Shown here in pieces: positions 1 through 64,000 of a stretch of DNA of 64,000 nt; position 1 is the stretch's first letter; the number at the start of each line of letters is the position of its first letter. This DNA is from Candidatus Calditenuis fumarioli (GTDB lineage Archaea; Thermoproteota; Nitrososphaeria_A; Caldarchaeales; Calditenuaceae). Where the stretch lies: assembly GCA_030059665.1 (NCBI GenBank), contig JANVYR010000003.1, positions 63,716 to 127,715 of the forward strand. Direction: 5' to 3'. Under the pieces are notes generated by a model, which worked only from the letters and a program-made list of their open reading frames with translations, was not told the origin of the DNA and did not search any database. A program made the position numbers and the translations under genes.

Positions 1-1806
1 CTGGTCCAGAAGAACGTCATCCCGGTGCTGTTCTTCGGGAACCTCTTCAACTTCGCGGTCCTCCAGACCAGGCCCTCCGGAGTGGTCAAGATCACCCCGA
101 AGACGAAGCTCGTCATCCACAGCAGGCCCGTCCAGGAGAAGACGCTCAGCACCAACGTCACCTACGAGGACATAGGAGGTCTCCACGAGCAGATCCAGAA
201 GATCAGGGAGATGGTGGAGCTGCCGCTGAGGTACCCCGAGCTCTTCCAGAAGCTGGGCATAGACCCGCCGAAGGGAGTCCTCCTCTACGGTCCACCGGGA
301 TGCGGCAAGACGCTCCTCGCGAAGGCCGTGGCGACTGAGGCGGAGGCGAACTTCTTCCTGATCAACGGCCCCGAGATCATGAACAAGTACTACGGCGAGA
401 CCGAGGCGAAGCTCAGGGAGATTTTCAGGAAGGCGGAGGAGGAGGCGCCGAGCATCATCTTCATCGACGAGATCGACGCGATCGCGCCGAAGAGGAGCGA
501 GGTCACCGGTGAGGTCGAGAAGAGGGTCGTCGCCCAGCTGCTGGCGCTGATGGACGGCCTCGAGAGCCGAGGACAGGTGATCGTGATAGGCGCCACGAAC
601 AGGCCGAACGCGCTCGATCCGGCGCTGAGGAGGCCGGGGAGGTTCGACAGGGAGATCGAGATCGGCATACCCGACAAGAAGGGGAGGAAGGAGATACTGC
701 AGATACACATGAGGGGGATGCCGCTGGCCCCGGACGTGGACATCGACAAGCTCGCGGAGATCACCAAGGGCTACACCGGCGCCGACCTCGCGGCGCTCTG
801 CAGGGAGGCCGCAATGAAGTGCATCCGCCGGATCCTCCCGAGCATCGACTTCAACGAGGAGAAGCTGTCGCCCGAGATACTGGACCAGCTGGTGGTGACG
901 ATGAAGGACTTCATGGAGGCCTACAAGGAGATCACGCCAACGGCCCTCAGGGAGGTCGAGATTGAGACGCCCAACGTCAGCTGGGACGACATCGGCGGGC
1001 TCGAGGACGTGAAGCAGAAGCTGATCGAGTCGATCGAGTGGCCGATGAAGTACGCTGACAGGTTCGAGAAGCTCGGCATCAAGCCTCCCAAGGGAGTCCT
1101 CCTCTACGGTCCACCGGGATGCGGCAAGACGCTCCTCGCGAAGGCCGTGGCCACCGAGTCGGAGGCCAACTTCATCACCATCAAGGGCCCCGAGATCTAC
1201 TCGAAGTGGGTCGGCGAGTCCGAGAGGGCCATCAGGGAGGTCTTCAGGAAGGCGAGGCAGGCGGCTCCGTGCGTGATATTCCTGGACGAGATAGAGACGC
1301 TGATCCCGAGGCGCGACATGCTCGACGACAGCTCCGGCGTTGCACATCGGGTGACCAGCACCCTGCTCGCGGAGATGGACGGGATCGAGGAGCTGAGGGA
1401 CGTGATCGTGATAGGTGCCACCAACAGACCCGACATGATGGACCCGTCGGCCCTCAGGCCCGGAAGGTTCGACCGGCTGATCTACGTTCCTCCGCCCGAC
1501 GAGAAGGGAAGGCTCCAGATACTGAAGATCTACACGAGGAAGATGCCTCTGGCGCAGGACGTCGACCTTGCCAAGCTCGCGGCCATGACGGAGGGTTACT
1601 CGGGCGCTGACCTCGAATCCCTGTGCCGTGAGGCCGGTCTTGCGGCGCTGAGGAGGAGCCCCGATGCGGAGGTGGTGACCTGGGCAGACTTCCAGGAGGC
1701 GCTGAACCTCGTCAAGCCGAGCATAACCCCGCAGATGCTGAAGGAGTACGAGAAGATCTCGGAGGTCCTGAGGAGCTCCGAAAGGCCCTTGGTCATGATC
1801 GGTTAA
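1..1806 (+). CDS. cdc48: CDC48/VCP-like AAA+ ATPase with tandem D1 and D2 AAA domains; the 5' end lies outside the window
   Basis: Frame 1 is open from base 1; the track ORF 25..1806 begins at an internal GTG. Two full AAA modules are present: Walker A GPPGCGKT twice, Walker B IIFIDEID and VIFLDEIE, and GATNRP...RPGRFD twice. Confidence 0.93.
271..332 (+). repeat. Copy A of a 62-nt perfect direct repeat inside cdc48 (D1 Walker A region)
   Basis: aagggagtcctcctctacggtccaccgggatgcggcaagacgctcctcgcgaaggccgtggc is identical to 1090..1151. The flanks diverge immediately on both sides. Confidence 0.95.
1090..1151 (+). repeat. Copy B of the 62-nt perfect direct repeat inside cdc48 (D2 Walker A region)
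   Basis: Identical to 271..332. The offset is 819 nt = 273 codons, in frame. Both copies encode [21 protein letters not shown]. Confidence 0.95.
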
Positions 1807-1811
1807 GCGCG

Positions 1812-2033
1812 ATGCCCAGCGCCGATCTCCTGGCTTCCGTGACCGAGACCCTGAGGAGGAACGGGGGGAAGATGATGGAGTCCCAGCTTCTCAAGGCGCT
1901 TCAGGCGAAGGGAAGGGACCTGAGCCTCTCCGACCTCAGGAGGGCCCTGCTGGTGCTGGAGCTGAACAACGTCCTCAGGGTCCACAGCCTCGACGAGGAG
2001 AGGAAGCTGGTCACCCTCGTGGGCGTGAAGTGA
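1812..2033 (+). CDS. Small hypothetical protein (73 aa), helix-rich, possibly winged-helix-like
   Basis: The ATG lies 5 nt after the cdc48 stop. Its GC3-rich codon usage matches neighbouring genes. I recognise no family by eye. Confidence 0.45.
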   Translation: MPSADLLASVTETLRRNGGKMMESQLLKALQAKGRDLSLSDLRRALLVLELNNVLRVHSLDEERKLVTLVGVK

Positions 2034-2069
2034 CCTCCGCACAGTAACCCCTCGGATCCCCTTTTCCGT

Positions 2070-3104
2070 TCAGAACCACTGGTCCAGCCTCGTCTCGCCT
2101 GCGGACTTCCTCTGCCTCTCCAGCAGCTCCCTCATCGCCTTCTCCACCCTCTCCTCGGAGAAGTCGTGTTCGTCGCAGAGGACCCTCTTAACCCGCTCCG
2201 GGTCGATGGGCCTCCACTCGAGCCTGAAGTCGTCGGTCACCTGGGGGTTCAGGAAGAGCCTGCGGACCTCCTCGATGTCGACCTCAGGGACGACGTTCAG
2301 CGCCCTCAGCGCCCTCTCCGCGGTCCCGAACTCCCTGATCAGCTGGAGAGCCCTCTTCGGGCCGACGCCCTTGACGCCCTCGAAGTAGTCGGTCCCTATC
2401 AGGATGGCCACGTCTATCAGCTGCTCCCGCGTGAGACCGAGGGCGCTGAACAGCCTATCCGACCTCACCAGCTCCGGGCTGACCTCGACGTACTCCTTCC
2501 TGCCGGGAAGCTTCCTCCTGCCGACGACGGAGAGGTTCCTGACGAGCCTGGGGGAGCCGAAGAGGATCGAGTCGTAGTCCTGGGACGCGGAGGCCCAGAC
2601 GTGGCCCTTCGCTGCCATGTAGGCCGCCTGCGCCTCCCCCTCCGACGGGGCCATGACGTAGGGGACACCCATTGCTTCCAGGAGCTCCTTGGCGGATTGG
2701 AGCATGTACTCCTCCAGGGTGGCCGTCTGGGTCGCGTACCTCCTCGCGGCCTCCAAGTCGCCCGACATCAGGGCCTTCTCGTACCTCTCGGCCGCGGCTT
2801 TCTTCGCCTCCAACCTCCTCCGTATCGTCTCCTTCTTCAGCTCCGGTGGCTGGCCGTCGAAGACGTAGACGACCCTGACGTTCTCCTCCAGGAGGTTGAC
2901 GGTCCTGAAGAAGAGGCCGCTGAGGTGGCTGGTTACCCTTCCCCTGCTGTCCATGAGAGGCCTCCCGTCGGGCCCCCTGATGATCGAGAGGAACTGGTAG
3001 AGCGCGTTGAAGCCGTCGATGGCGACCGACTTGCCGTTGAAGAACTGAAGGCTGACCTCCTCCACCGCCTCTGGAGGAATTATGTCGCCCAGCTTGACGC
3101 CCAA
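2070..3104 (-). CDS. fen: Flap endonuclease 1
   Basis: N-terminus MGVKLGDIIPPE with XPG-N/XPG-I type acidic residues. The C-terminal PCNA-binding-like tail is TRLDQWF. The start codon is TTG (caa at 3102-3104 on the plus strand). Confidence 0.93.
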   Translation of the reverse strand: MGVKLGDIIPPEAVEEVSLQFFNGKSVAIDGFNALYQFLSIIRGPDGRPLMDSRGRVTSHLSGLFFRTVNLLEENVRVVYVFDGQPPELKKETIRRRLEAKKAAAERYEKALMSGDLEAARRYATQTATLEEYMLQSAKELLEAMGVPYVMAPSEGEAQAAYMAAKGHVWASASQDYDSILFGSPRLVRNLSVVGRRKLPGRKEYVEVSPELVRSDRLFSALGLTREQLIDVAILIGTDYFEGVKGVGPKRALQLIREFGTAERALRALNVVPEVDIEEVRRLFLNPQVTDDFRLEWRPIDPERVKRVLCDEHDFSEERVEKAMRELLERQRKSAGETRLDQWF

Positions 3105-3242
3105 CCCGCAAATTTCACCTCACAGCCCTGTTAAAGCTTTGCCCAAGGGAGCTCGTTCAGGAGGTCAAGTCCGGAAGGAGCCGTCGAACGCGGATTGAGG
3201 TTGTGCGGTGACCCGTGCCTCCGCGTGACGACCAAGGGCGGT

Positions 3243-4367
3243 TCAGCAGATCCCCGTCTCCTCGAGCAGCTCGGAGACCGTCTCCCTCCCGGGGCGCTTC
3301 AGGTGGAGCAGCGTTGTCCTTTCGGGCCTGACCTCCGGCGCCCTCAGCACCGCCTCGACGACGTCCTCACGCGTGAGACCGAGCTCTAGGAAGGAGGTCG
3401 GAGCGCCGGCTACACTGAGGAGCTCTAGGACGGAGCCCCAGCTGAACCTCGGGTCCCTCCACCAACCGCCGTTATGGGACTGGTGGTAACGGGACATCAG
3501 CACCGTCGCGAGCGCCACCTGCTCGCCGTGAAGGCCCTTCGACTTGCCGAGCGCGTCTATCTGATGCGAGATCATGTGCTCCGAGCCAGAGGCCGGCCTC
3601 GAGGAGCCGACGAGGGCCATCGCCGCGCCCGAGAGGAGCAGGCCCCTGAGGAGGACCAGCGCGTCCCGCATCCCTCCGTAGACGAAGTCGATCGCGCACT
3701 CGATCGCCTCCAGCTCCGCCGCGTAGGCCCTTCTGCAGACGATCTCGCCCGCGTGCAGCTCGCCCAGCTCCCAGTCCTTGAGGGCGGTCAGCTTCGCCAG
3801 CAGGTCACCGGCACCGGCCGCCTTGAGCCTGCGGGGTGAGGAACTGAGAACGCCCGCGTCTGCCACCACCGCCACAGGCCCGGTTGCCGGGACGCTAGCC
3901 CTGTGGCTCCTGCCCCGGAAGGCGACCGAGGCGACGGGAGAGGCGATGCCGTCGTGGGAGAGCGTGGTGGGAACCGAGATGAAGGGTTTGCCGGACCAGT
4001 GGGCTGCCAGCTTGCAGACGTCGATCACCGTTCCGCCGCCGACCGCAACCCCAACGGAGGCCCGTCCCATGAGCTCCTTGAGGCGCAGCGCGTTCCCCTC
4101 GTCGGCCCTGCTGACCGAGAACCCCACCACCTCGATGCCCCGGGACCTGAGGAAGCCCTCGATGGACGACGCGAGGACGGAGTACGTGACCTCATCGTAG
4201 GCGAGCGCCACGGGACCCGAAAGACCGAGCTCCTTCAGGACCTCCAGCAGGACCTGGGGAGCGTCGCCTTCTGTCACCAGCGCCCTTGCGGTCCTCGGCA
4301 TTACCGGATGGCAGGAGCACCCGACGCCGCTCAGCCTCCCCTCGATCTCGGTCGTGATGTCCCTCAA
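3243..4367 (-). CDS. egsA: Glycerol-1-phosphate dehydrogenase [NAD(P)+] (iron-type alcohol dehydrogenase fold)
   Basis: Motifs GGGTVIDVCKLAA and PTTLSHDGIASP; length is about 350-370 aa. The TTG at 4367 overlaps the upstream stop (TTGA). An alternative ATG is at 4301. Confidence 0.85.
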   Translation of the reverse strand: MRDITTEIEGRLSGVGCSCHPVMPRTARALVTEGDAPQVLLEVLKELGLSGPVALAYDEVTYSVLASSIEGFLRSRGIEVVGFSVSRADEGNALRLKELMGRASVGVAVGGGTVIDVCKLAAHWSGKPFISVPTTLSHDGIASPVASVAFRGRSHRASVPATGPVAVVADAGVLSSSPRRLKAAGAGDLLAKLTALKDWELGELHAGEIVCRRAYAAELEAIECAIDFVYGGMRDALVLLRGLLLSGAAMALVGSSRPASGSEHMISHQIDALGKSKGLHGEQVALATVLMSRYHQSHNGGWWRDPRFSWGSVLELLSVAGAPTSFLELGLTREDVVEAVLRAPEVRPERTTLLHLKRPGRETVSELLEETGIC

Positions 4368-5380
4368 GCCGACCGCGCTCCGGCCATCAGGTCACCGACG
4401 ATCGCCGCGGACCTCCTCAGCCTCGAGGCCCGGATGCCGGCTATCTGCGATATCAGCTCGCAGCTCCTGCAGACCTCGCGGAAAGTGGGCGACCCGCAGA
4501 CCCCGCACCTTCCCCCTCCCTCTCCGACCTTCCTGTCCTCCTGGAGGCCCGAGATCAGGCGGCCCTCGATCGCCATCAGCGCCGCGTACAGGGAGCCGGG
4601 GAACCTCTCCTCGAACTCGGTGAGGAAGGACCTGATCAGCGCCCTCTGCGAGAGGTGGCCGTAGGGGCACTCGACCTCCTGCATCGGTATCCCCGTGTAG
4701 ACCGCATAGAGGATCACCTCCCTCTGGGGCGTGAGCCTGAACGGCGAGACCCTCGGCAGCACGCCCTCGCTCTCCCTTCTCAGGCCCAACGGCTGGTGGT
4801 TCAGGTCCCCCCTCAGGAGGTTCATCAGGTACGTCTGGACTATGTCGTCGAGCGTGTGGGCCGTAGCTATCACCGTGGCTCCGGCCTTCATCGCGCCCAG
4901 CTCTATCGCCCTCCTCCGCATGACCCCGCACACCGTGCAAGGGCCCAGCCCGAGCTCGTCGAGGTAGCCGTCCCTGACCGCCTCGTCCATCGTCAGCCCG
5001 TAAAGCTCGCTGAAGGAGACCAAGACCTGCTCGACGCCGAGCTCCTCGCAGACCCTCCTCGCGTACTCCAGGGCCTCCTCCCTGTACCCGGATATCCCCT
5101 CGTCGACCGTGACCGCTACCAGCCTCGCCCTCGGGAACCTCCGCTCTATCTTCGCGAGGACCTTCAGGAGCGCGATGCTGTCCTTTCCTCCTGAGAGGGC
5201 GACCGCGATCGTGTCGTCCTCCCTCAGCATGTCGTACCTCGTTATGGTCCGGTAGACCCTCCGCTCGAAGGTCTCGAGGAAGCAGGCCCTGCAGAGCCTC
5301 TCCCCCGAGTACCGCCTGACGTAGACGACCCCAGCCCTACCGCACCTGCTGCAGGCGTTCTCCATCCGCCGGGTTGGCAT
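4364..5380 (-). CDS. PP-loop tRNA 2-thiolation ATPase of the TtuA/NcsA (Ctu1) family
   Basis: PP-loop SGGKDS; N-terminal CSRCG...CRACF and C-terminal CGVCG...CRSC zinc fingers; cluster cysteines in GPCTVCG. The track ORF extends to 5623 but that extension overlaps aglB on the other strand. In-frame ATGs are at 5380 and 5365. Confidence 0.8.
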   Translation of the reverse strand: MPTRRMENACSRCGRAGVVYVRRYSGERLCRACFLETFERRVYRTITRYDMLREDDTIAVALSGGKDSIALLKVLAKIERRFPRARLVAVTVDEGISGYREEALEYARRVCEELGVEQVLVSFSELYGLTMDEAVRDGYLDELGLGPCTVCGVMRRRAIELGAMKAGATVIATAHTLDDIVQTYLMNLLRGDLNHQPLGLRRESEGVLPRVSPFRLTPQREVILYAVYTGIPMQEVECPYGHLSQRALIRSFLTEFEERFPGSLYAALMAIEGRLISGLQEDRKVGEGGGRCGVCGSPTFREVCRSCELISQIAGIRASRLRRSAAIVGDLMAGARSA

Positions 5381-5495
5381 CCAGCTCCTCGGTAATGAGC
5401 TTCGCTCCGCAGGACGCCTCTCCCAAAGAGCGCGGCGCTCGACCGTCCCGAGGTTCTCCTCATATATCGCCCGGGTGAGCTCGTGGGGGATCGGG

Positions 5496-7616
5496 ATGTC
5501 GGCCAGGCTTGCGGCGGGTCTGCGCTCCGTGTACGACGTCCTCAGGTCAATCGACAGGCGCGTCAGGGGCCTGGCTCTGGTGGAGCTGGCCGTGCTGGCG
5601 CTGGCGGTCTCGACGGCCTTCATGGTCAGGGTTCTTCCCGGTAGGTGGGGGCCCCTCCTGAGCGAGTTCGACCCCTGGTGGCACTACACCGTCGCCAGGA
5701 TGATCATAGAACGGGGCTGGTCCGGATTCTTCGAGTTCAGGAACCTCGTCGACACGATGTCGTGGTACCCTACCGGCCTGAACGTCGGCAGCACCTTCTA
5801 CCCCGGAGTCTCCTTCGCGATGGCCTTCATCTACCTCGTCCTGAGCGGCCTCGGCATCAGCATCCAGCCCCTCGAGCTCGCGGCGGCCCTTCCGGTCTTC
5901 TACGGCATGGTGACGGTCGTGGTGATCTACCTCTTCGCGAGGTACCTGTTGGGCAGGGGACCGGCCCTGGCCGCGGCGCTTCTGCTAGCGGTGAGCAACG
6001 CCCACATCTCCAGGACCCACTACGGCTGGTTCGACGACGAGGCCCTATCGATACCGCTGATGCACGCGGGCTTCCTCCTCTTCCTGGTCGCGATCAACGA
6101 GCGGAGGTCCCTGAAGGGTGCTGCGATCTACGGTCTCCTGGCCGGTCTCTCCATCGGAGGCGTAGTGGCCACCTGGGGGGCCCACAGGCTGGTGATCGTC
6201 CTGATCCCGGTCTACGCCGCGCTGCTGGTCTTCCTCGGGCGCTTCAGGCCCAACCTCCTGGTGGCCTACCTGGTAACCTTCGCGACCTACGCGTTCGTCG
6301 CGGTGAACGTCCCCAAGCTCGGCCCAGGCTACTTCAAAGAGCTGAGCATGGCGGTCGGCTGGCTGGTCATCCCGTACCTCCTCCTCGGCCTCTACGCTCA
6401 CCGGAGGTTGGACGAGACCAAGAGGTTGCTGGTGGTTCGGGGTACGGCGATCCTCGTTGCGGTCGTGTTCGTCGTCCTGCTCGCGCTCGGCTCGCTGGGC
6501 CTACCCCTGCTCAAGTTCTTCTCGGTTCTGGTCCCGGCGCTGAGGGGCGCGCTGCCGATAGTCCAGTCAGTCGCGGAGAACCAGCTCGCCACGTGGGGAT
6601 CGCTCTTCCTCGACTTCGGCCCGGCTCTCTCGTTCGCGCTCCTGGGGATCTACCTGCTGGTGAAGAGGGGGACCGACGAGGCGATCTTCCTGCTGCTGTA
6701 CGCCGCCGCGGCCCTTTACGCTGCAGGCTCGATGGTGAGGCTTGCCCTGCCGACGTCACCGCTCGTCGTGGTCCTCGCCGGGCTCGGGCTCTCCCACCTC
6801 CTCGAGAGCTCCTTCAGGTCGGCCTTCGCGGTCCAGCTGAGGAGGCCCTCGTTCCAGGGAAGGACCTTCGTCGCCGTTCCACTTGTGGCGCTCCTGGTCC
6901 TCTCGCTTTACTACCTCCCGAGCGGCGCGGGCAACACGCTTCAGCTCTCCGGCATCGACGCGGCGAACGTCCCACCGACGGTCCTCACCAGCAGCGTCCC
7001 CACCAGGCAGCCGCTCCTCGACTGGGTTAGGGCAGCCGAGTGGATGAAGTACAACCTCCCGCCGACGGCGGTCGTCGCCTCCTGGTGGGACTACGGCAAC
7101 TGGATATCAAGGCTCGGAGAGCGCAAGAGCATCGTCGACAACACTACCATCGACAGCAAGCGGATAGCGCTGATCGGATACGCATTCATGTCGCCGCCTA
7201 ACGTCAGCAAGGCCATCTTCCGGGAGCTCGGAGCAACGCACGTCCTGATCTTCATCACGTTCGCGCCATTCGTTGGGGGAACGCAGGGAGGGCAGCTGCT
7301 CTACTTCGGCGACGAGTCGAAGTGGTACTGGATGCTGAAGATAGCCAACCAGGAGGCGAAGAACCTGGGCCTCCAGCCGATCGACGAGAACAGCCTCCTC
7401 GGCCCCGGCGGCTCTCCGGTCAACGCGCAGGACAAGTTCTGGCAGCAGACCACGCTCGGGCTGATGATACCCTACAGGCCCGTCAGGACAGGGACCCAGA
7501 CCTACTTCGTCTACGATCCCCAGGACATCCCAGGGTTCAGACTCGTCTACTCATCGAGCCCGCCGTACAGCACGAACACCTACGCCTACGTCTACATCTA
7601 CGAGATAACGGATTGA
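5496..7616 (+). CDS. aglB: Archaeal oligosaccharyltransferase AglB (STT3 family)
   Basis: Multi-TM N-terminal half and a WWDYGNW motif in the C-terminal globular half. The ORF opens at GTG 5475; the first ATG is at 5496. Confidence 0.9.
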   Translation: MSARLAAGLRSVYDVLRSIDRRVRGLALVELAVLALAVSTAFMVRVLPGRWGPLLSEFDPWWHYTVARMIIERGWSGFFEFRNLVDTMSWYPTGLNVGSTFYPGVSFAMAFIYLVLSGLGISIQPLELAAALPVFYGMVTVVVIYLFARYLLGRGPALAAALLLAVSNAHISRTHYGWFDDEALSIPLMHAGFLLFLVAINERRSLKGAAIYGLLAGLSIGGVVATWGAHRLVIVLIPVYAALLVFLGRFRPNLLVAYLVTFATYAFVAVNVPKLGPGYFKELSMAVGWLVIPYLLLGLYAHRRLDETKRLLVVRGTAILVAVVFVVLLALGSLGLPLLKFFSVLVPALRGALPIVQSVAENQLATWGSLFLDFGPALSFALLGIYLLVKRGTDEAIFLLLYAAAALYAAGSMVRLALPTSPLVVVLAGLGLSHLLESSFRSAFAVQLRRPSFQGRTFVAVPLVALLVLSLYYLPSGAGNTLQLSGIDAANVPPTVLTSSVPTRQPLLDWVRAAEWMKYNLPPTAVVASWWDYGNWISRLGERKSIVDNTTIDSKRIALIGYAFMSPPNVSKAIFRELGATHVLIFITFAPFVGGTQGGQLLYFGDESKWYWMLKIANQEAKNLGLQPIDENSLLGPGGSPVNAQDKFWQQTTLGLMIPYRPVRTGTQTYFVYDPQDIPGFRLVYSSSPPYSTNTYAYVYIYEITD

Positions 7617-7625
7617 GATCGGCTC

Positions 7626-8375
7626 TCAGCCGATGTAGGTCGGACCTCCCTCGCGCCTCTCGGTCTCTCCGGTCTCGGTGAAGGCCTCCTCCATCTGTTT
7701 GAGGAAGGCCTGCTGCCTGGCGATCTCCTCGTCGAGCTTGCTCGTATCGATCTGGATCTGGAGCAGCGAGGACATCACCTGGAGGAGCCTCTTCGCCGAC
7801 CTGAAGTCGGGGAGGATCCCCTCGGTGTCCGCCAGCAACAGCAGCGTCTTGATCCCTTTGGTCATGGCCCTCCGCATCAGGGACGATGTCAGCCGGTCGA
7901 CAGGCAGCGCCTCCACCGACGAAAGGACCTTAGCTCCGCTCTCGATCGCCCTCCTCAAAACCGCTGGGTCGTTGGAGGCCGCGTAGACGTCGCCGGTTCC
8001 GGTGAGCCTGCCGCTCGTGACGACCATCAGCAGCTCGACGTCATCTAATCCGATCCGCTCGATCACGCTGCGCGCAACAGACTCTCCCGCCTCGGTCGAC
8101 TCGACGATGAAGTTCCTGGTGAGGACGATCGCGTTGAGTCCGTCGGAGAGCTGGTGGAGCTCGACCACCGGGAGGCTCGAGACGCCCTCGGAGTCTATCA
8201 GGGAGACCTGGGGGAAGTGGGGCGAGAAGACCCTCAGCACCTTCTCCCCTTTCCGGGACTCGAGCAGCACCGTAGCCGATACCAGCCCAACCGCTCCCGG
8301 CGAAGGGCCCACGTCGATCAGGACCTTCCTGCCCCGCGCGATCGATCCGTGCTCCTCGATCAGCTCGAAGACCAA
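7626..8375 (-). CDS. PAC2-family (proteasome assembly chaperone-like, PbaA/PbaB type) protein
   Basis: N-terminal pattern VLIDVGPSPGAVGLVSATVLLE...VFSPHFPQVSLIDSEG is typical of archaeal PAC2 proteins. The C-terminus has a coiled segment and a flexible tail. Assigned by recall of the family pattern only. Confidence 0.65.
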   Translation of the reverse strand: MVFELIEEHGSIARGRKVLIDVGPSPGAVGLVSATVLLESRKGEKVLRVFSPHFPQVSLIDSEGVSSLPVVELHQLSDGLNAIVLTRNFIVESTEAGESVARSVIERIGLDDVELLMVVTSGRLTGTGDVYAASNDPAVLRRAIESGAKVLSSVEALPVDRLTSSLMRRAMTKGIKTLLLLADTEGILPDFRSAKRLLQVMSSLLQIQIDTSKLDEEIARQQAFLKQMEEAFTETGETERREGGPTYIG

Positions 8376-8551
8376 ACGCCCTCACCGGTTTTCATCTCCG
8401 CAGGATAATAAGATTCCATGGTCCACCTGGGGACGGCACGGGAAGAGGGAGCTGTGGTTCGGCGAGCCGCTGTCGACCGTTGGAGGGCTTTGCGAGCGAG
8501 AGGTGATTTTGCGAAAACACGAGGGGTTTGTGGCGCTGTGCCTCTTCCCGG

Positions 8552-8977
8552 CTACGGCGGGTATATCTTGATCGCGAGGACGGGGCAAGCGGACTCGCAG
8601 GCCATGCAGAAGATGCAGTCCGACTCCCTCACCGGGTCCGACTTGTCGGTCCTGTACTTCTCCCAGAGCTCCTTGTCCTTCTCCGGGTCGATCACCCTGT
8701 CCTTGCCGCTCCCGGACTGGCCGGGGTTCAGGGCCCACTCGAAGACGTTGACGGGGCAGACGTCCATGCAGGCGCCGTCGGCGACGCAGGAGTCCCAGTC
8801 AACCGCAACGACTGAGCCGTGGACCCCCAGCTTGGTCGGATACGGCTTCCCTTCCGCGTCGAGCCTCTGGACGCCCTCGCCCCAGACGTCGTGGTTGTGG
8901 TGCGTCCCGGTCTTCGGGAGCTTGCTCTTGTAGTCCGGGTCTATTGGGGCCGACTTGAAGTCGACGGGCCTGACCAT
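8552..8977 (-). CDS. zfx: Zinc-containing dicluster (7Fe-type) ferredoxin, Sulfolobus type
   Basis: Close to Sulfolobus ferredoxin. It has the N-terminal His-rich extension (THHNHD...LGVHG) and two cluster motifs, CVADGACMDVCP and CIFCMACESACP. It ends IKIYPP. Confidence 0.9.
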   Translation of the reverse strand: MVRPVDFKSAPIDPDYKSKLPKTGTHHNHDVWGEGVQRLDAEGKPYPTKLGVHGSVVAVDWDSCVADGACMDVCPVNVFEWALNPGQSGSGKDRVIDPEKDKELWEKYRTDKSDPVRESDCIFCMACESACPVLAIKIYPP

Positions 8978-9076
8978 CGCGTCTCTTTCCGAGATAACCT
9001 GAGATATAAATGAGAATCGTCGACCTGAGTTCGTTTCGACGCGCGGAATTACCGGACCGGCATCCGCTGAGGCGCG

Positions 9077-9448
9077 CTAAGTTGGACGCCTGGCTCCCGA
9101 GGGAGCTGACGGGTCGGTCGGCTCGAGCTCCCTGAAGAAGCAGGTCCTGTTGCCGGTGTGGCACGCGGGCCCCTTCGGCCTGACGAGGTAGAGCAGGGCG
9201 TCGCCGTCGCAGTCGACCAGGACCTTCACGACCTCCATCTCGTTCCCGGACTCCTCTCCCTTCCTCCAGAGCTTCCGCCTCGACCTGCTCCAGAAGTAGG
9301 CCTTTCGCTCCGCGAGCGTCCTGCGCACCGCCTCTTCGTTCGCGAAGGCCACCATCAGCACCTCACCCGAATCGTGGTCCTGGACCACCACCGTCACAAG
9401 GCCGTTCAGCTTGGAGAAGTCGAGCGAGTCCAGTCCGGCCGAGCTCAC
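9077..9448 (-). CDS. hisI: Phosphoribosyl-AMP cyclohydrolase
   Basis: VVQDHDSGEVLMVAFANEEA...FWSRSRRKLWRKGEESGN...DCDGDALL...GPACHTG. There is a 4-nt overlap with the hisF stop. Confidence 0.9.
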   Translation of the reverse strand: MSSAGLDSLDFSKLNGLVTVVVQDHDSGEVLMVAFANEEAVRRTLAERKAYFWSRSRRKLWRKGEESGNEMEVVKVLVDCDGDALLYLVRPKGPACHTGNRTCFFRELEPTDPSAPSGARRPT

Positions 9449-10212
9449 AGCCTCACCTCCAGCCCCCTCGAGGCCAGGTACTCCTTGACCTGTCTGACGG
9501 AGAAGCGGCCGAAGTGGAAGACCGAGGCCGCGAGGACCGCGTCAGCCCCGCCGTCAACGATCGCCCTGTAGAAGTCCTCGAGGGAACCAGCTCCACCGCT
9601 GGCGATCACGGGGATGCCGACGGAGTCCGAGATCCTCCTGAGGAGCTCGACGTCGTACCCCGCCTGTCGACCGTCCATGTCTATCGAGGTGACCAGCAGC
9701 TCGCCGGCGCCCAGCTCCTCGGCCCGCCTCGCCCACTCCTCCGCGGTGTACCTCGTCGGCCTCGTCCCCGAGTGGGTGTAGACCCTGTACGCGACGCCCT
9801 CGCCCTGAGCCTCCCTCTTGGCGTCTATGGCGACGACCACGCACTGGTCTCCGTACCTCCTCGCGATGGACCTCACGAGGTCAGGCCTCTCGACAGCCAT
9901 CGTGTTCACCGAGACCTTATCGGCGCCGTTCCTGAGGAGGGCCTCCGCGTCCTCGAGGGTCCTGATCCCACCACCCACCGTGAAGGGGATGTCCAGCTCC
10001 GACGCGACTCGCCTGACCACCTCCACCATGGTCCTCCTGCCCTCGAGCGTCGCGGATATGTCGAGGAAGACCAGCTCGTCAGCTCCTTCCTCGGCATACC
10101 TCCTGCCCAGCTCCACCGGGTCACCCGCGTCCCTCAGGTCCCTGAAGGAGATGCCCTTCACGACCCTGCCGTTCTCGACGTCCAGGCACGGTATCACCCT
10201 CTTCGCCACCAT
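9445..10212 (-). CDS. hisF: Imidazole glycerol phosphate synthase, cyclase subunit
   Basis: KRVIPCLDV...GADELVFLDI...TVGGGIR...ASGGAG...ASVFHF. The ATG at 10212 gives the canonical N-terminus; the track start at 10251 adds 13 aa. Confidence 0.93.
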   Translation of the reverse strand: MVAKRVIPCLDVENGRVVKGISFRDLRDAGDPVELGRRYAEEGADELVFLDISATLEGRRTMVEVVRRVASELDIPFTVGGGIRTLEDAEALLRNGADKVSVNTMAVERPDLVRSIARRYGDQCVVVAIDAKREAQGEGVAYRVYTHSGTRPTRYTAEEWARRAEELGAGELLVTSIDMDGRQAGYDVELLRRISDSVGIPVIASGGAGSLEDFYRAIVDGGADAVLAASVFHFGRFSVRQVKEYLASRGLEVRL

Positions 10213-10307
10213 CCGGCAGACCGATGAGGGGCGTGCATATCTCCCTTCCATTGCCGCGCGATGAAACGAGGGTTATTGACCCGGTACTGCGTACGTGCCA
10301 CGGGCTG

Positions 10308-11264
10308 ATGGAGAGGGGCCTGGTGGAGCTCGAGGCGACGGTCGAGAGGCTGAGGGAGGAGATAGACCGGCACATCCGCCGGAGGCTAAGCGAGAGGCCC
10401 GACAGCAGGATCGTCAGCTCGATCCTCGAGGGAGGCAAGAGGCTCAGGCCGGTCTTCCTGATGCTGGTCTTCGAGGCGCTGGGCGGCAAGGAGAGGGAGA
10501 CGGCGCTGGACGTGGCATACGCGCTGGAGCTGGCCCACAACGCCTCCCTCGTCCACGACGACGTGATAGACATGGACCTTTTCAGGAGGGGGAGGCCGGC
10601 ACTGTGGCGCAGGATCGGGATAGGCAGGGCGGTCATCGAGGGCCACAGGATCATCAACGCCGCCTTCTCAACGGCCCTGGAGAAGGGCGTGGAGATAGCC
10701 CGGATCTTCCTGGAGGCCTGGGACAAGGCATCGATGGGCGTCCTGGACGAGATCGTCTCCACCAGGCCGCCTTCCGAGATGTTCTATCTCCGGCTGATAG
10801 AGAACAAGACCGGCAGTTTGTTCGCCGCAGCGGCTGAGTCGGCCGCGGTGTGCGCGGACGCGCCACCGGAGCTGAGGGCCGCATTGAAGCGCTACGGCCT
10901 ACTGGTTGGGACCATCTACCAGCTCGCCGACGACGTCGTCGACCTCGTCCACAGGAGGTCCGTACCTGTGAGCCTGAGCCTCCTCATGAGGCAGCTCGAG
11001 GACGCCTTCGCCAAGGCGGTGATCGCGCTCAGAACCGGCTCCCTCCGGGAGGCTCTCAGGTTCCTGAGGGTTCCGAGGAACGACCTCAACTTCTTCACCT
11101 CGCTGATGGAGAGGAAGCTGAGGGAGCTGGACGCGTTGGTCGAGGAGCTGCCGATCGCACCCGAAGGGAAGGAGAAGCTGAGGCTCTTCCCGAGGTACTG
11201 CGTCAGGGAGATGTTGAGGGAGGGCAGGGTGAGGGCCGATGAGGTGCAGCTCCTGCGGCTGTGA
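10308..11264 (+). CDS. Polyprenyl (geranylgeranyl-type) diphosphate synthase
   Basis: First DDxxD in LVHDDVIDMD and second in YQLADDVVD. The ATG at 10308 avoids the overlap with hisF that the track start 10224 creates. Confidence 0.8.
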   Translation: MERGLVELEATVERLREEIDRHIRRRLSERPDSRIVSSILEGGKRLRPVFLMLVFEALGGKERETALDVAYALELAHNASLVHDDVIDMDLFRRGRPALWRRIGIGRAVIEGHRIINAAFSTALEKGVEIARIFLEAWDKASMGVLDEIVSTRPPSEMFYLRLIENKTGSLFAAAAESAAVCADAPPELRAALKRYGLLVGTIYQLADDVVDLVHRRSVPVSLSLLMRQLEDAFAKAVIALRTGSLREALRFLRVPRNDLNFFTSLMERKLRELDALVEELPIAPEGKEKLRLFPRYCVREMLREGRVRADEVQLLRL

Positions 11265-11374
11265 GGTCCGGCGCCCGAACGTGCTAGGCGGGAAGATCTT
11301 ATGTGACGATTGCTACGCTCGCCTCTCGGCGAAGGAGGACGGTCCGGTCTGCGCCCACTGAAAAGGGGTTCCGC

Positions 11375-12955
11375 ATGACGACGGTCATCGACCTGCTGGC
11401 CGCGCTCGGCGCCTCCTGGGCCAGGATAGGCGCTGCGCTGCTCCTCTCGATGGCCGCAGCGATCCTGATAGGCACCTCTGCGGCCGTCAACAGGAGGCTC
11501 GAGGCGGTGATAATACCTGCGCTGGACGTGCTCCAGAGCGTTCCGATCCTCGGATTCTTCCCGCTCGCGATAGCGCTGCTCGTCACGGTCTCCCCGGTCA
11601 TAGGGCCGGAGCTCGCGGCGCTCTTCCTGATCTTCACCTGCACCTTCTGGAACTTCGCCTTCTCGGTCTACGAGGCGGTCCGGAACGTGCCCGTCGAGAT
11701 CCGGGAGGCGCTCAGGCTCTGGGGCGTGCCGCTTCTCGACAGGTTCAGACACGTCTACCTCCCCGTCGCGATACCGAGGCTCGCCTCCAACCTGCAGCCC
11801 TCCACCGCCAACGCCTGGTTCTTCCTTACGGCCAGCGAGGTGATGTCTATCGGCGAGAAGGAGTACCGCGTCTTCGGGGTCGGCTCCCTCACCGCTGACC
11901 TGATCGGTAAAGGGGACTGGTCGTTGACGTTGCTCGTGCTGGCCATGACGCTGACCTCGATAGGTATCGTCCAGTACGCGGTTTACGTCCCACTGGCTGA
12001 CTGGGCCAGCCGCTTCGTGACCGAGCCGGGGGCTGCTACGAGGCCGAGGATCTTCGTCGGTCTCACCGCGATAGGGAGGGGTTTCAGGACCTTCGGGCAA
12101 GGGATCGCCACGATCTCGAGGGTCAGGCAACTGAGGGTTCCGCTGCAGGTCCACTTCGTGCCCCAGCTGGAGAGGTACAGGACCGCCTTCCTCTCCCTCA
12201 CGGCGCTCCTGGTGATAGGCACTGCCTTCAGCACGTTGCTGATCCGCTACTCGGGCGACCTGATAGGGCAGGCGCTCCTTCTGGCAAGGCGCTTCTCCAC
12301 CGCAGACTGGTATCTGATCGGAACGTCCCTAGGCCTCTCCACCGTCAGGGTGGCCGCGGTGCTCCTCATCTCCCTGCTCTGGTCCGTGCCGCTCGCGTAC
12401 CTCCTATCGGTCGACCAGTCGAAGAGGAGGAGGGCACTGCCGGTGCTCCAGGTCCTCGTGTCGGTCCCAGCTCCCCTGCTGTATCCCGTCATAGCGCCGG
12501 CCTTCGCATCGCTCGGAGCTTTCGGGACGGAGATCGGGGCTGTGGTTATGATGCTGATGGGCTCGCAGTACTACGTGTTCTACGGGACGCTACAGGGCTT
12601 CATGGGCGTCGACCCCTCTTACCGGGAGCTGGTCAGGCTCAGCGGCCTCGGCCTCTGGAAGTCGATGCGCCTCGTGTACCTGCCCTTGGCGATGCCATCG
12701 ATCGTGACCGGATTGATCACCGCAGCCGGTGGGGCCTGGAACGCGACCGTGGTGGCCGAGAGGTTGAAGCTCGGGGACGCCGTCTATGAGACTGAGCTTC
12801 CCGGACTCGGCAAGGCGATCTCGGAGGCGGCCTCGGCCGGTGACGTCCACGGGCTCCTGATGCTGGTGATCGTGATGACCGGTTTCATCGTCCTCCTGAA
12901 CAGGACCCTCTGGGCCCAGGCCTACTCGAGGAGCATAGAGGCCGTCTCAGGTTGA
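11375..12955 (+). CDS. ABC transporter permease with two fused BPD-type permease domains (NitT/TauT-like)
   Basis: Two repeated modules each carry the LQSVPILGFFP / LQVLVSVPAPLLYP type loop, with about 12 TM segments. There is no adjacent ATPase or binding protein. The ATG at 11375 is preferred over the track start 11303. Confidence 0.75.
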   Translation: MTTVIDLLAALGASWARIGAALLLSMAAAILIGTSAAVNRRLEAVIIPALDVLQSVPILGFFPLAIALLVTVSPVIGPELAALFLIFTCTFWNFAFSVYEAVRNVPVEIREALRLWGVPLLDRFRHVYLPVAIPRLASNLQPSTANAWFFLTASEVMSIGEKEYRVFGVGSLTADLIGKGDWSLTLLVLAMTLTSIGIVQYAVYVPLADWASRFVTEPGAATRPRIFVGLTAIGRGFRTFGQGIATISRVRQLRVPLQVHFVPQLERYRTAFLSLTALLVIGTAFSTLLIRYSGDLIGQALLLARRFSTADWYLIGTSLGLSTVRVAAVLLISLLWSVPLAYLLSVDQSKRRRALPVLQVLVSVPAPLLYPVIAPAFASLGAFGTEIGAVVMMLMGSQYYVFYGTLQGFMGVDPSYRELVRLSGLGLWKSMRLVYLPLAMPSIVTGLITAAGGAWNATVVAERLKLGDAVYETELPGLGKAISEAASAGDVHGLLMLVIVMTGFIVLLNRTLWAQAYSRSIEAVSG

Positions 12956-13588
12956 CTCGACGACGAACCTCCCCCACATTCCGAGACTGACGTGCCCGGG
13001 AACGTTGCAGACGTAGTAGTAGGTCCCCTCCTTATCGGCGACGAAGTATACGGTCACCGAGGAGCCAGGCGGAATCGGGTTCCTCGGCGTTCCGGCCGCT
13101 GCACCTCTGAAGACAGGCTCCGCGTTGGGGTCCTCCCTCAGCTCCCGCACAACCGTCAGGACGTGAACCGCTTGGCCGACGTTCACCACCGTCAGCTTGA
13201 CCAGGGATCCGACCTTCACCCTCAGCTCAGGACCAGGTGAGAGTATCGAGTCGGGCCGCAGGCCGAAGCCGAAGTCGCCGGCGTAGACCGTCAGCTCGAC
13301 GTCCGGGCTCCTCGAGGGCGGTGTCGGTTGCTGTGGCTGCTGGGGCACCGCACCACCTCCACTCATCCACTGCATGCACGGGCACCAGCCCATCATGTAC
13401 CCCATCATCCCTCCCATCATTGATCCCATCATGTTCCACCTTCCCATCGTTCCTGCGGGAGGGACAGGAGAGGTGTCACGGGACCACCACATAGGTCCCC
13501 ACCAGAACGCGTAAGCACCGATCACCAGCACCGCCGCTGCCAGCACCGACACCGCGACCACCAGCACGAGGACGGTCCTGTCGTCCAA
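12947..13588 (-). CDS. Membrane-anchored type-1 copper (cupredoxin) protein with a Met-rich CPC linker
   Basis: N-terminal TM helix, a linker NMMGSMMGGMMGYMMGWCPCMQWM, and a Pro/Gln spacer. The C-terminal cupredoxin has ligand pattern H(VL)...YVCNVPGHVSLGM (C-x4-H-x4-M). Confidence 0.8.
   Translation of the reverse strand: MDDRTVLVLVVAVSVLAAAVLVIGAYAFWWGPMWWSRDTSPVPPAGTMGRWNMMGSMMGGMMGYMMGWCPCMQWMSGGGAVPQQPQQPTPPSRSPDVELTVYAGDFGFGLRPDSILSPGPELRVKVGSLVKLTVVNVGQAVHVLTVVRELREDPNAEPVFRGAAAGTPRNPIPPGSSVTVYFVADKEGTYYYVCNVPGHVSLGMWGRFVVEST
13389..13436 (-). repeat. Four tandem 12-nt units (plus strand cccatcatNNNN) encoding (MMGx)4
   Basis: cccatcat recurs at 13389, 13401, 13413 and 13425 with an exact 12-nt period. 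Confidence 0.9.
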
Positions 13589-13638
13589 CCTGGCTCACCT
13601 CACCGTTTAGTGGTCGGACCTGATAGAAATGGGGTGCG

Positions 13639-13667
13639 CGAAACGGTGTGAAACGTCGATCGTTTCG
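13639..13667. promoter_or_regulatory. Candidate operator: three phased CGAAACG/CGTTTCG-type sites between the cupredoxin and thioredoxin-fold genes
   Basis: CGAAACG at 13639-13645, (T)GAAACG at 13650-13655 and the inverted CGTTTCG at 13661-13667, with about 11-nt spacing. They lie in the 130-bp divergent intergenic region. Confidence 0.3.
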
Positions 13668-13718
13668 GACGTTGCTTTCACCTGGAAGGCGTAAATCCAC
13701 GCAGTCGCAGCTCATTCT

Positions 13719-14003
13719 GTGGTCCACCGGCTCGAGCTCTTCGTCGGAGGATGTCCCATCTGCGAGGAGGTGCTCAAGGAGGTTACGGTGGGGAAGTGCG
13801 CCGGCTGCGCGCTCGAGGTGTATGACCTCACGAGGCAGTACGCTGAGGTTGCAGGCAAGTTGAGGGAGTACCGGATCAGGTGCGTACCGACGCTGGTCAT
13901 CGACGGCCGCATCAGGATCGAAGGGAAAACCGCAGTTCGCGCTCATCTGCGACGACGAAATGTACCGGTTCCTCGAGGAGAACTACCGCATGCGCTGATC
14001 TGA
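13719..14003 (+). CDS. Small thioredoxin-fold protein (Thioredoxin_3 / glutaredoxin-like), CPIC motif; 3' end possibly frameshifted
   Basis: ELFVGGCPICEE...VPTLVIDGRIRIEGK matches the small redox-active disulfide protein pattern. The tail after GK reads better in the +1 frame (see findings). GTG start. Confidence 0.6.
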   Translation: MVHRLELFVGGCPICEEVLKEVTVGKCAGCALEVYDLTRQYAEVAGKLREYRIRCVPTLVIDGRIRIEGKTAVRAHLRRRNVPVPRGELPHALI

Positions 14004-14007
14004 CAAG

Positions 14008-14460
14008 TCACTGTCCCGATGCTCTCTGCCTCAGCCTGACGATTTTCGTGCGGCCGTAGGGCTGGGTGGTCACGACGCCCCTCCTCTCCAGCTCCCTCAC
14101 GAGCCTGTGGGCCCTGACCCTCGATATCCCGAGCTCCCTCGCCAGGTCCCGCTGCGTCACCTCTCCCCTCTCCGAGAGGAGCGCCACTACCTTCCTCTCC
14201 TCGTCGAGGAGGGCCGACGGCACCTCTCCCCTCCCGCGCGTCCCAGGGGCGTTCACCAGCACAGCCAGTGTCACCGCGACCCCGACGAGGCCCACGACGA
14301 CGAGGAAGCCGAACGCTGGTCCGAACGGCATCATCGCTGCGCACATCGGGCACATCCTAGCCATCTCGGGTGAGGCGTGAAACGAGATCATCACCGCGAA
14401 CGGCAGCACCAGCACGACCAGAGAGGCGGTCAGCGCCGCGATAAGGAAGGCCTTCTCCAC
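14008..14460 (-). CDS. Membrane-tethered winged-helix (MarR/TrmB-like) transcription regulator: two TM helices plus a C-terminal wHTH
   Basis: TM1 (about residues 4-26), loop HASPEMARMCPMCAAMMPFGP, TM2 (about residues 47-70). This is followed by EERKVVALLSERGEVTQRDLARELGISRVRAHRLVRELERRGVV, a typical wHTH. Confidence 0.7.
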   Translation of the reverse strand: MEKAFLIAALTASLVVLVLPFAVMISFHASPEMARMCPMCAAMMPFGPAFGFLVVVGLVGVAVTLAVLVNAPGTRGRGEVPSALLDEERKVVALLSERGEVTQRDLARELGISRVRAHRLVRELERRGVVTTQPYGRTKIVRLRQRASGQ

Positions 14461-14514
14461 ACCCCTCCGGTGAGGAACCGAGCATATAGGCGTGAAGGCG
14501 ACGAGGTTGACGAC

Positions 14515-14531
14515 CGTTTCGGAGCGTTTCG
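14515..14531. promoter_or_regulatory. Candidate operator: two direct CGTTTCG repeats between the regulator and the zinc-finger membrane protein gene
   Basis: CGTTTCG at 14515-14521 and 14525-14531, 10 nt apart. They sit between TATA-like catatag (14483-14489) and ggataattac (14535-14544). Confidence 0.3.
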
Positions 14532-14572
14532 CGAAGGATAATTACGCCGGTGCGGTCCTGGCGGTGCTGCGG

Positions 14573-15163
14573 ATGAGGTACAGGTGCAGGAGCTGCGGAG
14601 CCACCTTCGCCTCGAGGGAGGCCCTCAGGGCCCACATCAGGTCCAAGCACCCGGTTTCCTACTACGCTCCGAGGATCGGGTACGTCTCGGCCTTGGTCCT
14701 GGTCGCTCTGGTGGGCGGGTATCTGGTCCTCGCGAGGGAGCCGCCGGCACAGGCCGTGGGTGCGCCGATATCCGGCATAGAGTGCTGGTCGATGGAGCAG
14801 GTCGCGTACCACGTCCACGCCAAACTCGAGGTCTACGTCAGGGGAGAGAGGAGGACGGTGCCGGCCAACATCGGCATCATCCCGAACAGGTGCATGTACT
14901 GGCTCCACACCCATGACGCAACAGGCTGGATCCACGTCGAAGCTCCTAGGGAGATAAGGCCGACGCTGGGCCAGTTCTTCGACATATGGGGCCAGCCCCT
15001 GAGCCGCGAGAGGGTTCTCGACGTCGATCTCGTCTCCTCCGGTCTCGGGATGCGGGTTTACGTCGACGGCAAACCCTACGATGGCGACCCGAGGGAGATC
15101 GAGCTGATCGACATGAGGGAGATCGTTATAGACGTGGGTCCGCCCTTCGCGATCTCCGGTTAA
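14573..15163 (+). CDS. Membrane protein: N-terminal classical C2H2 zinc finger, one TM helix, His-rich extracytoplasmic domain of unknown function
   Basis: CRSCGATFASREALRAHIRSKH fits C-x2-C-x12-H-x4-H. The TM segment is YVSALVLVALVGGYLVLA. The outer domain has HVHAKL...WLHTHDATGWIHVE. The ATG at 14573 is preferred over the track start 14492. Confidence 0.6.
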   Translation: MRYRCRSCGATFASREALRAHIRSKHPVSYYAPRIGYVSALVLVALVGGYLVLAREPPAQAVGAPISGIECWSMEQVAYHVHAKLEVYVRGERRTVPANIGIIPNRCMYWLHTHDATGWIHVEAPREIRPTLGQFFDIWGQPLSRERVLDVDLVSSGLGMRVYVDGKPYDGDPREIELIDMREIVIDVGPPFAISG

Positions 15164-15402
15164 GCTGAGGCCCTCTCGAGGACCCTTTCGATGGCTGAGA
15201 CCCAGCGGAGGAACGCGTTGACGGCCGCCCTCATCGCCACGGTGTCGTCCGCCTCGAAGTCCAGCACCAGCTCGTCTCCGTCGAGCGAGACCTGAACCCT
15301 CGACCTCTGGCCGGGGAGAACGCCGGACTCCGGGAGGAGAGCGCGGTAGATCGCATCAGAACTACCTGATCTGATCCGAACCCTCAGCGCGCAGGGATGC
15401 AT
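15160..15402 (-). CDS. pcc1: KEOPS complex subunit Pcc1-like
   Basis: 80-aa protein with the Pcc1/CTAG pattern (SLDGDELVLDFEADDTVAMRAAVNAFLRWVS). It lies directly downstream of eL43, a frequent archaeal arrangement. Confidence 0.7.
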   Translation of the reverse strand: MHPCALRVRIRSGSSDAIYRALLPESGVLPGQRSRVQVSLDGDELVLDFEADDTVAMRAAVNAFLRWVSAIERVLERASA

Positions 15403-15406
15403 TCCC

Positions 15407-15619
15407 TCAGACCGTTGGGGCCCAGGCTCCGCCCGCGAACTTGTGCCCGCACTTCCTGCACTGCCATATGCCGACCGCGACCCTCCTCACCGCTACCCTT
15501 CCGCACCTGGAGCACTGGTAGGTGGCGTACTGCGTCTTCTCGAGCTCCTCGACCCTCTTCCTCAGCCTAGCGCCGTACCTCGCGCCGAACCTCTTCGTCG
15601 TTCCCTCGCCGGCCCTCAT
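15407..15619 (-). CDS. rpl37ae: Ribosomal protein eL43 (L37Ae)
   Basis: GTTKRFGARYG...YQCSRCG...WQCRKCGHKFAGGAW, a C4 zinc ribbon. In-frame ATGs are at 15619 and 15637. A T-rich box at 15643-15650 favours 15619. The track start 15721 is unlikely. Confidence 0.88.
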   Translation of the reverse strand: MRAGEGTTKRFGARYGARLRKRVEELEKTQYATYQCSRCGRVAVRRVAVGIWQCRKCGHKFAGGAWAPTV

Positions 15620-15994
15620 CGCCCCATCGGCTCGCATGCCGGTTGAAAAACCTGTGACCTGCCACAGGAGCGGGTTCCCGCATGAGGTGCTATATTTTGG
15701 AGTTTTGTCTTCGATGGCCATCTTCGTGGACGTCGTAGCCCTGGTCTCGAGCCGCTTCGATCGCAGCAGAGAGGCGGTGAGGTTAAGGCGTTAGCCGTCC
15801 TGGAGTGGACGTTTTGCGGGGCCGCATTTTATGTTGCTAAACTTCTTCACGCTGTATTACCCCACCATCGTCTCGAAGGCGAAGTGCTCGGAGCTGAGGC
15901 AAAGGAGCGCCAACTGGAGAAGAGGATATCGAGCTGTAAGGAATTATGCCGCAAGGCGTCATTGAAGCCCATGCTCCACCACGTGATTGTTGTC

Positions 15995-16079
15995 TGCGGG
16001 GGGTGGGATTCGAACCCACGAACCCCTACGGGACAGGGTCCTAAGCCCTGCGCCTTTGACCTGGCTCGGCCACCCCCGC
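15995..16079 (-). tRNA. tRNA-Leu (anticodon UAG), class II with a long variable arm, no encoded CCA
   Basis: The reverse complement reads GCGGGGG-UG-GCCGAGCCAGGUCAAAGGCG-CAGGG-CUUAGGA-CCCUG-UCCCGUAGGGGUUC-GUGGGUUCGAAUCCCAC-CCCCCGC-A. It has a 7-bp acceptor stem, a T-loop UUCGAAU and the anticodon loop CU-UAG-GA. Confidence 0.93.
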
Positions 16080-16104
16080 CCTCCTGTATCAAGCCTCGTC
16101 CTCA

Positions 16105-16112
16105 CTAAAAAT
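16105..16112 (-). promoter_or_regulatory. TATA-like box for tRNA-Leu
   Basis: The minus strand reads ATTTTTAG, 26-33 nt upstream of the tRNA 5' end at 16079. Confidence 0.4.
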
Positions 16113-16148
16113 CCTCGACGCCCGAGAGGGCCTCCATCAAGGGGTGCT

Positions 16149-16208
16149 GGGCTCAGACCCCACTCCTGAGATCACCGGTTCAGTCGCGACGTTCAGTCAT
16201 CATCGCCC
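16149..16208 (-). ncRNA. Candidate C/D-box sRNA (2'-O-methylation guide)
   Basis: Minus strand 16208->16149 reads GGGC-G-AUGAUGA (C, 16203-16197) - 13 nt CUGAACGUCGCGA - CUGA (D', 16183-16180) - ACCGG - UGAUCU (C', 16174-16169) - 12 nt CAGGAGUGGGGU - CUGA (D, 16156-16153) - GCCC. The terminal stem GGGC/GCCC and 3-nt bulge fit a k-turn. Confidence 0.55.
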
Positions 16209-16230
16209 GCATCAGAACGTCTCCCGGGCT

Positions 16231-16240
16231 CGAAATAAGA
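16231..16240 (-). promoter_or_regulatory. TATA-like box upstream of the C/D-box sRNA candidate
   Basis: The minus strand reads TCTTATTTCG, about 24-30 nt upstream of the predicted sRNA 5' end (16208-16212). Confidence 0.35.
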
Positions 16241-16510
16241 GTAGGTCAAAGGGCCTTATGAGTTGTGAAACGGGTTTGGGTCTAGGTCCTGGGATGATGG
16301 GAACGATCGGAGAAGCAAACCAAGAACGTCTCGATTGGAAGCTGAAGGAGAAGGCCCCTTGAGCTGTACAGAAGACTCGAGAAGATTTCAGAGCTACCGA
16401 GGTCACAGGGAACGACAGTAGACTTCCACCAGAAGAGGCCAGCGATGGATTTCACCCATGGATTCCGACGGTAGCTCAGATCGAAAACGGAGAACTGAGA
16501 GCCCAGGTGG

Positions 16511-17893
16511 CTACGCACCGAGCAGCGCGTTGCCGATCAGCCATAGCAGCGCTACAGCTGAGGTGGGCAGAACCCCTATCAGTATCCCCGGCTTGATCCA
16601 CTCCTTGAAGGTAATGTGGACGAGCTTCTGGCGCTCTGCCATTCCAACGGCCACGATGTTCGCGGTGCTCCCTATCAGCGTCAGGTTACCCATGTAGGTC
16701 CCTGCCTTGAGCATCGTCCACCAGAGGTACCTCGTGTCGAGGCCTGCAGCGCCCATCTCCTGCACTACAGGTACCCAGAAGGCAACGGCCAGGACGTTGT
16801 CCATGAAGGCCGACATGAGGCCCGTCACGACGTAGAAAGAGGGGAGCGTAACCACCGGATTGGAGCCGAAGACGCCACCTAAGGCGTCGGCGATGAACTT
16901 CGTCACGCCGGTGTAATGCAGGGTTCCCACCGAGGCGAAGAAGAGCATGAAGAACGTGAGCGTCCACCAGTCAACCCTCTTCTCCACCAGCTCCCTCGCC
17001 CTCGGTCCCTCGATGAGCAGGACGACGCCCGCCCCTATCATGGCCACGCCGATCAGCATCGTGTTCTTCTTCAATCCCAACAGCGCCTCAATCTGCGCGT
17101 GAAGGACGAGTCCCGCTATGACGCCTAGGAAGACGAGCGCGGCTGTCCTGTCGATCCTCGAACGCTCCTCACCGTCTCGCGCGGCCTCCTCTACGACCTC
17201 CCTTTTCATCCCATCGTTCAGCTTGGCGAAGAAGTCCCTGAAGTACGCCGAGGACGTGAGGACCACCGCAACCGTGGCCAGCGCAGCGGCGGGCGCCGAG
17301 TACCTCAGGAAGTCCGAGAAGCCGTAGCCCGAGTTCAGCGCGATCAGGACGCCGATGGGGTTGCCGACGACGGTGGCGCTGCTTCCGATGTTTGTGGCGA
17401 AGACGGTCATCAGCAGCAACGGCGTCAGGGGGAGCTGGAACCTGGCCGCGAGCGAGATGCCCGTGGACATCATGAAGAGTATCGAGGTGACCTCATCCAC
17501 CAGCGCGGCGGATAATGCAGCCATGCCGAGGAAGACGAACATCAGCCTGAGCGCGCTGCCCCTTCCTATTCCCAGCACCCTGTCCACCACCACCTCGAAG
17601 AACCTCCGCTCCTCGAGGAACCCTATCACGATCATCATGCAGATCAGGAAGACGATCACGTCCAGCGAGGAGAACTCGATGAAGGTCGGAACGTCGATGA
17701 GCCTTGCGGCCATCAGCATCGAGACGCCGACGAGCGCGAAGGCGAGCCTGAAGCGCCAGAAGAGGAGTGTGCCGCCGATGATGCCGGTGAAGACGCCGAC
17801 CGCTACCGACTGCTGCGGGCTCAGCCCGGCCGCCAGCGATAACGCCAGGCTCCCGACCGGTATGATTGGGTAAGCGAGGGCTTTGCGGTCCAC
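16511..17893 (-). CDS. ArsB/NhaD-superfamily anion permease (YbiR / citrate-transporter-like)
   Basis: 460 aa and about 12 TM segments, with a central hydrophilic loop (KREVVEEAARDGEERSRIDR) between two homologous halves. Assigned by overall pattern only. Confidence 0.65.
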   Translation of the reverse strand: MDRKALAYPIIPVGSLALSLAAGLSPQQSVAVGVFTGIIGGTLLFWRFRLAFALVGVSMLMAARLIDVPTFIEFSSLDVIVFLICMMIVIGFLEERRFFEVVVDRVLGIGRGSALRLMFVFLGMAALSAALVDEVTSILFMMSTGISLAARFQLPLTPLLLMTVFATNIGSSATVVGNPIGVLIALNSGYGFSDFLRYSAPAAALATVAVVLTSSAYFRDFFAKLNDGMKREVVEEAARDGEERSRIDRTAALVFLGVIAGLVLHAQIEALLGLKKNTMLIGVAMIGAGVVLLIEGPRARELVEKRVDWWTLTFFMLFFASVGTLHYTGVTKFIADALGGVFGSNPVVTLPSFYVVTGLMSAFMDNVLAVAFWVPVVQEMGAAGLDTRYLWWTMLKAGTYMGNLTLIGSTANIVAVGMAERQKLVHITFKEWIKPGILIGVLPTSAVALLWLIGNALLGA

Positions 17894-17959
17894 ACTCTAT
17901 CACCCGCTTTGCTCCTGCAACAGGTCCGGGAGTAAAAAACGTTGTATCGCTGTGCGAGG

Positions 17960-20536
17960 TCACGTGAAGAACTGCTCGAGGCTCCCGACACCGATCACTG
18001 CGTCGAAGTCGAGGTCGAGGCTGTCGAGGACCTGCTCGAATGTCGAGCGCATGTACTCGATGTACTTGTCGACGTCGATCCTGTCCTTGCTCACCCTGAC
18101 CTTGGGATGGAGCGGCGCTACGCCGATCTTGTCGTTGGTCCTGACGTACCTGATGATGTCGCCCGAGGTCACGTGGACCCCGTGCTGCTTCAGGATGTTG
18201 GCGGCCTTTACGTGCGGAGGGGTCGTCTCGGTGTAGCTCTCGGGCTGCTTGGAGAGCATCACGGCGAACGCCAGCTCCTCCAGCTCGAACTCCCTGTTCT
18301 TCAGCCTCCTGTACCAGCCCCTGATCAGCTCGGAGATGTGCTTTTTCGCCCGCTCGAGGTCCTCTGGGCTCCTGACCTTCTTCAGCTCCTCCAGCATCGA
18401 GTTGAACGCCTCCCTGATGAACTCGGGGATGTGGCGCTTCTTTCCCGTGAGGCCCTTGACGTCCACCACACCCTTTGTGGTCAGGCCGAGGTAGTTCTTC
18501 TTCCGGGAGGAGAAGACGACGTAGACGTACTCCTTGTCCGGCTCCAGGTCGAGACCAAGGTCGGTGGCGGCCCATCTGATCAGCTCGGAGAGGACTTTCT
18601 CGTCTGCGCCCTTGAGGAAGAGCGAGTCGGTGTCGCCGTATACGACGGTCGCTCCCAGCTCCCGGACCTTCTCGATCGCCGCCTTGAAGACGTAGCGCCC
18701 TATGGCAGCCGTGCTCTCGGCGAGGGGAGGGCAGTAAAGCGGGAACTCCTCGAAGCCGAAGACCCCGTAGGACGCGTTCAGGAAGACCTTGATGGCCTTC
18801 TGGACCACGTCGTACCAGGCCCTGAGGTCCTCCGGGAGGGACCGGTCTGAGCTCCTCGGTTTGTACAGACCGACCCTGACGGCCCTCAGCGCTCCTATCA
18901 CGGCGCTCTGGAGGCCCCTGTTCCTCTTGCAGACCCAGTGGGTCGTCTCGGGGACCACGTTGCTCTTGCACTCCTCATGCGGGCACCTTATGGTCTCGTA
19001 GCTGAGGTTCCACCTGTCCAGGGCCGACGGGTACAGCGAGGCGAAGTCCACGACCTTAACGTCGAAGTGGATGCCCGGTATGGGGTCGACCACGATGGCT
19101 CCGCGGTACTTCTTCCCCTCTATCACGGCCTTCGTGACGGTCCCGCCCTTCACCTCGACGATCTCCTGCTGCGTCGGGATCAGCCACCCCCTCTTCCTGT
19201 GCTCGAAGTAGAGCAGGTTCTTGATCCAGCCGGAGACCCCGTGACGGCACAGGTCCTCGAGCGGAAGCCTGCTGATCCGTGAGAGCACGATCATTAACCT
19301 CAGCACAAGCCTGTTGTTGAAGGTCAGTAGCTCGTAGGTGAGCTCTGCGTCGTTCATGCAGTACTCCGCAAGCCTCTCCAGCGAGAGCGAACCTATCGGC
19401 TCCTCGATCTGGACCTTGCCCCTGTTCAGCACGGCCTGCGCGATGCCGTCAAGCGTGAACTCCCTGTACCTGTTGTCGAAGGCGTAAATCTGGATGGACT
19501 TGTTCGAGAAGAACGAGTAGAGGTCGACGTGGGCTGCCCTGACGAAGGTTGCCCCCTCCCTCCCCAAAACTATCGGGTTCTGGTCGTCAGGTATGCCGAG
19601 CCTCTTCGCGCGGTTGTGCAGGTACGGCAGGTCGAAGTCGTCACCGTTGAAGGTGGCCACGACCGCATACTCTCCGTCGAGGACCGCGAAGACCTCCTCG
19701 AGCATCTCCTTCTCGGAGCTGTGGACGATCATCCTGTAGCCGTCCTTCTCCCGCTCGGTCCGCTCGGTCTGGCCGTTGTTGGCGAGGAGGTGGATGTCCC
19801 TCCGTCCGTCGGAGCCCCTGACGGCTATCGCCACCACCTTGTCCTCCGCCTTGCTCGGGCTCGGGACCCTCGTGGCAACCGGTGCGGCCACCTCGATGTC
19901 GATCGCGCAGACCGGCAGGTCGGGCTGCTCCGCCTCCAGCAGCTTGATCCACTCGGCCACCAGCTCGACGTCCTCTCGCCTGACGCCCTTCAGGCCCGAA
20001 GCTATCCTGATCGCCTCCTCATCGCTCAGGACCCTGAGAACCAATCTGCCGTCATCGCCCTTGACGTATGGAGACCCGGTTATCAGACCCGAGTCGATCA
20101 GGTAGTTCAGGTGGTACGGTATGTCTGCCTCCCAGCACCGGAACCTCTCCCGGACCGAGTTGGCCCTTCCACCGATCGTCAGGGGGTCCTTCGCGATCAC
20201 CTTGGTCACCTCAACCTCCCTCTGCCTCAGCGCGTCGAACTTCCTCACCCGCTCGACGCCCGCTATTCGGTCGGCGATGTCCCTCAGCTGGTACCTCACC
20301 GTCTCCTCGTCGAGGTCCGTGAAGCAGTAGGGAAGGTGGCCCGTCTCGTCGTAGAGGAGCTCGACCTTCCTGGTCCTGGTGTTGAAGAGCTTCAGGTAGG
20401 CCTTCCCGCTTTTGCCGTCGTAACCGGCCGAGAGCAGGTAGTAGACCTCGGATTCGGCGCTGCCCTCCGAACGCCCCGAGGAGGCCTGCCGCTGGTTCCC
20501 CTCAACCCCGAGCGCCTGGAAGAGCGTCAGCTGCAT
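17960..20536 (-). CDS. polB: Family B DNA polymerase
   Basis: Exonuclease motif CAIDIEV, polymerase motif A VVDFASLYPS, motif C VVYGDTDSLF. 858 aa, with no intein-sized insertion. Confidence 0.93.
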   Translation of the reverse strand: MQLTLFQALGVEGNQRQASSGRSEGSAESEVYYLLSAGYDGKSGKAYLKLFNTRTRKVELLYDETGHLPYCFTDLDEETVRYQLRDIADRIAGVERVRKFDALRQREVEVTKVIAKDPLTIGGRANSVRERFRCWEADIPYHLNYLIDSGLITGSPYVKGDDGRLVLRVLSDEEAIRIASGLKGVRREDVELVAEWIKLLEAEQPDLPVCAIDIEVAAPVATRVPSPSKAEDKVVAIAVRGSDGRRDIHLLANNGQTERTEREKDGYRMIVHSSEKEMLEEVFAVLDGEYAVVATFNGDDFDLPYLHNRAKRLGIPDDQNPIVLGREGATFVRAAHVDLYSFFSNKSIQIYAFDNRYREFTLDGIAQAVLNRGKVQIEEPIGSLSLERLAEYCMNDAELTYELLTFNNRLVLRLMIVLSRISRLPLEDLCRHGVSGWIKNLLYFEHRKRGWLIPTQQEIVEVKGGTVTKAVIEGKKYRGAIVVDPIPGIHFDVKVVDFASLYPSALDRWNLSYETIRCPHEECKSNVVPETTHWVCKRNRGLQSAVIGALRAVRVGLYKPRSSDRSLPEDLRAWYDVVQKAIKVFLNASYGVFGFEEFPLYCPPLAESTAAIGRYVFKAAIEKVRELGATVVYGDTDSLFLKGADEKVLSELIRWAATDLGLDLEPDKEYVYVVFSSRKKNYLGLTTKGVVDVKGLTGKKRHIPEFIREAFNSMLEELKKVRSPEDLERAKKHISELIRGWYRRLKNREFELEELAFAVMLSKQPESYTETTPPHVKAANILKQHGVHVTSGDIIRYVRTNDKIGVAPLHPKVRVSKDRIDVDKYIEYMRSTFEQVLDSLDLDFDAVIGVGSLEQFFT

Positions 20537-20621
20537 CCGACGATACGGTGCCCTCAGCCTGTAAAAGGTTATCGGGGCGATGCGGGCGTGGACGTACCGT
20601 AGCGGTACGCCCCTGCATGGA

Positions 20622-20631
20622 TTTTATAAAA
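20622..20631 (+). promoter_or_regulatory. TATA box for the downstream glycosyltransferase-like gene
   Basis: TTTTATAAAA lies 21-30 nt upstream of ATG 20652, which is preceded by gggagggaagg. Confidence 0.45.
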
Positions 20632-20651
20632 CGCGGTGGTGGGAGGGAAGG

Positions 20652-22910
20652 ATGTCAGACCGGGGGGCCCTCGCGCTCATCCTAATCTCAGGCCTTGCGG
20701 TGAGGTTGGCGGTCGCGCCCTTCACGGGCCACTCGTGGGACGTCTACGTCTGGATCAAGTCGGCCGAGCTCTTCAACGCCGGTTTCTGGAACGTCTACCG
20801 GGTCTCGGAGGTCCCATCGTTCCCCTGGGGGTTCTACAGCTACCCGCCAGTTTGGCTTCTCATCACCTCGGCCGCCTACGCCCTTGCCGGAGGAACGTCA
20901 GGTGGGCTCGAGAGGCTCGTCCTCGCGATCAAGCTGCCGATCGTCATCGCCGACGTCCTCGTGGCCCTCTGGGTCTACCGGATCGCTGGGCTCGTTGGCG
21001 TCAGAGGAAGGAGAAGGACGCTCGCATGCGCAGCCTACGCCCTCAACCCGCTTCCCGTCTTCATCTCGGGCGTCTGGGGGATGTTCGACCCGATTGCGAC
21101 GCTTTTCGGGCTGGTGGGGATCGAGCTCCTGATCAGGCGTCACCCCCTCGCTGCAGGGGTCTCGGTGGGCGCAGGCGCAGCCACCAAGCTCTTCCCTGGA
21201 CTGATCGTCCCGCTCGGTTTGCTCTGGATCAGAAAGACCTCCGGAGGTTCGTGGAGACGGGACGCCCTGAGGTTACTCGCTGGCTCGGTCACGGTTCCAC
21301 TTGCCGTCTCGCTGCCGTACCTGCTGGTCGACCCGCAGGCGTACCTGGAGAAGCTGTTCCTTCACACCAGGAACGTCGGGCAGTTCACCTACTGGACGCT
21401 GCTGACCCCGCTAACGGGGACCACCGCGGCATCGATCGCGTCCCTCTCCCTCTTCGCCGCGGCATACGCGCTCCTGCTCAGGAGGTTCTCGAGAGAGGAG
21501 GGGAGCGATCACGAGACGCTGGTGTACTACTCCGCGGCCGTGACCGGTGCGTTCCTCGCTACCTCGCTGAAGGTGAACGTCCAGTACCTGCTCTGGTTCC
21601 TGCCGCTGGTGATCCCAGTAATAGCGCTGCAGAGGAGGAGCTCCTGGAGGGAGCTAGCTACCGCGGTCGTAGCGCTCGAGGGAGCTGCGATGCTCTTCCT
21701 CGTTTACACCAACGCGGTCACGCCTTTCTCGCTTGACCACCTAGGAGCAGTGGCACCACCGGCGGTGAGGGAGGAGTCGGCAACGGGGCTCTTGCTGGTC
21801 GCCTCGTCGCTGATCGCGGGCTGGCAGCTGCTCCGCATCGGGATCGCCCTCATCAAACCGGGCCTCGACAGAGAGCTGATAGGGCGTTTCGGGGTCTCCT
21901 CGATACTTCTGCTGCTGGCGACGTCGCTGGTCGTGATGCCCACGCCGAACGGCGTCGTCCTGAGGTGCGGAAACGAGAGGATCGCGGTCCTGGAGGGCCC
22001 TGACTCGTTGCTCAACCCCGACGGAACCCTCGAAGCCCCACTGCTCAGGCGTCTCGGGTCGCCCACGTCGGTCGTCATACCCCTCAGCCTGGATTACTTC
22101 CTCCTGAGGAGGGAAAGGGAGCGGGTCGAGGTCAACGAGTTCCTGCTCTTCAGGCTCGGCAGCAGGCCATGGTCCTCCGATGACCTGAGGGAGACGGCGG
22201 AATCGCTCAGGAGGATGGGCATCAGGCCTCTGGTGGGGGTCTTCGCCTACAAGGGTGAGGTCCTGATATCGTACGGGGTTCAGGGCTTCAGCACCGAGCT
22301 CCTCGAGTCCGAGTTCCCGGAGGCGCTGTATGGCGATGTCGTGGACTTCAGCAGAGAGGTTGGGTCGGGCGTGAGGCTGGCGGACCTCGTGGCGGAAGGC
22401 GTAGCGCGGGCGGTCAGGGAGGACGGCTTCGAAGGCGTTTACGTGATGACCGAGCTCTACCGGAGCGACAGGAGGGTCCGGAGCAACCCGAGCGTGGTGG
22501 AGCTCCTCGCCGCGATCAGGGAGAGGCTGGGAAACGGCAAGACGCTGATCCTGGACGGCGTCGACGCCTTCGAGCTCGACGAGCGGCTGCTGGCAGGGGC
22601 CGTCAGGTACGCGGACCTCGTGGTCCTGAGGACTTCGCCCTGGTTCAGGAGCTTCAGGAGCTACCGGGTGGACAATCCTGACATCCAGCAGATCTACGAG
22701 AGGGTGAGCTCGATCGTCAACATCGTCGGGAAGGAGAAGCTCGCCTACGCGCTCTACATCGGCAGCTTCTCTGAGGGCTGGGTCGTCCCGGCAGTTCAGG
22801 TCCAGACGGAGACGGACGCTATGGGCAGGGCCCTCGACTCGTGCTCGCTGGTCTACGTGGGAAGGTTCGTCCCGTACCGCCTCTCGGCACCCGCGGCTCC
22901 ACCGACTTAG
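20652..22910 (+). CDS. GT-C-fold membrane glycosyltransferase-like protein (PMT_2/DUF2029-like N-terminal half) with a large C-terminal soluble domain
   Basis: The N-terminal ~380 aa has about 10 TM helices with an early loop motif (HSWDVYVW) typical of dolichyl-phosphate-sugar dependent transferases. I do not recognise the C-terminal ~350 aa. The TATA position supports a start at 20652, not 20580. Confidence 0.5.
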   Translation: MSDRGALALILISGLAVRLAVAPFTGHSWDVYVWIKSAELFNAGFWNVYRVSEVPSFPWGFYSYPPVWLLITSAAYALAGGTSGGLERLVLAIKLPIVIADVLVALWVYRIAGLVGVRGRRRTLACAAYALNPLPVFISGVWGMFDPIATLFGLVGIELLIRRHPLAAGVSVGAGAATKLFPGLIVPLGLLWIRKTSGGSWRRDALRLLAGSVTVPLAVSLPYLLVDPQAYLEKLFLHTRNVGQFTYWTLLTPLTGTTAASIASLSLFAAAYALLLRRFSREEGSDHETLVYYSAAVTGAFLATSLKVNVQYLLWFLPLVIPVIALQRRSSWRELATAVVALEGAAMLFLVYTNAVTPFSLDHLGAVAPPAVREESATGLLLVASSLIAGWQLLRIGIALIKPGLDRELIGRFGVSSILLLLATSLVVMPTPNGVVLRCGNERIAVLEGPDSLLNPDGTLEAPLLRRLGSPTSVVIPLSLDYFLLRRERERVEVNEFLLFRLGSRPWSSDDLRETAESLRRMGIRPLVGVFAYKGEVLISYGVQGFSTELLESEFPEALYGDVVDFSREVGSGVRLADLVAEGVARAVREDGFEGVYVMTELYRSDRRVRSNPSVVELLAAIRERLGNGKTLILDGVDAFELDERLLAGAVRYADLVVLRTSPWFRSFRSYRVDNPDIQQIYERVSSIVNIVGKEKLAYALYIGSFSEGWVVPAVQVQTETDAMGRALDSCSLVYVGRFVPYRLSAPAAPPT

Positions 22911-22961
22911 CGCGCGGTTGGTTTTAATAACGACCGACGGGCAGTGAGCGGGGAACCGGCG

Positions 22962-23576
22962 ATGCTGGAGACCTGGCAGCCGAGAACGAAGGTGGGCCAG
23001 CTGGTGAAGTCGGGCAAAATCAACTCGATCGAGGAGCTCTTCTCCAACCAGTACAGGATCACCGAGCCGGAGATCGTCGACTACCTCATCCCCAACATCG
23101 AGCAGGAGGTGATAGACATCCAGATAGTCCAGCGCCAGACCGATGCGGGCGAGCGCTCCAGCTACCGTGCCATCGTTGCGGTTGGGAACAGGGACGGATG
23201 CGTGGGGCTCGGAGTGGGGAAGTCGACCCAGGTCGTGATGGCGATCGAGAAGGCCGCGATGAAGGCGAAGATGAACCTGACCTACGTGGTGAGGGGCTGC
23301 GGGAGCTGGGAGTGCGCGTGCGGTGAGCCCCACAGCCTCCTCTACCGCACCGTCGGGAAGTACGGGAGCGTCCGCATCGAGATCCTTCCGGGGCCCAGAG
23401 GGCTCGGGCTGGTGGCCGGAGACGTGGCCAAGACGATACTGCGCCTCGCGGGCATAAGCGACTGCTGGACCAGGACCTTCGGCGAGACCAGGACTCCTCT
23501 CAGCATGTCAGGGGCGACCTACATGGCCCTGAAGAACACGCTCAAGTTCGTAATCCCGGCCCAGTGGAGGACGTGA
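22962..23576 (+). CDS. rps5: Ribosomal protein uS5
   Basis: WQPRTKVGQLV...QRQTDAGERSSYRAIVAVGNRDGCVGLGVGK...GLGLVAGDVAKTILRLAGI. The ORF opens at GTG 22944. ATG 22962 fits better with the TATA-like gttttaataa at 22921-22930. Confidence 0.9.
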   Translation: MLETWQPRTKVGQLVKSGKINSIEELFSNQYRITEPEIVDYLIPNIEQEVIDIQIVQRQTDAGERSSYRAIVAVGNRDGCVGLGVGKSTQVVMAIEKAAMKAKMNLTYVVRGCGSWECACGEPHSLLYRTVGKYGSVRIEILPGPRGLGLVAGDVAKTILRLAGISDCWTRTFGETRTPLSMSGATYMALKNTLKFVIPAQWRT

Positions 23577-23586
23577 GGTGGGTGGG

Positions 23587-24066
23587 ATGTCCGAGGAGCC
23601 CAGGTGCCTGCTCGTGGTGAGGCTCAGGGGTCCGTCGGGGACGAGCGAGGAGATCGAGTACTCCCTCAGGCTCATCCGGCTGAAGCGCAGCAACTGGGCC
23701 ACGCTGGTGAGGAACGAACCATCGCAGTTGGGCCTGCTGCGGAAGGTGGCTCCCTACGTCACCTGGGGTGAGCCCGACCCGAAGGTCCTCGCGGCCGTCT
23801 TGGAGAAGAGGGCGGAGACCTGGAACGGCGTCCCGAAGGAGAAGGCGTATGAGGAGCTGGGGTGCAGGGACGCGCTGGAGCTCGCCACGAAGGTCTGCAG
23901 CGGCGAGATCGACCTCAAGGCACTGTGGTTCCGCTTCAAGCCCTACTTCAGGCTCCACCCGCCGAAGGGAGGGCTGAAGAGGAGCATCAAGAGGTTCTAC
24001 GGCGACAAGGGAGAGGCCGGGTACAGGGGACCGGCCATCAACGACCTCGTGATCAGGATGGTCTGA
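23587..24066 (+). CDS. rpl30: Ribosomal protein uL30
   Basis: LLVVRLRGPSGTSEEIEYSLRLIRLKRSNWATLV...YVTWGEP. ATG 23587 follows GGTGGGTGGG. An alternative GTG is at 23578. Confidence 0.88.
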   Translation: MSEEPRCLLVVRLRGPSGTSEEIEYSLRLIRLKRSNWATLVRNEPSQLGLLRKVAPYVTWGEPDPKVLAAVLEKRAETWNGVPKEKAYEELGCRDALELATKVCSGEIDLKALWFRFKPYFRLHPPKGGLKRSIKRFYGDKGEAGYRGPAINDLVIRMV

Positions 24067-24120
24067 GACCCACAACCCAACGGAGCAAGCTTATCACCGC
24101 CGCAAGCGTAGGACTTCCTG

Positions 24121-25083
24121 ATGGCGGAGGACAGGCTCCTGGTCGCGTTCGGTGACGAGCTGTTCAGCTACGACTTCGGGCCCTACCATCCCTTGAACAG
24201 GTCGAGGACCGAGCTCTTCGTGAGGAGGTTGATGGAGCTGAAGGAGAGGGCGCCCGAGAAGATCGAGCTGGTGGAGCCCGCGATGGCCACCGAGGACGAG
24301 TTAACGCTCTTCCACACCAGGGAGTACGTCGAGTTCGTCAAGCTGGCCTGCTCTCCCGGATCCAAGGTCAGGTACCTCGACTACGGCGACACGCCCGCGT
24401 ACCCCAACTGCTTCACGAGGGCGTCGGTTGTGGTGGGGACGACGCTGAAGCTCCTCAGGGAGATCGCGTCTGGTAGGGCGAGGAGGGCCTTCAACCCGGT
24501 CGGTGGCCTCCACCACGCCAGGAGGGGGGCTGCTGGAGGGTTCTGCATCTTCAACGACGCCGCGATCGCGATCGAGTACGCATTGAAGGTCCTCGGCTAC
24601 AGGGCTGTGGCTTACGTCGACATCGACGCCCACCACGGCGACGGCGTCTACTACGACTTCGAGGAGAACCCGAGGGTCGTCTTCTTCGACATACACCAGG
24701 ACGGCCGGACCCTCTATCCCGGAACCGGACACGAGTACGAGAGGGGGAAGGGGGAGGCGTTAGGACGGAAGATGAACGCACCGCTCCCTCCCTACAGCGG
24801 CGACGAGGAGTTCCTCAGAGCGCTGGAGAAGGGGATGAGGTTCCTCGAGCAGTTCGAGTTCGACATAGTGCTCTTCCAGGCTGGAGCCGACGGCCTCGCC
24901 GGAGACCCGCTCACGAATCTGATGTACACCCGCAGGGCCCACGAGAGCGCCGCGAAGGCGCTCCTTGAGCTGGCCGAGAGGAAGTGCAACGGAAGGATCC
25001 TGGCCTTCGGCGGAGGCGGGTACAACCCGGTCAACGTGGGCGAGGCGTGGAGCGCGGTGGTGGAGGTCCTCGCGGGGATCTGA
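24121..25083 (+). CDS. Histone deacetylase / acetoin utilisation (AcuC) family deacetylase
   Basis: GGLHHARRGAAGGFCIFND, DIDAHHGDGV, FQAGADGLAGDPL. Confidence 0.88.
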   Translation: MAEDRLLVAFGDELFSYDFGPYHPLNRSRTELFVRRLMELKERAPEKIELVEPAMATEDELTLFHTREYVEFVKLACSPGSKVRYLDYGDTPAYPNCFTRASVVVGTTLKLLREIASGRARRAFNPVGGLHHARRGAAGGFCIFNDAAIAIEYALKVLGYRAVAYVDIDAHHGDGVYYDFEENPRVVFFDIHQDGRTLYPGTGHEYERGKGEALGRKMNAPLPPYSGDEEFLRALEKGMRFLEQFEFDIVLFQAGADGLAGDPLTNLMYTRRAHESAAKALLELAERKCNGRILAFGGGGYNPVNVGEAWSAVVEVLAGI

Positions 25084-25110
25084 GAACGGAGACGGATCGA
25101 GGCTTGCAAC

Positions 25111-25575
25111 GTGGAGTCGAAAGCCTTATCGGTCCCCCATCACCGTAAGGTGCGGATGGCATCTGGGGTGAACCCGCGCGTCATCAGGGTCACGATATTC
25201 GACGTCTACCCTACGCAGCTCGGCCATTGCCCGCACTACAACCTGGTCTCCTCGCAGATGATGACGGCCGGGTCGGAGTTCTGCGAGCTCTCCTCACAGG
25301 CGGTCGAATACCCCGAGGAGGTGATAGGGAGCCACGGCAGGGCCGTCCGGATCCTCGAGGCGATAAGGAGGGAGGTCGGCGGTGAGCCGGTAAGGGTCGA
25401 GGTCGAGATGGTCGAGCTCCTCTCGCCGCGCGGCTTCATCTCCTCGCTCAGGTACGGGATAAGGTCGAACTTCGCGGTCGTGATCAACGGCAGGAAGGTG
25501 TACGATGGGAGGCCCGAGGAGGGCGTGGTAGAGGAGCGCGTCGCCGCTCACGTGAGGGAGCTCCTGCGGACCTGA
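25111..25575 (+). CDS. Hypothetical protein
   Basis: The ORF has GC3-rich coding-like codon usage. GTG is at 25111 and an alternative ATG at 25156. I recognise no family. Confidence 0.4.
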   Translation: MESKALSVPHHRKVRMASGVNPRVIRVTIFDVYPTQLGHCPHYNLVSSQMMTAGSEFCELSSQAVEYPEEVIGSHGRAVRILEAIRREVGGEPVRVEVEMVELLSPRGFISSLRYGIRSNFAVVINGRKVYDGRPEEGVVEERVAAHVRELLRT

Positions 25576-25581
25576 GTCAAG

Positions 25582-26415
25582 CTACGTCCGCGATTTCTTC
25601 CTCGAGCCCGCGTCCTTCACCGCCGCGATTACTTTGCCCAGCGCACCGACGTCCCGCTCCGCCAGCGTCCCTGTCACGACGAGATCGGCTCCGGACTCGA
25701 CGACCCTCCTCGCCTGCTCCTCGTTCCTGATGCCTCCACCGACGACGAGGGGGACGTCCAGCACCGACCGGACCGTCTTGATCAGCCTCGGCGACAGCGG
25801 CTCCGGAGCTCCAGAACCGGCCTCCAGGTAGACGAACCTCATCCCCAGGTACTGGGCCGCGAGGGCGTAGGCAGCTGCCACGTTGGGCCGCTCCTCGGGG
25901 ATAGGGTAAACACGGCCGACCACCGCGACGGAGGAGCCTGCCCCGAAGACTATGTAGCCCATCGGTATCGCCTCGAGGCCGTACTCCTTCACCAGGAAGG
26001 AACCGTGGATCTGCGCACCGAGGAGGAACCACCACTCCAGCGAGTTCAGCAGCGACATGTAGAAGATCGCGTCCGCGTACCGGCTGACGGCGTTGACGTT
26101 GTTCGGGAACACGATCACCGGTTTCGAGGTGTTCTCCTTGATGGTCCTCACCGCTACGTCGTAGGACTCGTGCGACCAGATGGTGGAGCCTCCTACCATG
26201 AAGGCATCGGTCCCCTGCTCCTCCGCGGTCCGAACCGTTCTGGCCAGAGCGTCCCGGTCGAGGTTCTCCGGGTCGAGCAGCGTGAGGTGGCAGCAACCCT
26301 CCCTCTCCACCACGTCCAGCAGGTAGCTCTCGGTCTTCCCGAGCCTCAGCCCCCTCAACCTCCGGGACCGTCTCCCGGGATGTATTTGAACGTCTTGAGG
26401 AGGTCCAGGGGTCAT
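25582..26415 (-). CDS. Geranylgeranylglyceryl phosphate synthase (PcrB/GGGPS family)
   Basis: HLTLLDPE...DAFMVGGST...YLEAGSGAPEP...VVGGGIRN. ATG 26415 is preferred; the track start 26481 adds a 22-aa Arg-rich extension. Confidence 0.85.
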   Translation of the reverse strand: MTPGPPQDVQIHPGRRSRRLRGLRLGKTESYLLDVVEREGCCHLTLLDPENLDRDALARTVRTAEEQGTDAFMVGGSTIWSHESYDVAVRTIKENTSKPVIVFPNNVNAVSRYADAIFYMSLLNSLEWWFLLGAQIHGSFLVKEYGLEAIPMGYIVFGAGSSVAVVGRVYPIPEERPNVAAAYALAAQYLGMRFVYLEAGSGAPEPLSPRLIKTVRSVLDVPLVVGGGIRNEEQARRVVESGADLVVTGTLAERDVGALGKVIAAVKDAGSRKKSRT

Positions 26416-26553
26416 GAGCGGTCCACGAGCGAGGAAGACCAAGATGGTCCGGAAGGTCACTCTGCCGACAGGTCTCCGCACTCAACTCGGGAGAACGTCA
26501 TCCGCTCTGCCACCCGCGAAACGTTATTTACCGTCACAATGTGTTGAGTTCCG

Positions 26554-26949
26554 GTGTCGATAGCCGGGAAGCTGATCGAGGAGCTCGAGAGGGATCAAGA
26601 GGCAAGGAGGAGACTCGCCGAGATCTTGGTTACCGACGGTGAGGTGAGGTTGGCGATAATCAACGCGGTTCTGGCGGACGTAGCGACCAAGAGGGACCTC
26701 GAAACGCTACGGGCTGAGCTCAAGGCCGATATCAAGAGGGTTGAGGACAACCTGAAGGCTCTGATCGAGAGGGAGATATCGAGACTTGAGAGGAGGATCG
26801 ATGCCTTGGAGAACAGGGTAAACTCAATAGAGGCCAGGTTGTCAAGGCTGGAGGGTCAGATGAACCTCTTCGTCAAGCTCTTCATCGCATTCAACCTGCC
26901 GATTCTGCTGGCTGTGATCGGAATTCTGCTGAGGCTCGTCTTCGCATAA
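26554..26949 (+). CDS. Tail-anchored coiled-coil protein (DUF1640-like architecture)
   Basis: About 100 aa of heptad-like E/R/L-rich sequence is followed by one C-terminal TM helix (LFVKLFIAFNLPILLAVIGILLRLVF). GTG start. Confidence 0.45.
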   Translation: MSIAGKLIEELERDQEARRRLAEILVTDGEVRLAIINAVLADVATKRDLETLRAELKADIKRVEDNLKALIEREISRLERRIDALENRVNSIEARLSRLEGQMNLFVKLFIAFNLPILLAVIGILLRLVFA

Positions 26950-27024
26950 TGCCGTTCCGATCCGCTCGACCTCCCACCCTCATCCTGAGATTCACACATT
27001 GCCGGCAACCTTCAAAGGGCGTGA

Positions 27025-27033
27025 TCTATAAAC
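27025..27033 (+). promoter_or_regulatory. TATA box for the rpl39e-rpl31e-eif6 unit
   Basis: TCTATAAAC lies 26-34 nt upstream of ATG 27059. Confidence 0.45.
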
Positions 27034-27058
27034 GGAACCTCTGCGAACCGGTGACGGC

Positions 27059-27214
27059 ATGAGCAAGAAGACGTTGCCGATGAAGAGGAGGCTGGCAGCG
27101 GCACTTAAGAGGGCAGACCCGGTACCTGCATGGGTGGCCCTGAGGACCGGGGGCGAGGTGCGGGCGAGCAGGAGGGCGCGGAACTGGAGGAGGTCGGCCA
27201 GCATCAAGCCGTGA
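27059..27214 (+). CDS. rpl39e: Ribosomal protein eL39 (51 aa; below the ORF-track length cutoff)
   Basis: My translation is MSKKTLPMKRRLAAALKRADPVPAWVALRTGGEVRASRRARNWRRSASIKP. This matches the eL39 pattern (K/R-rich, PxW, RRxWRR) and sits in the conserved position upstream of eL31 and aIF6. Confidence 0.85.
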   Translation: MSKKTLPMKRRLAAALKRADPVPAWVALRTGGEVRASRRARNWRRSASIKP

Positions 27215-27225
27215 GGTGATGGGCG

Positions 27226-27510
27226 ATGTCCGAGCGGAGGTGGGAGCTCACCCTGAACCTCCGGGACGCATACGAAGCCAAGAAGTGGAGGAGGGCGAAG
27301 AGGGCGATCAACCTGATCAGGCAGAAGGCGGCGAGGATCGCGAAGGTGAAGCGCGTCGTCATCGACGAGTCTCTGAACCGGCTGATCTGGTCCAGGGGCG
27401 TCGAGAGGCCGCCGAGGAAGGTGCAGGTGGTGATCGAGAGGGTGGACGAGGAGACGGCCGAGGTGAAGCTGCCGGGGTCCGAGGAACGCTCCGCGCGGGA
27501 GGAAGGGTGA
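27226..27510 (+). CDS. rpl31e: Ribosomal protein eL31
   Basis: LTLNLRDAYEAKKWRRAKRAINLIRQKAARIAK...VVIDESLNRLIWSRGVERPPRKV. Confidence 0.9.
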   Translation: MSERRWELTLNLRDAYEAKKWRRAKRAINLIRQKAARIAKVKRVVIDESLNRLIWSRGVERPPRKVQVVIERVDEETAEVKLPGSEERSAREEG

Positions 27511-28208
27511 GCGGGCTGAGCGGGGGCCTGAACGTCGCCAGCAGGATCCACGTCTTCGACGTCTTCGGAACGCCCTACCTCGGCCTCTTCGCCACGTGCA
27601 CAGACAGGTTCCTGATCCTGCCGACGATCACGCCCGACAAGGACGCGCGGCTGCTGGGCCAGATGCTCTCGGTGGAGCCCGTCAAGGCGTCGGTGGCCTC
27701 CAGCTTCCTGATAGGCGTCATGGTCGCGGCCAACTCCAACGGCGTGCTGATGCCGAGAACGGCCCTCGACGAGGAGGTGGAATCTCTCAGGAGGTCGCTC
27801 GCCGACAGGAACGTGGTGGTGCTGGAGAGCAGGCTGACGGCACTGGGGAACCTGATACTCGCCAACGACAGAGGGGCCGTTGTGTCGCCGGACTTCACGC
27901 AGCGCGACGTGAGGGCGATCTCGGACGCCCTGTCTGTGGAGGTGGTGAGGGGGACCATCTCGGGGATGAAGACCGTCGGCTCCCTCGCGGTGGTGAACAA
28001 CAGAACGGGCGTCGTCACCGTCGACGCTAGCGACAGCGACCTGGAGCTGCTGAGGGAGGTGCTGAAGGTGGAGCTCTTCAGGGTGACCGTGAACGACGGG
28101 TCCAAGTTCGTCAGGAGCGGGCTGCTCGCCAACGACTGGGGAGTGGTTGTGGGGAGCAGGACGCGCGGTCCGGAGCTGATGCTGCTGTCGACCGCCTTCA
28201 ACAGGTGA
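27507..28208 (+). CDS. eif6: Translation initiation factor 6 (aIF6)
   Basis: Pentein-repeat pattern RIHVFDVFGTPYLGLFATCTD...ANSNGVLMP...ANDRGAVVSP...VNNRTGVV...ANDWGVVVG. GTG 27507 overlaps the eL31 stop (GTGA). The first 97 codons of track ORF 27216..28208 are the eL31 region read in another frame. Confidence 0.88.
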   Translation: MSGLSGGLNVASRIHVFDVFGTPYLGLFATCTDRFLILPTITPDKDARLLGQMLSVEPVKASVASSFLIGVMVAANSNGVLMPRTALDEEVESLRRSLADRNVVVLESRLTALGNLILANDRGAVVSPDFTQRDVRAISDALSVEVVRGTISGMKTVGSLAVVNNRTGVVTVDASDSDLELLREVLKVELFRVTVNDGSKFVRSGLLANDWGVVVGSRTRGPELMLLSTAFNR

Positions 28209-28210
28209 CC

Positions 28211-28381
28211 TCAGCGTTCGTCCTCAGCTGTGAGGCATTTCGGGCAGACGCAGTCGCTTGCAACGGTGGAGAGCCACCTGAGACGGTCGGGTTCCACGAA
28301 GACTGAGCCGCACCAGCAATCACCATCATCGGCACCGCACTGGAACTCCTCGCCGCAGAGCTCGCAGGTCTTTCGCCTCAA
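28211..28381 (-). CDS. Small Cys-rich protein (56 aa) of the cysteine-rich CWC type
   Basis: (L/M)RRKTCELCGEEFQCGADDGDCWCGSVFVEPDRLRWLSTVASDCVCPKCL. TTG at 28381 overlaps the eL13 stop (TTGA). There is no in-frame ATG or GTG nearby, and the upstream part of the 129-aa track ORF overlaps eL13 out of frame. Confidence 0.45.
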   Translation of the reverse strand: MRRKTCELCGEEFQCGADDGDCWCGSVFVEPDRLRWLSTVASDCVCPKCLTAEDER

Positions 28382-28590
28382 GCCTGCCTCGACTTGGCCA
28401 GCTCTGCCTTTAGCCTTTCCAACTTCTCGACGTTCCAGCTGTGGACGGTCCTCCTCCTGGGATCCACCCTGATTCCCAGCTCCTCGGCCTCCCTCAAGGT
28501 GAGCCCAGCGGCCCTTAGCTCGCCCACCGAGAAGCCCCTGCCCTCCCGGAACTTCCGCTGTCCGGGGCTCCTGACCACCGGCGCCGACAA
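28378..28590 (-). CDS. rpl13e: Ribosomal protein eL13 (short archaeal form)
   Basis: REGRGFSVGELRAAGLTLREAEELGIRVDPRRR matches the eukaryotic L13 core RAGRGFSLEEL..AGI....A...GI.VD.RRR. Confidence 0.8.
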   Translation of the reverse strand: MSAPVVRSPGQRKFREGRGFSVGELRAAGLTLREAEELGIRVDPRRRTVHSWNVEKLERLKAELAKSRQA

Positions 28591-28600
28591 CCCGGATCAC

Positions 28601-28942
28601 CTACAGCTCGTCCTTGGAGAGCCTCACTATGCGCGTCTCACGCTTCTTTGGGGTCAATCTGTCCAGCAGCTCCCTCAGCACCTCGTCCGTTACCTGACCC
28701 CTCAAGCGGCCCGACTGGGCCAGCTGGATCAGGTACCTCTCGACGGCCTCGGCCAGATCCGGCCTCGCCACCCGAACGTTCGAGAGCCTCTGTCTGGCCT
28801 CGGGGGTCAGGATCACCTTGAGGATCGCGGCCCGCTCCGCCTCCTCCCTCCTCCGGGCCTCCTCCTCTGCGAGGCGCTGCTGGAGCTCGGCCATCTTTCT
28901 CCGCCTGATCTCCTCAAGCTCGGCGTCCTCGGGACCAGACAA
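28601..28942 (-). CDS. PDCD5/TFAR19-family dsDNA-binding protein
   Basis: ELEEIRRRKMAELQ...ILKVILTPEARQRLSNVRVARPDLAEAVERYLIQLAQSGRL...VTDEVL is typical of the archaeal PDCD5-like family. Confidence 0.8.
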   Translation of the reverse strand: MSGPEDAELEEIRRRKMAELQQRLAEEEARRREEAERAAILKVILTPEARQRLSNVRVARPDLAEAVERYLIQLAQSGRLRGQVTDEVLRELLDRLTPKKRETRIVRLSKDEL

Positions 28943-29050
28943 CGCCCGTCACCGGACCGGGATCCACTCGATTTTTGATAAGCTTTACCTCCAGGGGATC
29001 CTCGGAGGGAGAGCGCCTGCGAAGCGTAACGACAGATATACATCTCCATG

Positions 29051-29722
29051 TCACATGAGTGTGACCGATAGTATGACGTAAGAGGCTATCACGATGAGAG
29101 TCACCGACCAGATCAGGTTGTAGTTCACCCAGATCCTTCTGAGCGCACCCAGTCCCAGAACGCGGTAGACGAGCAGGCCGGCAACCATCATGGTTAGTCC
29201 CGCGACGAAGGAGTGGATGACCGTGAAGGTGAGGGCTGAGGTTAACACCGCTAAACCGCCACCGAACCTCGAGCACCAGGCCGAGATGAGAGGGGCCAGG
29301 GAGAGGGTTGAGCCATGAACCATCCCGAGAAGCAGGCCGACGCAAAGCAACTCGTGTCTGCCCCGCTTCAAACCAAGGTAGGGATGAGAGGGTCGCAAGA
29401 GTCTCCAGGCACCGTAAGTCAAGGCTGCAGCAGCCGTGACGACGGTCCACCATCTGAGGTGCGATGCTGGGGCTGAAAGGGCCAGCGATAGAACCGAGGA
29501 CAGCATGTGACCTAAAGAGAGTAAGGATATCGAAAGGGCGAGCTCGCGGAGGCTCTTGGAGATCAACGCCCTGTAAACCCCGAGGAGCCACCCAGAAGAG
29601 GGGTTGACTCCGTGGACTATCCCAAGCGTGACCACCGTCCAGCCGATGAAGCCCTCGGCGATCAAAACCACATCACGGCGACGGATAGCAGAAGCTGTCC
29701 GAACTCGAGTCGCCGCCCTCAA
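29051..29722 (-). CDS. Six-TM membrane protein with an internal twofold repeat, each half carrying a membrane-embedded VHG motif and a second His (putative metal transporter)
   Basis: GIVHGVNPSSGW...SLGHMLSS in half 1 and GMVHGSTLSLAP...TVIHSFVAG in half 2. The track start 29722 overlaps the upstream gene by 50 nt. An in-frame GTG at 29671 lies 2 nt after that gene's stop. Confidence 0.5.
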   Translation of the reverse strand: MRAATRVRTASAIRRRDVVLIAEGFIGWTVVTLGIVHGVNPSSGWLLGVYRALISKSLRELALSISLLSLGHMLSSVLSLALSAPASHLRWWTVVTAAAALTYGAWRLLRPSHPYLGLKRGRHELLCVGLLLGMVHGSTLSLAPLISAWCSRFGGGLAVLTSALTFTVIHSFVAGLTMMVAGLLVYRVLGLGALRRIWVNYNLIWSVTLIVIASYVILSVTLM

Positions 29723-31079
29723 GCCTCACCTGATGGGCCTTGGCCTCGCCGAAGTCGACGAGGAAGTCCCTTACCACGCTCAGGTCACCGTTATCGGATC
29801 TCAGCAGCACCAGCCAACCCCTCAGCCCCTCCGGATAGAATATGGGGTCCCAGCTGCTGTATAGCGAGTTGGTGACGTACACCCTCTTACCGTCCCTGCT
29901 AACCTCAACCATCTGGGGTCCGCCGGTGAGGGGTCTTCCCGACGGGTGAGGGGACCTATGGAGGATCCCACCCAGCTTAGCGACCGACCTCAGCTTGGGC
30001 TCGAACGGATTGCTCACGTCGTAGCACCTGAGCTCCCCGGTCCCCCAGCACGAGACGTAGAGGTATCTGTCGTCCAGGGAGAGGTTGATGTCCGTCACAA
30101 GCGGCGGAACGACGCCGAATGGTCTGAGCGCATCCGGGAGGAGGTCCCTCTCAACCGGGACAGCCTCGACCTCAATGACTTTCTGCGCGCCCCACCGCCC
30201 GTCCTCCTTGTACCAGAGCCACACGCTTGAACTCAGGTTCGATACGTTGACGACCACATTGACGAAGCCCATCGGTTTGGTCGGATCGTGAAGGGGTCTC
30301 AGCTCCAGAACCATCCTCTCGTCCTTCCCGAGCTCTATCGCCTGGACGTGCTTCCTCCTCCTCAGATCCCAGAAGTGCAGCTTGTTGCCGTACAGACCTT
30401 TCGTGAGGGCCTCGAGGTCCAGGCCGTTCTCATAGTACTTCGGAACGGTCCACTCGCTGGTGACCATCGTGTCCTCCGCCAGATGCCACCAGAAGTCGTA
30501 CGCGAGGTACTGCGGTCCCCTTTCGATCTCGAACCTTCCCAACGGCTCGAAGGTCCTGTGATCGAGCAGCAGGACGCCTCCAGGCCCCCCATCACCCCGA
30601 CCCCCGAGCGCGCTGACGTAGATCGCGTCGGGACCGCAGTGAACGGTGTGCAGCCTCGAGTAGCCAGTTACCCTCGTGATCTTCTCTCCTGGGATTTTCT
30701 TAACGAGCCTCGGTCTCCTCGGATCAGGCTTAGTGTCCAGCACGTAGACGTTGGAGGACCTGAGTCCCGGGACAATCAAGTGCCTCCTCTCCGTCGTGGG
30801 ATCTCCGTAGGGGCAGAGCATTGAGCTGCAGGCGTTCCAGCCGAAGTGGTGGAGCTCGTCGCCCACCTGGTCCAGCTCAACTCGATGGACTATCCGCCCG
30901 AAGTTCTCGGACTTGGGGTCGACGTCCACGACGGCGATGAAGTCGGGCTTGTTGATCCCGGTGCCGGTGTGAAGGGCCGCCACGTAAGCGAACCTCTCTG
31001 GAGGTGCCCTCATCGCCTCAGCAGGGGTGGGATAGAAGGTCGGGTCCGGTGCGAGGGCTGTCACGCCCGGTGGCACCAT
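29673..31079 (-). CDS. Selenium-binding protein (SBP56) family; methanethiol oxidase-like
   Basis: Full-length match to the SBP56 pattern (FYPTPAEAM...YVAALHTG...DELHHFGWNACSS...HTVHCGP...). ATG is at 31079; the track starts at TTG 31085. Confidence 0.9.
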   Translation of the reverse strand: MVPPGVTALAPDPTFYPTPAEAMRAPPERFAYVAALHTGTGINKPDFIAVVDVDPKSENFGRIVHRVELDQVGDELHHFGWNACSSMLCPYGDPTTERRHLIVPGLRSSNVYVLDTKPDPRRPRLVKKIPGEKITRVTGYSRLHTVHCGPDAIYVSALGGRGDGGPGGVLLLDHRTFEPLGRFEIERGPQYLAYDFWWHLAEDTMVTSEWTVPKYYENGLDLEALTKGLYGNKLHFWDLRRRKHVQAIELGKDERMVLELRPLHDPTKPMGFVNVVVNVSNLSSSVWLWYKEDGRWGAQKVIEVEAVPVERDLLPDALRPFGVVPPLVTDINLSLDDRYLYVSCWGTGELRCYDVSNPFEPKLRSVAKLGGILHRSPHPSGRPLTGGPQMVEVSRDGKRVYVTNSLYSSWDPIFYPEGLRGWLVLLRSDNGDLSVVRDFLVDFGEAKAHQVRLEGGDSSSDSFCYPSP

Positions 31080-31271
31080 CGGCAATATATATGTCTAATC
31101 TTATCACGCAATAATTTTTAGCATATACAACGGAAATAGGACTCTCGGTGAAACGCTTTGCCCGACCATCTCCTTACCCAAGCCGGCTGCTGGTGACAGG
31201 GTCGGACAACCACAACGCACGACGACCCACCTCCGACCTCAAAATTTAATCAACGTCCCAAACGGAGACAG

Positions 31272-31709
31272 ATGTGGGGGATGAGCGAGCAGCGCCAGAG
31301 GAGGATCAGGATACTGCTCGCGAAGCCCGGACTCGACGGCCACGACAGGGGCCTCCTGATCCTGGCGAGGGCCTTCAGGGACGCCGGGTTCGAGGTCGTC
31401 TACGGAGGGATCCTGAGGAGCCCGGAGGAGGTGGTGGAGATAGCGATCCAGGAGGACGTCGACGTGGTGGCCCTGAGCCTCCACAACGCCGACCACATAC
31501 CGAACTTCATCAAGGTGGCACGGCTGCTGAGGGAGCGCGGAGCTAAGGACGTGGTGATAGTCGGCGGAGGCATCATACCTCCAGAGGACAAACCGATCCT
31601 CGAGAAGGAGGGCATAACGGGCAACTTCGGACCAGGAACGCCGCTGAACGTCATCATCCAGCACATCGTCGAACGGGTGAGGAAGGAGAGGTGGAAGGAG
31701 GGGACGTAG
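31272..31709 (+). CDS. Methylmalonyl-CoA mutase, B12-binding small subunit/domain
   Basis: RILLAKPGLDGHDRG (DxHxxG cobalamin motif) and a GGGIIP Rossmann-like end. ATGs are at 31272 and 31281. Confidence 0.9.
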   Translation: MWGMSEQRQRRIRILLAKPGLDGHDRGLLILARAFRDAGFEVVYGGILRSPEEVVEIAIQEDVDVVALSLHNADHIPNFIKVARLLRERGAKDVVIVGGGIIPPEDKPILEKEGITGNFGPGTPLNVIIQHIVERVRKERWKEGT

Positions 31710-31721
31710 GACCTCTGGGGC

Positions 31722-33503
31722 TCAGATGATCTGCGGCTCCTTCCAGGTGCCGTAGACCTCCCTGCCGACGTTCATTATCTCCTCGAGCGTCGCGTAGGAC
31801 CTCACCGCCTCGATGATGTAGGGCATCACGTTGACCTCCTCGTGCTCGAAGGCCCACCTGAGCTGATCGAGGGCCCTCCTGACCCTCTCGTTGTCCCTGG
31901 TCCTCTTGACCTCGTTCAGCCGCTCGATCTGCTTGGCCGCCACGCTCTCGTCGATCCTGAGGTAGTTGATCGGCCTCTCTTCGGGGATCACGTACTTGTT
32001 CACACCGACGATGACGGTCTCGCCCGACTCGACGGCCAGCTGGGTCCTGTACGCCGTCTCGTGGATCTCTCGCTGGACGTATCCCGACTCGATGGCCCTC
32101 AGCATCCCTCCCATCTCGTCGATCTTGTGGAAGTACTCAAGGGCCTTCTCGAACATCTGATCGGTCAGCCACTCGACGAAGTAGGAGCCTGCCAGCGGGT
32201 CTATCGTGTCGGGAACATCGGTCTCCTCCGCGATGATCTGCTGCGTCCTCAGCGCCACCAGCACCGCCTCCTCGGTCGGGAGGGCCCATGCCTCGTCGTA
32301 GGAGTTCGTGTGGAGCGACTGGGTTCCCCCGAGAACGGCTGCGAGCGCCTCGATCGTGGTCCTGATGATGTTGTTCAGAGGTTGCTGCCAGGTGAGCGAT
32401 GCCCCCGACGTCTGGGTGTGGAACCTCAGCGTCATCGATCTCGGGTTCCTCGCACCGTAGAACTCCCTCATCACCGTCGCCCAGATCTTCCGTGCGGCCC
32501 TGAACTTCGCTATCTCCTCGAAGAAGTTCATGGTGGAGTTGAAGAAGAAGGAGAACCTAGGCGCGAACTCGTCCACCTTCATGCCCGAGGAGATGCCGAG
32601 GTCGACGTAGGTGAAGCCGTCCATCAGGGTGAAGGCCAGCTCCTGGACCGCGCTCGCACCTGCCTCCCTGATGTGGTAGCCGCTGATGCTGATGTAATGC
32701 CACCTGGGCATGTTCCTCGTGCAGAACTCCATCATGTCCCTGATGATCCGGAGGTGACCCTCGGGCGTGAAGGCCCACTCCTTCTGAGCTATGAACTCCT
32801 TCAGGATGTCGGTCTGGGTCGTACCGCTCAATGCGCTCATGGGGACGCCCTGCTTCTCCGCGACGACGATCAGCATGGCGAGCAAGACAGCCGCAGGGGC
32901 GTTGATGGTCATCGAGACGCTCACCTTGTCGAGGGGGATGCCGTCGAAGATGATCTCCATGTCCCTCACGGTCGCGACTGAGACGCCGCACTTCCCCACC
33001 TCTCCCTCAGACCTGGGGTTGTCGGGGTCGTAGCCGTACAGCGTCGGCATGTCGAAGGCTAGGCTGAGGCCGGTCTCGCCGTGCTCCAGCAGGAACTTGA
33101 ACCTCCTGTTGGTGTCCTCCGGCGTGCCGAAACCCGCGAACTGCCTCATCGTCCAGAGCTTGGACCTGTACATGCTGGTGTAGACGCCACGAGTGAACGG
33201 GTAATCGCCGGGGAAGCCGAGGTCGGCCTCGTAGTCGAGCCACGAGACGTTGAGCGGCGTGTACAGGGGCCTTATCTCGATGCCCGAGGTGGTTTTGAAG
33301 CTGGACTTGCGCTCGGGCGCGACCTTCACGGCCTCCCGGTAACGCTCGTACCAGTCGCGCTGTAGCACCTCTATCCTCCGGAGCGCCTCCTCATTGAACA
33401 GTGGTGACCTCGTCTTCCTCTCCTCCCTCCTCGAGCGGAGGTCCTTCCAGTAACCGAGCCTCTTGGACGACCATCCGGAGAGCTGGTCGGAGATGCGGCC
33501 CAT
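31722..33503 (-). CDS. Methylmalonyl-CoA mutase, catalytic (TIM barrel) large subunit
   Basis: [26 protein letters not shown]...[10 protein letters not shown]...TINAPA...HIREAGA...FFF. It is convergent with the small subunit gene, 12 nt apart. Confidence 0.93.
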
Positions 33504-33615
33504 GACCGGGATATCATGCGTTCACAGGCGCTTATACGTTTGCTGGCGACGCGTAACGGCTCCGGCATGCCCGCGGGAAGAGCCAAAAATACGCCGTAGG
33601 ATCTCAGCGCGGAAG

Positions 33616-34299
33616 ATGGTCCTGACCGCGAAGGTCTTCAGGGTCAACGCGGACGCCAAGCTCGGCGTGATAGCGCAGAAGCTCAGGGACTTCAGGAGGG
33701 TGGACGTGGTGAGGGAGGGGGATCGAGAGATCGAGCTGGTGACGGACGTCCACGACATCACGGGTGGGAAGGACTACGTGACCGGCGTCTTCAGCAGGGA
33801 CAAGCTGGTCCGGATCAAGCAGAGGGGTGGTGTGGTTCCGGTGGTGAGGACGGTGGACGCCTACATCGAGTTCAGGGACAGGGGCGACAAGATATTCCTG
33901 ATAGTGCTGCAGCAGAAGCACTTCGCCAACTTCGTCGCCACCACGCTCAGCAACGCTCTCTTCCTCAACTTCAGATCGATAGTTGAGGCCCGGATACCGC
34001 ACGAACGGCTGGTGGAGCTCCACGAGAGGAACCCTGACGGGACGAGGCTGATCTGGTTCGACCAGGTCGATTACCCGGGCGTGGAGAAGCTGGCCCTCGC
34101 TGGCCCATCGCTGATGGACACGTCGATGTACGACGAGGCTCTGAGGCACGGCAAGATCTGGTACATCGTCTTCGTCAGCAGGGAGAAGAGCAGGGTCTTC
34201 GGGCTGACGAGGAACGCGGTATTCACCGCCTTCTCCAGGCTCTCGGAGCAGGACTTCCTGGAGCACGTAAGGACCGAGGTCATCCCGCTGCTGGAGTGA
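33616..34299 (+). CDS. Hypothetical protein (227 aa), soluble
   Basis: Coding-like GC3-rich ORF. ATG 33616 removes the overlap with the mutase gene that the track start 33463 creates. I recognise no family. Confidence 0.45.
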   Translation: MVLTAKVFRVNADAKLGVIAQKLRDFRRVDVVREGDREIELVTDVHDITGGKDYVTGVFSRDKLVRIKQRGGVVPVVRTVDAYIEFRDRGDKIFLIVLQQKHFANFVATTLSNALFLNFRSIVEARIPHERLVELHERNPDGTRLIWFDQVDYPGVEKLALAGPSLMDTSMYDEALRHGKIWYIVFVSREKSRVFGLTRNAVFTAFSRLSEQDFLEHVRTEVIPLLE

Positions 34300-34346
34300 G
34301 GGGCCTGGATCACAGTTTTATCATGACGGTTACCGGAGGTTGAGGG

Positions 34347-34949
34347 ATGCCGAAGGAGGGCAAGCAGAAGGAGGAGTACGTGATCAGGGCACCGAGCTAC
34401 TTCGGCGAGCGCGAATTGGGAATCACGTACGCCGACGACCCGGCCAAGCTGATCGGCAGGACGGTGACCACGAGCCTCTACAACCTGACCGATGACCCCA
34501 CCAAGCACTACCTCCTGGTGAAGTTCAAGGTCGTCAGGGTGAACGGCAGGTACGCCGAGACCGTGTTCTACGGCCACGAGTACGGCCGGGAGTACTTCAG
34601 GAGCCTGATCAGGAGGGGGACCACGATGGTCGAGTACATCAGGGACGTCGAGACGCGCGACGGCTTTAGGCTGAGGGTGTACGGCGTCGTCTTCACGCAG
34701 AAGAGGATCAGGTCCGGAAAGAGGAGGGACATACGGAAGATCATGGACCAGGTCTTCGTCGAGGCGGCGGAGAGGCTGAACCACGACCAGTTCGCGATCG
34801 AGATGGTCCTAGGGAAGATGGGCTCCGACATCTTCAACCGGGTCAAGAAGATCCTGATCCCGAGGCACGTCGGTGTCTACAAGTCGAAGGTCGTGAGGCT
34901 GCCGTCATGGGTCTTCGAGGAGGTGAAGGTCGGGCCGCTGACCTCATAG
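34347..34949 (+). CDS. rps3ae: Ribosomal protein eS1 (S3Ae)
   Basis: YVIRAPSYFGERELGITYADDPAKLIGRTV...LVKFKVVRVNGRYAETVFYGHEY. Confidence 0.9.
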   Translation: MPKEGKQKEEYVIRAPSYFGERELGITYADDPAKLIGRTVTTSLYNLTDDPTKHYLLVKFKVVRVNGRYAETVFYGHEYGREYFRSLIRRGTTMVEYIRDVETRDGFRLRVYGVVFTQKRIRSGKRRDIRKIMDQVFVEAAERLNHDQFAIEMVLGKMGSDIFNRVKKILIPRHVGVYKSKVVRLPSWVFEEVKVGPLTS

Positions 34950-35180
34950 AGCAGAGGTGTGTTTGGGTTCCGCCAATGGTTGAGCGGACGCACTGGACGA
35001 ACTCGATCGAGCGGCTTCAAACCTGAACGCCTCAGATGAATTGAAAGCTGCCTTAAGGCCGACGCGCCGCCGAGAGTTAGCTTGGTCACATCTGATCCTG
35101 CTGCTTGACCCGTGCGGCGGAATGGTACGTCAGCACAACTCTTTTTAGCACGGCGATGCCATTAAACGCTTGGGACATCT

Positions 35181-36413
35181 TTGAGCGCCTCCGCTTATGA
35201 CGTCTGGAGTTTGGCAGACGAGTGGGGGCCGGAGAAGGTAGTATTCGCTTACGATCCCGACACGGGAATGAGGGGCGTGCTGGTGATCGACAACACGGCA
35301 ATAGGCCCCGGAAAAGGGGGAATCAGGTTCGCGCCTACGGTAACCCCTGTGGAGGTGTTCCGTCTGGCCCGGGTGATGACGTGGAAGTGCGCCCTCGCTG
35401 GGCTGCCTTTCGGAGGAGCGAAGGGCGGGTTAATGGGAGATCCCACGAAGGTCGACAGGGTAGCGTGGATGAGGTCCTTCGCAAAGGCGATCAAACCCTA
35501 CGTGCCTCTCCAATACGTCGCAGCAACAGACATGGGAACGACAGAGCTTGATATGGCCGTTTTCGCCCATGAGATAGGCGACGTCAGGGCGTGTACTGGA
35601 AAGCCGATGGAAATGGGAGGCATACCGCACGAGTTGGGCACAACGGGTTACGGCGTTGCGATAGCGACCGACCTGACACTCAAGACCCTACACGCGTACG
35701 GTACTGTTAACCTCGAACCCGAGAAAGCGACGATAGCCATACAGGGTTTCGGGAACGTTGGATCCTTCACCGCGAAGTTCCTTGACGAGCTGGGTTACAA
35801 AATAGTCGCAATAGCTGACATCACGGGATGCATATACGACCCAGAGGGTCTGGACATACCGTATATCATGAAGGAACTACAGGTGCGGGAGAACATCGAG
35901 AAGCTCTCCGGAAAGTACGAGGTATTGCCGAAGGAGAAGATCTTCGAGGTGAAGGCCGACGTCTTCATACCCGCTGCAACCTCCGACGTAATCAACCTCG
36001 AGACAGCACCGCTTCTGATCAAATCCGGGACGAAGTTGGTCATCGAGGCCGCCAACATACCCACGACGGCTGAGGCCGAGAAGCTGTTGATCCAGAGGGG
36101 AATCTGGGTGATGCCGGACTTCGTGGTCAACGCGGGGGGCGTCATAGGTTCCTATGTTGAGTACAAGGGTGGTACCGAAAAGGAAGCCTTCGACCTGATA
36201 AAGTACAAGATCAGCAGGAACGTAAAGCTCGTTCTCTCTATGGCGCATCAGAACGGGATGACGCCTAGGCAGGTCGCACTGGAGGTCGCTAAGGCGCGCG
36301 TCAGGAGAGCCATGCTGCTCAGGCGCGGTGCGATAACCGTTGCCCGTGAGTACTTCGCCCGACAGAAGCAACAGTACGAGCTGATGATCCCGAGCCTCAA
36401 GGAGGAGACGTGA
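35181..36413 (+). CDS. Glutamate (Glu/Leu/Phe/Val family) dehydrogenase
   Basis: GPGKGGIRF...TWKCALAGLPFGGAKGG catalytic Lys region; NAD-binding IQGFGNVG. TTG start at 35181, with a TATA-like ctttttag at about 35141. Confidence 0.88.
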   Translation: MSASAYDVWSLADEWGPEKVVFAYDPDTGMRGVLVIDNTAIGPGKGGIRFAPTVTPVEVFRLARVMTWKCALAGLPFGGAKGGLMGDPTKVDRVAWMRSFAKAIKPYVPLQYVAATDMGTTELDMAVFAHEIGDVRACTGKPMEMGGIPHELGTTGYGVAIATDLTLKTLHAYGTVNLEPEKATIAIQGFGNVGSFTAKFLDELGYKIVAIADITGCIYDPEGLDIPYIMKELQVRENIEKLSGKYEVLPKEKIFEVKADVFIPAATSDVINLETAPLLIKSGTKLVIEAANIPTTAEAEKLLIQRGIWVMPDFVVNAGGVIGSYVEYKGGTEKEAFDLIKYKISRNVKLVLSMAHQNGMTPRQVALEVAKARVRRAMLLRRGAITVAREYFARQKQQYELMIPSLKEET

Positions 36414-36523
36414 GGCGGTTGCTGGCGGCCGGATCCGGGAACGCCCCCTCGTTCTCGCCGCGCCACAGGAAGGGCCAGTCTCTCAGGGCCTTGGAAAGCG
36501 GGGAGTAACTGCTGGCAGTGCGA

Positions 36524-36832
36524 CTAACCTGTGCCGTATTTCCTCAGGTAGTAGCCCTCCTCCCGCATCTCGACGATGCTCCGGACGCCCTCCCTCCTGA
36601 TCCTCTCCCTCAGCTCGTTGGCCTGCTCTGGTCCGATCTCACCCCTCCTCTCGAGGTAATCTATCACCTCCAGGGCGCTCTCCTCGTCGGGACATCGGGC
36701 GAGGTAGTCGGTGACCGTGGGCGTGTATCCCCTGAGGACGTCGACCTTCACCTTGATGGGCTTGGACCTGGTCATCTCCTCGTACAGCGCCGGGAACAGC
36801 CTCCGGAAGTCTTCTACGTCCCACTCGCTCAT
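36524..36832 (-). CDS. Small conserved-looking archaeal protein (possibly DUF2095-like)
   Basis: 102 aa; the pattern FRRLFPALYEEM...GYTPTVTDYLARCPDEESALEVIDYLERRGEI resembles an archaeal family as I recall it. Not verified. Confidence 0.4.
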   Translation of the reverse strand: MSEWDVEDFRRLFPALYEEMTRSKPIKVKVDVLRGYTPTVTDYLARCPDEESALEVIDYLERRGEIGPEQANELRERIRREGVRSIVEMREEGYYLRKYGTG

Positions 36833-36893
36833 CGACCCGAGTTTTCCTCTCTATGGTAAATTCTTTGCTCGGGGTAACGCGGACGGGAGGGAC

Positions 36894-37730
36894 ATGGGTG
36901 AAGGCGCCGCTGGGGCCGCACGCGTCGTCAGCTTCCTTACCGACTACGGCCTGGACGACCCCTACGTCGGCGAGGTCAAGGCGAGGATGCTGAGCGTCTG
37001 CGGGGAGATTCGGGTGATCGACGTAACCCACTCGGTGGAGCGCCAGAACGTCCTTCACGGCGCCTTCCTGCTCTACCTCTCCTACAGGTTCTTCCCTGAG
37101 GGGACGGTCCACCTCGCGGTGGTAGACCCGGGCGTGGGAACGGAGAGGCGGTGCATTGCCATCAGGACGAGGAGGTACTGGTTCGTGGGGCCTGACAACG
37201 GGCTCCTCTATCCGGCCGCGAGCGAGGACGGAATCCTCAGGTGCTACGAGATCGACCTCGATGCCTACCCGAGGTACGGCGGCGAGACGTTCCACGGAAG
37301 GGACGTCTTCGGGCCGGTGGCGGCGGAGCTGGCGTGCGGCGCGTCTCCGAAGATGCGGGAGGTGGACCCCGAGACCGTGCAGAAGCTCGACTTCGGAAGG
37401 CCCGTGGTCACCGATCGGGGAGTCAGGGTGAGGGTGCTACATGTCGACCGCTTCGGGAACTGCATCACCAATCTGAGGGCCGACGAGCTCCCATCGTGGA
37501 TGAGATACGGAGACACGTTCAGCGTGAGGTCAGCGGGAAAAGAGGTCAGGGCCAGGTTCGCGAGGGCCTACGGCGAAGTGCAGCCGGGGAAGTTCCTGCT
37601 GACCGTCGGCGGCACGGGCTTCCTCGAGGTCTCGGTGAGCATGGGCGACGCGGCGAGGCAGTTGGGTGTCAGACCTGGCTCGGAGCTCGTCGTTGAGCAA
37701 AACGAAGTAGGAAGTGTGGATCGGGGTTAG
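36894..37730 (+). CDS. SAM hydroxide adenosyltransferase / SAM hydrolase (DUF62, fluorinase-chlorinase fold family)
   Basis: [21 protein letters not shown]...VIDVTHSV...[11 protein letters not shown]...FVGPDNGLL...[15 protein letters not shown] 36894 is preferred over the track start 36711. Confidence 0.85.
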
Positions 37731-39502
37731 GCGACGATCTCGGGCTTGAGCGCGGAGATAGCGGATCTGACCTCCTCCTCGAGCTGGAGCAGCCGATCCG
37801 CGTCCTCGTTCGGGACTTCGGCCTTGGCCCTCATCAGCTTCGCTATGACCGGGAGCTGCCGTATCTTCGCGAGAGGAACGCCCCTGTTCAGCGCCTCCTC
37901 GGCGAGCCTGTGGAATGTGACGAAGAGCCTCAGCATCAGGTACTGCTTCTTGGTGCTGCAGTAGGAGTCGATCTGGTCGAAGGCGCTCTGCTGGAGGAAG
38001 CCCTCCCTGATCATCCTGCCGACGTCGAGGATCAGCTTCTCCTCGTCCGCGAGGGACTCGGGACCCAGCAGCCTCACGAGCTCCAGCAGCTCCTCCTCCC
38101 TCCTGAGCAGCCGGTAGAGGTAGGACCTGAGCTCGTACCAGTCGGCGGCCACGTTCGAGGACCACCAGCTCCTGACGGTCTCCACATAACCCGAGTAGCT
38201 CATCATCCAGTTGATGGCGGGGTAGTGCCTGGTGTAGGCGAGGTTCGGGTCGAGCGCCCAGAAGGTCCTGACGAACCTGAGCGTGTGCGTCGTCACCGGC
38301 TCCGTGAAGTCCCCTCCAGGAGGCGATACTGCGCCGACGATGGTGAGGCTGCCCACCCTCTCCGGCCTCCCGAGGACCTCGACCCTGCCCGCGCGCTCGT
38401 AGAACTCCGCGAGCCTGCTGGCGAGGTAGCTCGGGTAACCCTCCTCCGCGGGCATCTCCTCGAGCCTGCCGCTGATCTCCCTGAGGGCCTCCGCCCACCT
38501 ACTGGTCGAGTCGGCCACCAGCAGCACGTCGTAACCCATGTCCCTGTAGAACTCGGCGATGGCCGCGCCGGTATAGATGCTCGCCTCCCTGGCTGCCACG
38601 GGCATGTTGCTGGTGTTCGCGATCAGAACGGTCCTCTCCATCAGGGGCCTTCCGGTGTAGGGGTCTGTCAGGTGCGGGAACTCCGTCAGGACCTCCGCCT
38701 CCTCGTTCCCCCTCTCGCCGCATCCTATGTGGAGGATCACCTTCGCATCGCTCCACTTGGCAAGCTGGTGTAAAGTCACGGTCTTACCCGTCCCAAAGGC
38801 TCCCGGTATGCAACCGGTACCGCCCTTCGCCATGGGGAAGAGCGTGTCGAGAACCCTCTGTCCGGTTATCAGGGGGACCTCGGGATCCAGCCTCCTCCTG
38901 ATCGGCCTCGGGACCCTGACCGGCCACCGGTGGGCCATCCGCACCTCGTACCTCCCGTCCTTGGACTCGACCGTGGCCACGACGTCGTTGATCGTGTATT
39001 CGCCCTCTGGTGCTACATCGACCAACTTTCCCGGCTTCGCGTCCGGCGGGACCATGATCTTCGTCGTGATCAGCGGAGTCTCCTGCACCTCGCCGATAAC
39101 CGTCCCTGGCTCGACCTCCTCGCCCCTCTTGACGGTCGGTACGAAGTGCCACTTCTTGTCCTCGGGTATCGGAGGAACGGTCACTCCCCTCTTGACGAAG
39201 GGGCCGACGCGCTCGGCGATCTTGTCGAGGGGCCGCTGGACGCCGTCGTAGACGCTCCCTATCATCCCAGGTCCCAGCGTCACCGAGAGCGGCAGGCCAG
39301 TCCCGACAACTGGCTCACCGGGCGATAGGCCGGATGTGTTCTCGTAGACCTGGATGAACGCGACGTCACCCGTGAGCTTGATCACCTCTCCGACGAGGCC
39401 GTCCTTGCCGACCCTGACGACCTCGTACATCCGAGCCCCCATCATCCCGTCCGCCTTGACCGCAGGCCCAGCGACCCAGACGATCTTTCCCTTAACCGGC
39501 AT
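37727..39502 (-). CDS. atpA: A-type (V-type) ATP synthase catalytic subunit A
   Basis: Walker A GAFGTGKT; GERGNE; a non-homologous-region insert typical of A subunits. 591 aa, no intein. Confidence 0.95.
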
Positions 39503-39660
39503 CTCGAGACCATCCGTTTCTCACGGTATAAGTATCTCACCGCATCGAAGATCGGTCTTGCCGGGCGCGTAAGCCCGGCCCTTTGACGGCCGGGTGGCGC
39601 TCACGGCGACGTCCCCGTTCGCCAAGGCATGCGGTTTTCCGAACCCGAAGGGGGAGGCGG

Positions 39661-40092
39661 TCACCTGGCCGTCGAGAACCTCCACCCTCCCTGCTCGGGT
39701 CTCACCACGCCCGTGCCCTTCAGCCTCTCCAGAACCTCCTTGGCCCTCGCGAAAGTGCCGTCATCGATCACCGGTATGCCGTACTCCACGATCTCCAGGA
39801 CGATGACGTTCAACCTCTCCAGCATCTCCAAAAACTCACCCGGAAAGTACCCTATCGCCCTGACGCCCACGTGCGGGTAGAGGGAGGAAAGGGAGCGGCG
39901 TGCGAGCTCGTCCTCCGGCAGGTTCTCGGCTATCACGCAGACGTCCACGTCGCTCTCCTCGGTGTAGTCGCCCTTCGCGTAGGAGCCGAAGAGGATCACC
40001 GAACGGGGCCTCACGTCGGCCTCCGCGAGCTTCTCCGCGTACTCCTTGACCCTCTCCAGGGCAGCAGCCCTAAGCCTCTCCTTGTAGGACAT
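39661..40092 (-). CDS. Minimal nucleotidyltransferase (MNT-type) protein
   Basis: ILFGSYAKGDYTEESDVDVCV is the G-S-x(n)-D-x-D polymerase-beta-like NTase motif. Confidence 0.85.
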   Translation of the reverse strand: MSYKERLRAAALERVKEYAEKLAEADVRPRSVILFGSYAKGDYTEESDVDVCVIAENLPEDELARRSLSSLYPHVGVRAIGYFPGEFLEMLERLNVIVLEIVEYGIPVIDDGTFARAKEVLERLKGTGVVRPEQGGWRFSTAR

Positions 40093-40468
40093 GCCTCCTC
40101 GCCCACTCCAGAATCCTCTCAGCCCTCCCTGCTGCGTCGCGTGCCTGCCACTCGGTGAACTTGTCCTTGGCAGGACCTGCCGTAAAGGCGTTCGCGTACC
40201 TCGTCGGAATGTAGTACTGGTCGAGGACCCGCACGTCGTCCCAGAACTTCCCGGATTCCGGGAGGTGCTTTACCAGCTCCTGGAGGAGGTCGACCGAAGA
40301 GTTGGTTCTTCTCTCAACTCCCAATTTCTGCAACACGGCCTTCAGGGCCAGATCGGCAGCCTGCTGGGCATTGAAGCAGACCTTGCTCCACCTCCCGCTC
40401 GCCAGGAGGTCCTTTGCGGCCCCCAGGAAGTCCTCCGCGTCGGCCAGCAGGTCCTTCGACCTGTCCAC
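40070..40468 (-). CDS. HEPN domain protein
   Basis: Four-helix pattern with A..FL..A..L...G.W....F.A.QA.E.ALKA and LD.YYIPTRY. GTG start. It overlaps the downstream NTase gene by 23 nt. Confidence 0.85.
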   Translation of the reverse strand: MDRSKDLLADAEDFLGAAKDLLASGRWSKVCFNAQQAADLALKAVLQKLGVERRTNSSVDLLQELVKHLPESGKFWDDVRVLDQYYIPTRYANAFTAGPAKDKFTEWQARDAAGRAERILEWARRHVLQGEA

Positions 40469-40492
40469 GGGTTTTCTAACGAGACGCCGTGG

Positions 40493-40499
40493 TATAAAT
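40493..40499 (-). promoter_or_regulatory. TATA-like box for the HEPN-NTase pair
   Basis: The minus strand reads ATTTATA, 25-31 nt upstream of GTG 40468. Confidence 0.4.
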
Positions 40500-40644
40500 C
40501 AAGAAGCCATAATCGGAGTTTGACGGCCCGTCCGGACCCGAGGAGAGCGGCAACGCGATCGCACCCTCACAATCAACCCCTCACCCGCTCTAATCGCGCT
40601 CACGATCCGCTCATACCCTTCTCTTCGCCGACGATGAGATGGTG

Positions 40645-40756
40645 CGCCGGGGGCGGGACTCGAACCCGCGCGCCCCCCGAGGGGGCAGCGGCTGTCGCGT
40701 CTGGCCAGAACCTAGGGATCTCGAGGCCGCCCCAATGGCCGCTATGGGACCCCGGC
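40645..40756 (-). tRNA. tRNA-Ser (anticodon CGA) with a ~26-nt intron at the canonical 37/38 position (about 40694-40719)
   Basis: The reverse complement has acceptor GCCGGGG/CCCCGGC, discriminator G, and anticodon stem GCGGC...GCCGC interrupted after CUCGAG by AUCCCUAGGUUCUGGCCAGACGCGAC. It also has a long variable arm GCCCCCUCGGGGGGC and T-arm GCGGG-UUCGAGU-CCCGC. Mature length is 86 nt. Confidence 0.85.
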
Positions 40757-40781
40757 CCGAGACGTCCATCCCGACGGAGGG

Positions 40782-40788
40782 ATTTTAC
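40782..40788 (-). promoter_or_regulatory. TATA-like box for tRNA-Ser
   Basis: The minus strand reads GTAAAAT, 26-32 nt upstream of the tRNA 5' end at 40756. It overlaps the stop codon of the upstream gene. Confidence 0.35.
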
Positions 40789-42296
40789 CTTGAGCCGGAC
40801 TGTCCCCTCCTCCTGGAGAGGAGGCCCCGGAGCAGCAGGTAACCGAGAACCGATGCCTGCAGAAGCGCTGCGGCGAGAAGGGCCGTCGCCTCCTCGGTCA
40901 GGCTGTACACCACCAGCTCCACGCTGACGTCGGAGAGGGCGCTGACCACTTTGGAGACCGTGCCGAAAGGCGTGACCGCGGTCAGGTTGTAGTAACCCGA
41001 GGGGAGCCTGAGGGTGGTGCGACCCGGAACCCTGATCGGGCCACTGCCGTTCACCAGGAGCTGCGCCTCCAGCAACCTGTCCGAGCCAGCAACCCTCACG
41101 CGGAGGTCGACGTTGGAGACCGGGACCGAGACGATCGTGACCTCGTTGGGCCTGAGGATGACCTCTCCGACAAGTTGAGAGACGTCGAAGCCGTAAACCC
41201 GCAATTTTTCCAGCTCGAGAGGCCCGGAGCTGCCCTGCGGTGGAACGCCGATCGTCGAGGGCAGGAAGTAGGTGACGATGCCGACCCTGAACGCGACGTG
41301 GCCTCGAAGCGAGGCCGAATAGTCCTCTATGAAGGACATCCTCCTGGCGTCGATCACCATCAGCCCGTAGTGCGGAACCCTGAAGCGCAGCCTCTCTACT
41401 GAACCACTCCTGTAGTTGAGGTAGATCAGCTCCAGGTCCCTCTCGAGCAGGTCGACAACCGGCACCGTCTTGGTGCTGGTGAGCCTGGGAACCGAGGACC
41501 CGAACGGCGAGACCTCGATCCGCTGGGTGAAGGTGACGCGCTGACCCGTTGGGGAGATCCCGACCACCTGGACCAGAACGGTTCCGTACCTCATGGGGAA
41601 GGTGCCTCCGGGGCCGACGGTGCCGAGGAGGGGGAGACGCACGGTGAAGTTCGTCATGCCGAAGGGGAGGTCGAAGTCGTACCTCGCTATCACGGCGTCG
41701 GTGCTGTAGCTGAAGGGGATTCCTCCGACCGTGCCCGTCAGCGATACCCTGTCTGGATACATCAGGTAGACCACCGCGCCCCTCAGGGGCACCGGCACGT
41801 TCACGGTCAGCTCCTGACCCGGCAGCACCCTCGGCACACCATCGGCATCAGACCGCTCGGTCGTCTCGAAGCCCACGGCGGAGGAGCCCTGGACCCTGAG
41901 AAGGACCAGGTCCTCGGACCACCTCTCGATCGAGAGCGTCCCGAAGAGGGGTGCCGCGGGATCTACGACCCTTATCGTCATCCTCTGGCCCGAGGGGTCC
42001 TCGAGGAACCAAGTCCCAACGTCCTGCGGGCCGAAGGTCCTGACGGCTACGCGGGTCCTCGGCTTGAGCGTGACCGTTACCTGGTCGCCGGATGGAGGAA
42101 TGAGCTTCAGCACGACCTCTGTCGACGGCGAGAAGGCGGTCAACGTCTCACCTGCCATGAAGACCAGCTCCGAGCCGCCGACGAAGGGGAGGTAGCTCCA
42201 GCCGCCGTAGCCCAGCAGCAACGGGAAGGTCTCCTGGGCGTTGGAGACCTGGAGAGGGAACGCTGGGAGCACGAGAAGGATCAGCAGGATCGCCAC
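40785..42296 (-). CDS. Secreted beta-rich multidomain protein with a C-terminal TM anchor and basic tail (last gene of the MoxR operon)
   Basis: Signal-like N-terminus MAILLILLVLPAFPLQVSNAQ. A C-terminal PEGA/CarboxypepD_reg-like stretch (LLVNGSGPIRVPGRTTLRLPSGYYNLTAV) is followed by ALLAAALLQASVLGYLLL-RGLLSRRRG. GTG start 1 nt after the upstream stop. Confidence 0.5.
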   Translation of the reverse strand: MAILLILLVLPAFPLQVSNAQETFPLLLGYGGWSYLPFVGGSELVFMAGETLTAFSPSTEVVLKLIPPSGDQVTVTLKPRTRVAVRTFGPQDVGTWFLEDPSGQRMTIRVVDPAAPLFGTLSIERWSEDLVLLRVQGSSAVGFETTERSDADGVPRVLPGQELTVNVPVPLRGAVVYLMYPDRVSLTGTVGGIPFSYSTDAVIARYDFDLPFGMTNFTVRLPLLGTVGPGGTFPMRYGTVLVQVVGISPTGQRVTFTQRIEVSPFGSSVPRLTSTKTVPVVDLLERDLELIYLNYRSGSVERLRFRVPHYGLMVIDARRMSFIEDYSASLRGHVAFRVGIVTYFLPSTIGVPPQGSSGPLELEKLRVYGFDVSQLVGEVILRPNEVTIVSVPVSNVDLRVRVAGSDRLLEAQLLVNGSGPIRVPGRTTLRLPSGYYNLTAVTPFGTVSKVVSALSDVSVELVVYSLTEEATALLAAALLQASVLGYLLLRGLLSRRRGQSGSR

Positions 42297-42297
42297 C

Positions 42298-43014
42298 TCA
42301 ACCCCTGCCGAGCGCGAAGGCGACGAGCCCAGAGGTCACCACCGCGAAGGACGCTAGCAGCAGGATGAAAAGGGTCACGTCCTCGAAGAGGAGCGAGTAG
42401 AGGACGGTCACCGCGGTCAGCCCCACGGCCCCGGCACCTGCGACCATCACCGGCCTGTAGAAGGGTTCCGCGCCGCCACCGATCCTGAGGTGGAGGTGAA
42501 CCACGAGGGCCACGAGCGATATCGCGACCAGCGGGGTCAGGTACATCAGCGTCTGCTCGTTCAGAGCGTTCCCCTCGAACTCCGCAGGCGATATGATGGC
42601 CTGCACCAGCGAGTAGAGGACCATCTTCGGGTCGCCCTTCGCGGCGTTGACGCCTCCGTAAACGATGGCGCCCGAGACCACCGACGAGAGGTAAGATCCC
42701 AGGACACCTGAGGTCGTGGAGCCCCGCAGCAGCGAGAACGCCGAGAGGATGGGGAGGCTCAGGACGTAGCACCCTGCGAGCTCCATCAGGAACTGTCCCC
42801 TCCCCATCAGCATCTCGTAGATGCTGTAGATCGCCGGGGCGTAGATCATCAGGATGCCGAGGTTCTGGTACCTGAGCGGCAGGAACACCGACGGCAGCGA
42901 GAGGATGCCGAGGACCGTGAAGGGAGTCGCCCTCACCAGAGAGAGCGAGAGGGCAGTGAGGTAGATGGACGGCATGAGGGCCAGCGTGCCGGAGAGAAGG
43001 CTACCAACCCTCAT
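42298..43014 (-). CDS. Polytopic membrane protein (about 7 TM), unknown family
   Basis: 238 aa, hydrophobic throughout. Its start overlaps the DUF58 gene by 14 nt. Confidence 0.5.
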   Translation of the reverse strand: MRVGSLLSGTLALMPSIYLTALSLSLVRATPFTVLGILSLPSVFLPLRYQNLGILMIYAPAIYSIYEMLMGRGQFLMELAGCYVLSLPILSAFSLLRGSTTSGVLGSYLSSVVSGAIVYGGVNAAKGDPKMVLYSLVQAIISPAEFEGNALNEQTLMYLTPLVAISLVALVVHLHLRIGGGAEPFYRPVMVAGAGAVGLTAVTVLYSLLFEDVTLFILLLASFAVVTSGLVAFALGRG

Positions 43015-44272
43015 GGAGCAGCGCCCTCCTGATGACGTAGAGGCTCGGGGAGCGGCCCAGCCTCCTCACCTCGCACCCAACCGGCAGGCCCGAGAGGTAA
43101 ACTCCCTCGCAGGCCTTCAGGGCGTCGAGCACCAATCTGTCCAGCGCAGCTCCGAACTCGCCGAGGTCAGGGAGCACGACGGTCACCCTGCATCCCCTTT
43201 TGACCGCCGAGGAGATCAACCCGGTAAGGGCCCTCGAGTTCCTTGAGCAGACGGAGGTGTAAACGATGACGTAGCTGCCGGACATGAGGACGCCCTCGAG
43301 TTCACGGGCCTCCAACGATGTCACCGGCCGATCGTCTACGTCGACGCCCGAGAGCGCCACCGAGAGCTCCGCCACGGACCTGCACCAGAAGACCCTGGGT
43401 CCCTCCGAGCGGACCAGCACCAGCCTGAAGGAGCTGCCTTGATCGATCGCGGACTTTCCGGTCATCCACACGACGCCGAGCACCGTGTCGAGGTAGTCAT
43501 CATCGGTTCCGAAGGACATCTCCGGCGCGCAGTCCACCACCGCAACCACGTTCCCCCTGCCGAGGCGATCGTACCGCTTCACCAGTAGGGCGTCCTCGTC
43601 CGTCAGCGCGGCCGTCCTGCGCCAGTGCACGTCCCTGACCTTGTCTCCCTCAGCGAAGGGCCTGACCCCGACGAAGCTGTGCTCGTCACCTATCGCGGTG
43701 TTCAGGACAGTTCCTGAGCCAGGTGTTAGGCGGACCATCGAGGTCGTCCAGAAGCCTGCATGCCTGGTGCGCTCGAAGGGCACCAAGACCTCCATCGGCG
43801 CTGGGACGAAGAGCGACCTCCTGACGAGCCCGAGCGGGTCGTAAAGGACCACCTTCGCGCCTTCGAACTTCACGGCCCTGTAACCTGACCAGACGGCGGC
43901 CTCGTAGGAAAGCGACAGCGCTGTGCGGCCCGAGACCCTGGCCCTGATCGAGGTGCTACCGGAGACCACACGGATGCCCGACGGGACCAGATCGCGGACC
44001 TCGACCGTACCATACCACTCCAGCTCGAGCGACAACCTCACCTCGAACTTTGAACCCCTAAGGACCTCGACGGAATGGAGGCCCCGGTTTGCCCTGATGG
44101 ACTCCGGCGTGACCGAGGCGAGCCTGCGCGAGGCCACGACCACGTAGAGCGAGAAGAAAGAGGTGAGGAAGGTGAGGGCCAGCAGCATCATCGGGTTGTA
44201 GAGGAAGGTTGAGAAGAGCAGCAGCGACAGCGTCAGCTCCACCAGAACCGCCTTGGCCTCCGGCGTGATCAC
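43001..44272 (-). CDS. DUF58 family protein (vWA-like, MoxR-associated)
   Basis: N-terminal TM hairpin, then the signature FVGVRPFAEGDKVRDVHWRRTA. The GTG start overlaps the MoxR stop (GTGA). Confidence 0.8.
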   Translation of the reverse strand: MITPEAKAVLVELTLSLLLFSTFLYNPMMLLALTFLTSFFSLYVVVASRRLASVTPESIRANRGLHSVEVLRGSKFEVRLSLELEWYGTVEVRDLVPSGIRVVSGSTSIRARVSGRTALSLSYEAAVWSGYRAVKFEGAKVVLYDPLGLVRRSLFVPAPMEVLVPFERTRHAGFWTTSMVRLTPGSGTVLNTAIGDEHSFVGVRPFAEGDKVRDVHWRRTAALTDEDALLVKRYDRLGRGNVVAVVDCAPEMSFGTDDDYLDTVLGVVWMTGKSAIDQGSSFRLVLVRSEGPRVFWCRSVAELSVALSGVDVDDRPVTSLEARELEGVLMSGSYVIVYTSVCSRNSRALTGLISSAVKRGCRVTVVLPDLGEFGAALDRLVLDALKACEGVYLSGLPVGCEVRRLGRSPSLYVIRRALLHEGW

Positions 44273-45225
44273 ACCGGCACCTCCACCTCCTCCAGAACGC
44301 GCCTGACGACCGAGAGCTCAGGCGTCTCCGAGTCGAGCGCGGGCCTCCTGGTCCTCAGGACTATCCTGTGGTTCAGGACGAACGGTGCCACGCTCTTGAC
44401 GTGATCCGGCGTCACGAACCTGTACCCCGAGATGGCGGCCTTCGCCTTTGCGGCGTACATCAGGGCCACCTCGGCCCTCGTGCTACCGCCTATCAGGACC
44501 TCCGGCAGCTCCCTGGTCCTCCTAACGATATCAACGATGTACTCCATGACCGAGTCGTCAACGTGAACGGTTGACGTGTACCGGATCGCGGAGCCCACCT
44601 TCTCGGCGTCTGCAACGGGCGTCACCTCCGGCTCCTCGCCGTAAATCTGCTTCAGCCTGAGGACCTCCACCTCCTCCTCACGGCGCGGGTAACCGATTAT
44701 CACCCTCATCAGGAACCTGTCCATCTCCGCCTCGGGGAGCGGGAAGGTCCCCTCGAACTCGATCGGGTTCTGCGTCGCTATCACCATGAAAGGCCTCGGA
44801 AGCGGGTAGCTGACGCCCTCCACCGTGACCTGGCGCTCCTGCATGACCTCGAGGAGGGCCGACTGGGTCCTCGGAGGGCCCCTGTTGATCTCGTCGGCGA
44901 GCACCACGTTCGCGAAGATCGGGCCGCGCCTGAAGACGAACTGCGAGGTCGACCTGTCGTAGACTATTGACCCTGTGACGTCGGAGGGGAGAAGGTCGCT
45001 CGTGAACTGGATCCTGCTGAAGGAGAGGTTCAGGGCCCTCGCGAAGCTCTTGACCAGGTACGTCTTCGCCAGCCCCGGAGGCCCCTCGAGGAGGAGATGG
45101 CCCTCGGCCAGCAAGCAGATGACGAGCGCCTCTATCGCCTCCTCCATGCCCACTATGGCCCGGTGGACCTGATCCCTGATCCTCGAGACGAGCTCCCTGA
45201 GCTCCGACGCGTCCATCGCGCTCAT
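44269..45225 (-). CDS. MoxR-family AAA+ ATPase
   Basis: Walker A LLEGPPGLAKT, Walker B VVLADEINR, ATQNPIE. ATG 45225 overlaps the upstream stop (ATGA). The track start is GTG 45255. Confidence 0.9.
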   Translation of the reverse strand: MSAMDASELRELVSRIRDQVHRAIVGMEEAIEALVICLLAEGHLLLEGPPGLAKTYLVKSFARALNLSFSRIQFTSDLLPSDVTGSIVYDRSTSQFVFRRGPIFANVVLADEINRGPPRTQSALLEVMQERQVTVEGVSYPLPRPFMVIATQNPIEFEGTFPLPEAEMDRFLMRVIIGYPRREEEVEVLRLKQIYGEEPEVTPVADAEKVGSAIRYTSTVHVDDSVMEYIVDIVRRTRELPEVLIGGSTRAEVALMYAAKAKAAISGYRFVTPDHVKSVAPFVLNHRIVLRTRRPALDSETPELSVVRRVLEEVEVPV

Positions 45226-45560
45226 CCCGTCCTCAGTGCCCACCTGACCACCCACCTCCCCATCCGGTCCGAGAGGGGACCACGGGCCAGAAAGCGCATC
45301 GCCGCCCTCGAGACCGCGTAGCGCCCCTCACCTATCAGCCCGTGAGCCCTGACGGAATCCAGCAGACGGATCGCCTCGCGCCTCGGAAGCGGTTCGTCGC
45401 CCCTCAGGAATTGCGAGACGACGACGGCCGGGTGACACCTCTCTGGCAGCTGAGAGGGTAAGCGCCTCCTCTCGCGGAGCATCAGCAAGGCGGCAAGGGA
45501 CGCGAGCGCGAGAGCGATCACCGCGTAACCGCCTAAGGTCCCGGCGATCGGAGAAGCCAA
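45222..45560 (-). CDS. Small TM-anchored protein (about 112 aa), first gene of the MoxR operon
   Basis: The ORF is open to 45758 but has no ATG before the TM segment. A TTG at 45560 gives (M)ASPIAGTLGGYAVIALALASLAALLML plus a basic cytoplasmic domain. A TATA-like AACTTTATC lies 28-37 nt upstream (plus 45588-45597). Confidence 0.35.
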   Translation of the reverse strand: MASPIAGTLGGYAVIALALASLAALLMLRERRRLPSQLPERCHPAVVVSQFLRGDEPLPRREAIRLLDSVRAHGLIGEGRYAVSRAAMRFLARGPLSDRMGRWVVRWALRTG

Positions 45561-45699
45561 CCTCGAACCCGATTCTCTCAGCGCACCGATAAAGTTTGTG
45601 CAACAATCGTCGGTAACGTGCAGTCGGAACCGGGCTCTACCCCCTGCTTGATCCCCCTCAAAAGCGTCGTTGTCAGAGTATATCTGGGTGTTCACTCTT

Positions 45700-47166
45700 A
45701 TGGGCCAGATGTCCCGGTCCGCTCCGCCACAGGAGGACACGGTCAGGCTCGGGACCATCGAGCCGCTGAGGAGGGCCGACCTCCCGAGGGTCGTGGGGCC
45801 TCTGGCGCTGCTCGGACCCGGTGTGGTCCTCGCGTCGTTCGGCTTCGGCTCCGGAGAGCTGATCTGGTGGCCCTACCTCACCGCGAAGTACGGGCTCGCG
45901 CTGGTCTGGCTCATGATCCCCGCAGGGCTGATGCAGTGGTGGATCAACTACGAGCTGGCGAGGTACGTGGTCCTGACGGGCGAGTCTCCATGGGCAGCTT
46001 ACACCCGCATCTCACGGGTTTTCTCGCTCCTGTACTGGGCCTTCGCGATCGTCACGCTGGCCTGGTGGGGAGGGTACGCCTCCGCGGGAGCCACCGCGAT
46101 AGCTGCGCTCACCGGCTTACCGCCTGGCTGGTCGGCGAGGGACCAGACGATCTTCTGGACGCTCATATCGATAGTCCTTTCGTACGCGGCCCTTCTGCTC
46201 TCGCGCACAGTCCACAGAATCGTCGAGCTGTTCATGTCCGCATGCATCGTGATCGGAGCCGGAGGAGTGATCGTCGTGGCCTTCCACCCAGCGGTCTCAG
46301 GACACTGGCCCGAGTTCGTTCGCGGCCTCTTCACGTACAACCCGCTGCCGCCCAACTGGGATCCTGCTGACAACTCGATCCTGATCACCAGCATCGCCTT
46401 CCTCGGCCTCGGCGGGTTCTTCCAGCTGACGTACCCCATGTGGCTTAGGGCAGTAGGTGCGGGAATGGCGGCCTACGTCCCGAAGCTCAAGAGCCCGATC
46501 ACCGGGAAGCCGGAGCCGATACCCGCTACAGGCTACGTGCCCCGCGAGGACGAGGAGAACAGGCTCAGGTACAGGGGCTGGATGAGGGCCATAGCGATCA
46601 ACAACACGTGGGGCGTCCTGGTCAACCTCTTCACGACGATCCTGATGGCCTATCTGGCCTTCGCGATACTGCACCCTAAGGGCCTCTTCCCGGCAGGATA
46701 CAGGATCGTGGTGGAGCAGGCGAACTTCTGGGGCGAGGTGTGGGGTGAGGTCGGCTTCAGGCTCTTCCTGCTCGTGGGAGCTGCGCTGATCGTGGACACG
46801 TACATCGTCATCCTCGACTGGGTGCCGCGGCTCTACGCGGACGTCCTCCAGACCAACTTCGCCTGGGCCCGCAGGGTACCTTACACCCGGTGGTACTACG
46901 GGCTGGCGACGTTCTTCGCGATCTGGACGGCCGTGACGGTATTCCTCGCGCAGCCCGGCGAGCTGATAGTCTGGGGAGGGGTGCTGAACTTCCTCGCATG
47001 GCCGATAATGCACGTCGTTGCTATCTACGTCAGCTACCGGATGCTGCCCAGAGCTGTCAGGTGGGCTCGACCGAGCCTGATCTGGCTGGCGGTCGGCCTG
47101 ACCATAACCGCGGTGTACACGTACCTCGCCATCTGGTACATCGGGGTGACCTTCAAGCTGTTCTGA
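45700..47166 (+). CDS. NRAMP-like (distant) divalent-metal transporter family membrane protein
   Basis: LLGPGVVLASFGFGSGELIWWPYLTAKYGLALVW resembles the Nramp GPG...DPG...GA.YGY.LLW N-terminal signature. About 11-12 TM segments. ATGs are at 45700 and 45709; the track start is TTG 45670. Confidence 0.55.
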   Translation: MGQMSRSAPPQEDTVRLGTIEPLRRADLPRVVGPLALLGPGVVLASFGFGSGELIWWPYLTAKYGLALVWLMIPAGLMQWWINYELARYVVLTGESPWAAYTRISRVFSLLYWAFAIVTLAWWGGYASAGATAIAALTGLPPGWSARDQTIFWTLISIVLSYAALLLSRTVHRIVELFMSACIVIGAGGVIVVAFHPAVSGHWPEFVRGLFTYNPLPPNWDPADNSILITSIAFLGLGGFFQLTYPMWLRAVGAGMAAYVPKLKSPITGKPEPIPATGYVPREDEENRLRYRGWMRAIAINNTWGVLVNLFTTILMAYLAFAILHPKGLFPAGYRIVVEQANFWGEVWGEVGFRLFLLVGAALIVDTYIVILDWVPRLYADVLQTNFAWARRVPYTRWYYGLATFFAIWTAVTVFLAQPGELIVWGGVLNFLAWPIMHVVAIYVSYRMLPRAVRWARPSLIWLAVGLTITAVYTYLAIWYIGVTFKLF

Positions 47167-47181
47167 TGGGGGATCCGACCG

Positions 47182-47928
47182 TTGAGAAGCCCGTTCGACC
47201 TGACAGGCAGGAAGGCGCTCGTCATCGGTGCAGCCTCGGGGATCGGCAGGGCTGTGGCGATGGGGCTGAAGGAGCACGGCGCGTACGTGATAGCTGCTGA
47301 CCTCAACGTCAAGGCGCTCGATGGTGTAGGGGACGAGCAGAGGTTCTGCGACGTGACCGATGTCGGCTCGCTGAGGGAGCTGTACAGGGACATCGGTGAG
47401 CTTCACGTTCTTGTAGTGACACCGGCGATCAACATCCGGAAGAAAATTGAGGACTACACCTACGAGGAGTTCAGAAGGGTTGTGGAGGTCAACCTCTTCG
47501 GGACCTTCGCAGCCGTCAAGGAGGGTCTGGATGCCCTGAAGCGGGCGGGGAGGTCGAGCGTCGTCCTCTTCTCATCGGTGAGGGCTGTCACGGTCGAACC
47601 GGGTCAGGGCCCGTACGCCGCAACGAAGGCCGCGATCGTGCAGCTGGTGAAGGCTATGGCCGTCGAGTTCGCGCCCTACGGAATCAGGGTGAACGCCGTG
47701 GCACCGGGGATCGTCGACACGCCCTTCACTGAGCAGATCAAGAAAAGGCCCGAGTGGGCAAGGGCTTACGCCGAGAAGACCGCGCTGAGGAGGTGGGCAT
47801 CGCCCGAGGAGGTGGTGGGAGCGGTGGTCTTCCTGGCCTCGGATGCCTCCAGCTACGTCACGGGCACCGTGATCTACGTGGACGGAGGTTGGACTGCCAT
47901 AGACGGGAGGTTCGATCCTTTCGCGTGA
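47182..47928 (+). CDS. Short-chain dehydrogenase/reductase (SDR)
   Basis: GAASGIGRA cofactor motif and YAATKAA catalytic YxxxK. TTG start. Confidence 0.9.
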   Translation: MRSPFDLTGRKALVIGAASGIGRAVAMGLKEHGAYVIAADLNVKALDGVGDEQRFCDVTDVGSLRELYRDIGELHVLVVTPAINIRKKIEDYTYEEFRRVVEVNLFGTFAAVKEGLDALKRAGRSSVVLFSSVRAVTVEPGQGPYAATKAAIVQLVKAMAVEFAPYGIRVNAVAPGIVDTPFTEQIKKRPEWARAYAEKTALRRWASPEEVVGAVVFLASDASSYVTGTVIYVDGGWTAIDGRFDPFA

Positions 47929-47949
47929 AAACCCAACAGCTTCTCCGCT

Positions 47950-48222
47950 TCAGGGAACTCCTCCGTGTATCATCGGCACAATCGATATGACGTCCTCGTC
48001 CCTAACTGTGACCCTGTACCCGTGTACGGTTCTGGCGTCGACGCCGTTCACCAAGATGAGCAGACCGGGCCTTATCGAGCCGTACTCGTCGATCACCAGC
48101 TCACGCACGCCCTCCGGAAGGAGCTTCAGCGCGTCCTTCAGCGACAGCTCCCCCTCGACCTTGACCTCGATCGTCCCGGAACCCGCGGCCCGCTTGAGGT
48201 GGCTGAACAGCTCGACCCTCAT
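47950..48222 (-). CDS. MoaD/ThiS-family ubiquitin-like (beta-grasp) small protein ending GG-VP
   Basis: 90 aa: MRVELFSHLKRAAGSG...LLILVNGVDARTVHGYRVTVRDEDVISIVPMIHGGVP. ATG at 48222. The upstream 134 codons of track ORF 47950..48624 are Arg/Gly-rich non-coding-like sequence. Confidence 0.7.
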   Translation of the reverse strand: MRVELFSHLKRAAGSGTIEVKVEGELSLKDALKLLPEGVRELVIDEYGSIRPGLLILVNGVDARTVHGYRVTVRDEDVISIVPMIHGGVP

Positions 48223-48323
48223 CCGGCCCGGAGAAGCACCGACCGGGTTAAAACCGTCTCGTACCCGAGTCTTGGAGATCTTAAGCCGGTTCGGGTTGAA
48301 GCCCCTCCAGAACCGCCGAAGGA

Positions 48324-49301
48324 TCACACGTAGTGCGCCTTGACCCAGTTCAAGACGTCGAGGACGCCGCTCCGGAAGTCGTACGCGGGGTTGAAGCCCA
48401 GCTCGGTTTTGGCTCTGCTGATGTCCGTCGCGTACCTCGTCGGCCTCTGGACCTCCTTCACCGTTATGTTGTCCAGCGGCTTCCTCAGCTCGGTCCTGAG
48501 AACCTCGAGCGCCTCCCTCAGCGAGTTTATCGTTCCGGTACCGATGTTGAAGATCCTGTGAGCGAGGTTCTTCGCGTGGACTGCGAGCACACAGGCCCTT
48601 GCAGCGTCCTTCACGTGAAGCCACTCGGACCTGTACTCCTCAACCGTCATCGGTTCGTTCCTCAGCGCAGCGCGGCACATGTCCCTGATGACGCTCGCGA
48701 GTCCCATCGCCCCAGACCATCCCCCGTACACCGTAGGGAGCCTGAGAGCGACGAAGTCGACGCCGTAGATGTGGTGGTAGTTCAGGCCGAGCAGCTCGCT
48801 GGCGAGCTTCGTGGTCCCGTAAACGCTGCCAGGTACCGTGGGATCGTCCTCCCTCACCAACCCGTCAGCCGGTGGAGTGTACTTGACGTAAGGGTTCAGC
48901 ATCGAGTACACGTTGCCGGAGCTGGTGTAGACGACCTTCTTCGCGTCGGTGAGCCTGGCGACCTCGAGGACGTTTGCGGTCCCTAGAACGTTTACCCTCA
49001 CAGCGTTCACCGGGTTCTCCCTCGCCCCAGCTATCAGGACAGCTGCAGTGTGGACGATCGCCTCGACGCCGTTCTCTTTGACCGCCTTCGTCAGCGTGTC
49101 CAAATCGAGCACGTCGCCCTTGACCTGCTTGACCTTCGAGAGGTCGCCGACCACCTGGGATATCGCCTGTGGGTTCTCGAAGAACCCGTAAAAGACGACC
49201 TCATCCCCCCTGTCTAGGAGCTGCCTCACGACGTGGCTTCCGATGAAACCTGTTCCGGTTACGAGCACCCTCATGTTTCGGTTCGAAGACGGATCAGACA
49301 T
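48324..49301 (-). CDS. NAD-dependent epimerase/dehydratase (UDP-sugar 4-epimerase-like)
   Basis: VLVTGTGFIGSHVV Rossmann motif and YGTTK catalytic YxxxK. Confidence 0.88.
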   Translation of the reverse strand: MSDPSSNRNMRVLVTGTGFIGSHVVRQLLDRGDEVVFYGFFENPQAISQVVGDLSKVKQVKGDVLDLDTLTKAVKENGVEAIVHTAAVLIAGARENPVNAVRVNVLGTANVLEVARLTDAKKVVYTSSGNVYSMLNPYVKYTPPADGLVREDDPTVPGSVYGTTKLASELLGLNYHHIYGVDFVALRLPTVYGGWSGAMGLASVIRDMCRAALRNEPMTVEEYRSEWLHVKDAARACVLAVHAKNLAHRIFNIGTGTINSLREALEVLRTELRKPLDNITVKEVQRPTRYATDISRAKTELGFNPAYDFRSGVLDVLNWVKAHYV

Positions 49302-49319
49302 ATATCAACCGTTTGCGGA

Positions 49320-50540
49320 TTACGACCTCTCGTATCCGAGGCGAAGCATTATGAACGCAGCCGGCAAGCTCACACATCCCATTACGAGGAAAGCGACGCT
49401 GAAACCGTAGTTCTGGATGAGATAGCCGACGAAGGCGGTCCAAAAGGACGCGGCCACGAACCCGGTGGTGAAGAAGACTCCGAATGCGGAGTTCCTCGTG
49501 ACGTCGTCGCTTATGCTGGAGAGGTAGCTCTGAAGCGCCACCACGACCTCTAGCGAAACGAACCCCATCACCACGATCATCGCGATCAGGAGTGTGCCTG
49601 AGAGGCCGAAAACCCCGAGGTAGACGAGAAGCGCTGACGTGAGGAGCGTCGACATCGCTGCGAGCGCCATCTTGTTTGTGCGCTCTCCCAACCATCCGAA
49701 GACGATCGTGCCCAGGGACCCGGCAGCAAGGAAGGCGCTGACGACCATCGCGCTGGTTCCGACGTCAAACCCTTTGACGCTCACCAGGTAGATGGGGAGG
49801 TACGTGATCCAGAGGTTGAGGCCGCGGGCGGCCGTAACGAGCACCTGCGAGAGGTTGATCAGAGCGTACCTGGAGTCGACGAGCGAACGAGCCAGCGACT
49901 CCTTCACTCCGGAGCTGCGGGGAGCCCCATTCGGATCGGCCCTGAAAATCGGAGTTTGCCTGCGAGCTGATATAGCGAAGAAGGACGCCAGCAGCAGCTG
50001 TGGAATCCCTACCAGCGCGAACGCCATCCGCCATCCGAGGTTTGTTGCCAGATAGGTCGCCAGCAGAGGCCCGACCATGTTTCCGACGTATGCGATGCCC
50101 ATGTGAACCGAAAGCGCGAACCCGCGCTTTCCGTCACGGTAACTCTCCGAGATCATGGAAGAAGCGACTGGGTGCTGCGGCGCAGATCCCACCCCCCAGA
50201 GGAACCTCAGCGCCAGAACGTCCACGAATCCCCTGACCGCGAAGGCCATCGCGCTGGAGACCGCCTGAAGGGCGTTGCCCAGCGACATGATCAGGTTCTT
50301 CCTCACGAAGTTGCTGAGGACCGCGAACGCCATCTGGAAGACGCCGGAGGTGAGCTGGGCCGTGGCAGAGAGGAGTCCCACCTGAACGGTATCGAGTCCA
50401 AGCTCACGTGCCACCACCGTGGGTATGAGGAAGGACATCACGGTCATGCTCAGATGGTTCAGTAGGTGGGAGGCGCTGACAGACGCAAGAACTCGGCCAC
50501 CCTCGGCCCCTCCGCTCTTGCTTACCTTCTCCTGCATCAT
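49320..50540 (-). CDS. MFS transporter
   Basis: 12 TM segments, two 6-TM halves, and a loop motif after TM2. It abuts the upstream acyl-CoA synthetase gene with no gap. Confidence 0.85.
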   Translation of the reverse strand: MMQEKVSKSGGAEGGRVLASVSASHLLNHLSMTVMSFLIPTVVARELGLDTVQVGLLSATAQLTSGVFQMAFAVLSNFVRKNLIMSLGNALQAVSSAMAFAVRGFVDVLALRFLWGVGSAPQHPVASSMISESYRDGKRGFALSVHMGIAYVGNMVGPLLATYLATNLGWRMAFALVGIPQLLLASFFAISARRQTPIFRADPNGAPRSSGVKESLARSLVDSRYALINLSQVLVTAARGLNLWITYLPIYLVSVKGFDVGTSAMVVSAFLAAGSLGTIVFGWLGERTNKMALAAMSTLLTSALLVYLGVFGLSGTLLIAMIVVMGFVSLEVVVALQSYLSSISDDVTRNSAFGVFFTTGFVAASFWTAFVGYLIQNYGFSVAFLVMGCVSLPAAFIMLRLGYERS

Positions 50541-52484
50541 CTACTGGGGCCTCTCCGGAACGCGTGGGTTATCAACCCTATACGAGTCGCTGGAGACGAC
50601 CTTCTTCAGCTCCTCCACGACCGATTCGTCCTCGATGTTCGAGTAGTCCGGCAGCTCTGATCCCCTGACCAGGGCACGCACCAGTCCGCGCATAAGCTTG
50701 CCGGTTCTGGTCTTGGGCAGTGCGTTAACGAAGTATACGCGCCTGAGATCTGCAATGGCACCGAACCGCCTCCTCACCTCCTCCACGATCCTGCGCTCCA
50801 AATCAGGACCCGGCTCCCTTCCGCTCTTAAGGACCACGAAAGCCACCGGGACCTCGCCCTTCACGGGATCCGGCCCACCTACCACCACGACCTCCGCGAC
50901 CTCCTCGAGACCTGCGATGACCGACTCTATCTCCGCCGCACCGATCCTGTGACCCGAGACCTTCAGCGTCTCGTCGGCCCTTCCGAGCAGGTAGAAGTAA
51001 CCGTCCTGATCCAGGTAGGCTAGGTCCCCGATCCTGTATCGGTCCTTGTACTTGCTCCAGTACTCCTCCACGTACCTCGGGTGATCGGACCAGATGGTCG
51101 GAGTGAGGCTCGGAATCGGGCGCTCGAGGACCATCTCCCCCTTCTCTCCGACCCCCACTGGCGTTCCGTCGTCCCGGACGACCCTCACCTCCATTCCGGG
51201 GAGGGGAAATCCGCAGGATCCCGGCCTGATGCGAAGGTCCTTAGTGACGCCGAACGGATAGGTGACCAGCATGCACCCCGCCTCTGTCTGGCCCATGTGG
51301 TCCACCAGCACCGCGCCATCCGGGAGGACGTGCTCCTCGAACCACTTCCTTACAGGTGGAGTTAGTACCTCACCACCGCAGAGGACCAAACGGAGGCTGC
51401 TGAGGTCGTGGCCTCGCACCGACTCGGGCCCGTGTTTGATCTGGATCCTGATGGCGGTGGGCGACGTCCACAACAGCGACACCCTCTCCCTCTCGACGAT
51501 CCTCCAGAGCACCCCGGCATCGGGGTAATCGATGGCGCCCTCGTAAAGGACCGTGGTGCAGCCCAGCATGAGAGGAGCGTAGACGGCGTAGGACGTGCCC
51601 CCTATCCAGCCGATGTCTGAGAGGCAGAGATTGACGTCGTCGGACGACATCCCGCAGGTCATCAGCGTGGCGCCGATCACTCCGACCTGGTAACCGCCGT
51701 GGACGTGGACGATTCCCTTGGGCTTGCCGGTGGTCCCGGAGGTGAAGTTGATGAAGGCCGGCTCGTTCGACTCCAGCGCCTCCGCTCTCACCGGACTCCC
51801 CAACCGATCCACCACCTCGCTCAGCGGAACGTCCCGATCCTTCCTCAGCGACGACGCCCCCTCGCGGGATCTTATGTTGACGATCACTTTGGTCTTGATG
51901 CGTGACGCTGCGAGCGCCTCGTCCAGAGTTCTCTTCAGCTCTATGGCTCTCCCCCGTCGGTAAGCGACGTCTGAGGTGACGATGACCTTAGGCTGAACCT
52001 CGATCAACCTCTTGGCCAACGCCTCTGGGCCGAAACCCGAGAAGAAGTTGACGTGTATCGCTCCTATGCGGATTGAAGCCAGCATAGTTACAAGCGCCTC
52101 TGGCACCATCGACATGTAGATCCCAACCCTGTCCCCTTTTCCGACCCCGAGCTCCCTCAGCGCGCCGGCCAACCTGCTGACTTGGTCGAGGAGCTCGCCG
52201 TAGGTAATGACGCGTCTCTGCTGCGCGCCTTCCGACCACCAGACGATCGCGGGCTTACCGGACTGGCCATCCCGCACGTGCCTGTCCACGCAGTTGTGGC
52301 AGAGGTTCGTCCTGCCGCCGGTAAACCACCGGAACCTGACCTCCTTCTTGTCCCAGTTGAAGGGGTCGTGCCACCTCTCGAACCACTCGACATGTCGCGT
52401 GAAGCCCTCCCAGAACCCTACGTAATCGGACCGCGCCCACTCGTAGAGCTCCTCCAGGCTACGGCCCAATACTCCCATCTTCAA
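50541..52484 (-). CDS. Acetyl-/propionyl-CoA synthetase-like AMP-forming acyl-CoA synthetase
   Basis: AMP-binding motif FTSGTTGKPKG, YLDQDGYFYLLGRADETLKVSGHRIG, LPKTRTGK. 647 aa. Confidence 0.9.
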   Translation of the reverse strand: MKMGVLGRSLEELYEWARSDYVGFWEGFTRHVEWFERWHDPFNWDKKEVRFRWFTGGRTNLCHNCVDRHVRDGQSGKPAIVWWSEGAQQRRVITYGELLDQVSRLAGALRELGVGKGDRVGIYMSMVPEALVTMLASIRIGAIHVNFFSGFGPEALAKRLIEVQPKVIVTSDVAYRRGRAIELKRTLDEALAASRIKTKVIVNIRSREGASSLRKDRDVPLSEVVDRLGSPVRAEALESNEPAFINFTSGTTGKPKGIVHVHGGYQVGVIGATLMTCGMSSDDVNLCLSDIGWIGGTSYAVYAPLMLGCTTVLYEGAIDYPDAGVLWRIVERERVSLLWTSPTAIRIQIKHGPESVRGHDLSSLRLVLCGGEVLTPPVRKWFEEHVLPDGAVLVDHMGQTEAGCMLVTYPFGVTKDLRIRPGSCGFPLPGMEVRVVRDDGTPVGVGEKGEMVLERPIPSLTPTIWSDHPRYVEEYWSKYKDRYRIGDLAYLDQDGYFYLLGRADETLKVSGHRIGAAEIESVIAGLEEVAEVVVVGGPDPVKGEVPVAFVVLKSGREPGPDLERRIVEEVRRRFGAIADLRRVYFVNALPKTRTGKLMRGLVRALVRGSELPDYSNIEDESVVEELKKVVSSDSYRVDNPRVPERPQ

Positions 52485-52540
52485 CTGTGAAAACCCGAAA
52501 ACACCAATTATTATTAATTGCTCGGAACGGTCTGACTAAG

Positions 52541-53773
52541 TTACTTCTCGGGGACGTAGGGTTGAAGCGGCTTCGAAGTGTAAAGCGTCTCGATCCACCA
52601 GTTGGCGCTGGGGTTAACGCCGGACGGAGGCGCCTTCTTCACCAGCGTCACCATACGCAGCGTCGCCTCCTTCAGCTCTCCCCACTCGGTGTAGGACAGC
52701 GGCCAGGCGAAGATCGGGTGCTCGTACCTGCTGCTCCTGATGTAATCCGCGATCTTAACGGGATCGGTTGACCTGGTCTTCTCTATGGCGTTCGCGATCA
52801 AGTACGCGGTGACGTAACCGGTCGCAGCGCGCATGTCCATCCACTTGTTGTACCGCTGGTAGAACTTCTGGGCGATGCTAAGGTATTCGGGCGAGTCCCA
52901 GTTGATGCAGGAGAACTCCACGACCCTGTTGTACGCTGCCTCACCTATCAGGTCGATGTAGAGCGGGTACGAGGCGAAGGCACCGATGAAGTACTTGCTA
53001 TTGAAGCCCATTTCAACGGCCTGCTTGATCAACGTCTGGACGCCCGGTGGGTGACCGAGGCCCGAGAGCAGCTCCGGGTTCAGTGGCTGAAGCTTTCGGA
53101 GGTAGGCCGTGAAGTCCCTCTCGCCCGGCGGTGCCTCCTCCTGCTGGAGCGTCACACCGGGAAGCGGCTTGACCAGCCTGTCGTACGCGTCCTTGACCTT
53201 AAGCCCCCACTCGTATGAAGCGACGACGCTGGCCACCGTCTTAATGCCTTTGGCCTGAATGAACTCGGCGACGGCCTGGACCACCATAGGTGCTGCCGGA
53301 AGGCACGTCCTGAACGCGAACCTCGTCGACTTGGTCAGGAGGCCGGGCGAGCCGGCGGTCTGGAAGAAGACCGGGACCTTGTACTTCTCAGCCTCTGGGA
53401 CCACGGCCGCCGCTATCCCGCTCGAGTCAAGCCCCACCACCGCGACCACCTTATCGACCTCAACCAAGCGCTGGAAAGCTGCGACGGCCTCCTTCGCGTC
53501 GTTCTTGTCGTCGTAAACGATCAGCCTCAGCTTAGCCCCGAGCACACCGCCCTTTTCGTTGATCTCGTCCAATGCCAGCTGGAACCCCAGTGGGTAGTTG
53601 GAGCCGAGCTGGGCGAAGGGCCCTGTCAGAGGAACTATCGCGCCAATCCTGACCTCCTCCACTCCAAGACCTCTGCCGCCCATCGACAGGAAAGCGAAAG
53701 ACCCTGCTGCTATCGCAACGATTACAACCGCGACGATAGCGATAACGACCGCTCTCTTCACAAGTGGGCTCAC
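52541..53773 (-). CDS. ABC transporter substrate-binding protein, Leu/Ile/Val-binding (Peripla_BP_6) family, membrane/lipid-anchored
   Basis: N-terminal TM anchor, then IGAIVPLTGPFAQLGSNYPLGFQLALDEINEKGGVLG...LIVYDDKNDAKEA. Confidence 0.85.
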   Translation of the reverse strand: MSPLVKRAVVIAIVAVVIVAIAAGSFAFLSMGGRGLGVEEVRIGAIVPLTGPFAQLGSNYPLGFQLALDEINEKGGVLGAKLRLIVYDDKNDAKEAVAAFQRLVEVDKVVAVVGLDSSGIAAAVVPEAEKYKVPVFFQTAGSPGLLTKSTRFAFRTCLPAAPMVVQAVAEFIQAKGIKTVASVVASYEWGLKVKDAYDRLVKPLPGVTLQQEEAPPGERDFTAYLRKLQPLNPELLSGLGHPPGVQTLIKQAVEMGFNSKYFIGAFASYPLYIDLIGEAAYNRVVEFSCINWDSPEYLSIAQKFYQRYNKWMDMRAATGYVTAYLIANAIEKTRSTDPVKIADYIRSSRYEHPIFAWPLSYTEWGELKEATLRMVTLVKKAPPSGVNPSANWWIETLYTSKPLQPYVPEK

Positions 53774-53924
53774 GATTCACGAATATTTAGCATTTACCTG
53801 CCACCATATTTACTACCCTCAACAATTGAAGCTCCAAACACGCTCCGTTGAGGGTAATACTGTAGCATCTCGTTTCTCAATTGCTGGATGACTTCAGAGA
53901 TGAACCGGGAGTCGCGGATGGGTG

Positions 53925-54755
53925 CTAGGCGGTCACCTTGGCGGCGTTCCTGAGCAGGTCCCAGAGTCGAGACCTGACGCGCTGCACCTCGGGCGACTCG
54001 GGATCACGCGGCCGATCCGCATCGACCTCTAGAACGTCGATCACCCTGCCCGGCCTGGCGCACATGACCGCTATCCTGTCCGAGAGGAGAGCTGCCTCCG
54101 AAAGGCTGTGCGTGACGAAAACTATCGTCTTCTTTGTAAGCATCCAGATCTTGGTCAGCTCGATCCCAAGCTGGAGCCTGGTCTGCTCGTCTAACGCGCC
54201 GAAGGGCTCGTCCATCAGCAGTATCGAAGGGTTCACCGCGAGAGCCCTAGCGATCGAGACGCGCTGCTGCATCCCGCCAGAGAGCTCGGACGGATACATC
54301 TTCTCGAAGCCCTGGAGCCCGACGAGCTGGAGCATCTCCTTAGCCCTTTTGATCCGTTCCCTCTTCTCTACGCCCATCATCTCCAAGCCGAAGGCTACGT
54401 TGTCCAGAACGGTCCTCCAGGGCAGCAGCAACGGCTGCTGGAAGACGTAGGCCATCATGCCGGGTAAAGGTCGGGTGACCTCGGTGCCGTTGACGAAGAC
54501 CCTTCCTGCGGTGGGCCTGATGAGCCCAGCGATGATGTTGAGGAGCGTTGATTTGCCGCAGCCCGATGGTCCTATGATCGTGAAGAACTCGCTCTTCCTG
54601 ACCTCAAGGTTGACGTCCCTCAAGGCTTCGACGACGACCTCGCCCACCTGGTACCTGTGGGTTACGTTCTCCACCCTCAACATTTGAGGCCGACCCCAAT
54701 TCTCCGAAAAGCGGTTGTTTATAGCTTTTAGCCGCGAAGGATCGTATGTTGACAT
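53925..54755 (-). CDS. ABC transporter ATP-binding protein, NitT/TauT (nitrate/sulfonate/bicarbonate) type
   Basis: GPSGCGKST, LSGGMQQRVSIARAL, LLMDEPFGALD. An alternative ATG is at 54683. There is no cognate permease adjacent. Confidence 0.88.
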   Translation of the reverse strand: MSTYDPSRLKAINNRFSENWGRPQMLRVENVTHRYQVGEVVVEALRDVNLEVRKSEFFTIIGPSGCGKSTLLNIIAGLIRPTAGRVFVNGTEVTRPLPGMMAYVFQQPLLLPWRTVLDNVAFGLEMMGVEKRERIKRAKEMLQLVGLQGFEKMYPSELSGGMQQRVSIARALAVNPSILLMDEPFGALDEQTRLQLGIELTKIWMLTKKTIVFVTHSLSEAALLSDRIAVMCARPGRVIDVLEVDADRPRDPESPEVQRVRSRLWDLLRNAAKVTA

Positions 54756-54908
54756 GAACAGCGAGAGCTACTCGCCATCAACCTAATCGGATCGATTGGA
54801 GAAGCGGAAAATTTGAAAGCGGATTACTGGAGAACGACCCACCTGTGGAGCAACCTCAAAATGTGAAGGTGAAGGGTTAACCGCAACGGTACTCCGCCAT
54901 GTGACGAG

Positions 54909-55718
54909 ATGGCCAGACTTGTGGGTGCGTACATGTCCTCGCACGCGCCTCAAATAATCCTGCAACCGAAGGTCTCGGACGAGTATGTGGCCCAGCTCGC
55001 GAAGGTTCACGCGGCCCTGATGAACATCGGTGAGAGGATCCGAAGAAAGGGAGTCGAGACGCTGATAGTTTTCGGCTCCGATCACATGGAGACGTTCTTC
55101 CTCGACAACTACCCGCAACTCCTCCTCTTCACCGGCGAGAGCTCCTCGGCCCACTTCGGTGGTAGGGAGGTCTCGATAAGGAACGACACGGAGCTAGCCA
55201 CGCACCTCCTCTACAGCCTGCTCGATCAGGGTTTCGACGTGAGCTTCTCGCAGGAGATGAGGCTGGACCACCCGTTTGCGTCACCTCTTTACTGGGTGTT
55301 GAAGACGGCTGGGGACATCAGGGTGATACCGTTCCACGTGAACAGCAACGTCTCGCCGCGCGTGACCCCTAAGAGGTGCTACCAGCTCGGCCAGGCTGTA
55401 AGGAGGGCCATCGAGTCCTACGACGGCGACCAGAGGGTGGCCGTTTACGGTACCGGTGGGCTCTCCCACTATCCTGGAACACCTCTCTACGGGAAGGTCG
55501 ACGTCGAGGCTGACCAGCTCATAACTAGGAAGATAGTTGAGGGGAAAGGTTCGGAGCTGGCCAACCTGACTTCCAAATGGCTCGACGAGACTGGGAACTT
55601 CGAACTCCGGACCTGGATAGCCGCTCTGGGCGCAGTCGGTGATGTGCCTGGCGAGATCCTCCTTTACGAGAGGGCGTATCACATCGGATACTGCGTCGCG
55701 GCCGTCGACGGGGTGTGA
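54909..55718 (+). CDS. Class III extradiol ring-cleavage dioxygenase, LigB-type catalytic subunit
   Basis: GAYMSSHAP...LIVFGSDHMETFF...HVNS...GTGGLSH is the LigB/PCA 4,5-dioxygenase beta pattern. Confidence 0.8.
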   Translation: MARLVGAYMSSHAPQIILQPKVSDEYVAQLAKVHAALMNIGERIRRKGVETLIVFGSDHMETFFLDNYPQLLLFTGESSSAHFGGREVSIRNDTELATHLLYSLLDQGFDVSFSQEMRLDHPFASPLYWVLKTAGDIRVIPFHVNSNVSPRVTPKRCYQLGQAVRRAIESYDGDQRVAVYGTGGLSHYPGTPLYGKVDVEADQLITRKIVEGKGSELANLTSKWLDETGNFELRTWIAALGAVGDVPGEILLYERAYHIGYCVAAVDGV

Positions 55719-55721
55719 GGG

Positions 55722-56030
55722 ATGAGGGAGCTCTTCTTCCCCGAGCTGAGGTTCTACAGGCTCCACAAGATGGCGAGAGCCATACACCTGGACAGCGGGC
55801 TGAGGAAGAGGTTCAGGGAAGATCCGGAATCCGTGATGAACGAGTTCGGACTGACCGAGGAGGAGAAGGCCCTCGTCCGATCGAAGGACCCCGTGAAGAT
55901 GTTCAACGAGGGCGTCATGCCGTACGCCATCTTCTACCTGATATGGGAGGCTGAGGGCTGGATCTTCCTGCCTCCGGAGAAGCAGACCCTTTACCGCGAG
56001 CAGCCGGCCGTTGGTCCGAGAGGCCTGTGA
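55722..56030 (+). CDS. LigA-like small subunit of the extradiol dioxygenase
   Basis: About 100 aa with LRKRFREDPESVMNEFGLTEEEKALVRSKD, the helix-pair motif typical of LigA. It starts 3 nt after the LigB-like gene. Confidence 0.6.
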   Translation: MRELFFPELRFYRLHKMARAIHLDSGLRKRFREDPESVMNEFGLTEEEKALVRSKDPVKMFNEGVMPYAIFYLIWEAEGWIFLPPEKQTLYREQPAVGPRGL

Positions 56031-56048
56031 CCTAGGTGGTAATGGGAG

Positions 56049-57503
56049 ATGATCAGGACCGGAAAGGAGTACATCGAGAGCCTCCGGGACGGGAGGGAAC
56101 TGTACCTGGGCGACGAGGAGGTGAGGGACGTCACATCGCACCCGAGGCTGAAGCCCACGATCGAGAGCATCGCCAGGTGCTACGACCTGACGTACAGCAG
56201 GAGAGGGGAGCTGACCTACGTCGAGGACGGCGAGGAGTTCTCCACCCTCTGGATGGTTCCGAGGAGCAAAGGTGACTTCGTCAGGATCAGGCAACACATA
56301 ACTGCATGGCACGAGGAGACTGCTGGATGCCTCGGAAGGCTCCACGACTACCTCTGCGTCTGGGTGACGGCGCTCTACATCCTTAGGGACGTGATCGCCA
56401 AGGGCGGCGAGAGATTCGCAACCAACATAGTCAATTACTACAACTATTGCAGAAGGAAAGATCTAGCGTTAACGCATGCCATCTCAACACCACAGATCGA
56501 TAGGTCACCGGGGGCAAGGCGGAAGGACAACGAGGACATACACGTTGTGGACGTGAACGATAAAGGTGTTGTGGTCGAGGGCGCGAAGATAGTAAGTACG
56601 TACGTCCCCTACGCCAACGAGCTGATCAGCCTCCCACAGCTCCCTGCCAACCCAGACGAGGATCCAAATTACATCATCGGGTTCGCGATCCCCCTGAACG
56701 CGAAGAACCTCAAGATAGTCTGCAGGGTGAGCTACGTCGATCCCGAGAACCCACACGATTACCCATTGACCACATTGTACGACGACATGGACGCGATGGT
56801 GATCTTCGATAGGGTGCTCATCCCCTGGGAGAGGGTGTTCGTCTACGGTGAGAAGGGTCCGCTCATCAACTACGAGATCTTCAACGACGTTCTCGGGTTC
56901 GCGCTATGGGAGGCGGCGATAAAGAACGTCGTCAAGAGCAAGTACCTGATCGGGCTTGCGATGATGTTGACCTCGATGTTCGGGACAGACTCCTATCCGA
57001 ACGTGCAGGAGAAGATCGGATGGATGATGGAGTACATGAGCGTCCTCCAGGCCGCAATCGAGGGCGCGGAGGACACGGCGAAAAGACACAACGACGCCTT
57101 GATACCGAACATCTGGGTGACATGGCCTCTGGTCCAGCTCTTCAGCAACGACTTCTATCCCAAGATGGTCGAGACGTTGAGGACGCTGGCCGGGAGCGGA
57201 ATCGTAATGCACCCGCCGATGAGGGCCTTCAGGAACCAGAAGCTGAGGCCTTACCTCGAGAGGTACTTCAGGGCGAAGGGGGCGAACGCGGTCGACAGAT
57301 TACAGATACTGAAATTCATTGCGGACTACACCGTCAACAGCTACGGCGGTAGGATGCTCCAGTACGAGAAGTACTACGCGGCTGACCCGTTCAGGGTGGC
57401 GATCGTCCACTTCAGGTACTTCCCCGAGAAAGAGAAGTTCGTGGAGCTCGCCAGATCACAGATCGAGAAGTTCCGTTCTATCTACGGGATCTTCCCAACC
57501 TAA
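56049..57503 (+). CDS. HpaB-family flavin-dependent monooxygenase (4-hydroxyphenylacetate 3-hydroxylase oxygenase component type)
   Basis: MIRTGKEYIESLRDGRELYLGDEEVRDVTSHP N-terminus; 484 aa. I did not see the Cys cluster of the related 4-hydroxybutyryl-CoA dehydratases. Confidence 0.8.
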   Translation: MIRTGKEYIESLRDGRELYLGDEEVRDVTSHPRLKPTIESIARCYDLTYSRRGELTYVEDGEEFSTLWMVPRSKGDFVRIRQHITAWHEETAGCLGRLHDYLCVWVTALYILRDVIAKGGERFATNIVNYYNYCRRKDLALTHAISTPQIDRSPGARRKDNEDIHVVDVNDKGVVVEGAKIVSTYVPYANELISLPQLPANPDEDPNYIIGFAIPLNAKNLKIVCRVSYVDPENPHDYPLTTLYDDMDAMVIFDRVLIPWERVFVYGEKGPLINYEIFNDVLGFALWEAAIKNVVKSKYLIGLAMMLTSMFGTDSYPNVQEKIGWMMEYMSVLQAAIEGAEDTAKRHNDALIPNIWVTWPLVQLFSNDFYPKMVETLRTLAGSGIVMHPPMRAFRNQKLRPYLERYFRAKGANAVDRLQILKFIADYTVNSYGGRMLQYEKYYAADPFRVAIVHFRYFPEKEKFVELARSQIEKFRSIYGIFPT

Positions 57504-57523
57504 CCGACCATTAGGCTCCGAAA

Positions 57524-58201
57524 TCAGCGATGACCTGTGCGCTCGGCCATGACAGTTGGTGGAGCGTTGCCGAGATAGGACTCGACCAGCCTCTTGTGGG
57601 CTCTGCGCAGCATCTCCGAGACGGCCCTCGGCGAGATCCCGAACATCTCAGCCAACTCCCTCACGCCGATTTTCTTGGGAACCTCGTAGAAACCGAGCTC
57701 GAGCGCAGCTGAGAGGAGTTGTTCCTGCTTCTTAGTCAGCGACGGTACGAGCCTATCTGCGTTGAGCTGCTCGACGCGCTGGACTTCTATCCTGTAGCCT
57801 CTGAGAGTGGTCTCCTCGATGAAGTCCTTGAGCTCGTTGGCGTCCCGAAAGACGCACGTCACCAACAACCCGTTCTTGTCCTCCCTTATCCTGAGCACGT
57901 GTTTGAACGGTATGCCGGCACTGTAGCACGCGCACCTCCTAGTCCTTATCATTGCCAGCATCACGCCCTCCCTGTCGGTTCTCTTGACGGTGGCCTCCTC
58001 GACACCGGGAGCTTCGAGGAGGAGAGGTCTCAGCTCACAGGGCTTCGCCGAGGACGTGTTAAAGACGGCGAGTACAGAGGTACCCGCGGACTCCTTGCGG
58101 GGAACGCACTGCAGTATCTCCGATTTGATGCCCCTCGCCCTAAGGAGCGCGGACCACGGACAGCTCAGCGAGGCCTTGAAGGAGACGACCAGCATCTGCA
58201 C
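57524..58201 (-). CDS. HTH_10 (Bat-type) transcription regulator
   Basis: C-terminal LTKKQEQLLSAALELGFYEVPKKIGVRELAEMFGISPRAVSEMLRRAHKRLV. Confidence 0.75.
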   Translation of the reverse strand: MQMLVVSFKASLSCPWSALLRARGIKSEILQCVPRKESAGTSVLAVFNTSSAKPCELRPLLLEAPGVEEATVKRTDREGVMLAMIRTRRCACYSAGIPFKHVLRIREDKNGLLVTCVFRDANELKDFIEETTLRGYRIEVQRVEQLNADRLVPSLTKKQEQLLSAALELGFYEVPKKIGVRELAEMFGISPRAVSEMLRRAHKRLVESYLGNAPPTVMAERTGHR

Positions 58202-58409
58202 AAATTAAACGTTTTCGGGTAGATATGCGTTCCTGCGCATCGCCTCGAAACGCCTTCAAAGTTGAAGATTTAGACGCCTGGACCGGACGCGTTTGAAGGC
58301 AGCGGGGTCCGACGGAGTCCTGAGGTCGCTGGAGCTTGGGCGAGGCAACGGAGCCTCCCGGATCGAGCAAAATACTAAATCTGACCAACCGCTGACTTCG
58401 CTTTTGAGG

Positions 58410-59147
58410 ATGGCGGACGAGCGGCTGATGGAGGTCAGGGACGTTTACAAGTACTTCGGTGGACTTCCAGCTCTCAACGGAGTCTCCTTCAGCGTGAGAC
58501 GGGGTGAGATACTGGCCATAATCGGGCCCAACGGCGCCGGGAAGACGACGCTCTTCAACGTCATCAGCGGGGTGTTCCAGCCCACCAAAGGAAAGGTGAT
58601 CTTCGAGGGGAAAGACATAACCAGACTGCCGCCTTATAAGAGGGCCAAGCTCGGCATAGCTAGGACCTTCCAGATACCGAGGCCCTTCGCTGAGATGACG
58701 GTGCTGGACAACGTGGTCGTCGGCATGCTGGCAAACGGTGGAGGATCGGTATCAGTGGCAAGGATGAAGGCGCTCGAGATCCTAGAGGAGCTCGGGCTGA
58801 GGGACAAGGCCGGGACTGAGGTGAGGAAGCTGAACGTACAGGAGAAGAAGTCGGTCGAGCTGGCTAGGGCACTGGCCATGGAGCCGAAGGTGCTCCTGCT
58901 GGACGAGTACATGAGCGGTCTCAACACCGGCGAGGTGGAGAGGGCGGTTGAGGAGCTGAAGAGGATAAACAAGGAGAGAGGGATAACGATCGTCTGGATC
59001 GAGCACATCCTGAGGGCGGTGATGAAGCTCGCAGAACGCGTGATCGTTCTGAACTTCGGCCAGATCATCGCTGAGGGGAAGCCCAGTGAGGTCGCCAACA
59101 GCGCCTCCGTGATAGAGGCCTATCTCGGGAGGGGGATGGCGCATTGA
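58410..59147 (+). CDS. livG: Branched-chain-amino-acid-type ABC transporter ATP-binding protein (LivG type)
   Basis: GPNGAGKTT, the LivG-type C-terminal extension and IEAYLG. ATG 58410 follows gagg; the track start is 58293. Confidence 0.9.
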   Translation: MADERLMEVRDVYKYFGGLPALNGVSFSVRRGEILAIIGPNGAGKTTLFNVISGVFQPTKGKVIFEGKDITRLPPYKRAKLGIARTFQIPRPFAEMTVLDNVVVGMLANGGGSVSVARMKALEILEELGLRDKAGTEVRKLNVQEKKSVELARALAMEPKVLLLDEYMSGLNTGEVERAVEELKRINKERGITIVWIEHILRAVMKLAERVIVLNFGQIIAEGKPSEVANSASVIEAYLGRGMAH

Positions 59148-59869
59148 GTGCCTACCTGTCGGTCTCCGGGATAGAGGCGGGCTACGGTGAGTTCCAGGTG
59201 CTCTGGGGCTTGGACCTCGAGATACCGGAGCAGGGCCAGAGGGTGGGAGTGATCGGGCCCAACGGTGCAGGAAAGACCACAGCGATGAGGTGCATCGCAG
59301 GGATCCTGCAGCCCAAACGCGGCAAGATCGCCTTCAAGGGAAGGACCCTCAACGGCACCCCAGCCAACAAGAGGGTCGAGATGGGGATCTCCTACGTGCC
59401 ATCGGAGAAGGAGCTGTTCCCCAAGATGACGGTCATGGAGGTCCTCGAGCTGGGGGCATACACGAAGAGGGGGAGAAGAGAGTTCGAGAGAAACTTGGAC
59501 TTCGTCTTCACGCTCTTTCCGAGGCTGAAGGAGAGGAGGAACCAGAAGGCGGGGACGCTGAGCGGCGGCGAGCAGCAGATGCTCGCGATCGCAAGGGCCC
59601 TAATGTCCTCACCGGAGCTACTGATACTTGACGAGCCGTCGACGGGGCTCTCACCGCTTTTGGTCGAGGAACTCTTCAGGTCGCTCGCGGAGTTATCGGA
59701 GAGGAAGGGAAGTCTGACAGTCCTCCTGGTGGAGCAGCGCGTACCCATGGCGTTCTCCTTCTGCGACCTGATCTACGTCATTGAGGGCGGGAGGACCGTG
59801 CTGAAGGGAGAACCCGAAGAGCTGGCCAGCGACCCCAGGATAAGGGCATCCTACCTCGGTGGTCTCTGA
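59144..59869 (+). CDS. livF: Branched-chain-amino-acid-type ABC transporter ATP-binding protein (LivF type)
   Basis: GPNGAGKTT, LSGGEQQMLAIARAL, ILDEPSTGLSP, ASYLGG. It overlaps livG by 4 nt. Confidence 0.9.
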   Translation: MSAYLSVSGIEAGYGEFQVLWGLDLEIPEQGQRVGVIGPNGAGKTTAMRCIAGILQPKRGKIAFKGRTLNGTPANKRVEMGISYVPSEKELFPKMTVMEVLELGAYTKRGRREFERNLDFVFTLFPRLKERRNQKAGTLSGGEQQMLAIARALMSSPELLILDEPSTGLSPLLVEELFRSLAELSERKGSLTVLLVEQRVPMAFSFCDLIYVIEGGRTVLKGEPEELASDPRIRASYLGGL

Positions 59870-60759
59870 TGGTAGAGGCCGCACTCGACCTACTGCTATC
59901 ACAGCTGCCCGTCGTCCTCGTCGACGGAATAACATTCGGCCTCCAGCTCGCCCTGGTAGCGGTAGGGATAACGATGATCTTCGGGCAGGCTCAGATCCTG
60001 AACCTATCCCACGGTGAGTTCGCGGTGATCGCGGCGATAACGTCGGCCCTCCTCATCCCCCTTTTAGGTGTCCCGCTGGCCGTCCTGGCGGGGATCGCCC
60101 TAGCAGTGGCCTTCGGGGCCTTCGTCTACAAGGTCGTCCTCCTGCCGGCCTTCAGACTGCAGGGTGAGAACCGAATACTCCTGGGTCTGTTCCTGATGCT
60201 GGGCCTCTACCTGCTCCTTCACGGTTACTTCACGAACCAGTTCCCCACGACGTACCTGTCCATCAGGCCAGAGGTCCAGACGGTCGAGCTGCTCGGAATG
60301 TCCTTCAGGTTCTCAGCGGTCCTCGCCGCCGGCATCTCGGCCGTCCTCTTGGCGCTGCTGGCGGTCTTCCTCAAGACGACCATGACGGGGAAGGCGATCA
60401 GGGCCGTATCCCAGAACGAGACCGGATCGATGCTGGTCGGCATCACCGTCGACAGGATCAGACTCCTCACCTTCCTAATAGGTGGAGCCCTCGCGGGTTC
60501 CGCAGGCATCATGAGAGGTCTTGCGGCGACCATGGGCCCCGAGTCGGGGATAGAGCTGACGGTTCTGGCGCTGCTGATCAGCGTGGTGGGCGGCGTCCGG
60601 AGCGTCCCGGGGACCGTTGTGGCCGGCCTCATGCTGGGAATCGTCTACATGGTCGCGAGCTTCCTCGTGGGCACCTATCTGTCCGTGGTGATCATGCTGG
60701 CAGTCACGATAGCCGTCTTGGTCCTGAGGCCTCAGGGACTTCTGGGCGAGTCCGAGTGA
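59869..60759 (+). CDS. livH: Branched-chain-amino-acid-type ABC transporter permease (LivH type)
   Basis: 296 aa, 8 TM, GQAQILNLSHGEF and GKAIRAVSQNE motifs. Confidence 0.88.
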   Translation: MVEAALDLLLSQLPVVLVDGITFGLQLALVAVGITMIFGQAQILNLSHGEFAVIAAITSALLIPLLGVPLAVLAGIALAVAFGAFVYKVVLLPAFRLQGENRILLGLFLMLGLYLLLHGYFTNQFPTTYLSIRPEVQTVELLGMSFRFSAVLAAGISAVLLALLAVFLKTTMTGKAIRAVSQNETGSMLVGITVDRIRLLTFLIGGALAGSAGIMRGLAATMGPESGIELTVLALLISVVGGVRSVPGTVVAGLMLGIVYMVASFLVGTYLSVVIMLAVTIAVLVLRPQGLLGESE

Positions 60760-60820
60760 GGGACAACAAGGTCCGGCGGTTCCTGCACCTAAGACCTTGT
60801 TGGCTTCTTTGGGCGTAACT

Positions 60821-60830
60821 TTTATTATAA
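60821..60830 (+). promoter_or_regulatory. TATA box internal to the liv cluster, upstream of the RraA-like gene
   Basis: TTTATTATAA lies 24-33 nt upstream of ATG 60854. Confidence 0.4.
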
Positions 60831-60853
60831 CACCAGTATGGGAGGCGACGAGC

Positions 60854-61543
60854 ATGTCATCGGTAGTATACAGGGACTTTCAGAGGCCCCCGAAGGAGGT
60901 CGTTGACGCGTTCAGGGAGCTGGGTGCGTCGACGGTTTACGAGTCGATAGGGAAGGAGTACCGCTGCGTGATGGACCCGGCCATAAAGCCGATAGCTCCG
61001 GACACGAAGCTGGTCGGACCGGCCCTGACGGTTCACTGTTATCCGGGCGACAACGTGACGGTTCACAAGGCGATGACGCTCGCCAAGCAAGGTGACGTGC
61101 TGGTGATAGCCGCTGGAGGTCAGATAGCGGTGATGTGGGGAGGTCTCATGAGCTATCAGGCGATGAGGCAGGGCATCGCTGGAGTGGTCGTGGACGGGTC
61201 GGTGAGGGACGTTGCCGAGATCAGGAGGATGGGCTTTCCGGTCTTCGCCAGGCACGTCTCTCCTATTGGGTCTACCAAACTCCATCCCGGATCGATAAAC
61301 GTCCCGGTGATATGCGGAGGTGTTCTGGTGCGACCCGGCGACCTCATCGTGGCGGACGACGACGGGGTTGTTGTGGTTCCGAGGGAGATAATCAATGACG
61401 TGCTGGAACGGGCCAGGCAGAGGGAGCAGAGGGAACGCGAGAACAGGAAGCTGTACGACCAGGGCAAGACTTCCTATGAGATCTACGGGTTCGATAAGGT
61501 CTTCAGGGAGAAGGGCGTGCCCGAGTACCCGATGGCGCCTTAG
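60854..61543 (+). CDS. RraA-family protein / 4-hydroxy-4-methyl-2-oxoglutarate (HMG/CHA) aldolase-like
   Basis: TVYESIG...GPALTVHCYPGDN...GDVLVIAAGG...WGGLMSYQAMRQGIAGVVVDGSVRD...GFPVFAR. ATG is at 60854; the track starts at TTG 60797. Confidence 0.85.
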   Translation: MSSVVYRDFQRPPKEVVDAFRELGASTVYESIGKEYRCVMDPAIKPIAPDTKLVGPALTVHCYPGDNVTVHKAMTLAKQGDVLVIAAGGQIAVMWGGLMSYQAMRQGIAGVVVDGSVRDVAEIRRMGFPVFARHVSPIGSTKLHPGSINVPVICGGVLVRPGDLIVADDDGVVVVPREIINDVLERARQREQRERENRKLYDQGKTSYEIYGFDKVFREKGVPEYPMAP

Positions 61544-61559
61544 CAGGGTGCTGGACGGA

Positions 61560-62531
61560 ATGGCTGCTCCGGATGAGCACAGGATCGATGTGAGGTTGCT
61601 CGTGCTTGCTGCGATATCGGCGATCCTTCTCGCGCTGCCCCTTGTCTTCACAGGGCGGTACTACCTTCGGGTCCTGACCCAGATGTCCTTCTTCATCGTC
61701 TTCGCGTCCGCCTTCGGCCTGCTCTTCGGAAGGACCAACCAGCTCTTCCTCTGCATCGCAGCGCTCGCAGGGATCTCCGCATACACGAGCGGGCTTCTCA
61801 CGTCCAGACTCGGGATGGAGCACTGGTCCACGATCCTGCTCGGATCGATCTTCTCAGCTGGGGTTGCTGCGGGCCTGAGCTATGTGGCCAACGTCAGGCG
61901 GATGGGTGTGGTCTTCGTTGCTATACTCACCTTGGCCTTCCAGCTCATCTTCGAGAACCTGGTGACCGGACTGGTCTGGTTGACCGGCGGCGACACCGGA
62001 TTCAGGCCCCCACCGCTTCCGCTCGGGCCCTTGGGATCTCTCCTCGGCGAGCAGATGAGCTTCTACCTCATAGCCGCAGTGCTGGCGATCGGAACGCTCT
62101 TCGTGAACTACTGGCTGATGGAGAGGAGCAAATGGGGGCTGATAATGGAGGCGGTTAGGAACGAGGAGGTCGCATCTGAGGTGATAGGGATCAACGTCAG
62201 ACGCGTCAAGGTGACAGTTTCGGCCCTCTCGGGTTTCATGATAGGTCTTGCGGGTGCCCTGTACGGGTACTTCAACGGACTGATATCACCGATCTACTTC
62301 TCGTTCGCGAGCATAGACATACTGAGCCAGGTCATGGCCGTCTTCGGAGGGAGGGGTACAGTTATAGGTCCGCTGATAGGTTCCGCCGTCTTCACGTACG
62401 TGAACGAGAACATACGGTACCTCGGGCCCATCTCCCTCTCGGTCTACGGCGCGCTGATCGTGGTTTTGTTCGCTGCTTTCAGGGAGGGCATGGTGGCCAC
62501 CCTCAGGCGGTGGACCCGTCTGGTATTCTGA
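61560..62531 (+). CDS. livM: Branched-chain-amino-acid-type ABC transporter permease (LivM type)
   Basis: About 320 aa, 9-10 TM, with the pattern GQLSL-like FLCIAALAGISAY and the loop RSKWGLIMEAVRNEE. ATG is at 61560; the track start 61395 lies inside the RraA-like gene. Confidence 0.85.
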   Translation: MAAPDEHRIDVRLLVLAAISAILLALPLVFTGRYYLRVLTQMSFFIVFASAFGLLFGRTNQLFLCIAALAGISAYTSGLLTSRLGMEHWSTILLGSIFSAGVAAGLSYVANVRRMGVVFVAILTLAFQLIFENLVTGLVWLTGGDTGFRPPPLPLGPLGSLLGEQMSFYLIAAVLAIGTLFVNYWLMERSKWGLIMEAVRNEEVASEVIGINVRRVKVTVSALSGFMIGLAGALYGYFNGLISPIYFSFASIDILSQVMAVFGGRGTVIGPLIGSAVFTYVNENIRYLGPISLSVYGALIVVLFAAFREGMVATLRRWTRLVF

Positions 62532-62543
62532 GGTGGGAGATCC

Positions 62544-63182
62544 GTGACCGGCGGGGCTCACGTCTCCAGGACGCTTCCGGAGGAATGGAGAATCCCTCAG
62601 CCGGAGAGGGTGAGGCTCGACCCGAAGCGGGACTTCCTGGTCGTGGTGGACCTGCAGAAGGAGTACTGCCATCCATCGGGCAGGAAGTACCTCGAGTCCT
62701 CCCGTGAGATAGTTCCCAACGTCATCAGGGTCCTCGAGGCGTTCAGGTCCAAGGGGGCCAAGATCCTGTTCACGGCAATTTACTTCGATCCAGAAGATCC
62801 AAGGTTCCGAGGACTCGAGTCCAGACTCTATCCCAGAAAGGGCGAGTGGGGCTTCGAGCTGATCGAGGAGTTAGCGGTGCAGCCTGGTGAGATCGTCGTC
62901 GAGAAGGACTGTTACGATCCTTTCCTCAGCTCGAATATCGATGAGGTGCTGAGGTCCAACGGACTTTCCCCGCACACATCAACGGCCGTAGTCACCGGTG
63001 CGGTCACTACGACCTGCGTGTACCACACCGTCTCAGGCCTCTTCCACAGGGGGTACAGGGTGGTAGTGCCCGTCGATTGTGTGGCCGACAGGACTCCGGC
63101 TGCACAGCTTTTCGGACTGTGGAAATTCGTGACGCTCTACAACGTAAAACTGACGAAATCCGACATGATAGAGCTCGTCTGA
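62544..63182 (+). CDS. Isochorismatase-family cysteine hydrolase (amidase/nicotinamidase-like)
   Basis: FLVVVDLQKEY (catalytic Asp region), K in FTAIYF..., and VVTGAVTTTCV (catalytic Cys). GTG start. Confidence 0.85.
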   Translation: MTGGAHVSRTLPEEWRIPQPERVRLDPKRDFLVVVDLQKEYCHPSGRKYLESSREIVPNVIRVLEAFRSKGAKILFTAIYFDPEDPRFRGLESRLYPRKGEWGFELIEELAVQPGEIVVEKDCYDPFLSSNIDEVLRSNGLSPHTSTAVVTGAVTTTCVYHTVSGLFHRGYRVVVPVDCVADRTPAAQLFGLWKFVTLYNVKLTKSDMIELV

Positions 63183-63189
63183 CGATCGG

Positions 63190-64000
63190 TCACCTCCTGT
63201 GGATCAGACGCCAGATCCTGTCAGGTGTCAGCGGGAGTTCGTTGATTTTCACGCCGAAGGGTTTCAATGCGTCTTCCACAGCGCTCGCCAGGAGAGGCGG
63301 CATCAGGATGGTCGTTCCCTCTCCGCTGCCCTTCGATCCAATGACCGAGAACGGCGAAGGATGCTCCGTGTGGAGCACCTCCATATCGGGCGTGTCGTAG
63401 GCCGTGGGTGCGAGGTAGTCGGCGAACGTGGTCGCCAGCGGATACCCGTCATCGGTGTATGCGAACTCCTCGAAGAGGGCTCCCGCCAGACCGTGGTAGG
63501 TGGCGCCATGGATCTGTCCGTCCATTATGAGTGGGTTCAGGACAGTACCAGCGTCGTGGACGATCACGAGTTTCTCTACCTTCACGACCCCGGTCTCCGG
63601 ATCGACCTCGACGATGCAACCACCGGCCATGTAAGCGTACGAGGAGCTGTAGTTGGACCTGAGCTTCTCATCCGCAGGTCCGCCTACAGGGAACCTGTAC
63701 GTGTAGGTCTCCTCGAGCCCCGGATCCTCACCCTTTGGCAGGACCGCGAGCTGGTGGTAGGCCGCTCTGGCCACCTCCCTCAGCGTGACGTACCTCTCCG
63801 GAGACTCCTTGACGAAGATCTTGCCGTCCTCGATCTCCAGGTCCTCTGGTCTGCACTCGAGCATGTTGGCAGCTATCCGCAGCACCTTGTTACGCACTGC
63901 CATGGCCGCACCGTACACCGCGCCCACCCCTACCACAGCGAACCTGCTCGCGTAGGTTCCCGACTCACCACCGAACGGATGGGTATGTGAGTCAAAACCT
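63190..64000 (-). CDS. Molybdopterin-binding large subunit of a xanthine dehydrogenase / aldehyde oxidase / CoxL-family hydroxylase (C-terminal part; the 5' end is outside the window)
   Basis: The frame stays open to base 64000 (..GFDSHTHPFGGESGTYASRFAVVGVGAVYG..). C-terminal pattern: GGCIVEVDPETGVVKVEKLVIVHDAGTVLNPLIMDGQIHG...IGSKGSGEG. Confidence 0.85.
   Translation of the reverse strand, partial: GFDSHTHPFGGESGTYASRFAVVGVGAVYGAAMAVRNKVLRIAANMLECRPEDLEIEDGKIFVKESPERYVTLREVARAAYHQLAVLPKGEDPGLEETYTYRFPVGGPADEKLRSNYSSSYAYMAGGCIVEVDPETGVVKVEKLVIVHDAGTVLNPLIMDGQIHGATYHGLAGALFEEFAYTDDGYPLATTFADYLAPTAYDTPDMEVLHTEHPSPFSVIGSKGSGEGTTILMPPLLASAVEDALKPFGVKINELPLTPDRIWRLIHRR

Follow-up and report, generated by a model that had tools for sequence, protein, structure and literature searches.

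Four adjacent genes, here called A to D, are best explained, with a probability of about one half, as a lineage-specific envelope copper-handling cluster that was built in layers, with C as its transmembrane copper-sensing regulator. C is probably a transmembrane one-component regulator that is predicted to sense Cu(I), and archaeal envelope copper sensors of its kind have probably not been described before. A is a blue copper protein anchored in the membrane, and its Met-rich/CPC tether could capture Cu(I); D is a zinc-finger/TM protein whose outer His5/Glu/Cys2 domain would bind metal. One subclade would have gained C between A and D, and its closest relatives would also have gained B.

The ORF list places all four genes at positions 12947–15163 of the window, the whole stretch of 64,000 nucleotides that was analysed, and domain matches bear out the four genes and domains described in a first-pass annotation. 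The host is a hot-spring archaeon of the Caldarchaeales (Aigarchaeota-type). The features are as follows, the TATA-like and SD-like elements being putative assignments made by eye:
12947–13588, minus strand: gene A, 213 aa; TM anchor, Met-rich linker, Pro/Gln spacer and type-1 blue copper (cupredoxin) domain
Before A: SD-like GGTGAGGTGA
13589–13718: A/B divergent control region with hexamers and TATA-like boxes
13622–13629, minus strand: TATA-like box of A, TTTCTATC
13640–13645 and 13650–13655: GAAACG hexamers, reading CGTTTC-N4-CGTTTC toward A
13661–13666: inverted CGTTTC in the A/B region
13670–13675: degenerate copy CGTTGC in the A/B region
13691–13698: TATA-like box of B
13719–14003, plus strand: gene B, 94 aa; cytoplasmic mini-thioredoxin with CPIC and CAGC, C-terminus out of frame
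14008–14460, minus strand: gene C, 150 aa; two-pass transmembrane transcription regulator
14461–14572: C/D divergent control region with tandem 10-mers and TATA-like boxes
About 14484–14490, minus strand: TATA-like box of C, CTATATG
14512–14531: tandem 10-mers GACCGTTTCG/GAGCGTTTCG in the C/D region, containing the doublet at 14515–14530
14537–14544: TATA-like box of D, GATAATTA
14573–15163, plus strand: gene D, 196 aa; C2H2 zinc finger, one TM helix and extracytoplasmic domain

C thus sits between the blue copper protein A and the His-rich envelope protein D. Pfam and neighbourhood checks found no CopA-type exporter, chaperone or other obvious response effector near A–D, which counts against a role in copper handling. 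The earlier statement that all four proteins carry CxxC/CPxC-type motifs needs correction for A, which has CPC (C-x-C) and not CxxC, and holds for D through its zinc finger only.

C consists of TM1 (residues ~4–27), an outer loop (28–48), TM2 (~49–69), a flexible linker (70–85) and a winged helix (86–143) that matches DUF7343 (36.2 bits; cut-off 27.6) and MarR_2 (35.7 bits; cut-off 27). The two hydrophobic helices, the Cys/Met loop and these matches are in agreement with the first-pass description of a two-TM protein with a wHTH. Foldseek superposes the winged helix on CadC, MarR and SmtB with an RMSD of 1–2 Å over about 60 residues; the predicted model of C is of moderate confidence (pLDDT 74), a point against copper sensing. 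The outer loop, HASPEMARMCPMCAAMMPFGP, is about 20 residues long and has the pattern H-x4-M-x-R-M-C-P-M-C-A-A-M-M. Its mean conservation is 0.92, compared with 0.91 for the winged helix and 0.73–0.77 for the TM helices, and 13 of its 21 positions are invariant among 14 homologues with 59–93% identity, indicating at the alignment level that the loop is under strong constraint, which argues for copper sensing. A profile search found only 30 proteins below 1e-10 among 1.84 billion. A full-text literature search for DUF7343 found no paper and no studied member of the C family. Neither the archaeal and bacterial copper-regulator families tested (Pfam, NCBIfam) nor TRASH/YHS (Pfam) matched C, consistent with the earlier view that C does not resemble a described copper system.

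Full-length 2TM+wHTH relatives of C in other Caldarchaeales (Ca. Benthortus, Pelearchaeum and Caldarchaeum) have His/Met-rich loops of the form WQH-x3-M-x2-MMG that align with the C loop, and the first Cys of the C loop aligns with a Met position in them. At six of the seven loci with readable flanks, the relatives lie beside copper proteins or Met-rich envelope proteins. These neighbours comprise a NosL-redoxin fusion, a two-domain multicopper oxidase, cupredoxins, DUF411, PepSY-like proteins that are Met-rich and carry CxxC/CPC, and a Met-loop membrane protein whose DUF6114 match is borderline. Since gene order differs between genera, the association of the C family with copper proteins is not plain synteny. 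Both the His/Met-rich loops and the copper neighbours favour copper sensing, and together with the conserved loop they make soft-metal chemistry coupled to a membrane-tethered wHTH, as first suggested, the best reading.

C might instead be a thiol/disulfide sensor whose outer CPMC would cycle between dithiol and disulfide to set the activity of C, with B taking part in the same redox response. The CxxC in the extracytoplasmic loop and the gain of a CxxC thioredoxin-fold protein next to C in the closest relatives of this genome are consistent with such a sensor, but the closest relatives of C have His and Met in place of loop Cys, residues that do no redox chemistry and are classic Cu(I) ligands, and copper proteins adjoin them. 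CxC loops do occur in more distant family members from Aenigmarchaeota, next to which Cys-bearing membrane proteins and a secreted protein with CPHC are encoded, in favour of redox sensing, but these neighbours have no above-threshold Pfam assignment. B itself is cytoplasmic, is missing from most C-bearing genomes and is frameshifted here. On the whole, a redox sensor seems improbable. B was earlier described as a small thioredoxin-fold protein with CPIC. Fold and motif stand, given a Pfam Thioredoxin_3 match (27.2 bits; cut-off 24.8), a below-threshold match to TIGR00412 (MTH895/ArsE), weak PDB matches to the archaeal thioredoxins 1fo5 and 1ilo, and a second motif, CAGC; an intact frame does not. 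A 1-nt insertion near 13920–13931, identical in four independent assemblies, puts the last 24 codons out of frame relative to the orthologues, and the restored frame would stop at 13996–13998. B is present only in the closest relatives L012 and L013 and is absent in L001, L004 and L007. The frameshift of B is also a point against the copper-handling cluster.

A has a single N-terminal hydrophobic helix, followed by the Met-rich linker MMGSMMGGMMGYMMGWCPCMQWM with MMGx repeats and WCPCMQWM. Its C-terminal domain matches Pfam Cu-oxidase_3 (30 bits; cut-off 21) and also Cu-oxidase_2, and its best solved relative is rusticyanin 1rcy (E 2.5e-9). The predicted TM-anchored cupredoxin with a Met-rich/CPC linker is therefore present with helix, linker and a rusticyanin-like type-1 site. 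The family is narrow, with 14 close homologues, and the type-1 copper ligands H142, C194, H199 and M204 are invariant in 11 homologues, which supports copper handling. The CPC is replaced by SWSC in the homologue P0144 in the orthologue alignment, which counts against it. The N-terminal Met-rich/CPC module aligns with the L106 PepSY-like protein (38% identity over 55 aa; E 1e-5), indicating, as far as this alignment goes, that the tether of A is homologous to the N-terminus of PepSY-like proteins near the C relatives, another point in favour of copper handling.

D begins at ATG 14573, as the first-pass annotation assumed, because the orthologues begin with MR[YH]RC; for the same reason GTG 14492 was rejected as its start. 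Alignment confirms an N-terminal C2H2 finger (C-x2-C-x12-H-x4-H), one TM helix (~34–56) and a His-rich outer domain, in which C71, H80, H82, C107, H112, H114, H121 and E123 (five His, one Glu and two Cys) are invariant. The AlphaFold model has a mean pLDDT of 94.4; Foldseek, phmmer and a profile search found no PDB relative of the outer domain, and no Pfam family matched it. Relatives of this domain occur in at least 587 species among the genomes of a species-representative collection, and the family is widespread and uncharacterised. Its homologues adjoin PCu(A)C (4 loci), SCO1 and a TlpA-like redoxin (4–5 loci), cupredoxins, or an OmpR/HK pair with DUF305, which speaks for a copper role, and the neighbours in 77 species include no universal partner, which speaks against it. 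D could itself be a membrane-tethered regulator, its outer His-rich domain sensing metal and its single cytoplasmic finger contacting DNA. The finger superposes on the DNA-binding SALL3 finger (RMSD 0.7 Å), D occurs in every genome with the promoter repeat described below, and the same finger-TM-domain architecture is kept throughout Nitrososphaerota, ammonia oxidisers among them. However, the finger of about 27 residues runs straight into the TM helix, leaving little reach to DNA or to a 16-bp site, its second Cys is lost in P0025, bacterial homologues have no finger, and D orthologues without the repeat exist, making a regulatory role of D very improbable.

The first-pass annotation had noted phased CGTTTCG repeats in both intergenic regions. 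The single heptamer is not enriched in the 64-kb window (10 observed against 7 expected), but the phased doublet is: CGTTTC-N4-CGTTTC, with a 10-bp phase, occurs exactly twice, at 13640–13655 and 14515–14530, one in each intergenic region, against an expectation of 0.16, and none of 100 shuffles gave two copies. In relatives, the doublet is conserved immediately upstream of the TATA-like box of A and of that of D, a position where archaeal activators typically bind. In seven lineages the A promoters share an unchanged GTTTC-N5-GTTTC, their most conserved element, amid flanking columns that vary. In the D promoters, the proximal CGTTTC is invariant in seven lineages, and L004, L007 and L014 have a degenerate distal copy. 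This conservation of the doublet and its restriction to the two intergenic regions of the window also favour the copper-handling cluster.

The cluster had initially been regarded as a self-contained, co-conserved four-gene module, a view that the comparison with relatives does not support. In relatives whose D is 71% identical, A lies right next to D, and both C and B are missing; C is found at this locus in one subclade only. In relatives without C at the locus a DUF6114-like gene follows D, a part shared with the loci of the C relatives that again favours copper handling. The distribution of the four genes indicates that A and D with the repeat are the older core, to which C and then B were added later. 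It is unlikely, though less so than redox sensing, that the genes form no functional unit at all, with A a respiratory electron carrier, D unrelated, C regulating itself or distant genes, and adjacency an inherited local order. The adjacency of A–D is partly inherited, as the housekeeping genes around it (L37ae, Pcc1, ABC permease, polyprenyl synthase and His genes) keep their synteny in all relatives. Rusticyanin, the protein that A most resembles, is an electron carrier, and that A could simply be one is a point against copper handling. More distant D orthologues, with about 60% identity, occur singly in unrelated gene surroundings that lack the repeat. Nevertheless, the phased repeat common to A and D has no other copy in 64 kb and is kept while its intergenic surroundings diverge, C was inserted exactly between them, and the families of the regulator, the Met-rich/CPC tether protein, the DUF6114-like protein and the cupredoxin recur together elsewhere in orders that differ between genera.

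Since the doublet is kept in genomes without C at the locus, it is older than C and some other factor may bind it; C, whose binding is putative, is not needed to explain the site. An unlinked, clade-wide factor on the GTTTC doublets, with C as a later addition under that regulon or an indirect modulator, is the most serious alternative, with a chance of being right that falls well short of even. L007, L008 and L014, all without C at the locus, retain an intact doublet upstream of A, a further doublet precedes the DUF6114-like gene in L014, and head-to-tail repeats with a 10-bp period would be atypical of MarR/TrmB-type winged helices, whose usual sites are palindromes. However, these genomes are incomplete MAGs, and a Met-loop orthologue may sit elsewhere in them, as in other Caldarchaeales. 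On the D side, four of the five C-bearing lineages have a perfect doublet, which is degenerate in the fifth (L004) and in genomes without C at the locus, and the hexamers of the A/B regions form a palindrome, GAAACG-N5-CGTTTC, that would suit a dimer. The presence of the doublet without C and its absence at the loci of the Met-loop relatives of C both count against C as the copper-sensing regulator.

If C is that regulator, its whole sensor would be the outer loop of about 20 residues. At the outer membrane face, thioether, thiolate and imidazole groups of a C dimer would coordinate Cu(I) or another soft metal of this kind, and metal binding may repack the TM helices, thereby re-orienting the cytoplasmic winged helices on promoter DNA. 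C would thus tune the divergent C/D and A/B promoters.

A resembles rusticyanin of Acidithiobacillus ferrooxidans (PDB 1rcy, 1a3z) in its His/Cys/His/Met ligands and the C-terminal motif YYYVC-x-PGH-x4-M, but scores only 36.6 bits with the TIGR03095 rusticyanin model (cut-off 146.7), has an extra TM anchor and Met-rich tether, and occurs in a different organism and context. CopI, a bacterial copper-tolerance cupredoxin with His/Met-rich regions (PMC13308877), likewise combines a cupredoxin site with an extra non-cytoplasmic Met-rich segment. The NCBIfam CopI model matches the C-terminus of A weakly (19 bits; family cut-off 280), and A differs from CopI in being TM-anchored, in having its Met-rich segment as an N-terminal tether with CPC, and in a domain nearest to rusticyanin.

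C is similar to the transmembrane transcription regulators (TTRs; ArnR/ArnR1 and bacterial ToxR, CadC and TcpP) in being a one-component protein with TM segments and a DNA-binding domain that would couple sensing and DNA binding at the membrane. Unlike them, C has a C-terminal DUF7343/MarR-like winged helix behind its pair of TM helices, and in place of a folded sensor domain a loop of about 20 residues would do the sensing. In ToxR and CadC an OmpR-type domain at the N-terminus is combined with a single TM helix and a periplasmic domain. The archaellum regulator ArnR carries its HTH at the N-terminus. A survey found about 4 TTRs per archaeal genome, 17% of TTRs having two TM segments (Demey et al. 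2023, PMC10269533), and ArnR/ArnR1 of Sulfolobus acidocaldarius are archaeal examples (PMC6396743). The proposed logic of C is shared by the CusS/CopS-type sensors of bacterial two-component systems, which detect Cu(I)/Ag(I) outside the cytoplasm by Met/His ligands and then regulate envelope copper proteins (PMC7558416), but C has no kinase, response regulator or periplasmic sensor domain, and its loop would signal straight to the DNA-binding domain within one polypeptide. CopR/CopT, such as Pyrococcus furiosus CopR (PMC7830388), are, like C, archaeal HTH regulators with a divergent promoter that adjoin candidate targets. CopR is soluble, detects copper in the cytoplasm with a TRASH domain at its C-terminus and controls copA, whereas C is membrane-embedded and copA is not nearby.

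The window is archaeal, with ribosomal protein L37ae and KEOPS Pcc1 on either side of the four-gene region and a G+C content of about 63%, and the nearest named relatives of the protein encoded by gene D are annotated as Caldarchaeales, Thaumarchaeota or Nitrososphaerota. Checks of open reading frames, Pfam matches and orthologues agree with the four genes and with the gene and domain descriptions of the first-pass annotation.

12947-13588, minus strand: gene A, N-terminal hydrophobic helix, linker and C-terminal cupredoxin domain
13719-14003, plus strand: gene B, Thioredoxin_3 protein with CPIC and CAGC
14008-14460, minus strand: gene C, two transmembrane (TM) helices and a C-terminal winged helix
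14573-15163, plus strand: gene D, C2H2 finger, one TM helix and outer domain
14750-15163: outer domain of D, with homologues at loci L022-L101

Since the D orthologues begin with MR[YH]RC, the start of D is the ATG at 14573. The mechanical open reading frame start (GTG at 14492) and the database model P0017 (218 residues) appear over-extended and swallow the promoter and the repeat (14492-14572).

The four genes had been proposed to form a self-contained unit. A four-gene module of this kind is not supported, and the genes are not co-conserved, as the gene sets differ among relatives. The loci L001-L004, where C is 64-71% identical, contain D, C and A and lack B, which is found only in the closest relatives L012 and L013 (C 80-82% identical). 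At L007, from a Caldarchaeales genome with a D of 71% identity, A and D are directly divergent without C and B; L014 resembles it, with A and D and neither C nor B at the locus, and D orthologues of about 60% identity stand alone. C and A belong to narrow families (16 hits and 14 close hits, respectively). The cluster is layered, consisting of an A and D core with a common cis-element, to which C and then B are added. Since the housekeeping genes on the flanks are syntenic throughout the relatives, the adjacency of A and D is partly inherited gene order. A 550-residue ABC permease (11303-12955, plus strand) with two fused BPD_transp_1 domains, NtrB/SsuC-like, adjoins A in every relative and converges on it with a 9-nt overlap at the 3' end of A; it stands between a polyprenyl synthetase gene (upstream) and A (downstream), with no ATPase or binding-protein gene directly beside it. 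A Rfam scan of 12500-16500 gave no match in the intergenic regions and found only tRNA-Leu and a sub-threshold C/D-box: at 16151-16207 and 15995-16079, both on the minus strand, a match to the C/D-box sRNA sR1 (27.3 bits, gathering score 45) adjoins the tRNA-Leu gene.

B scores 27.2 bits against Pfam Thioredoxin_3 (cut-off 24.8) and 22.1 bits against TIGR00412 (MTH895-ArsE; cut-off 62). Past residue 70, B is out of frame relative to its orthologues: those in L012 and L013 end ...IEGKPQFALICD[DE]E.YRFLEENY.MR, and the window instead reads ...IEGKTAVRAHLRRRNV..., so that 24 out-of-frame residues stand for the conserved C-terminus PQFALICD.E.YRFLEENY.MR. The cause is a 1-nt insertion near 13920-13931; deletion of one base brings back the orthologous C-terminus, with a stop at 13996-13998. 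Four independent metagenome-assembled genomes, 99.2-99.5% identical over the module, share the insertion exactly, so it is real in the species and did not arise in assembling the window. B appears to be a recent, now damaged, addition.

Phased CGTTTCG repeats had been described as shared by the two intergenic regions. The heptamer alone is not enriched (10 copies against 7 expected), and it is the doublet arrangement that holds: CGTTTC-N4-CGTTTC occurs exactly twice in the 64 kb, once in the A/B region (13589-13718) and once in the C/D region (14461-14572), against 0.16 expected. The doublet has a period of 10 bp, and the C/D copy is a tandem of the 10-mer GASCGTTTCG. Its core, GTTTC-N5-GTTTC, is invariant upstream of A in all seven lineages, including genomes without C at the locus, and the remaining intergenic DNA upstream of A has a mean column identity of 56%. 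Since the doublet is kept in genomes without C there, it predates C at the locus. In the DNA upstream of D, the proximal CGTTTC never varies; of the five C-bearing lineages, four have a perfect distal copy, and this copy is degenerate in L004 and in both lineages without C at the locus. In genomes with B, two inverted doublets stand between A and B, and the one nearest B has decayed in the window. The motif is absent from more distant D loci. A and D are thus linked by a genuine, conserved cis-element. A site directly upstream of BRE/TATA is typical of an archaeal activator, and the doublet upstream of A lies 8-10 bp from a TATA-like box, suggesting by this position an activator-type site, the TATA assignments being likewise putative. 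C itself is less likely than not to bind the doublets. The copper-limitation promoter motif of Nitrososphaera viennensis, TTCSGSMTTTGWACYANT (PMC7785015), is not the same motif as the GTTTC doublet.

By its ligand set, A is a type-1 (blue) copper cupredoxin, for which copper binding is predicted, type-1 sites being defined by His ... Cys-x(n)-His-x(m)-Met in a cupredoxin fold. The ligands H142, C194, H199 and M204 do not change among homologues and align with those of rusticyanin and nitrite reductase, and the closest solved structure to the cupredoxin domain is rusticyanin (1rcy, E 2.5e-9). A lies far under the NCBIfam equivalog cut-offs of rusticyanin (TIGR03095, 36.6 bits versus 146.7), CopI (NF051440, 19.1 bits versus 280) and sulfocyanin (TIGR03094, 15.0 bits versus 168.4). 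The linker of A is MMGSMMGGMMGYMMGWCPCMQWM, followed by a Pro/Gln-rich spacer.

C has hydrophobic helices at residues ~4-27 and ~49-69, and its hydropathy is compatible with the proposed topology. It is above the Pfam cut-offs for DUF7343, MarR_2 and HTH_24, with DUF7343 at 36.2 bits (cut-off 27.6) over residues 84-143, and its relatives at L102 and L121 likewise match DUF7343, a family mentioned in no paper in a full-text literature search. C is a transmembrane transcription regulator (TTR), defined as a DNA-binding domain and at least one predicted TM segment in one polypeptide (PMC10269533). The mean conservation of C is 0.92 in the outer loop, 0.91 in the DNA-binding domain and 0.73-0.77 in the TM helices. 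Since the loop is conserved like the DNA-binding domain and far above the TM helices, it is unlikely to be dispensable, a possibility that the first-pass annotation had raised against its own idea.

Searched with a profile of C, 1.84 billion representative proteins gave just 30 matches below 1e-10, and the full-length ones are two-TM winged-helix proteins of 150-165 residues. A scan of species-representative genomes with the C alignment gave just two false matches, both to Rhodobacteraceae HTH segments. The closest group, the Met-loop group, is found in other Caldarchaeales (Ca. Benthortus, Pelearchaeum and Caldarchaeum), and its loop, WQH-x3-M-x2-MMG, has a His and several Met residues and is Cys-free; the first Cys of C aligns with a Met position of this group. 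More distant groups of the family have CxC or C-x4-C-x-HE loops. Around the Met-loop regulator of Caldarchaeum lie cupredoxins, a two-domain multicopper oxidase, NosL fused with a TlpA-like redoxin, a CPCC-containing DUF411 protein and a PepSY-like protein that is Met-rich and has CPC. Its counterparts in Benthortus and Pelearchaeum adjoin a Met-rich PepSY-like protein with CxxC and a membrane protein whose Met loop is accompanied by a borderline match to DUF6114.

L106 1082-1630, 1962-2690 and 2767-3339; L107 5487-7766: compact Caldarchaeum copper cluster around the Met-loop regulator
L007 5658-6029; L014 3764-4132; L102 6265-6672: DUF6114-like gene

These clusters share components with the locus in the window. 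The PepSY-like proteins in the Met-loop clusters have an N-terminus homologous to the Met-rich/CPC tether of A. A second homology joins the DUF6114-like protein to the gene found after D in relatives without C at the locus, as in L007, where D is followed by a Met-loop membrane protein of 123 residues. A regulator, a Met-rich/Cys tether protein, a Met-loop membrane protein and a cupredoxin thus recur together in an order that varies across genera, so that a functional link is better supported than by synteny alone. All recognisable partners in the Met-loop clusters are copper proteins. This independent comparative evidence strengthens the earlier idea of copper or soft-metal sensing, and the odds that C is a copper-sensing regulator are about even. 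The DUF6114-like small protein has four TM helices, a Met-rich loop and a weak or borderline DUF6114 match, and its homologue in the Benthortus and Pelearchaeum clusters is 41% identical; the L014 gene has its own GAAACG-N4-GAAACG doublet at L014 4182-4197. A tblastn match of this protein at window 57-284 is spurious, being antisense to a CDC48-type AAA gene.

The loci L119-L122 of Aenigmarchaeota encode more distant members of the C family with CxC-type loops. A secreted CPHC protein and a membrane protein with Cys residues, the latter a sub-threshold match to SfLAP, are encoded alongside, and the regulator at L121 additionally adjoins a P-type cation ATPase. These loci hint that loop chemistry tracks the neighbouring genes. 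Since the Aenigmarchaeota neighbours have no Pfam assignment above threshold, a link between the loop and redox chemistry stays a lead.

D combines an N-terminal zinc finger with a widespread outer domain. As read from the sequence, its N-terminus fits the C2H2 pattern (C-x2-4-C-x12-H-x3-5-H, beta-beta-alpha fold) with C5, C8, H21 and H26; it scores just under the cut-off of Pfam zf-C2H2_4 (26.0 versus 27), and its model superposes on a SALL3 finger with an RMSD of 0.7 Å and a probability of 0.99. Among the aligned D homologues, only the closest archaeal ones, including Nitrososphaerota members, have this N-terminus. Residues C71, H80, H82, C107, H112, H114, H121 and E123 are invariant in 47 diverse homologues. 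The outer domain belongs to no Pfam family, and a PDB relative was found neither by sequence, profile nor fold. With a confident AlphaFold model (mean pLDDT 94.4) as query, Foldseek gave no match in the PDB below E 0.001 and just a vague beta-grasp/transcobalamin-like similarity. In the species-representative collection, 587 genomes or more encode homologues of D, including Chloroflexota, Eremiobacterota, Actinomycetota, Burkholderiales, Gemmatimonadota and Nitrososphaeraceae; the relative P0026 is annotated 'hypothetical protein'. P0062 and P0122 carry the outer domain in two tandem copies, and the D orthologue of L014 (~4200-4800) has two in-frame stops, being a pseudogene or an assembly error.

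Clustering of the neighbours at 77 loci revealed no universal partner of D, and synteny within the Eremiobacterota lineage accounts for the largest clusters (a WYL regulator and histidine-utilisation genes). Copper chaperones are recurrent in a minority of these loci: PCu(A)C is immediately downstream of the D homologue at four loci of Actinomycetota and Melainabacteria, SCO1 with a TlpA-like redoxin is nearby at four to five Eremiobacterota loci, cupredoxins at three to four loci, and an OmpR/HK pair with DUF305 in one lineage. D is read here as a putative extracytoplasmic metal-binding protein with a probable link to copper.

In the mechanism proposed for C as a copper-sensing regulator, its dimers would take up Cu(I), or another soft metal of this kind, on the outer side of the membrane, with His28, the CPMC pair and Met residues as ligands. 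The signal would travel along the TM helices to the winged helices, whose site of action would be the divergent promoters, perhaps the GTTTC doublets. A may oxidise or sequester Cu(I), as CopI does, or use copper as a cofactor, and D would handle metal in the same compartment as A. A bolder reading, with a probability of roughly one in three (0.35), makes C the first recognisable member of an unstudied archaeal 'micro-loop' TTR family combining two TM helices with DUF7343. Separately, the outer domain of D would be a new metal-binding domain outside the cytoplasm, with a link to copper trafficking. If the bolder reading is true, the whole sensor of the family is an inter-helix loop of about 20 residues whose ligands match the regulon, His/Met or Cys/Met going with copper proteins and CxC possibly with thiol-redox proteins. 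At 150 residues, C, sensing metal by such a loop and binding DNA directly, would be a minimal and tractable signalling device and a possible scaffold for biosensors. The conserved cis-element is a concrete target for footprinting, and the His-rich envelope domain of D is widespread and uncharacterised in soil and hot-spring bacteria and archaea. Since the energy metabolism of Nitrososphaerota depends heavily on copper proteins, copper sensing at the archaeal envelope is of greatest interest there.

C differs from known regulators in its architecture. MarR regulators are soluble proteins of ~140-150 residues with the winged helix between N- and C-terminal dimerisation helices; MarR_2 covers only residues 93-134 of C, the N-terminal half of which is two TM helices, and C superposes on MarR proteins with low RMSD over just ~60-66 residues in Foldseek. 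ArsR/SmtB metalloregulators, recognised by NF033788 above its cut-off and by metal sites in the winged-helix dimer, are likewise rejected, as C scores 23.4 bits against 55 and its structural likeness to CadC and SmtB is confined to the winged helix. The soluble archaeal CopR/CopT proteins have a C-terminal TRASH metal-binding domain and adjacency to copA. In agreement with the earlier view that C is not of this type, the best 25 of its 31 Pfam matches include no TRASH/YHS, the sole one outside residues 83-146 being sub-threshold and in the TM half, and P-type ATPases are absent among the genes tested in window 3243-22910. TTRs of the ToxR/CadC type carry an OmpR-type domain (Trans_reg_C) at the N-terminus, cross the membrane once and sense through a periplasmic domain, whereas C has no Trans_reg_C match, its DNA-binding domain is C-terminal, and its two TM helices come without a folded outer domain. 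Compared by architecture alone, C would also differ from ArnR/ArnR1 of Sulfolobus (PMC6396743), regulators of archaellum or pilus genes, in domain order and in lacking a folded sensor domain. The archaeal copper regulators encountered in this analysis are solely of the soluble, cytoplasm-sensing CopR/CopT type, and C would, if the bolder reading is correct, relay Cu(I) at the envelope directly to DNA, a kind of sensor undescribed in archaea.
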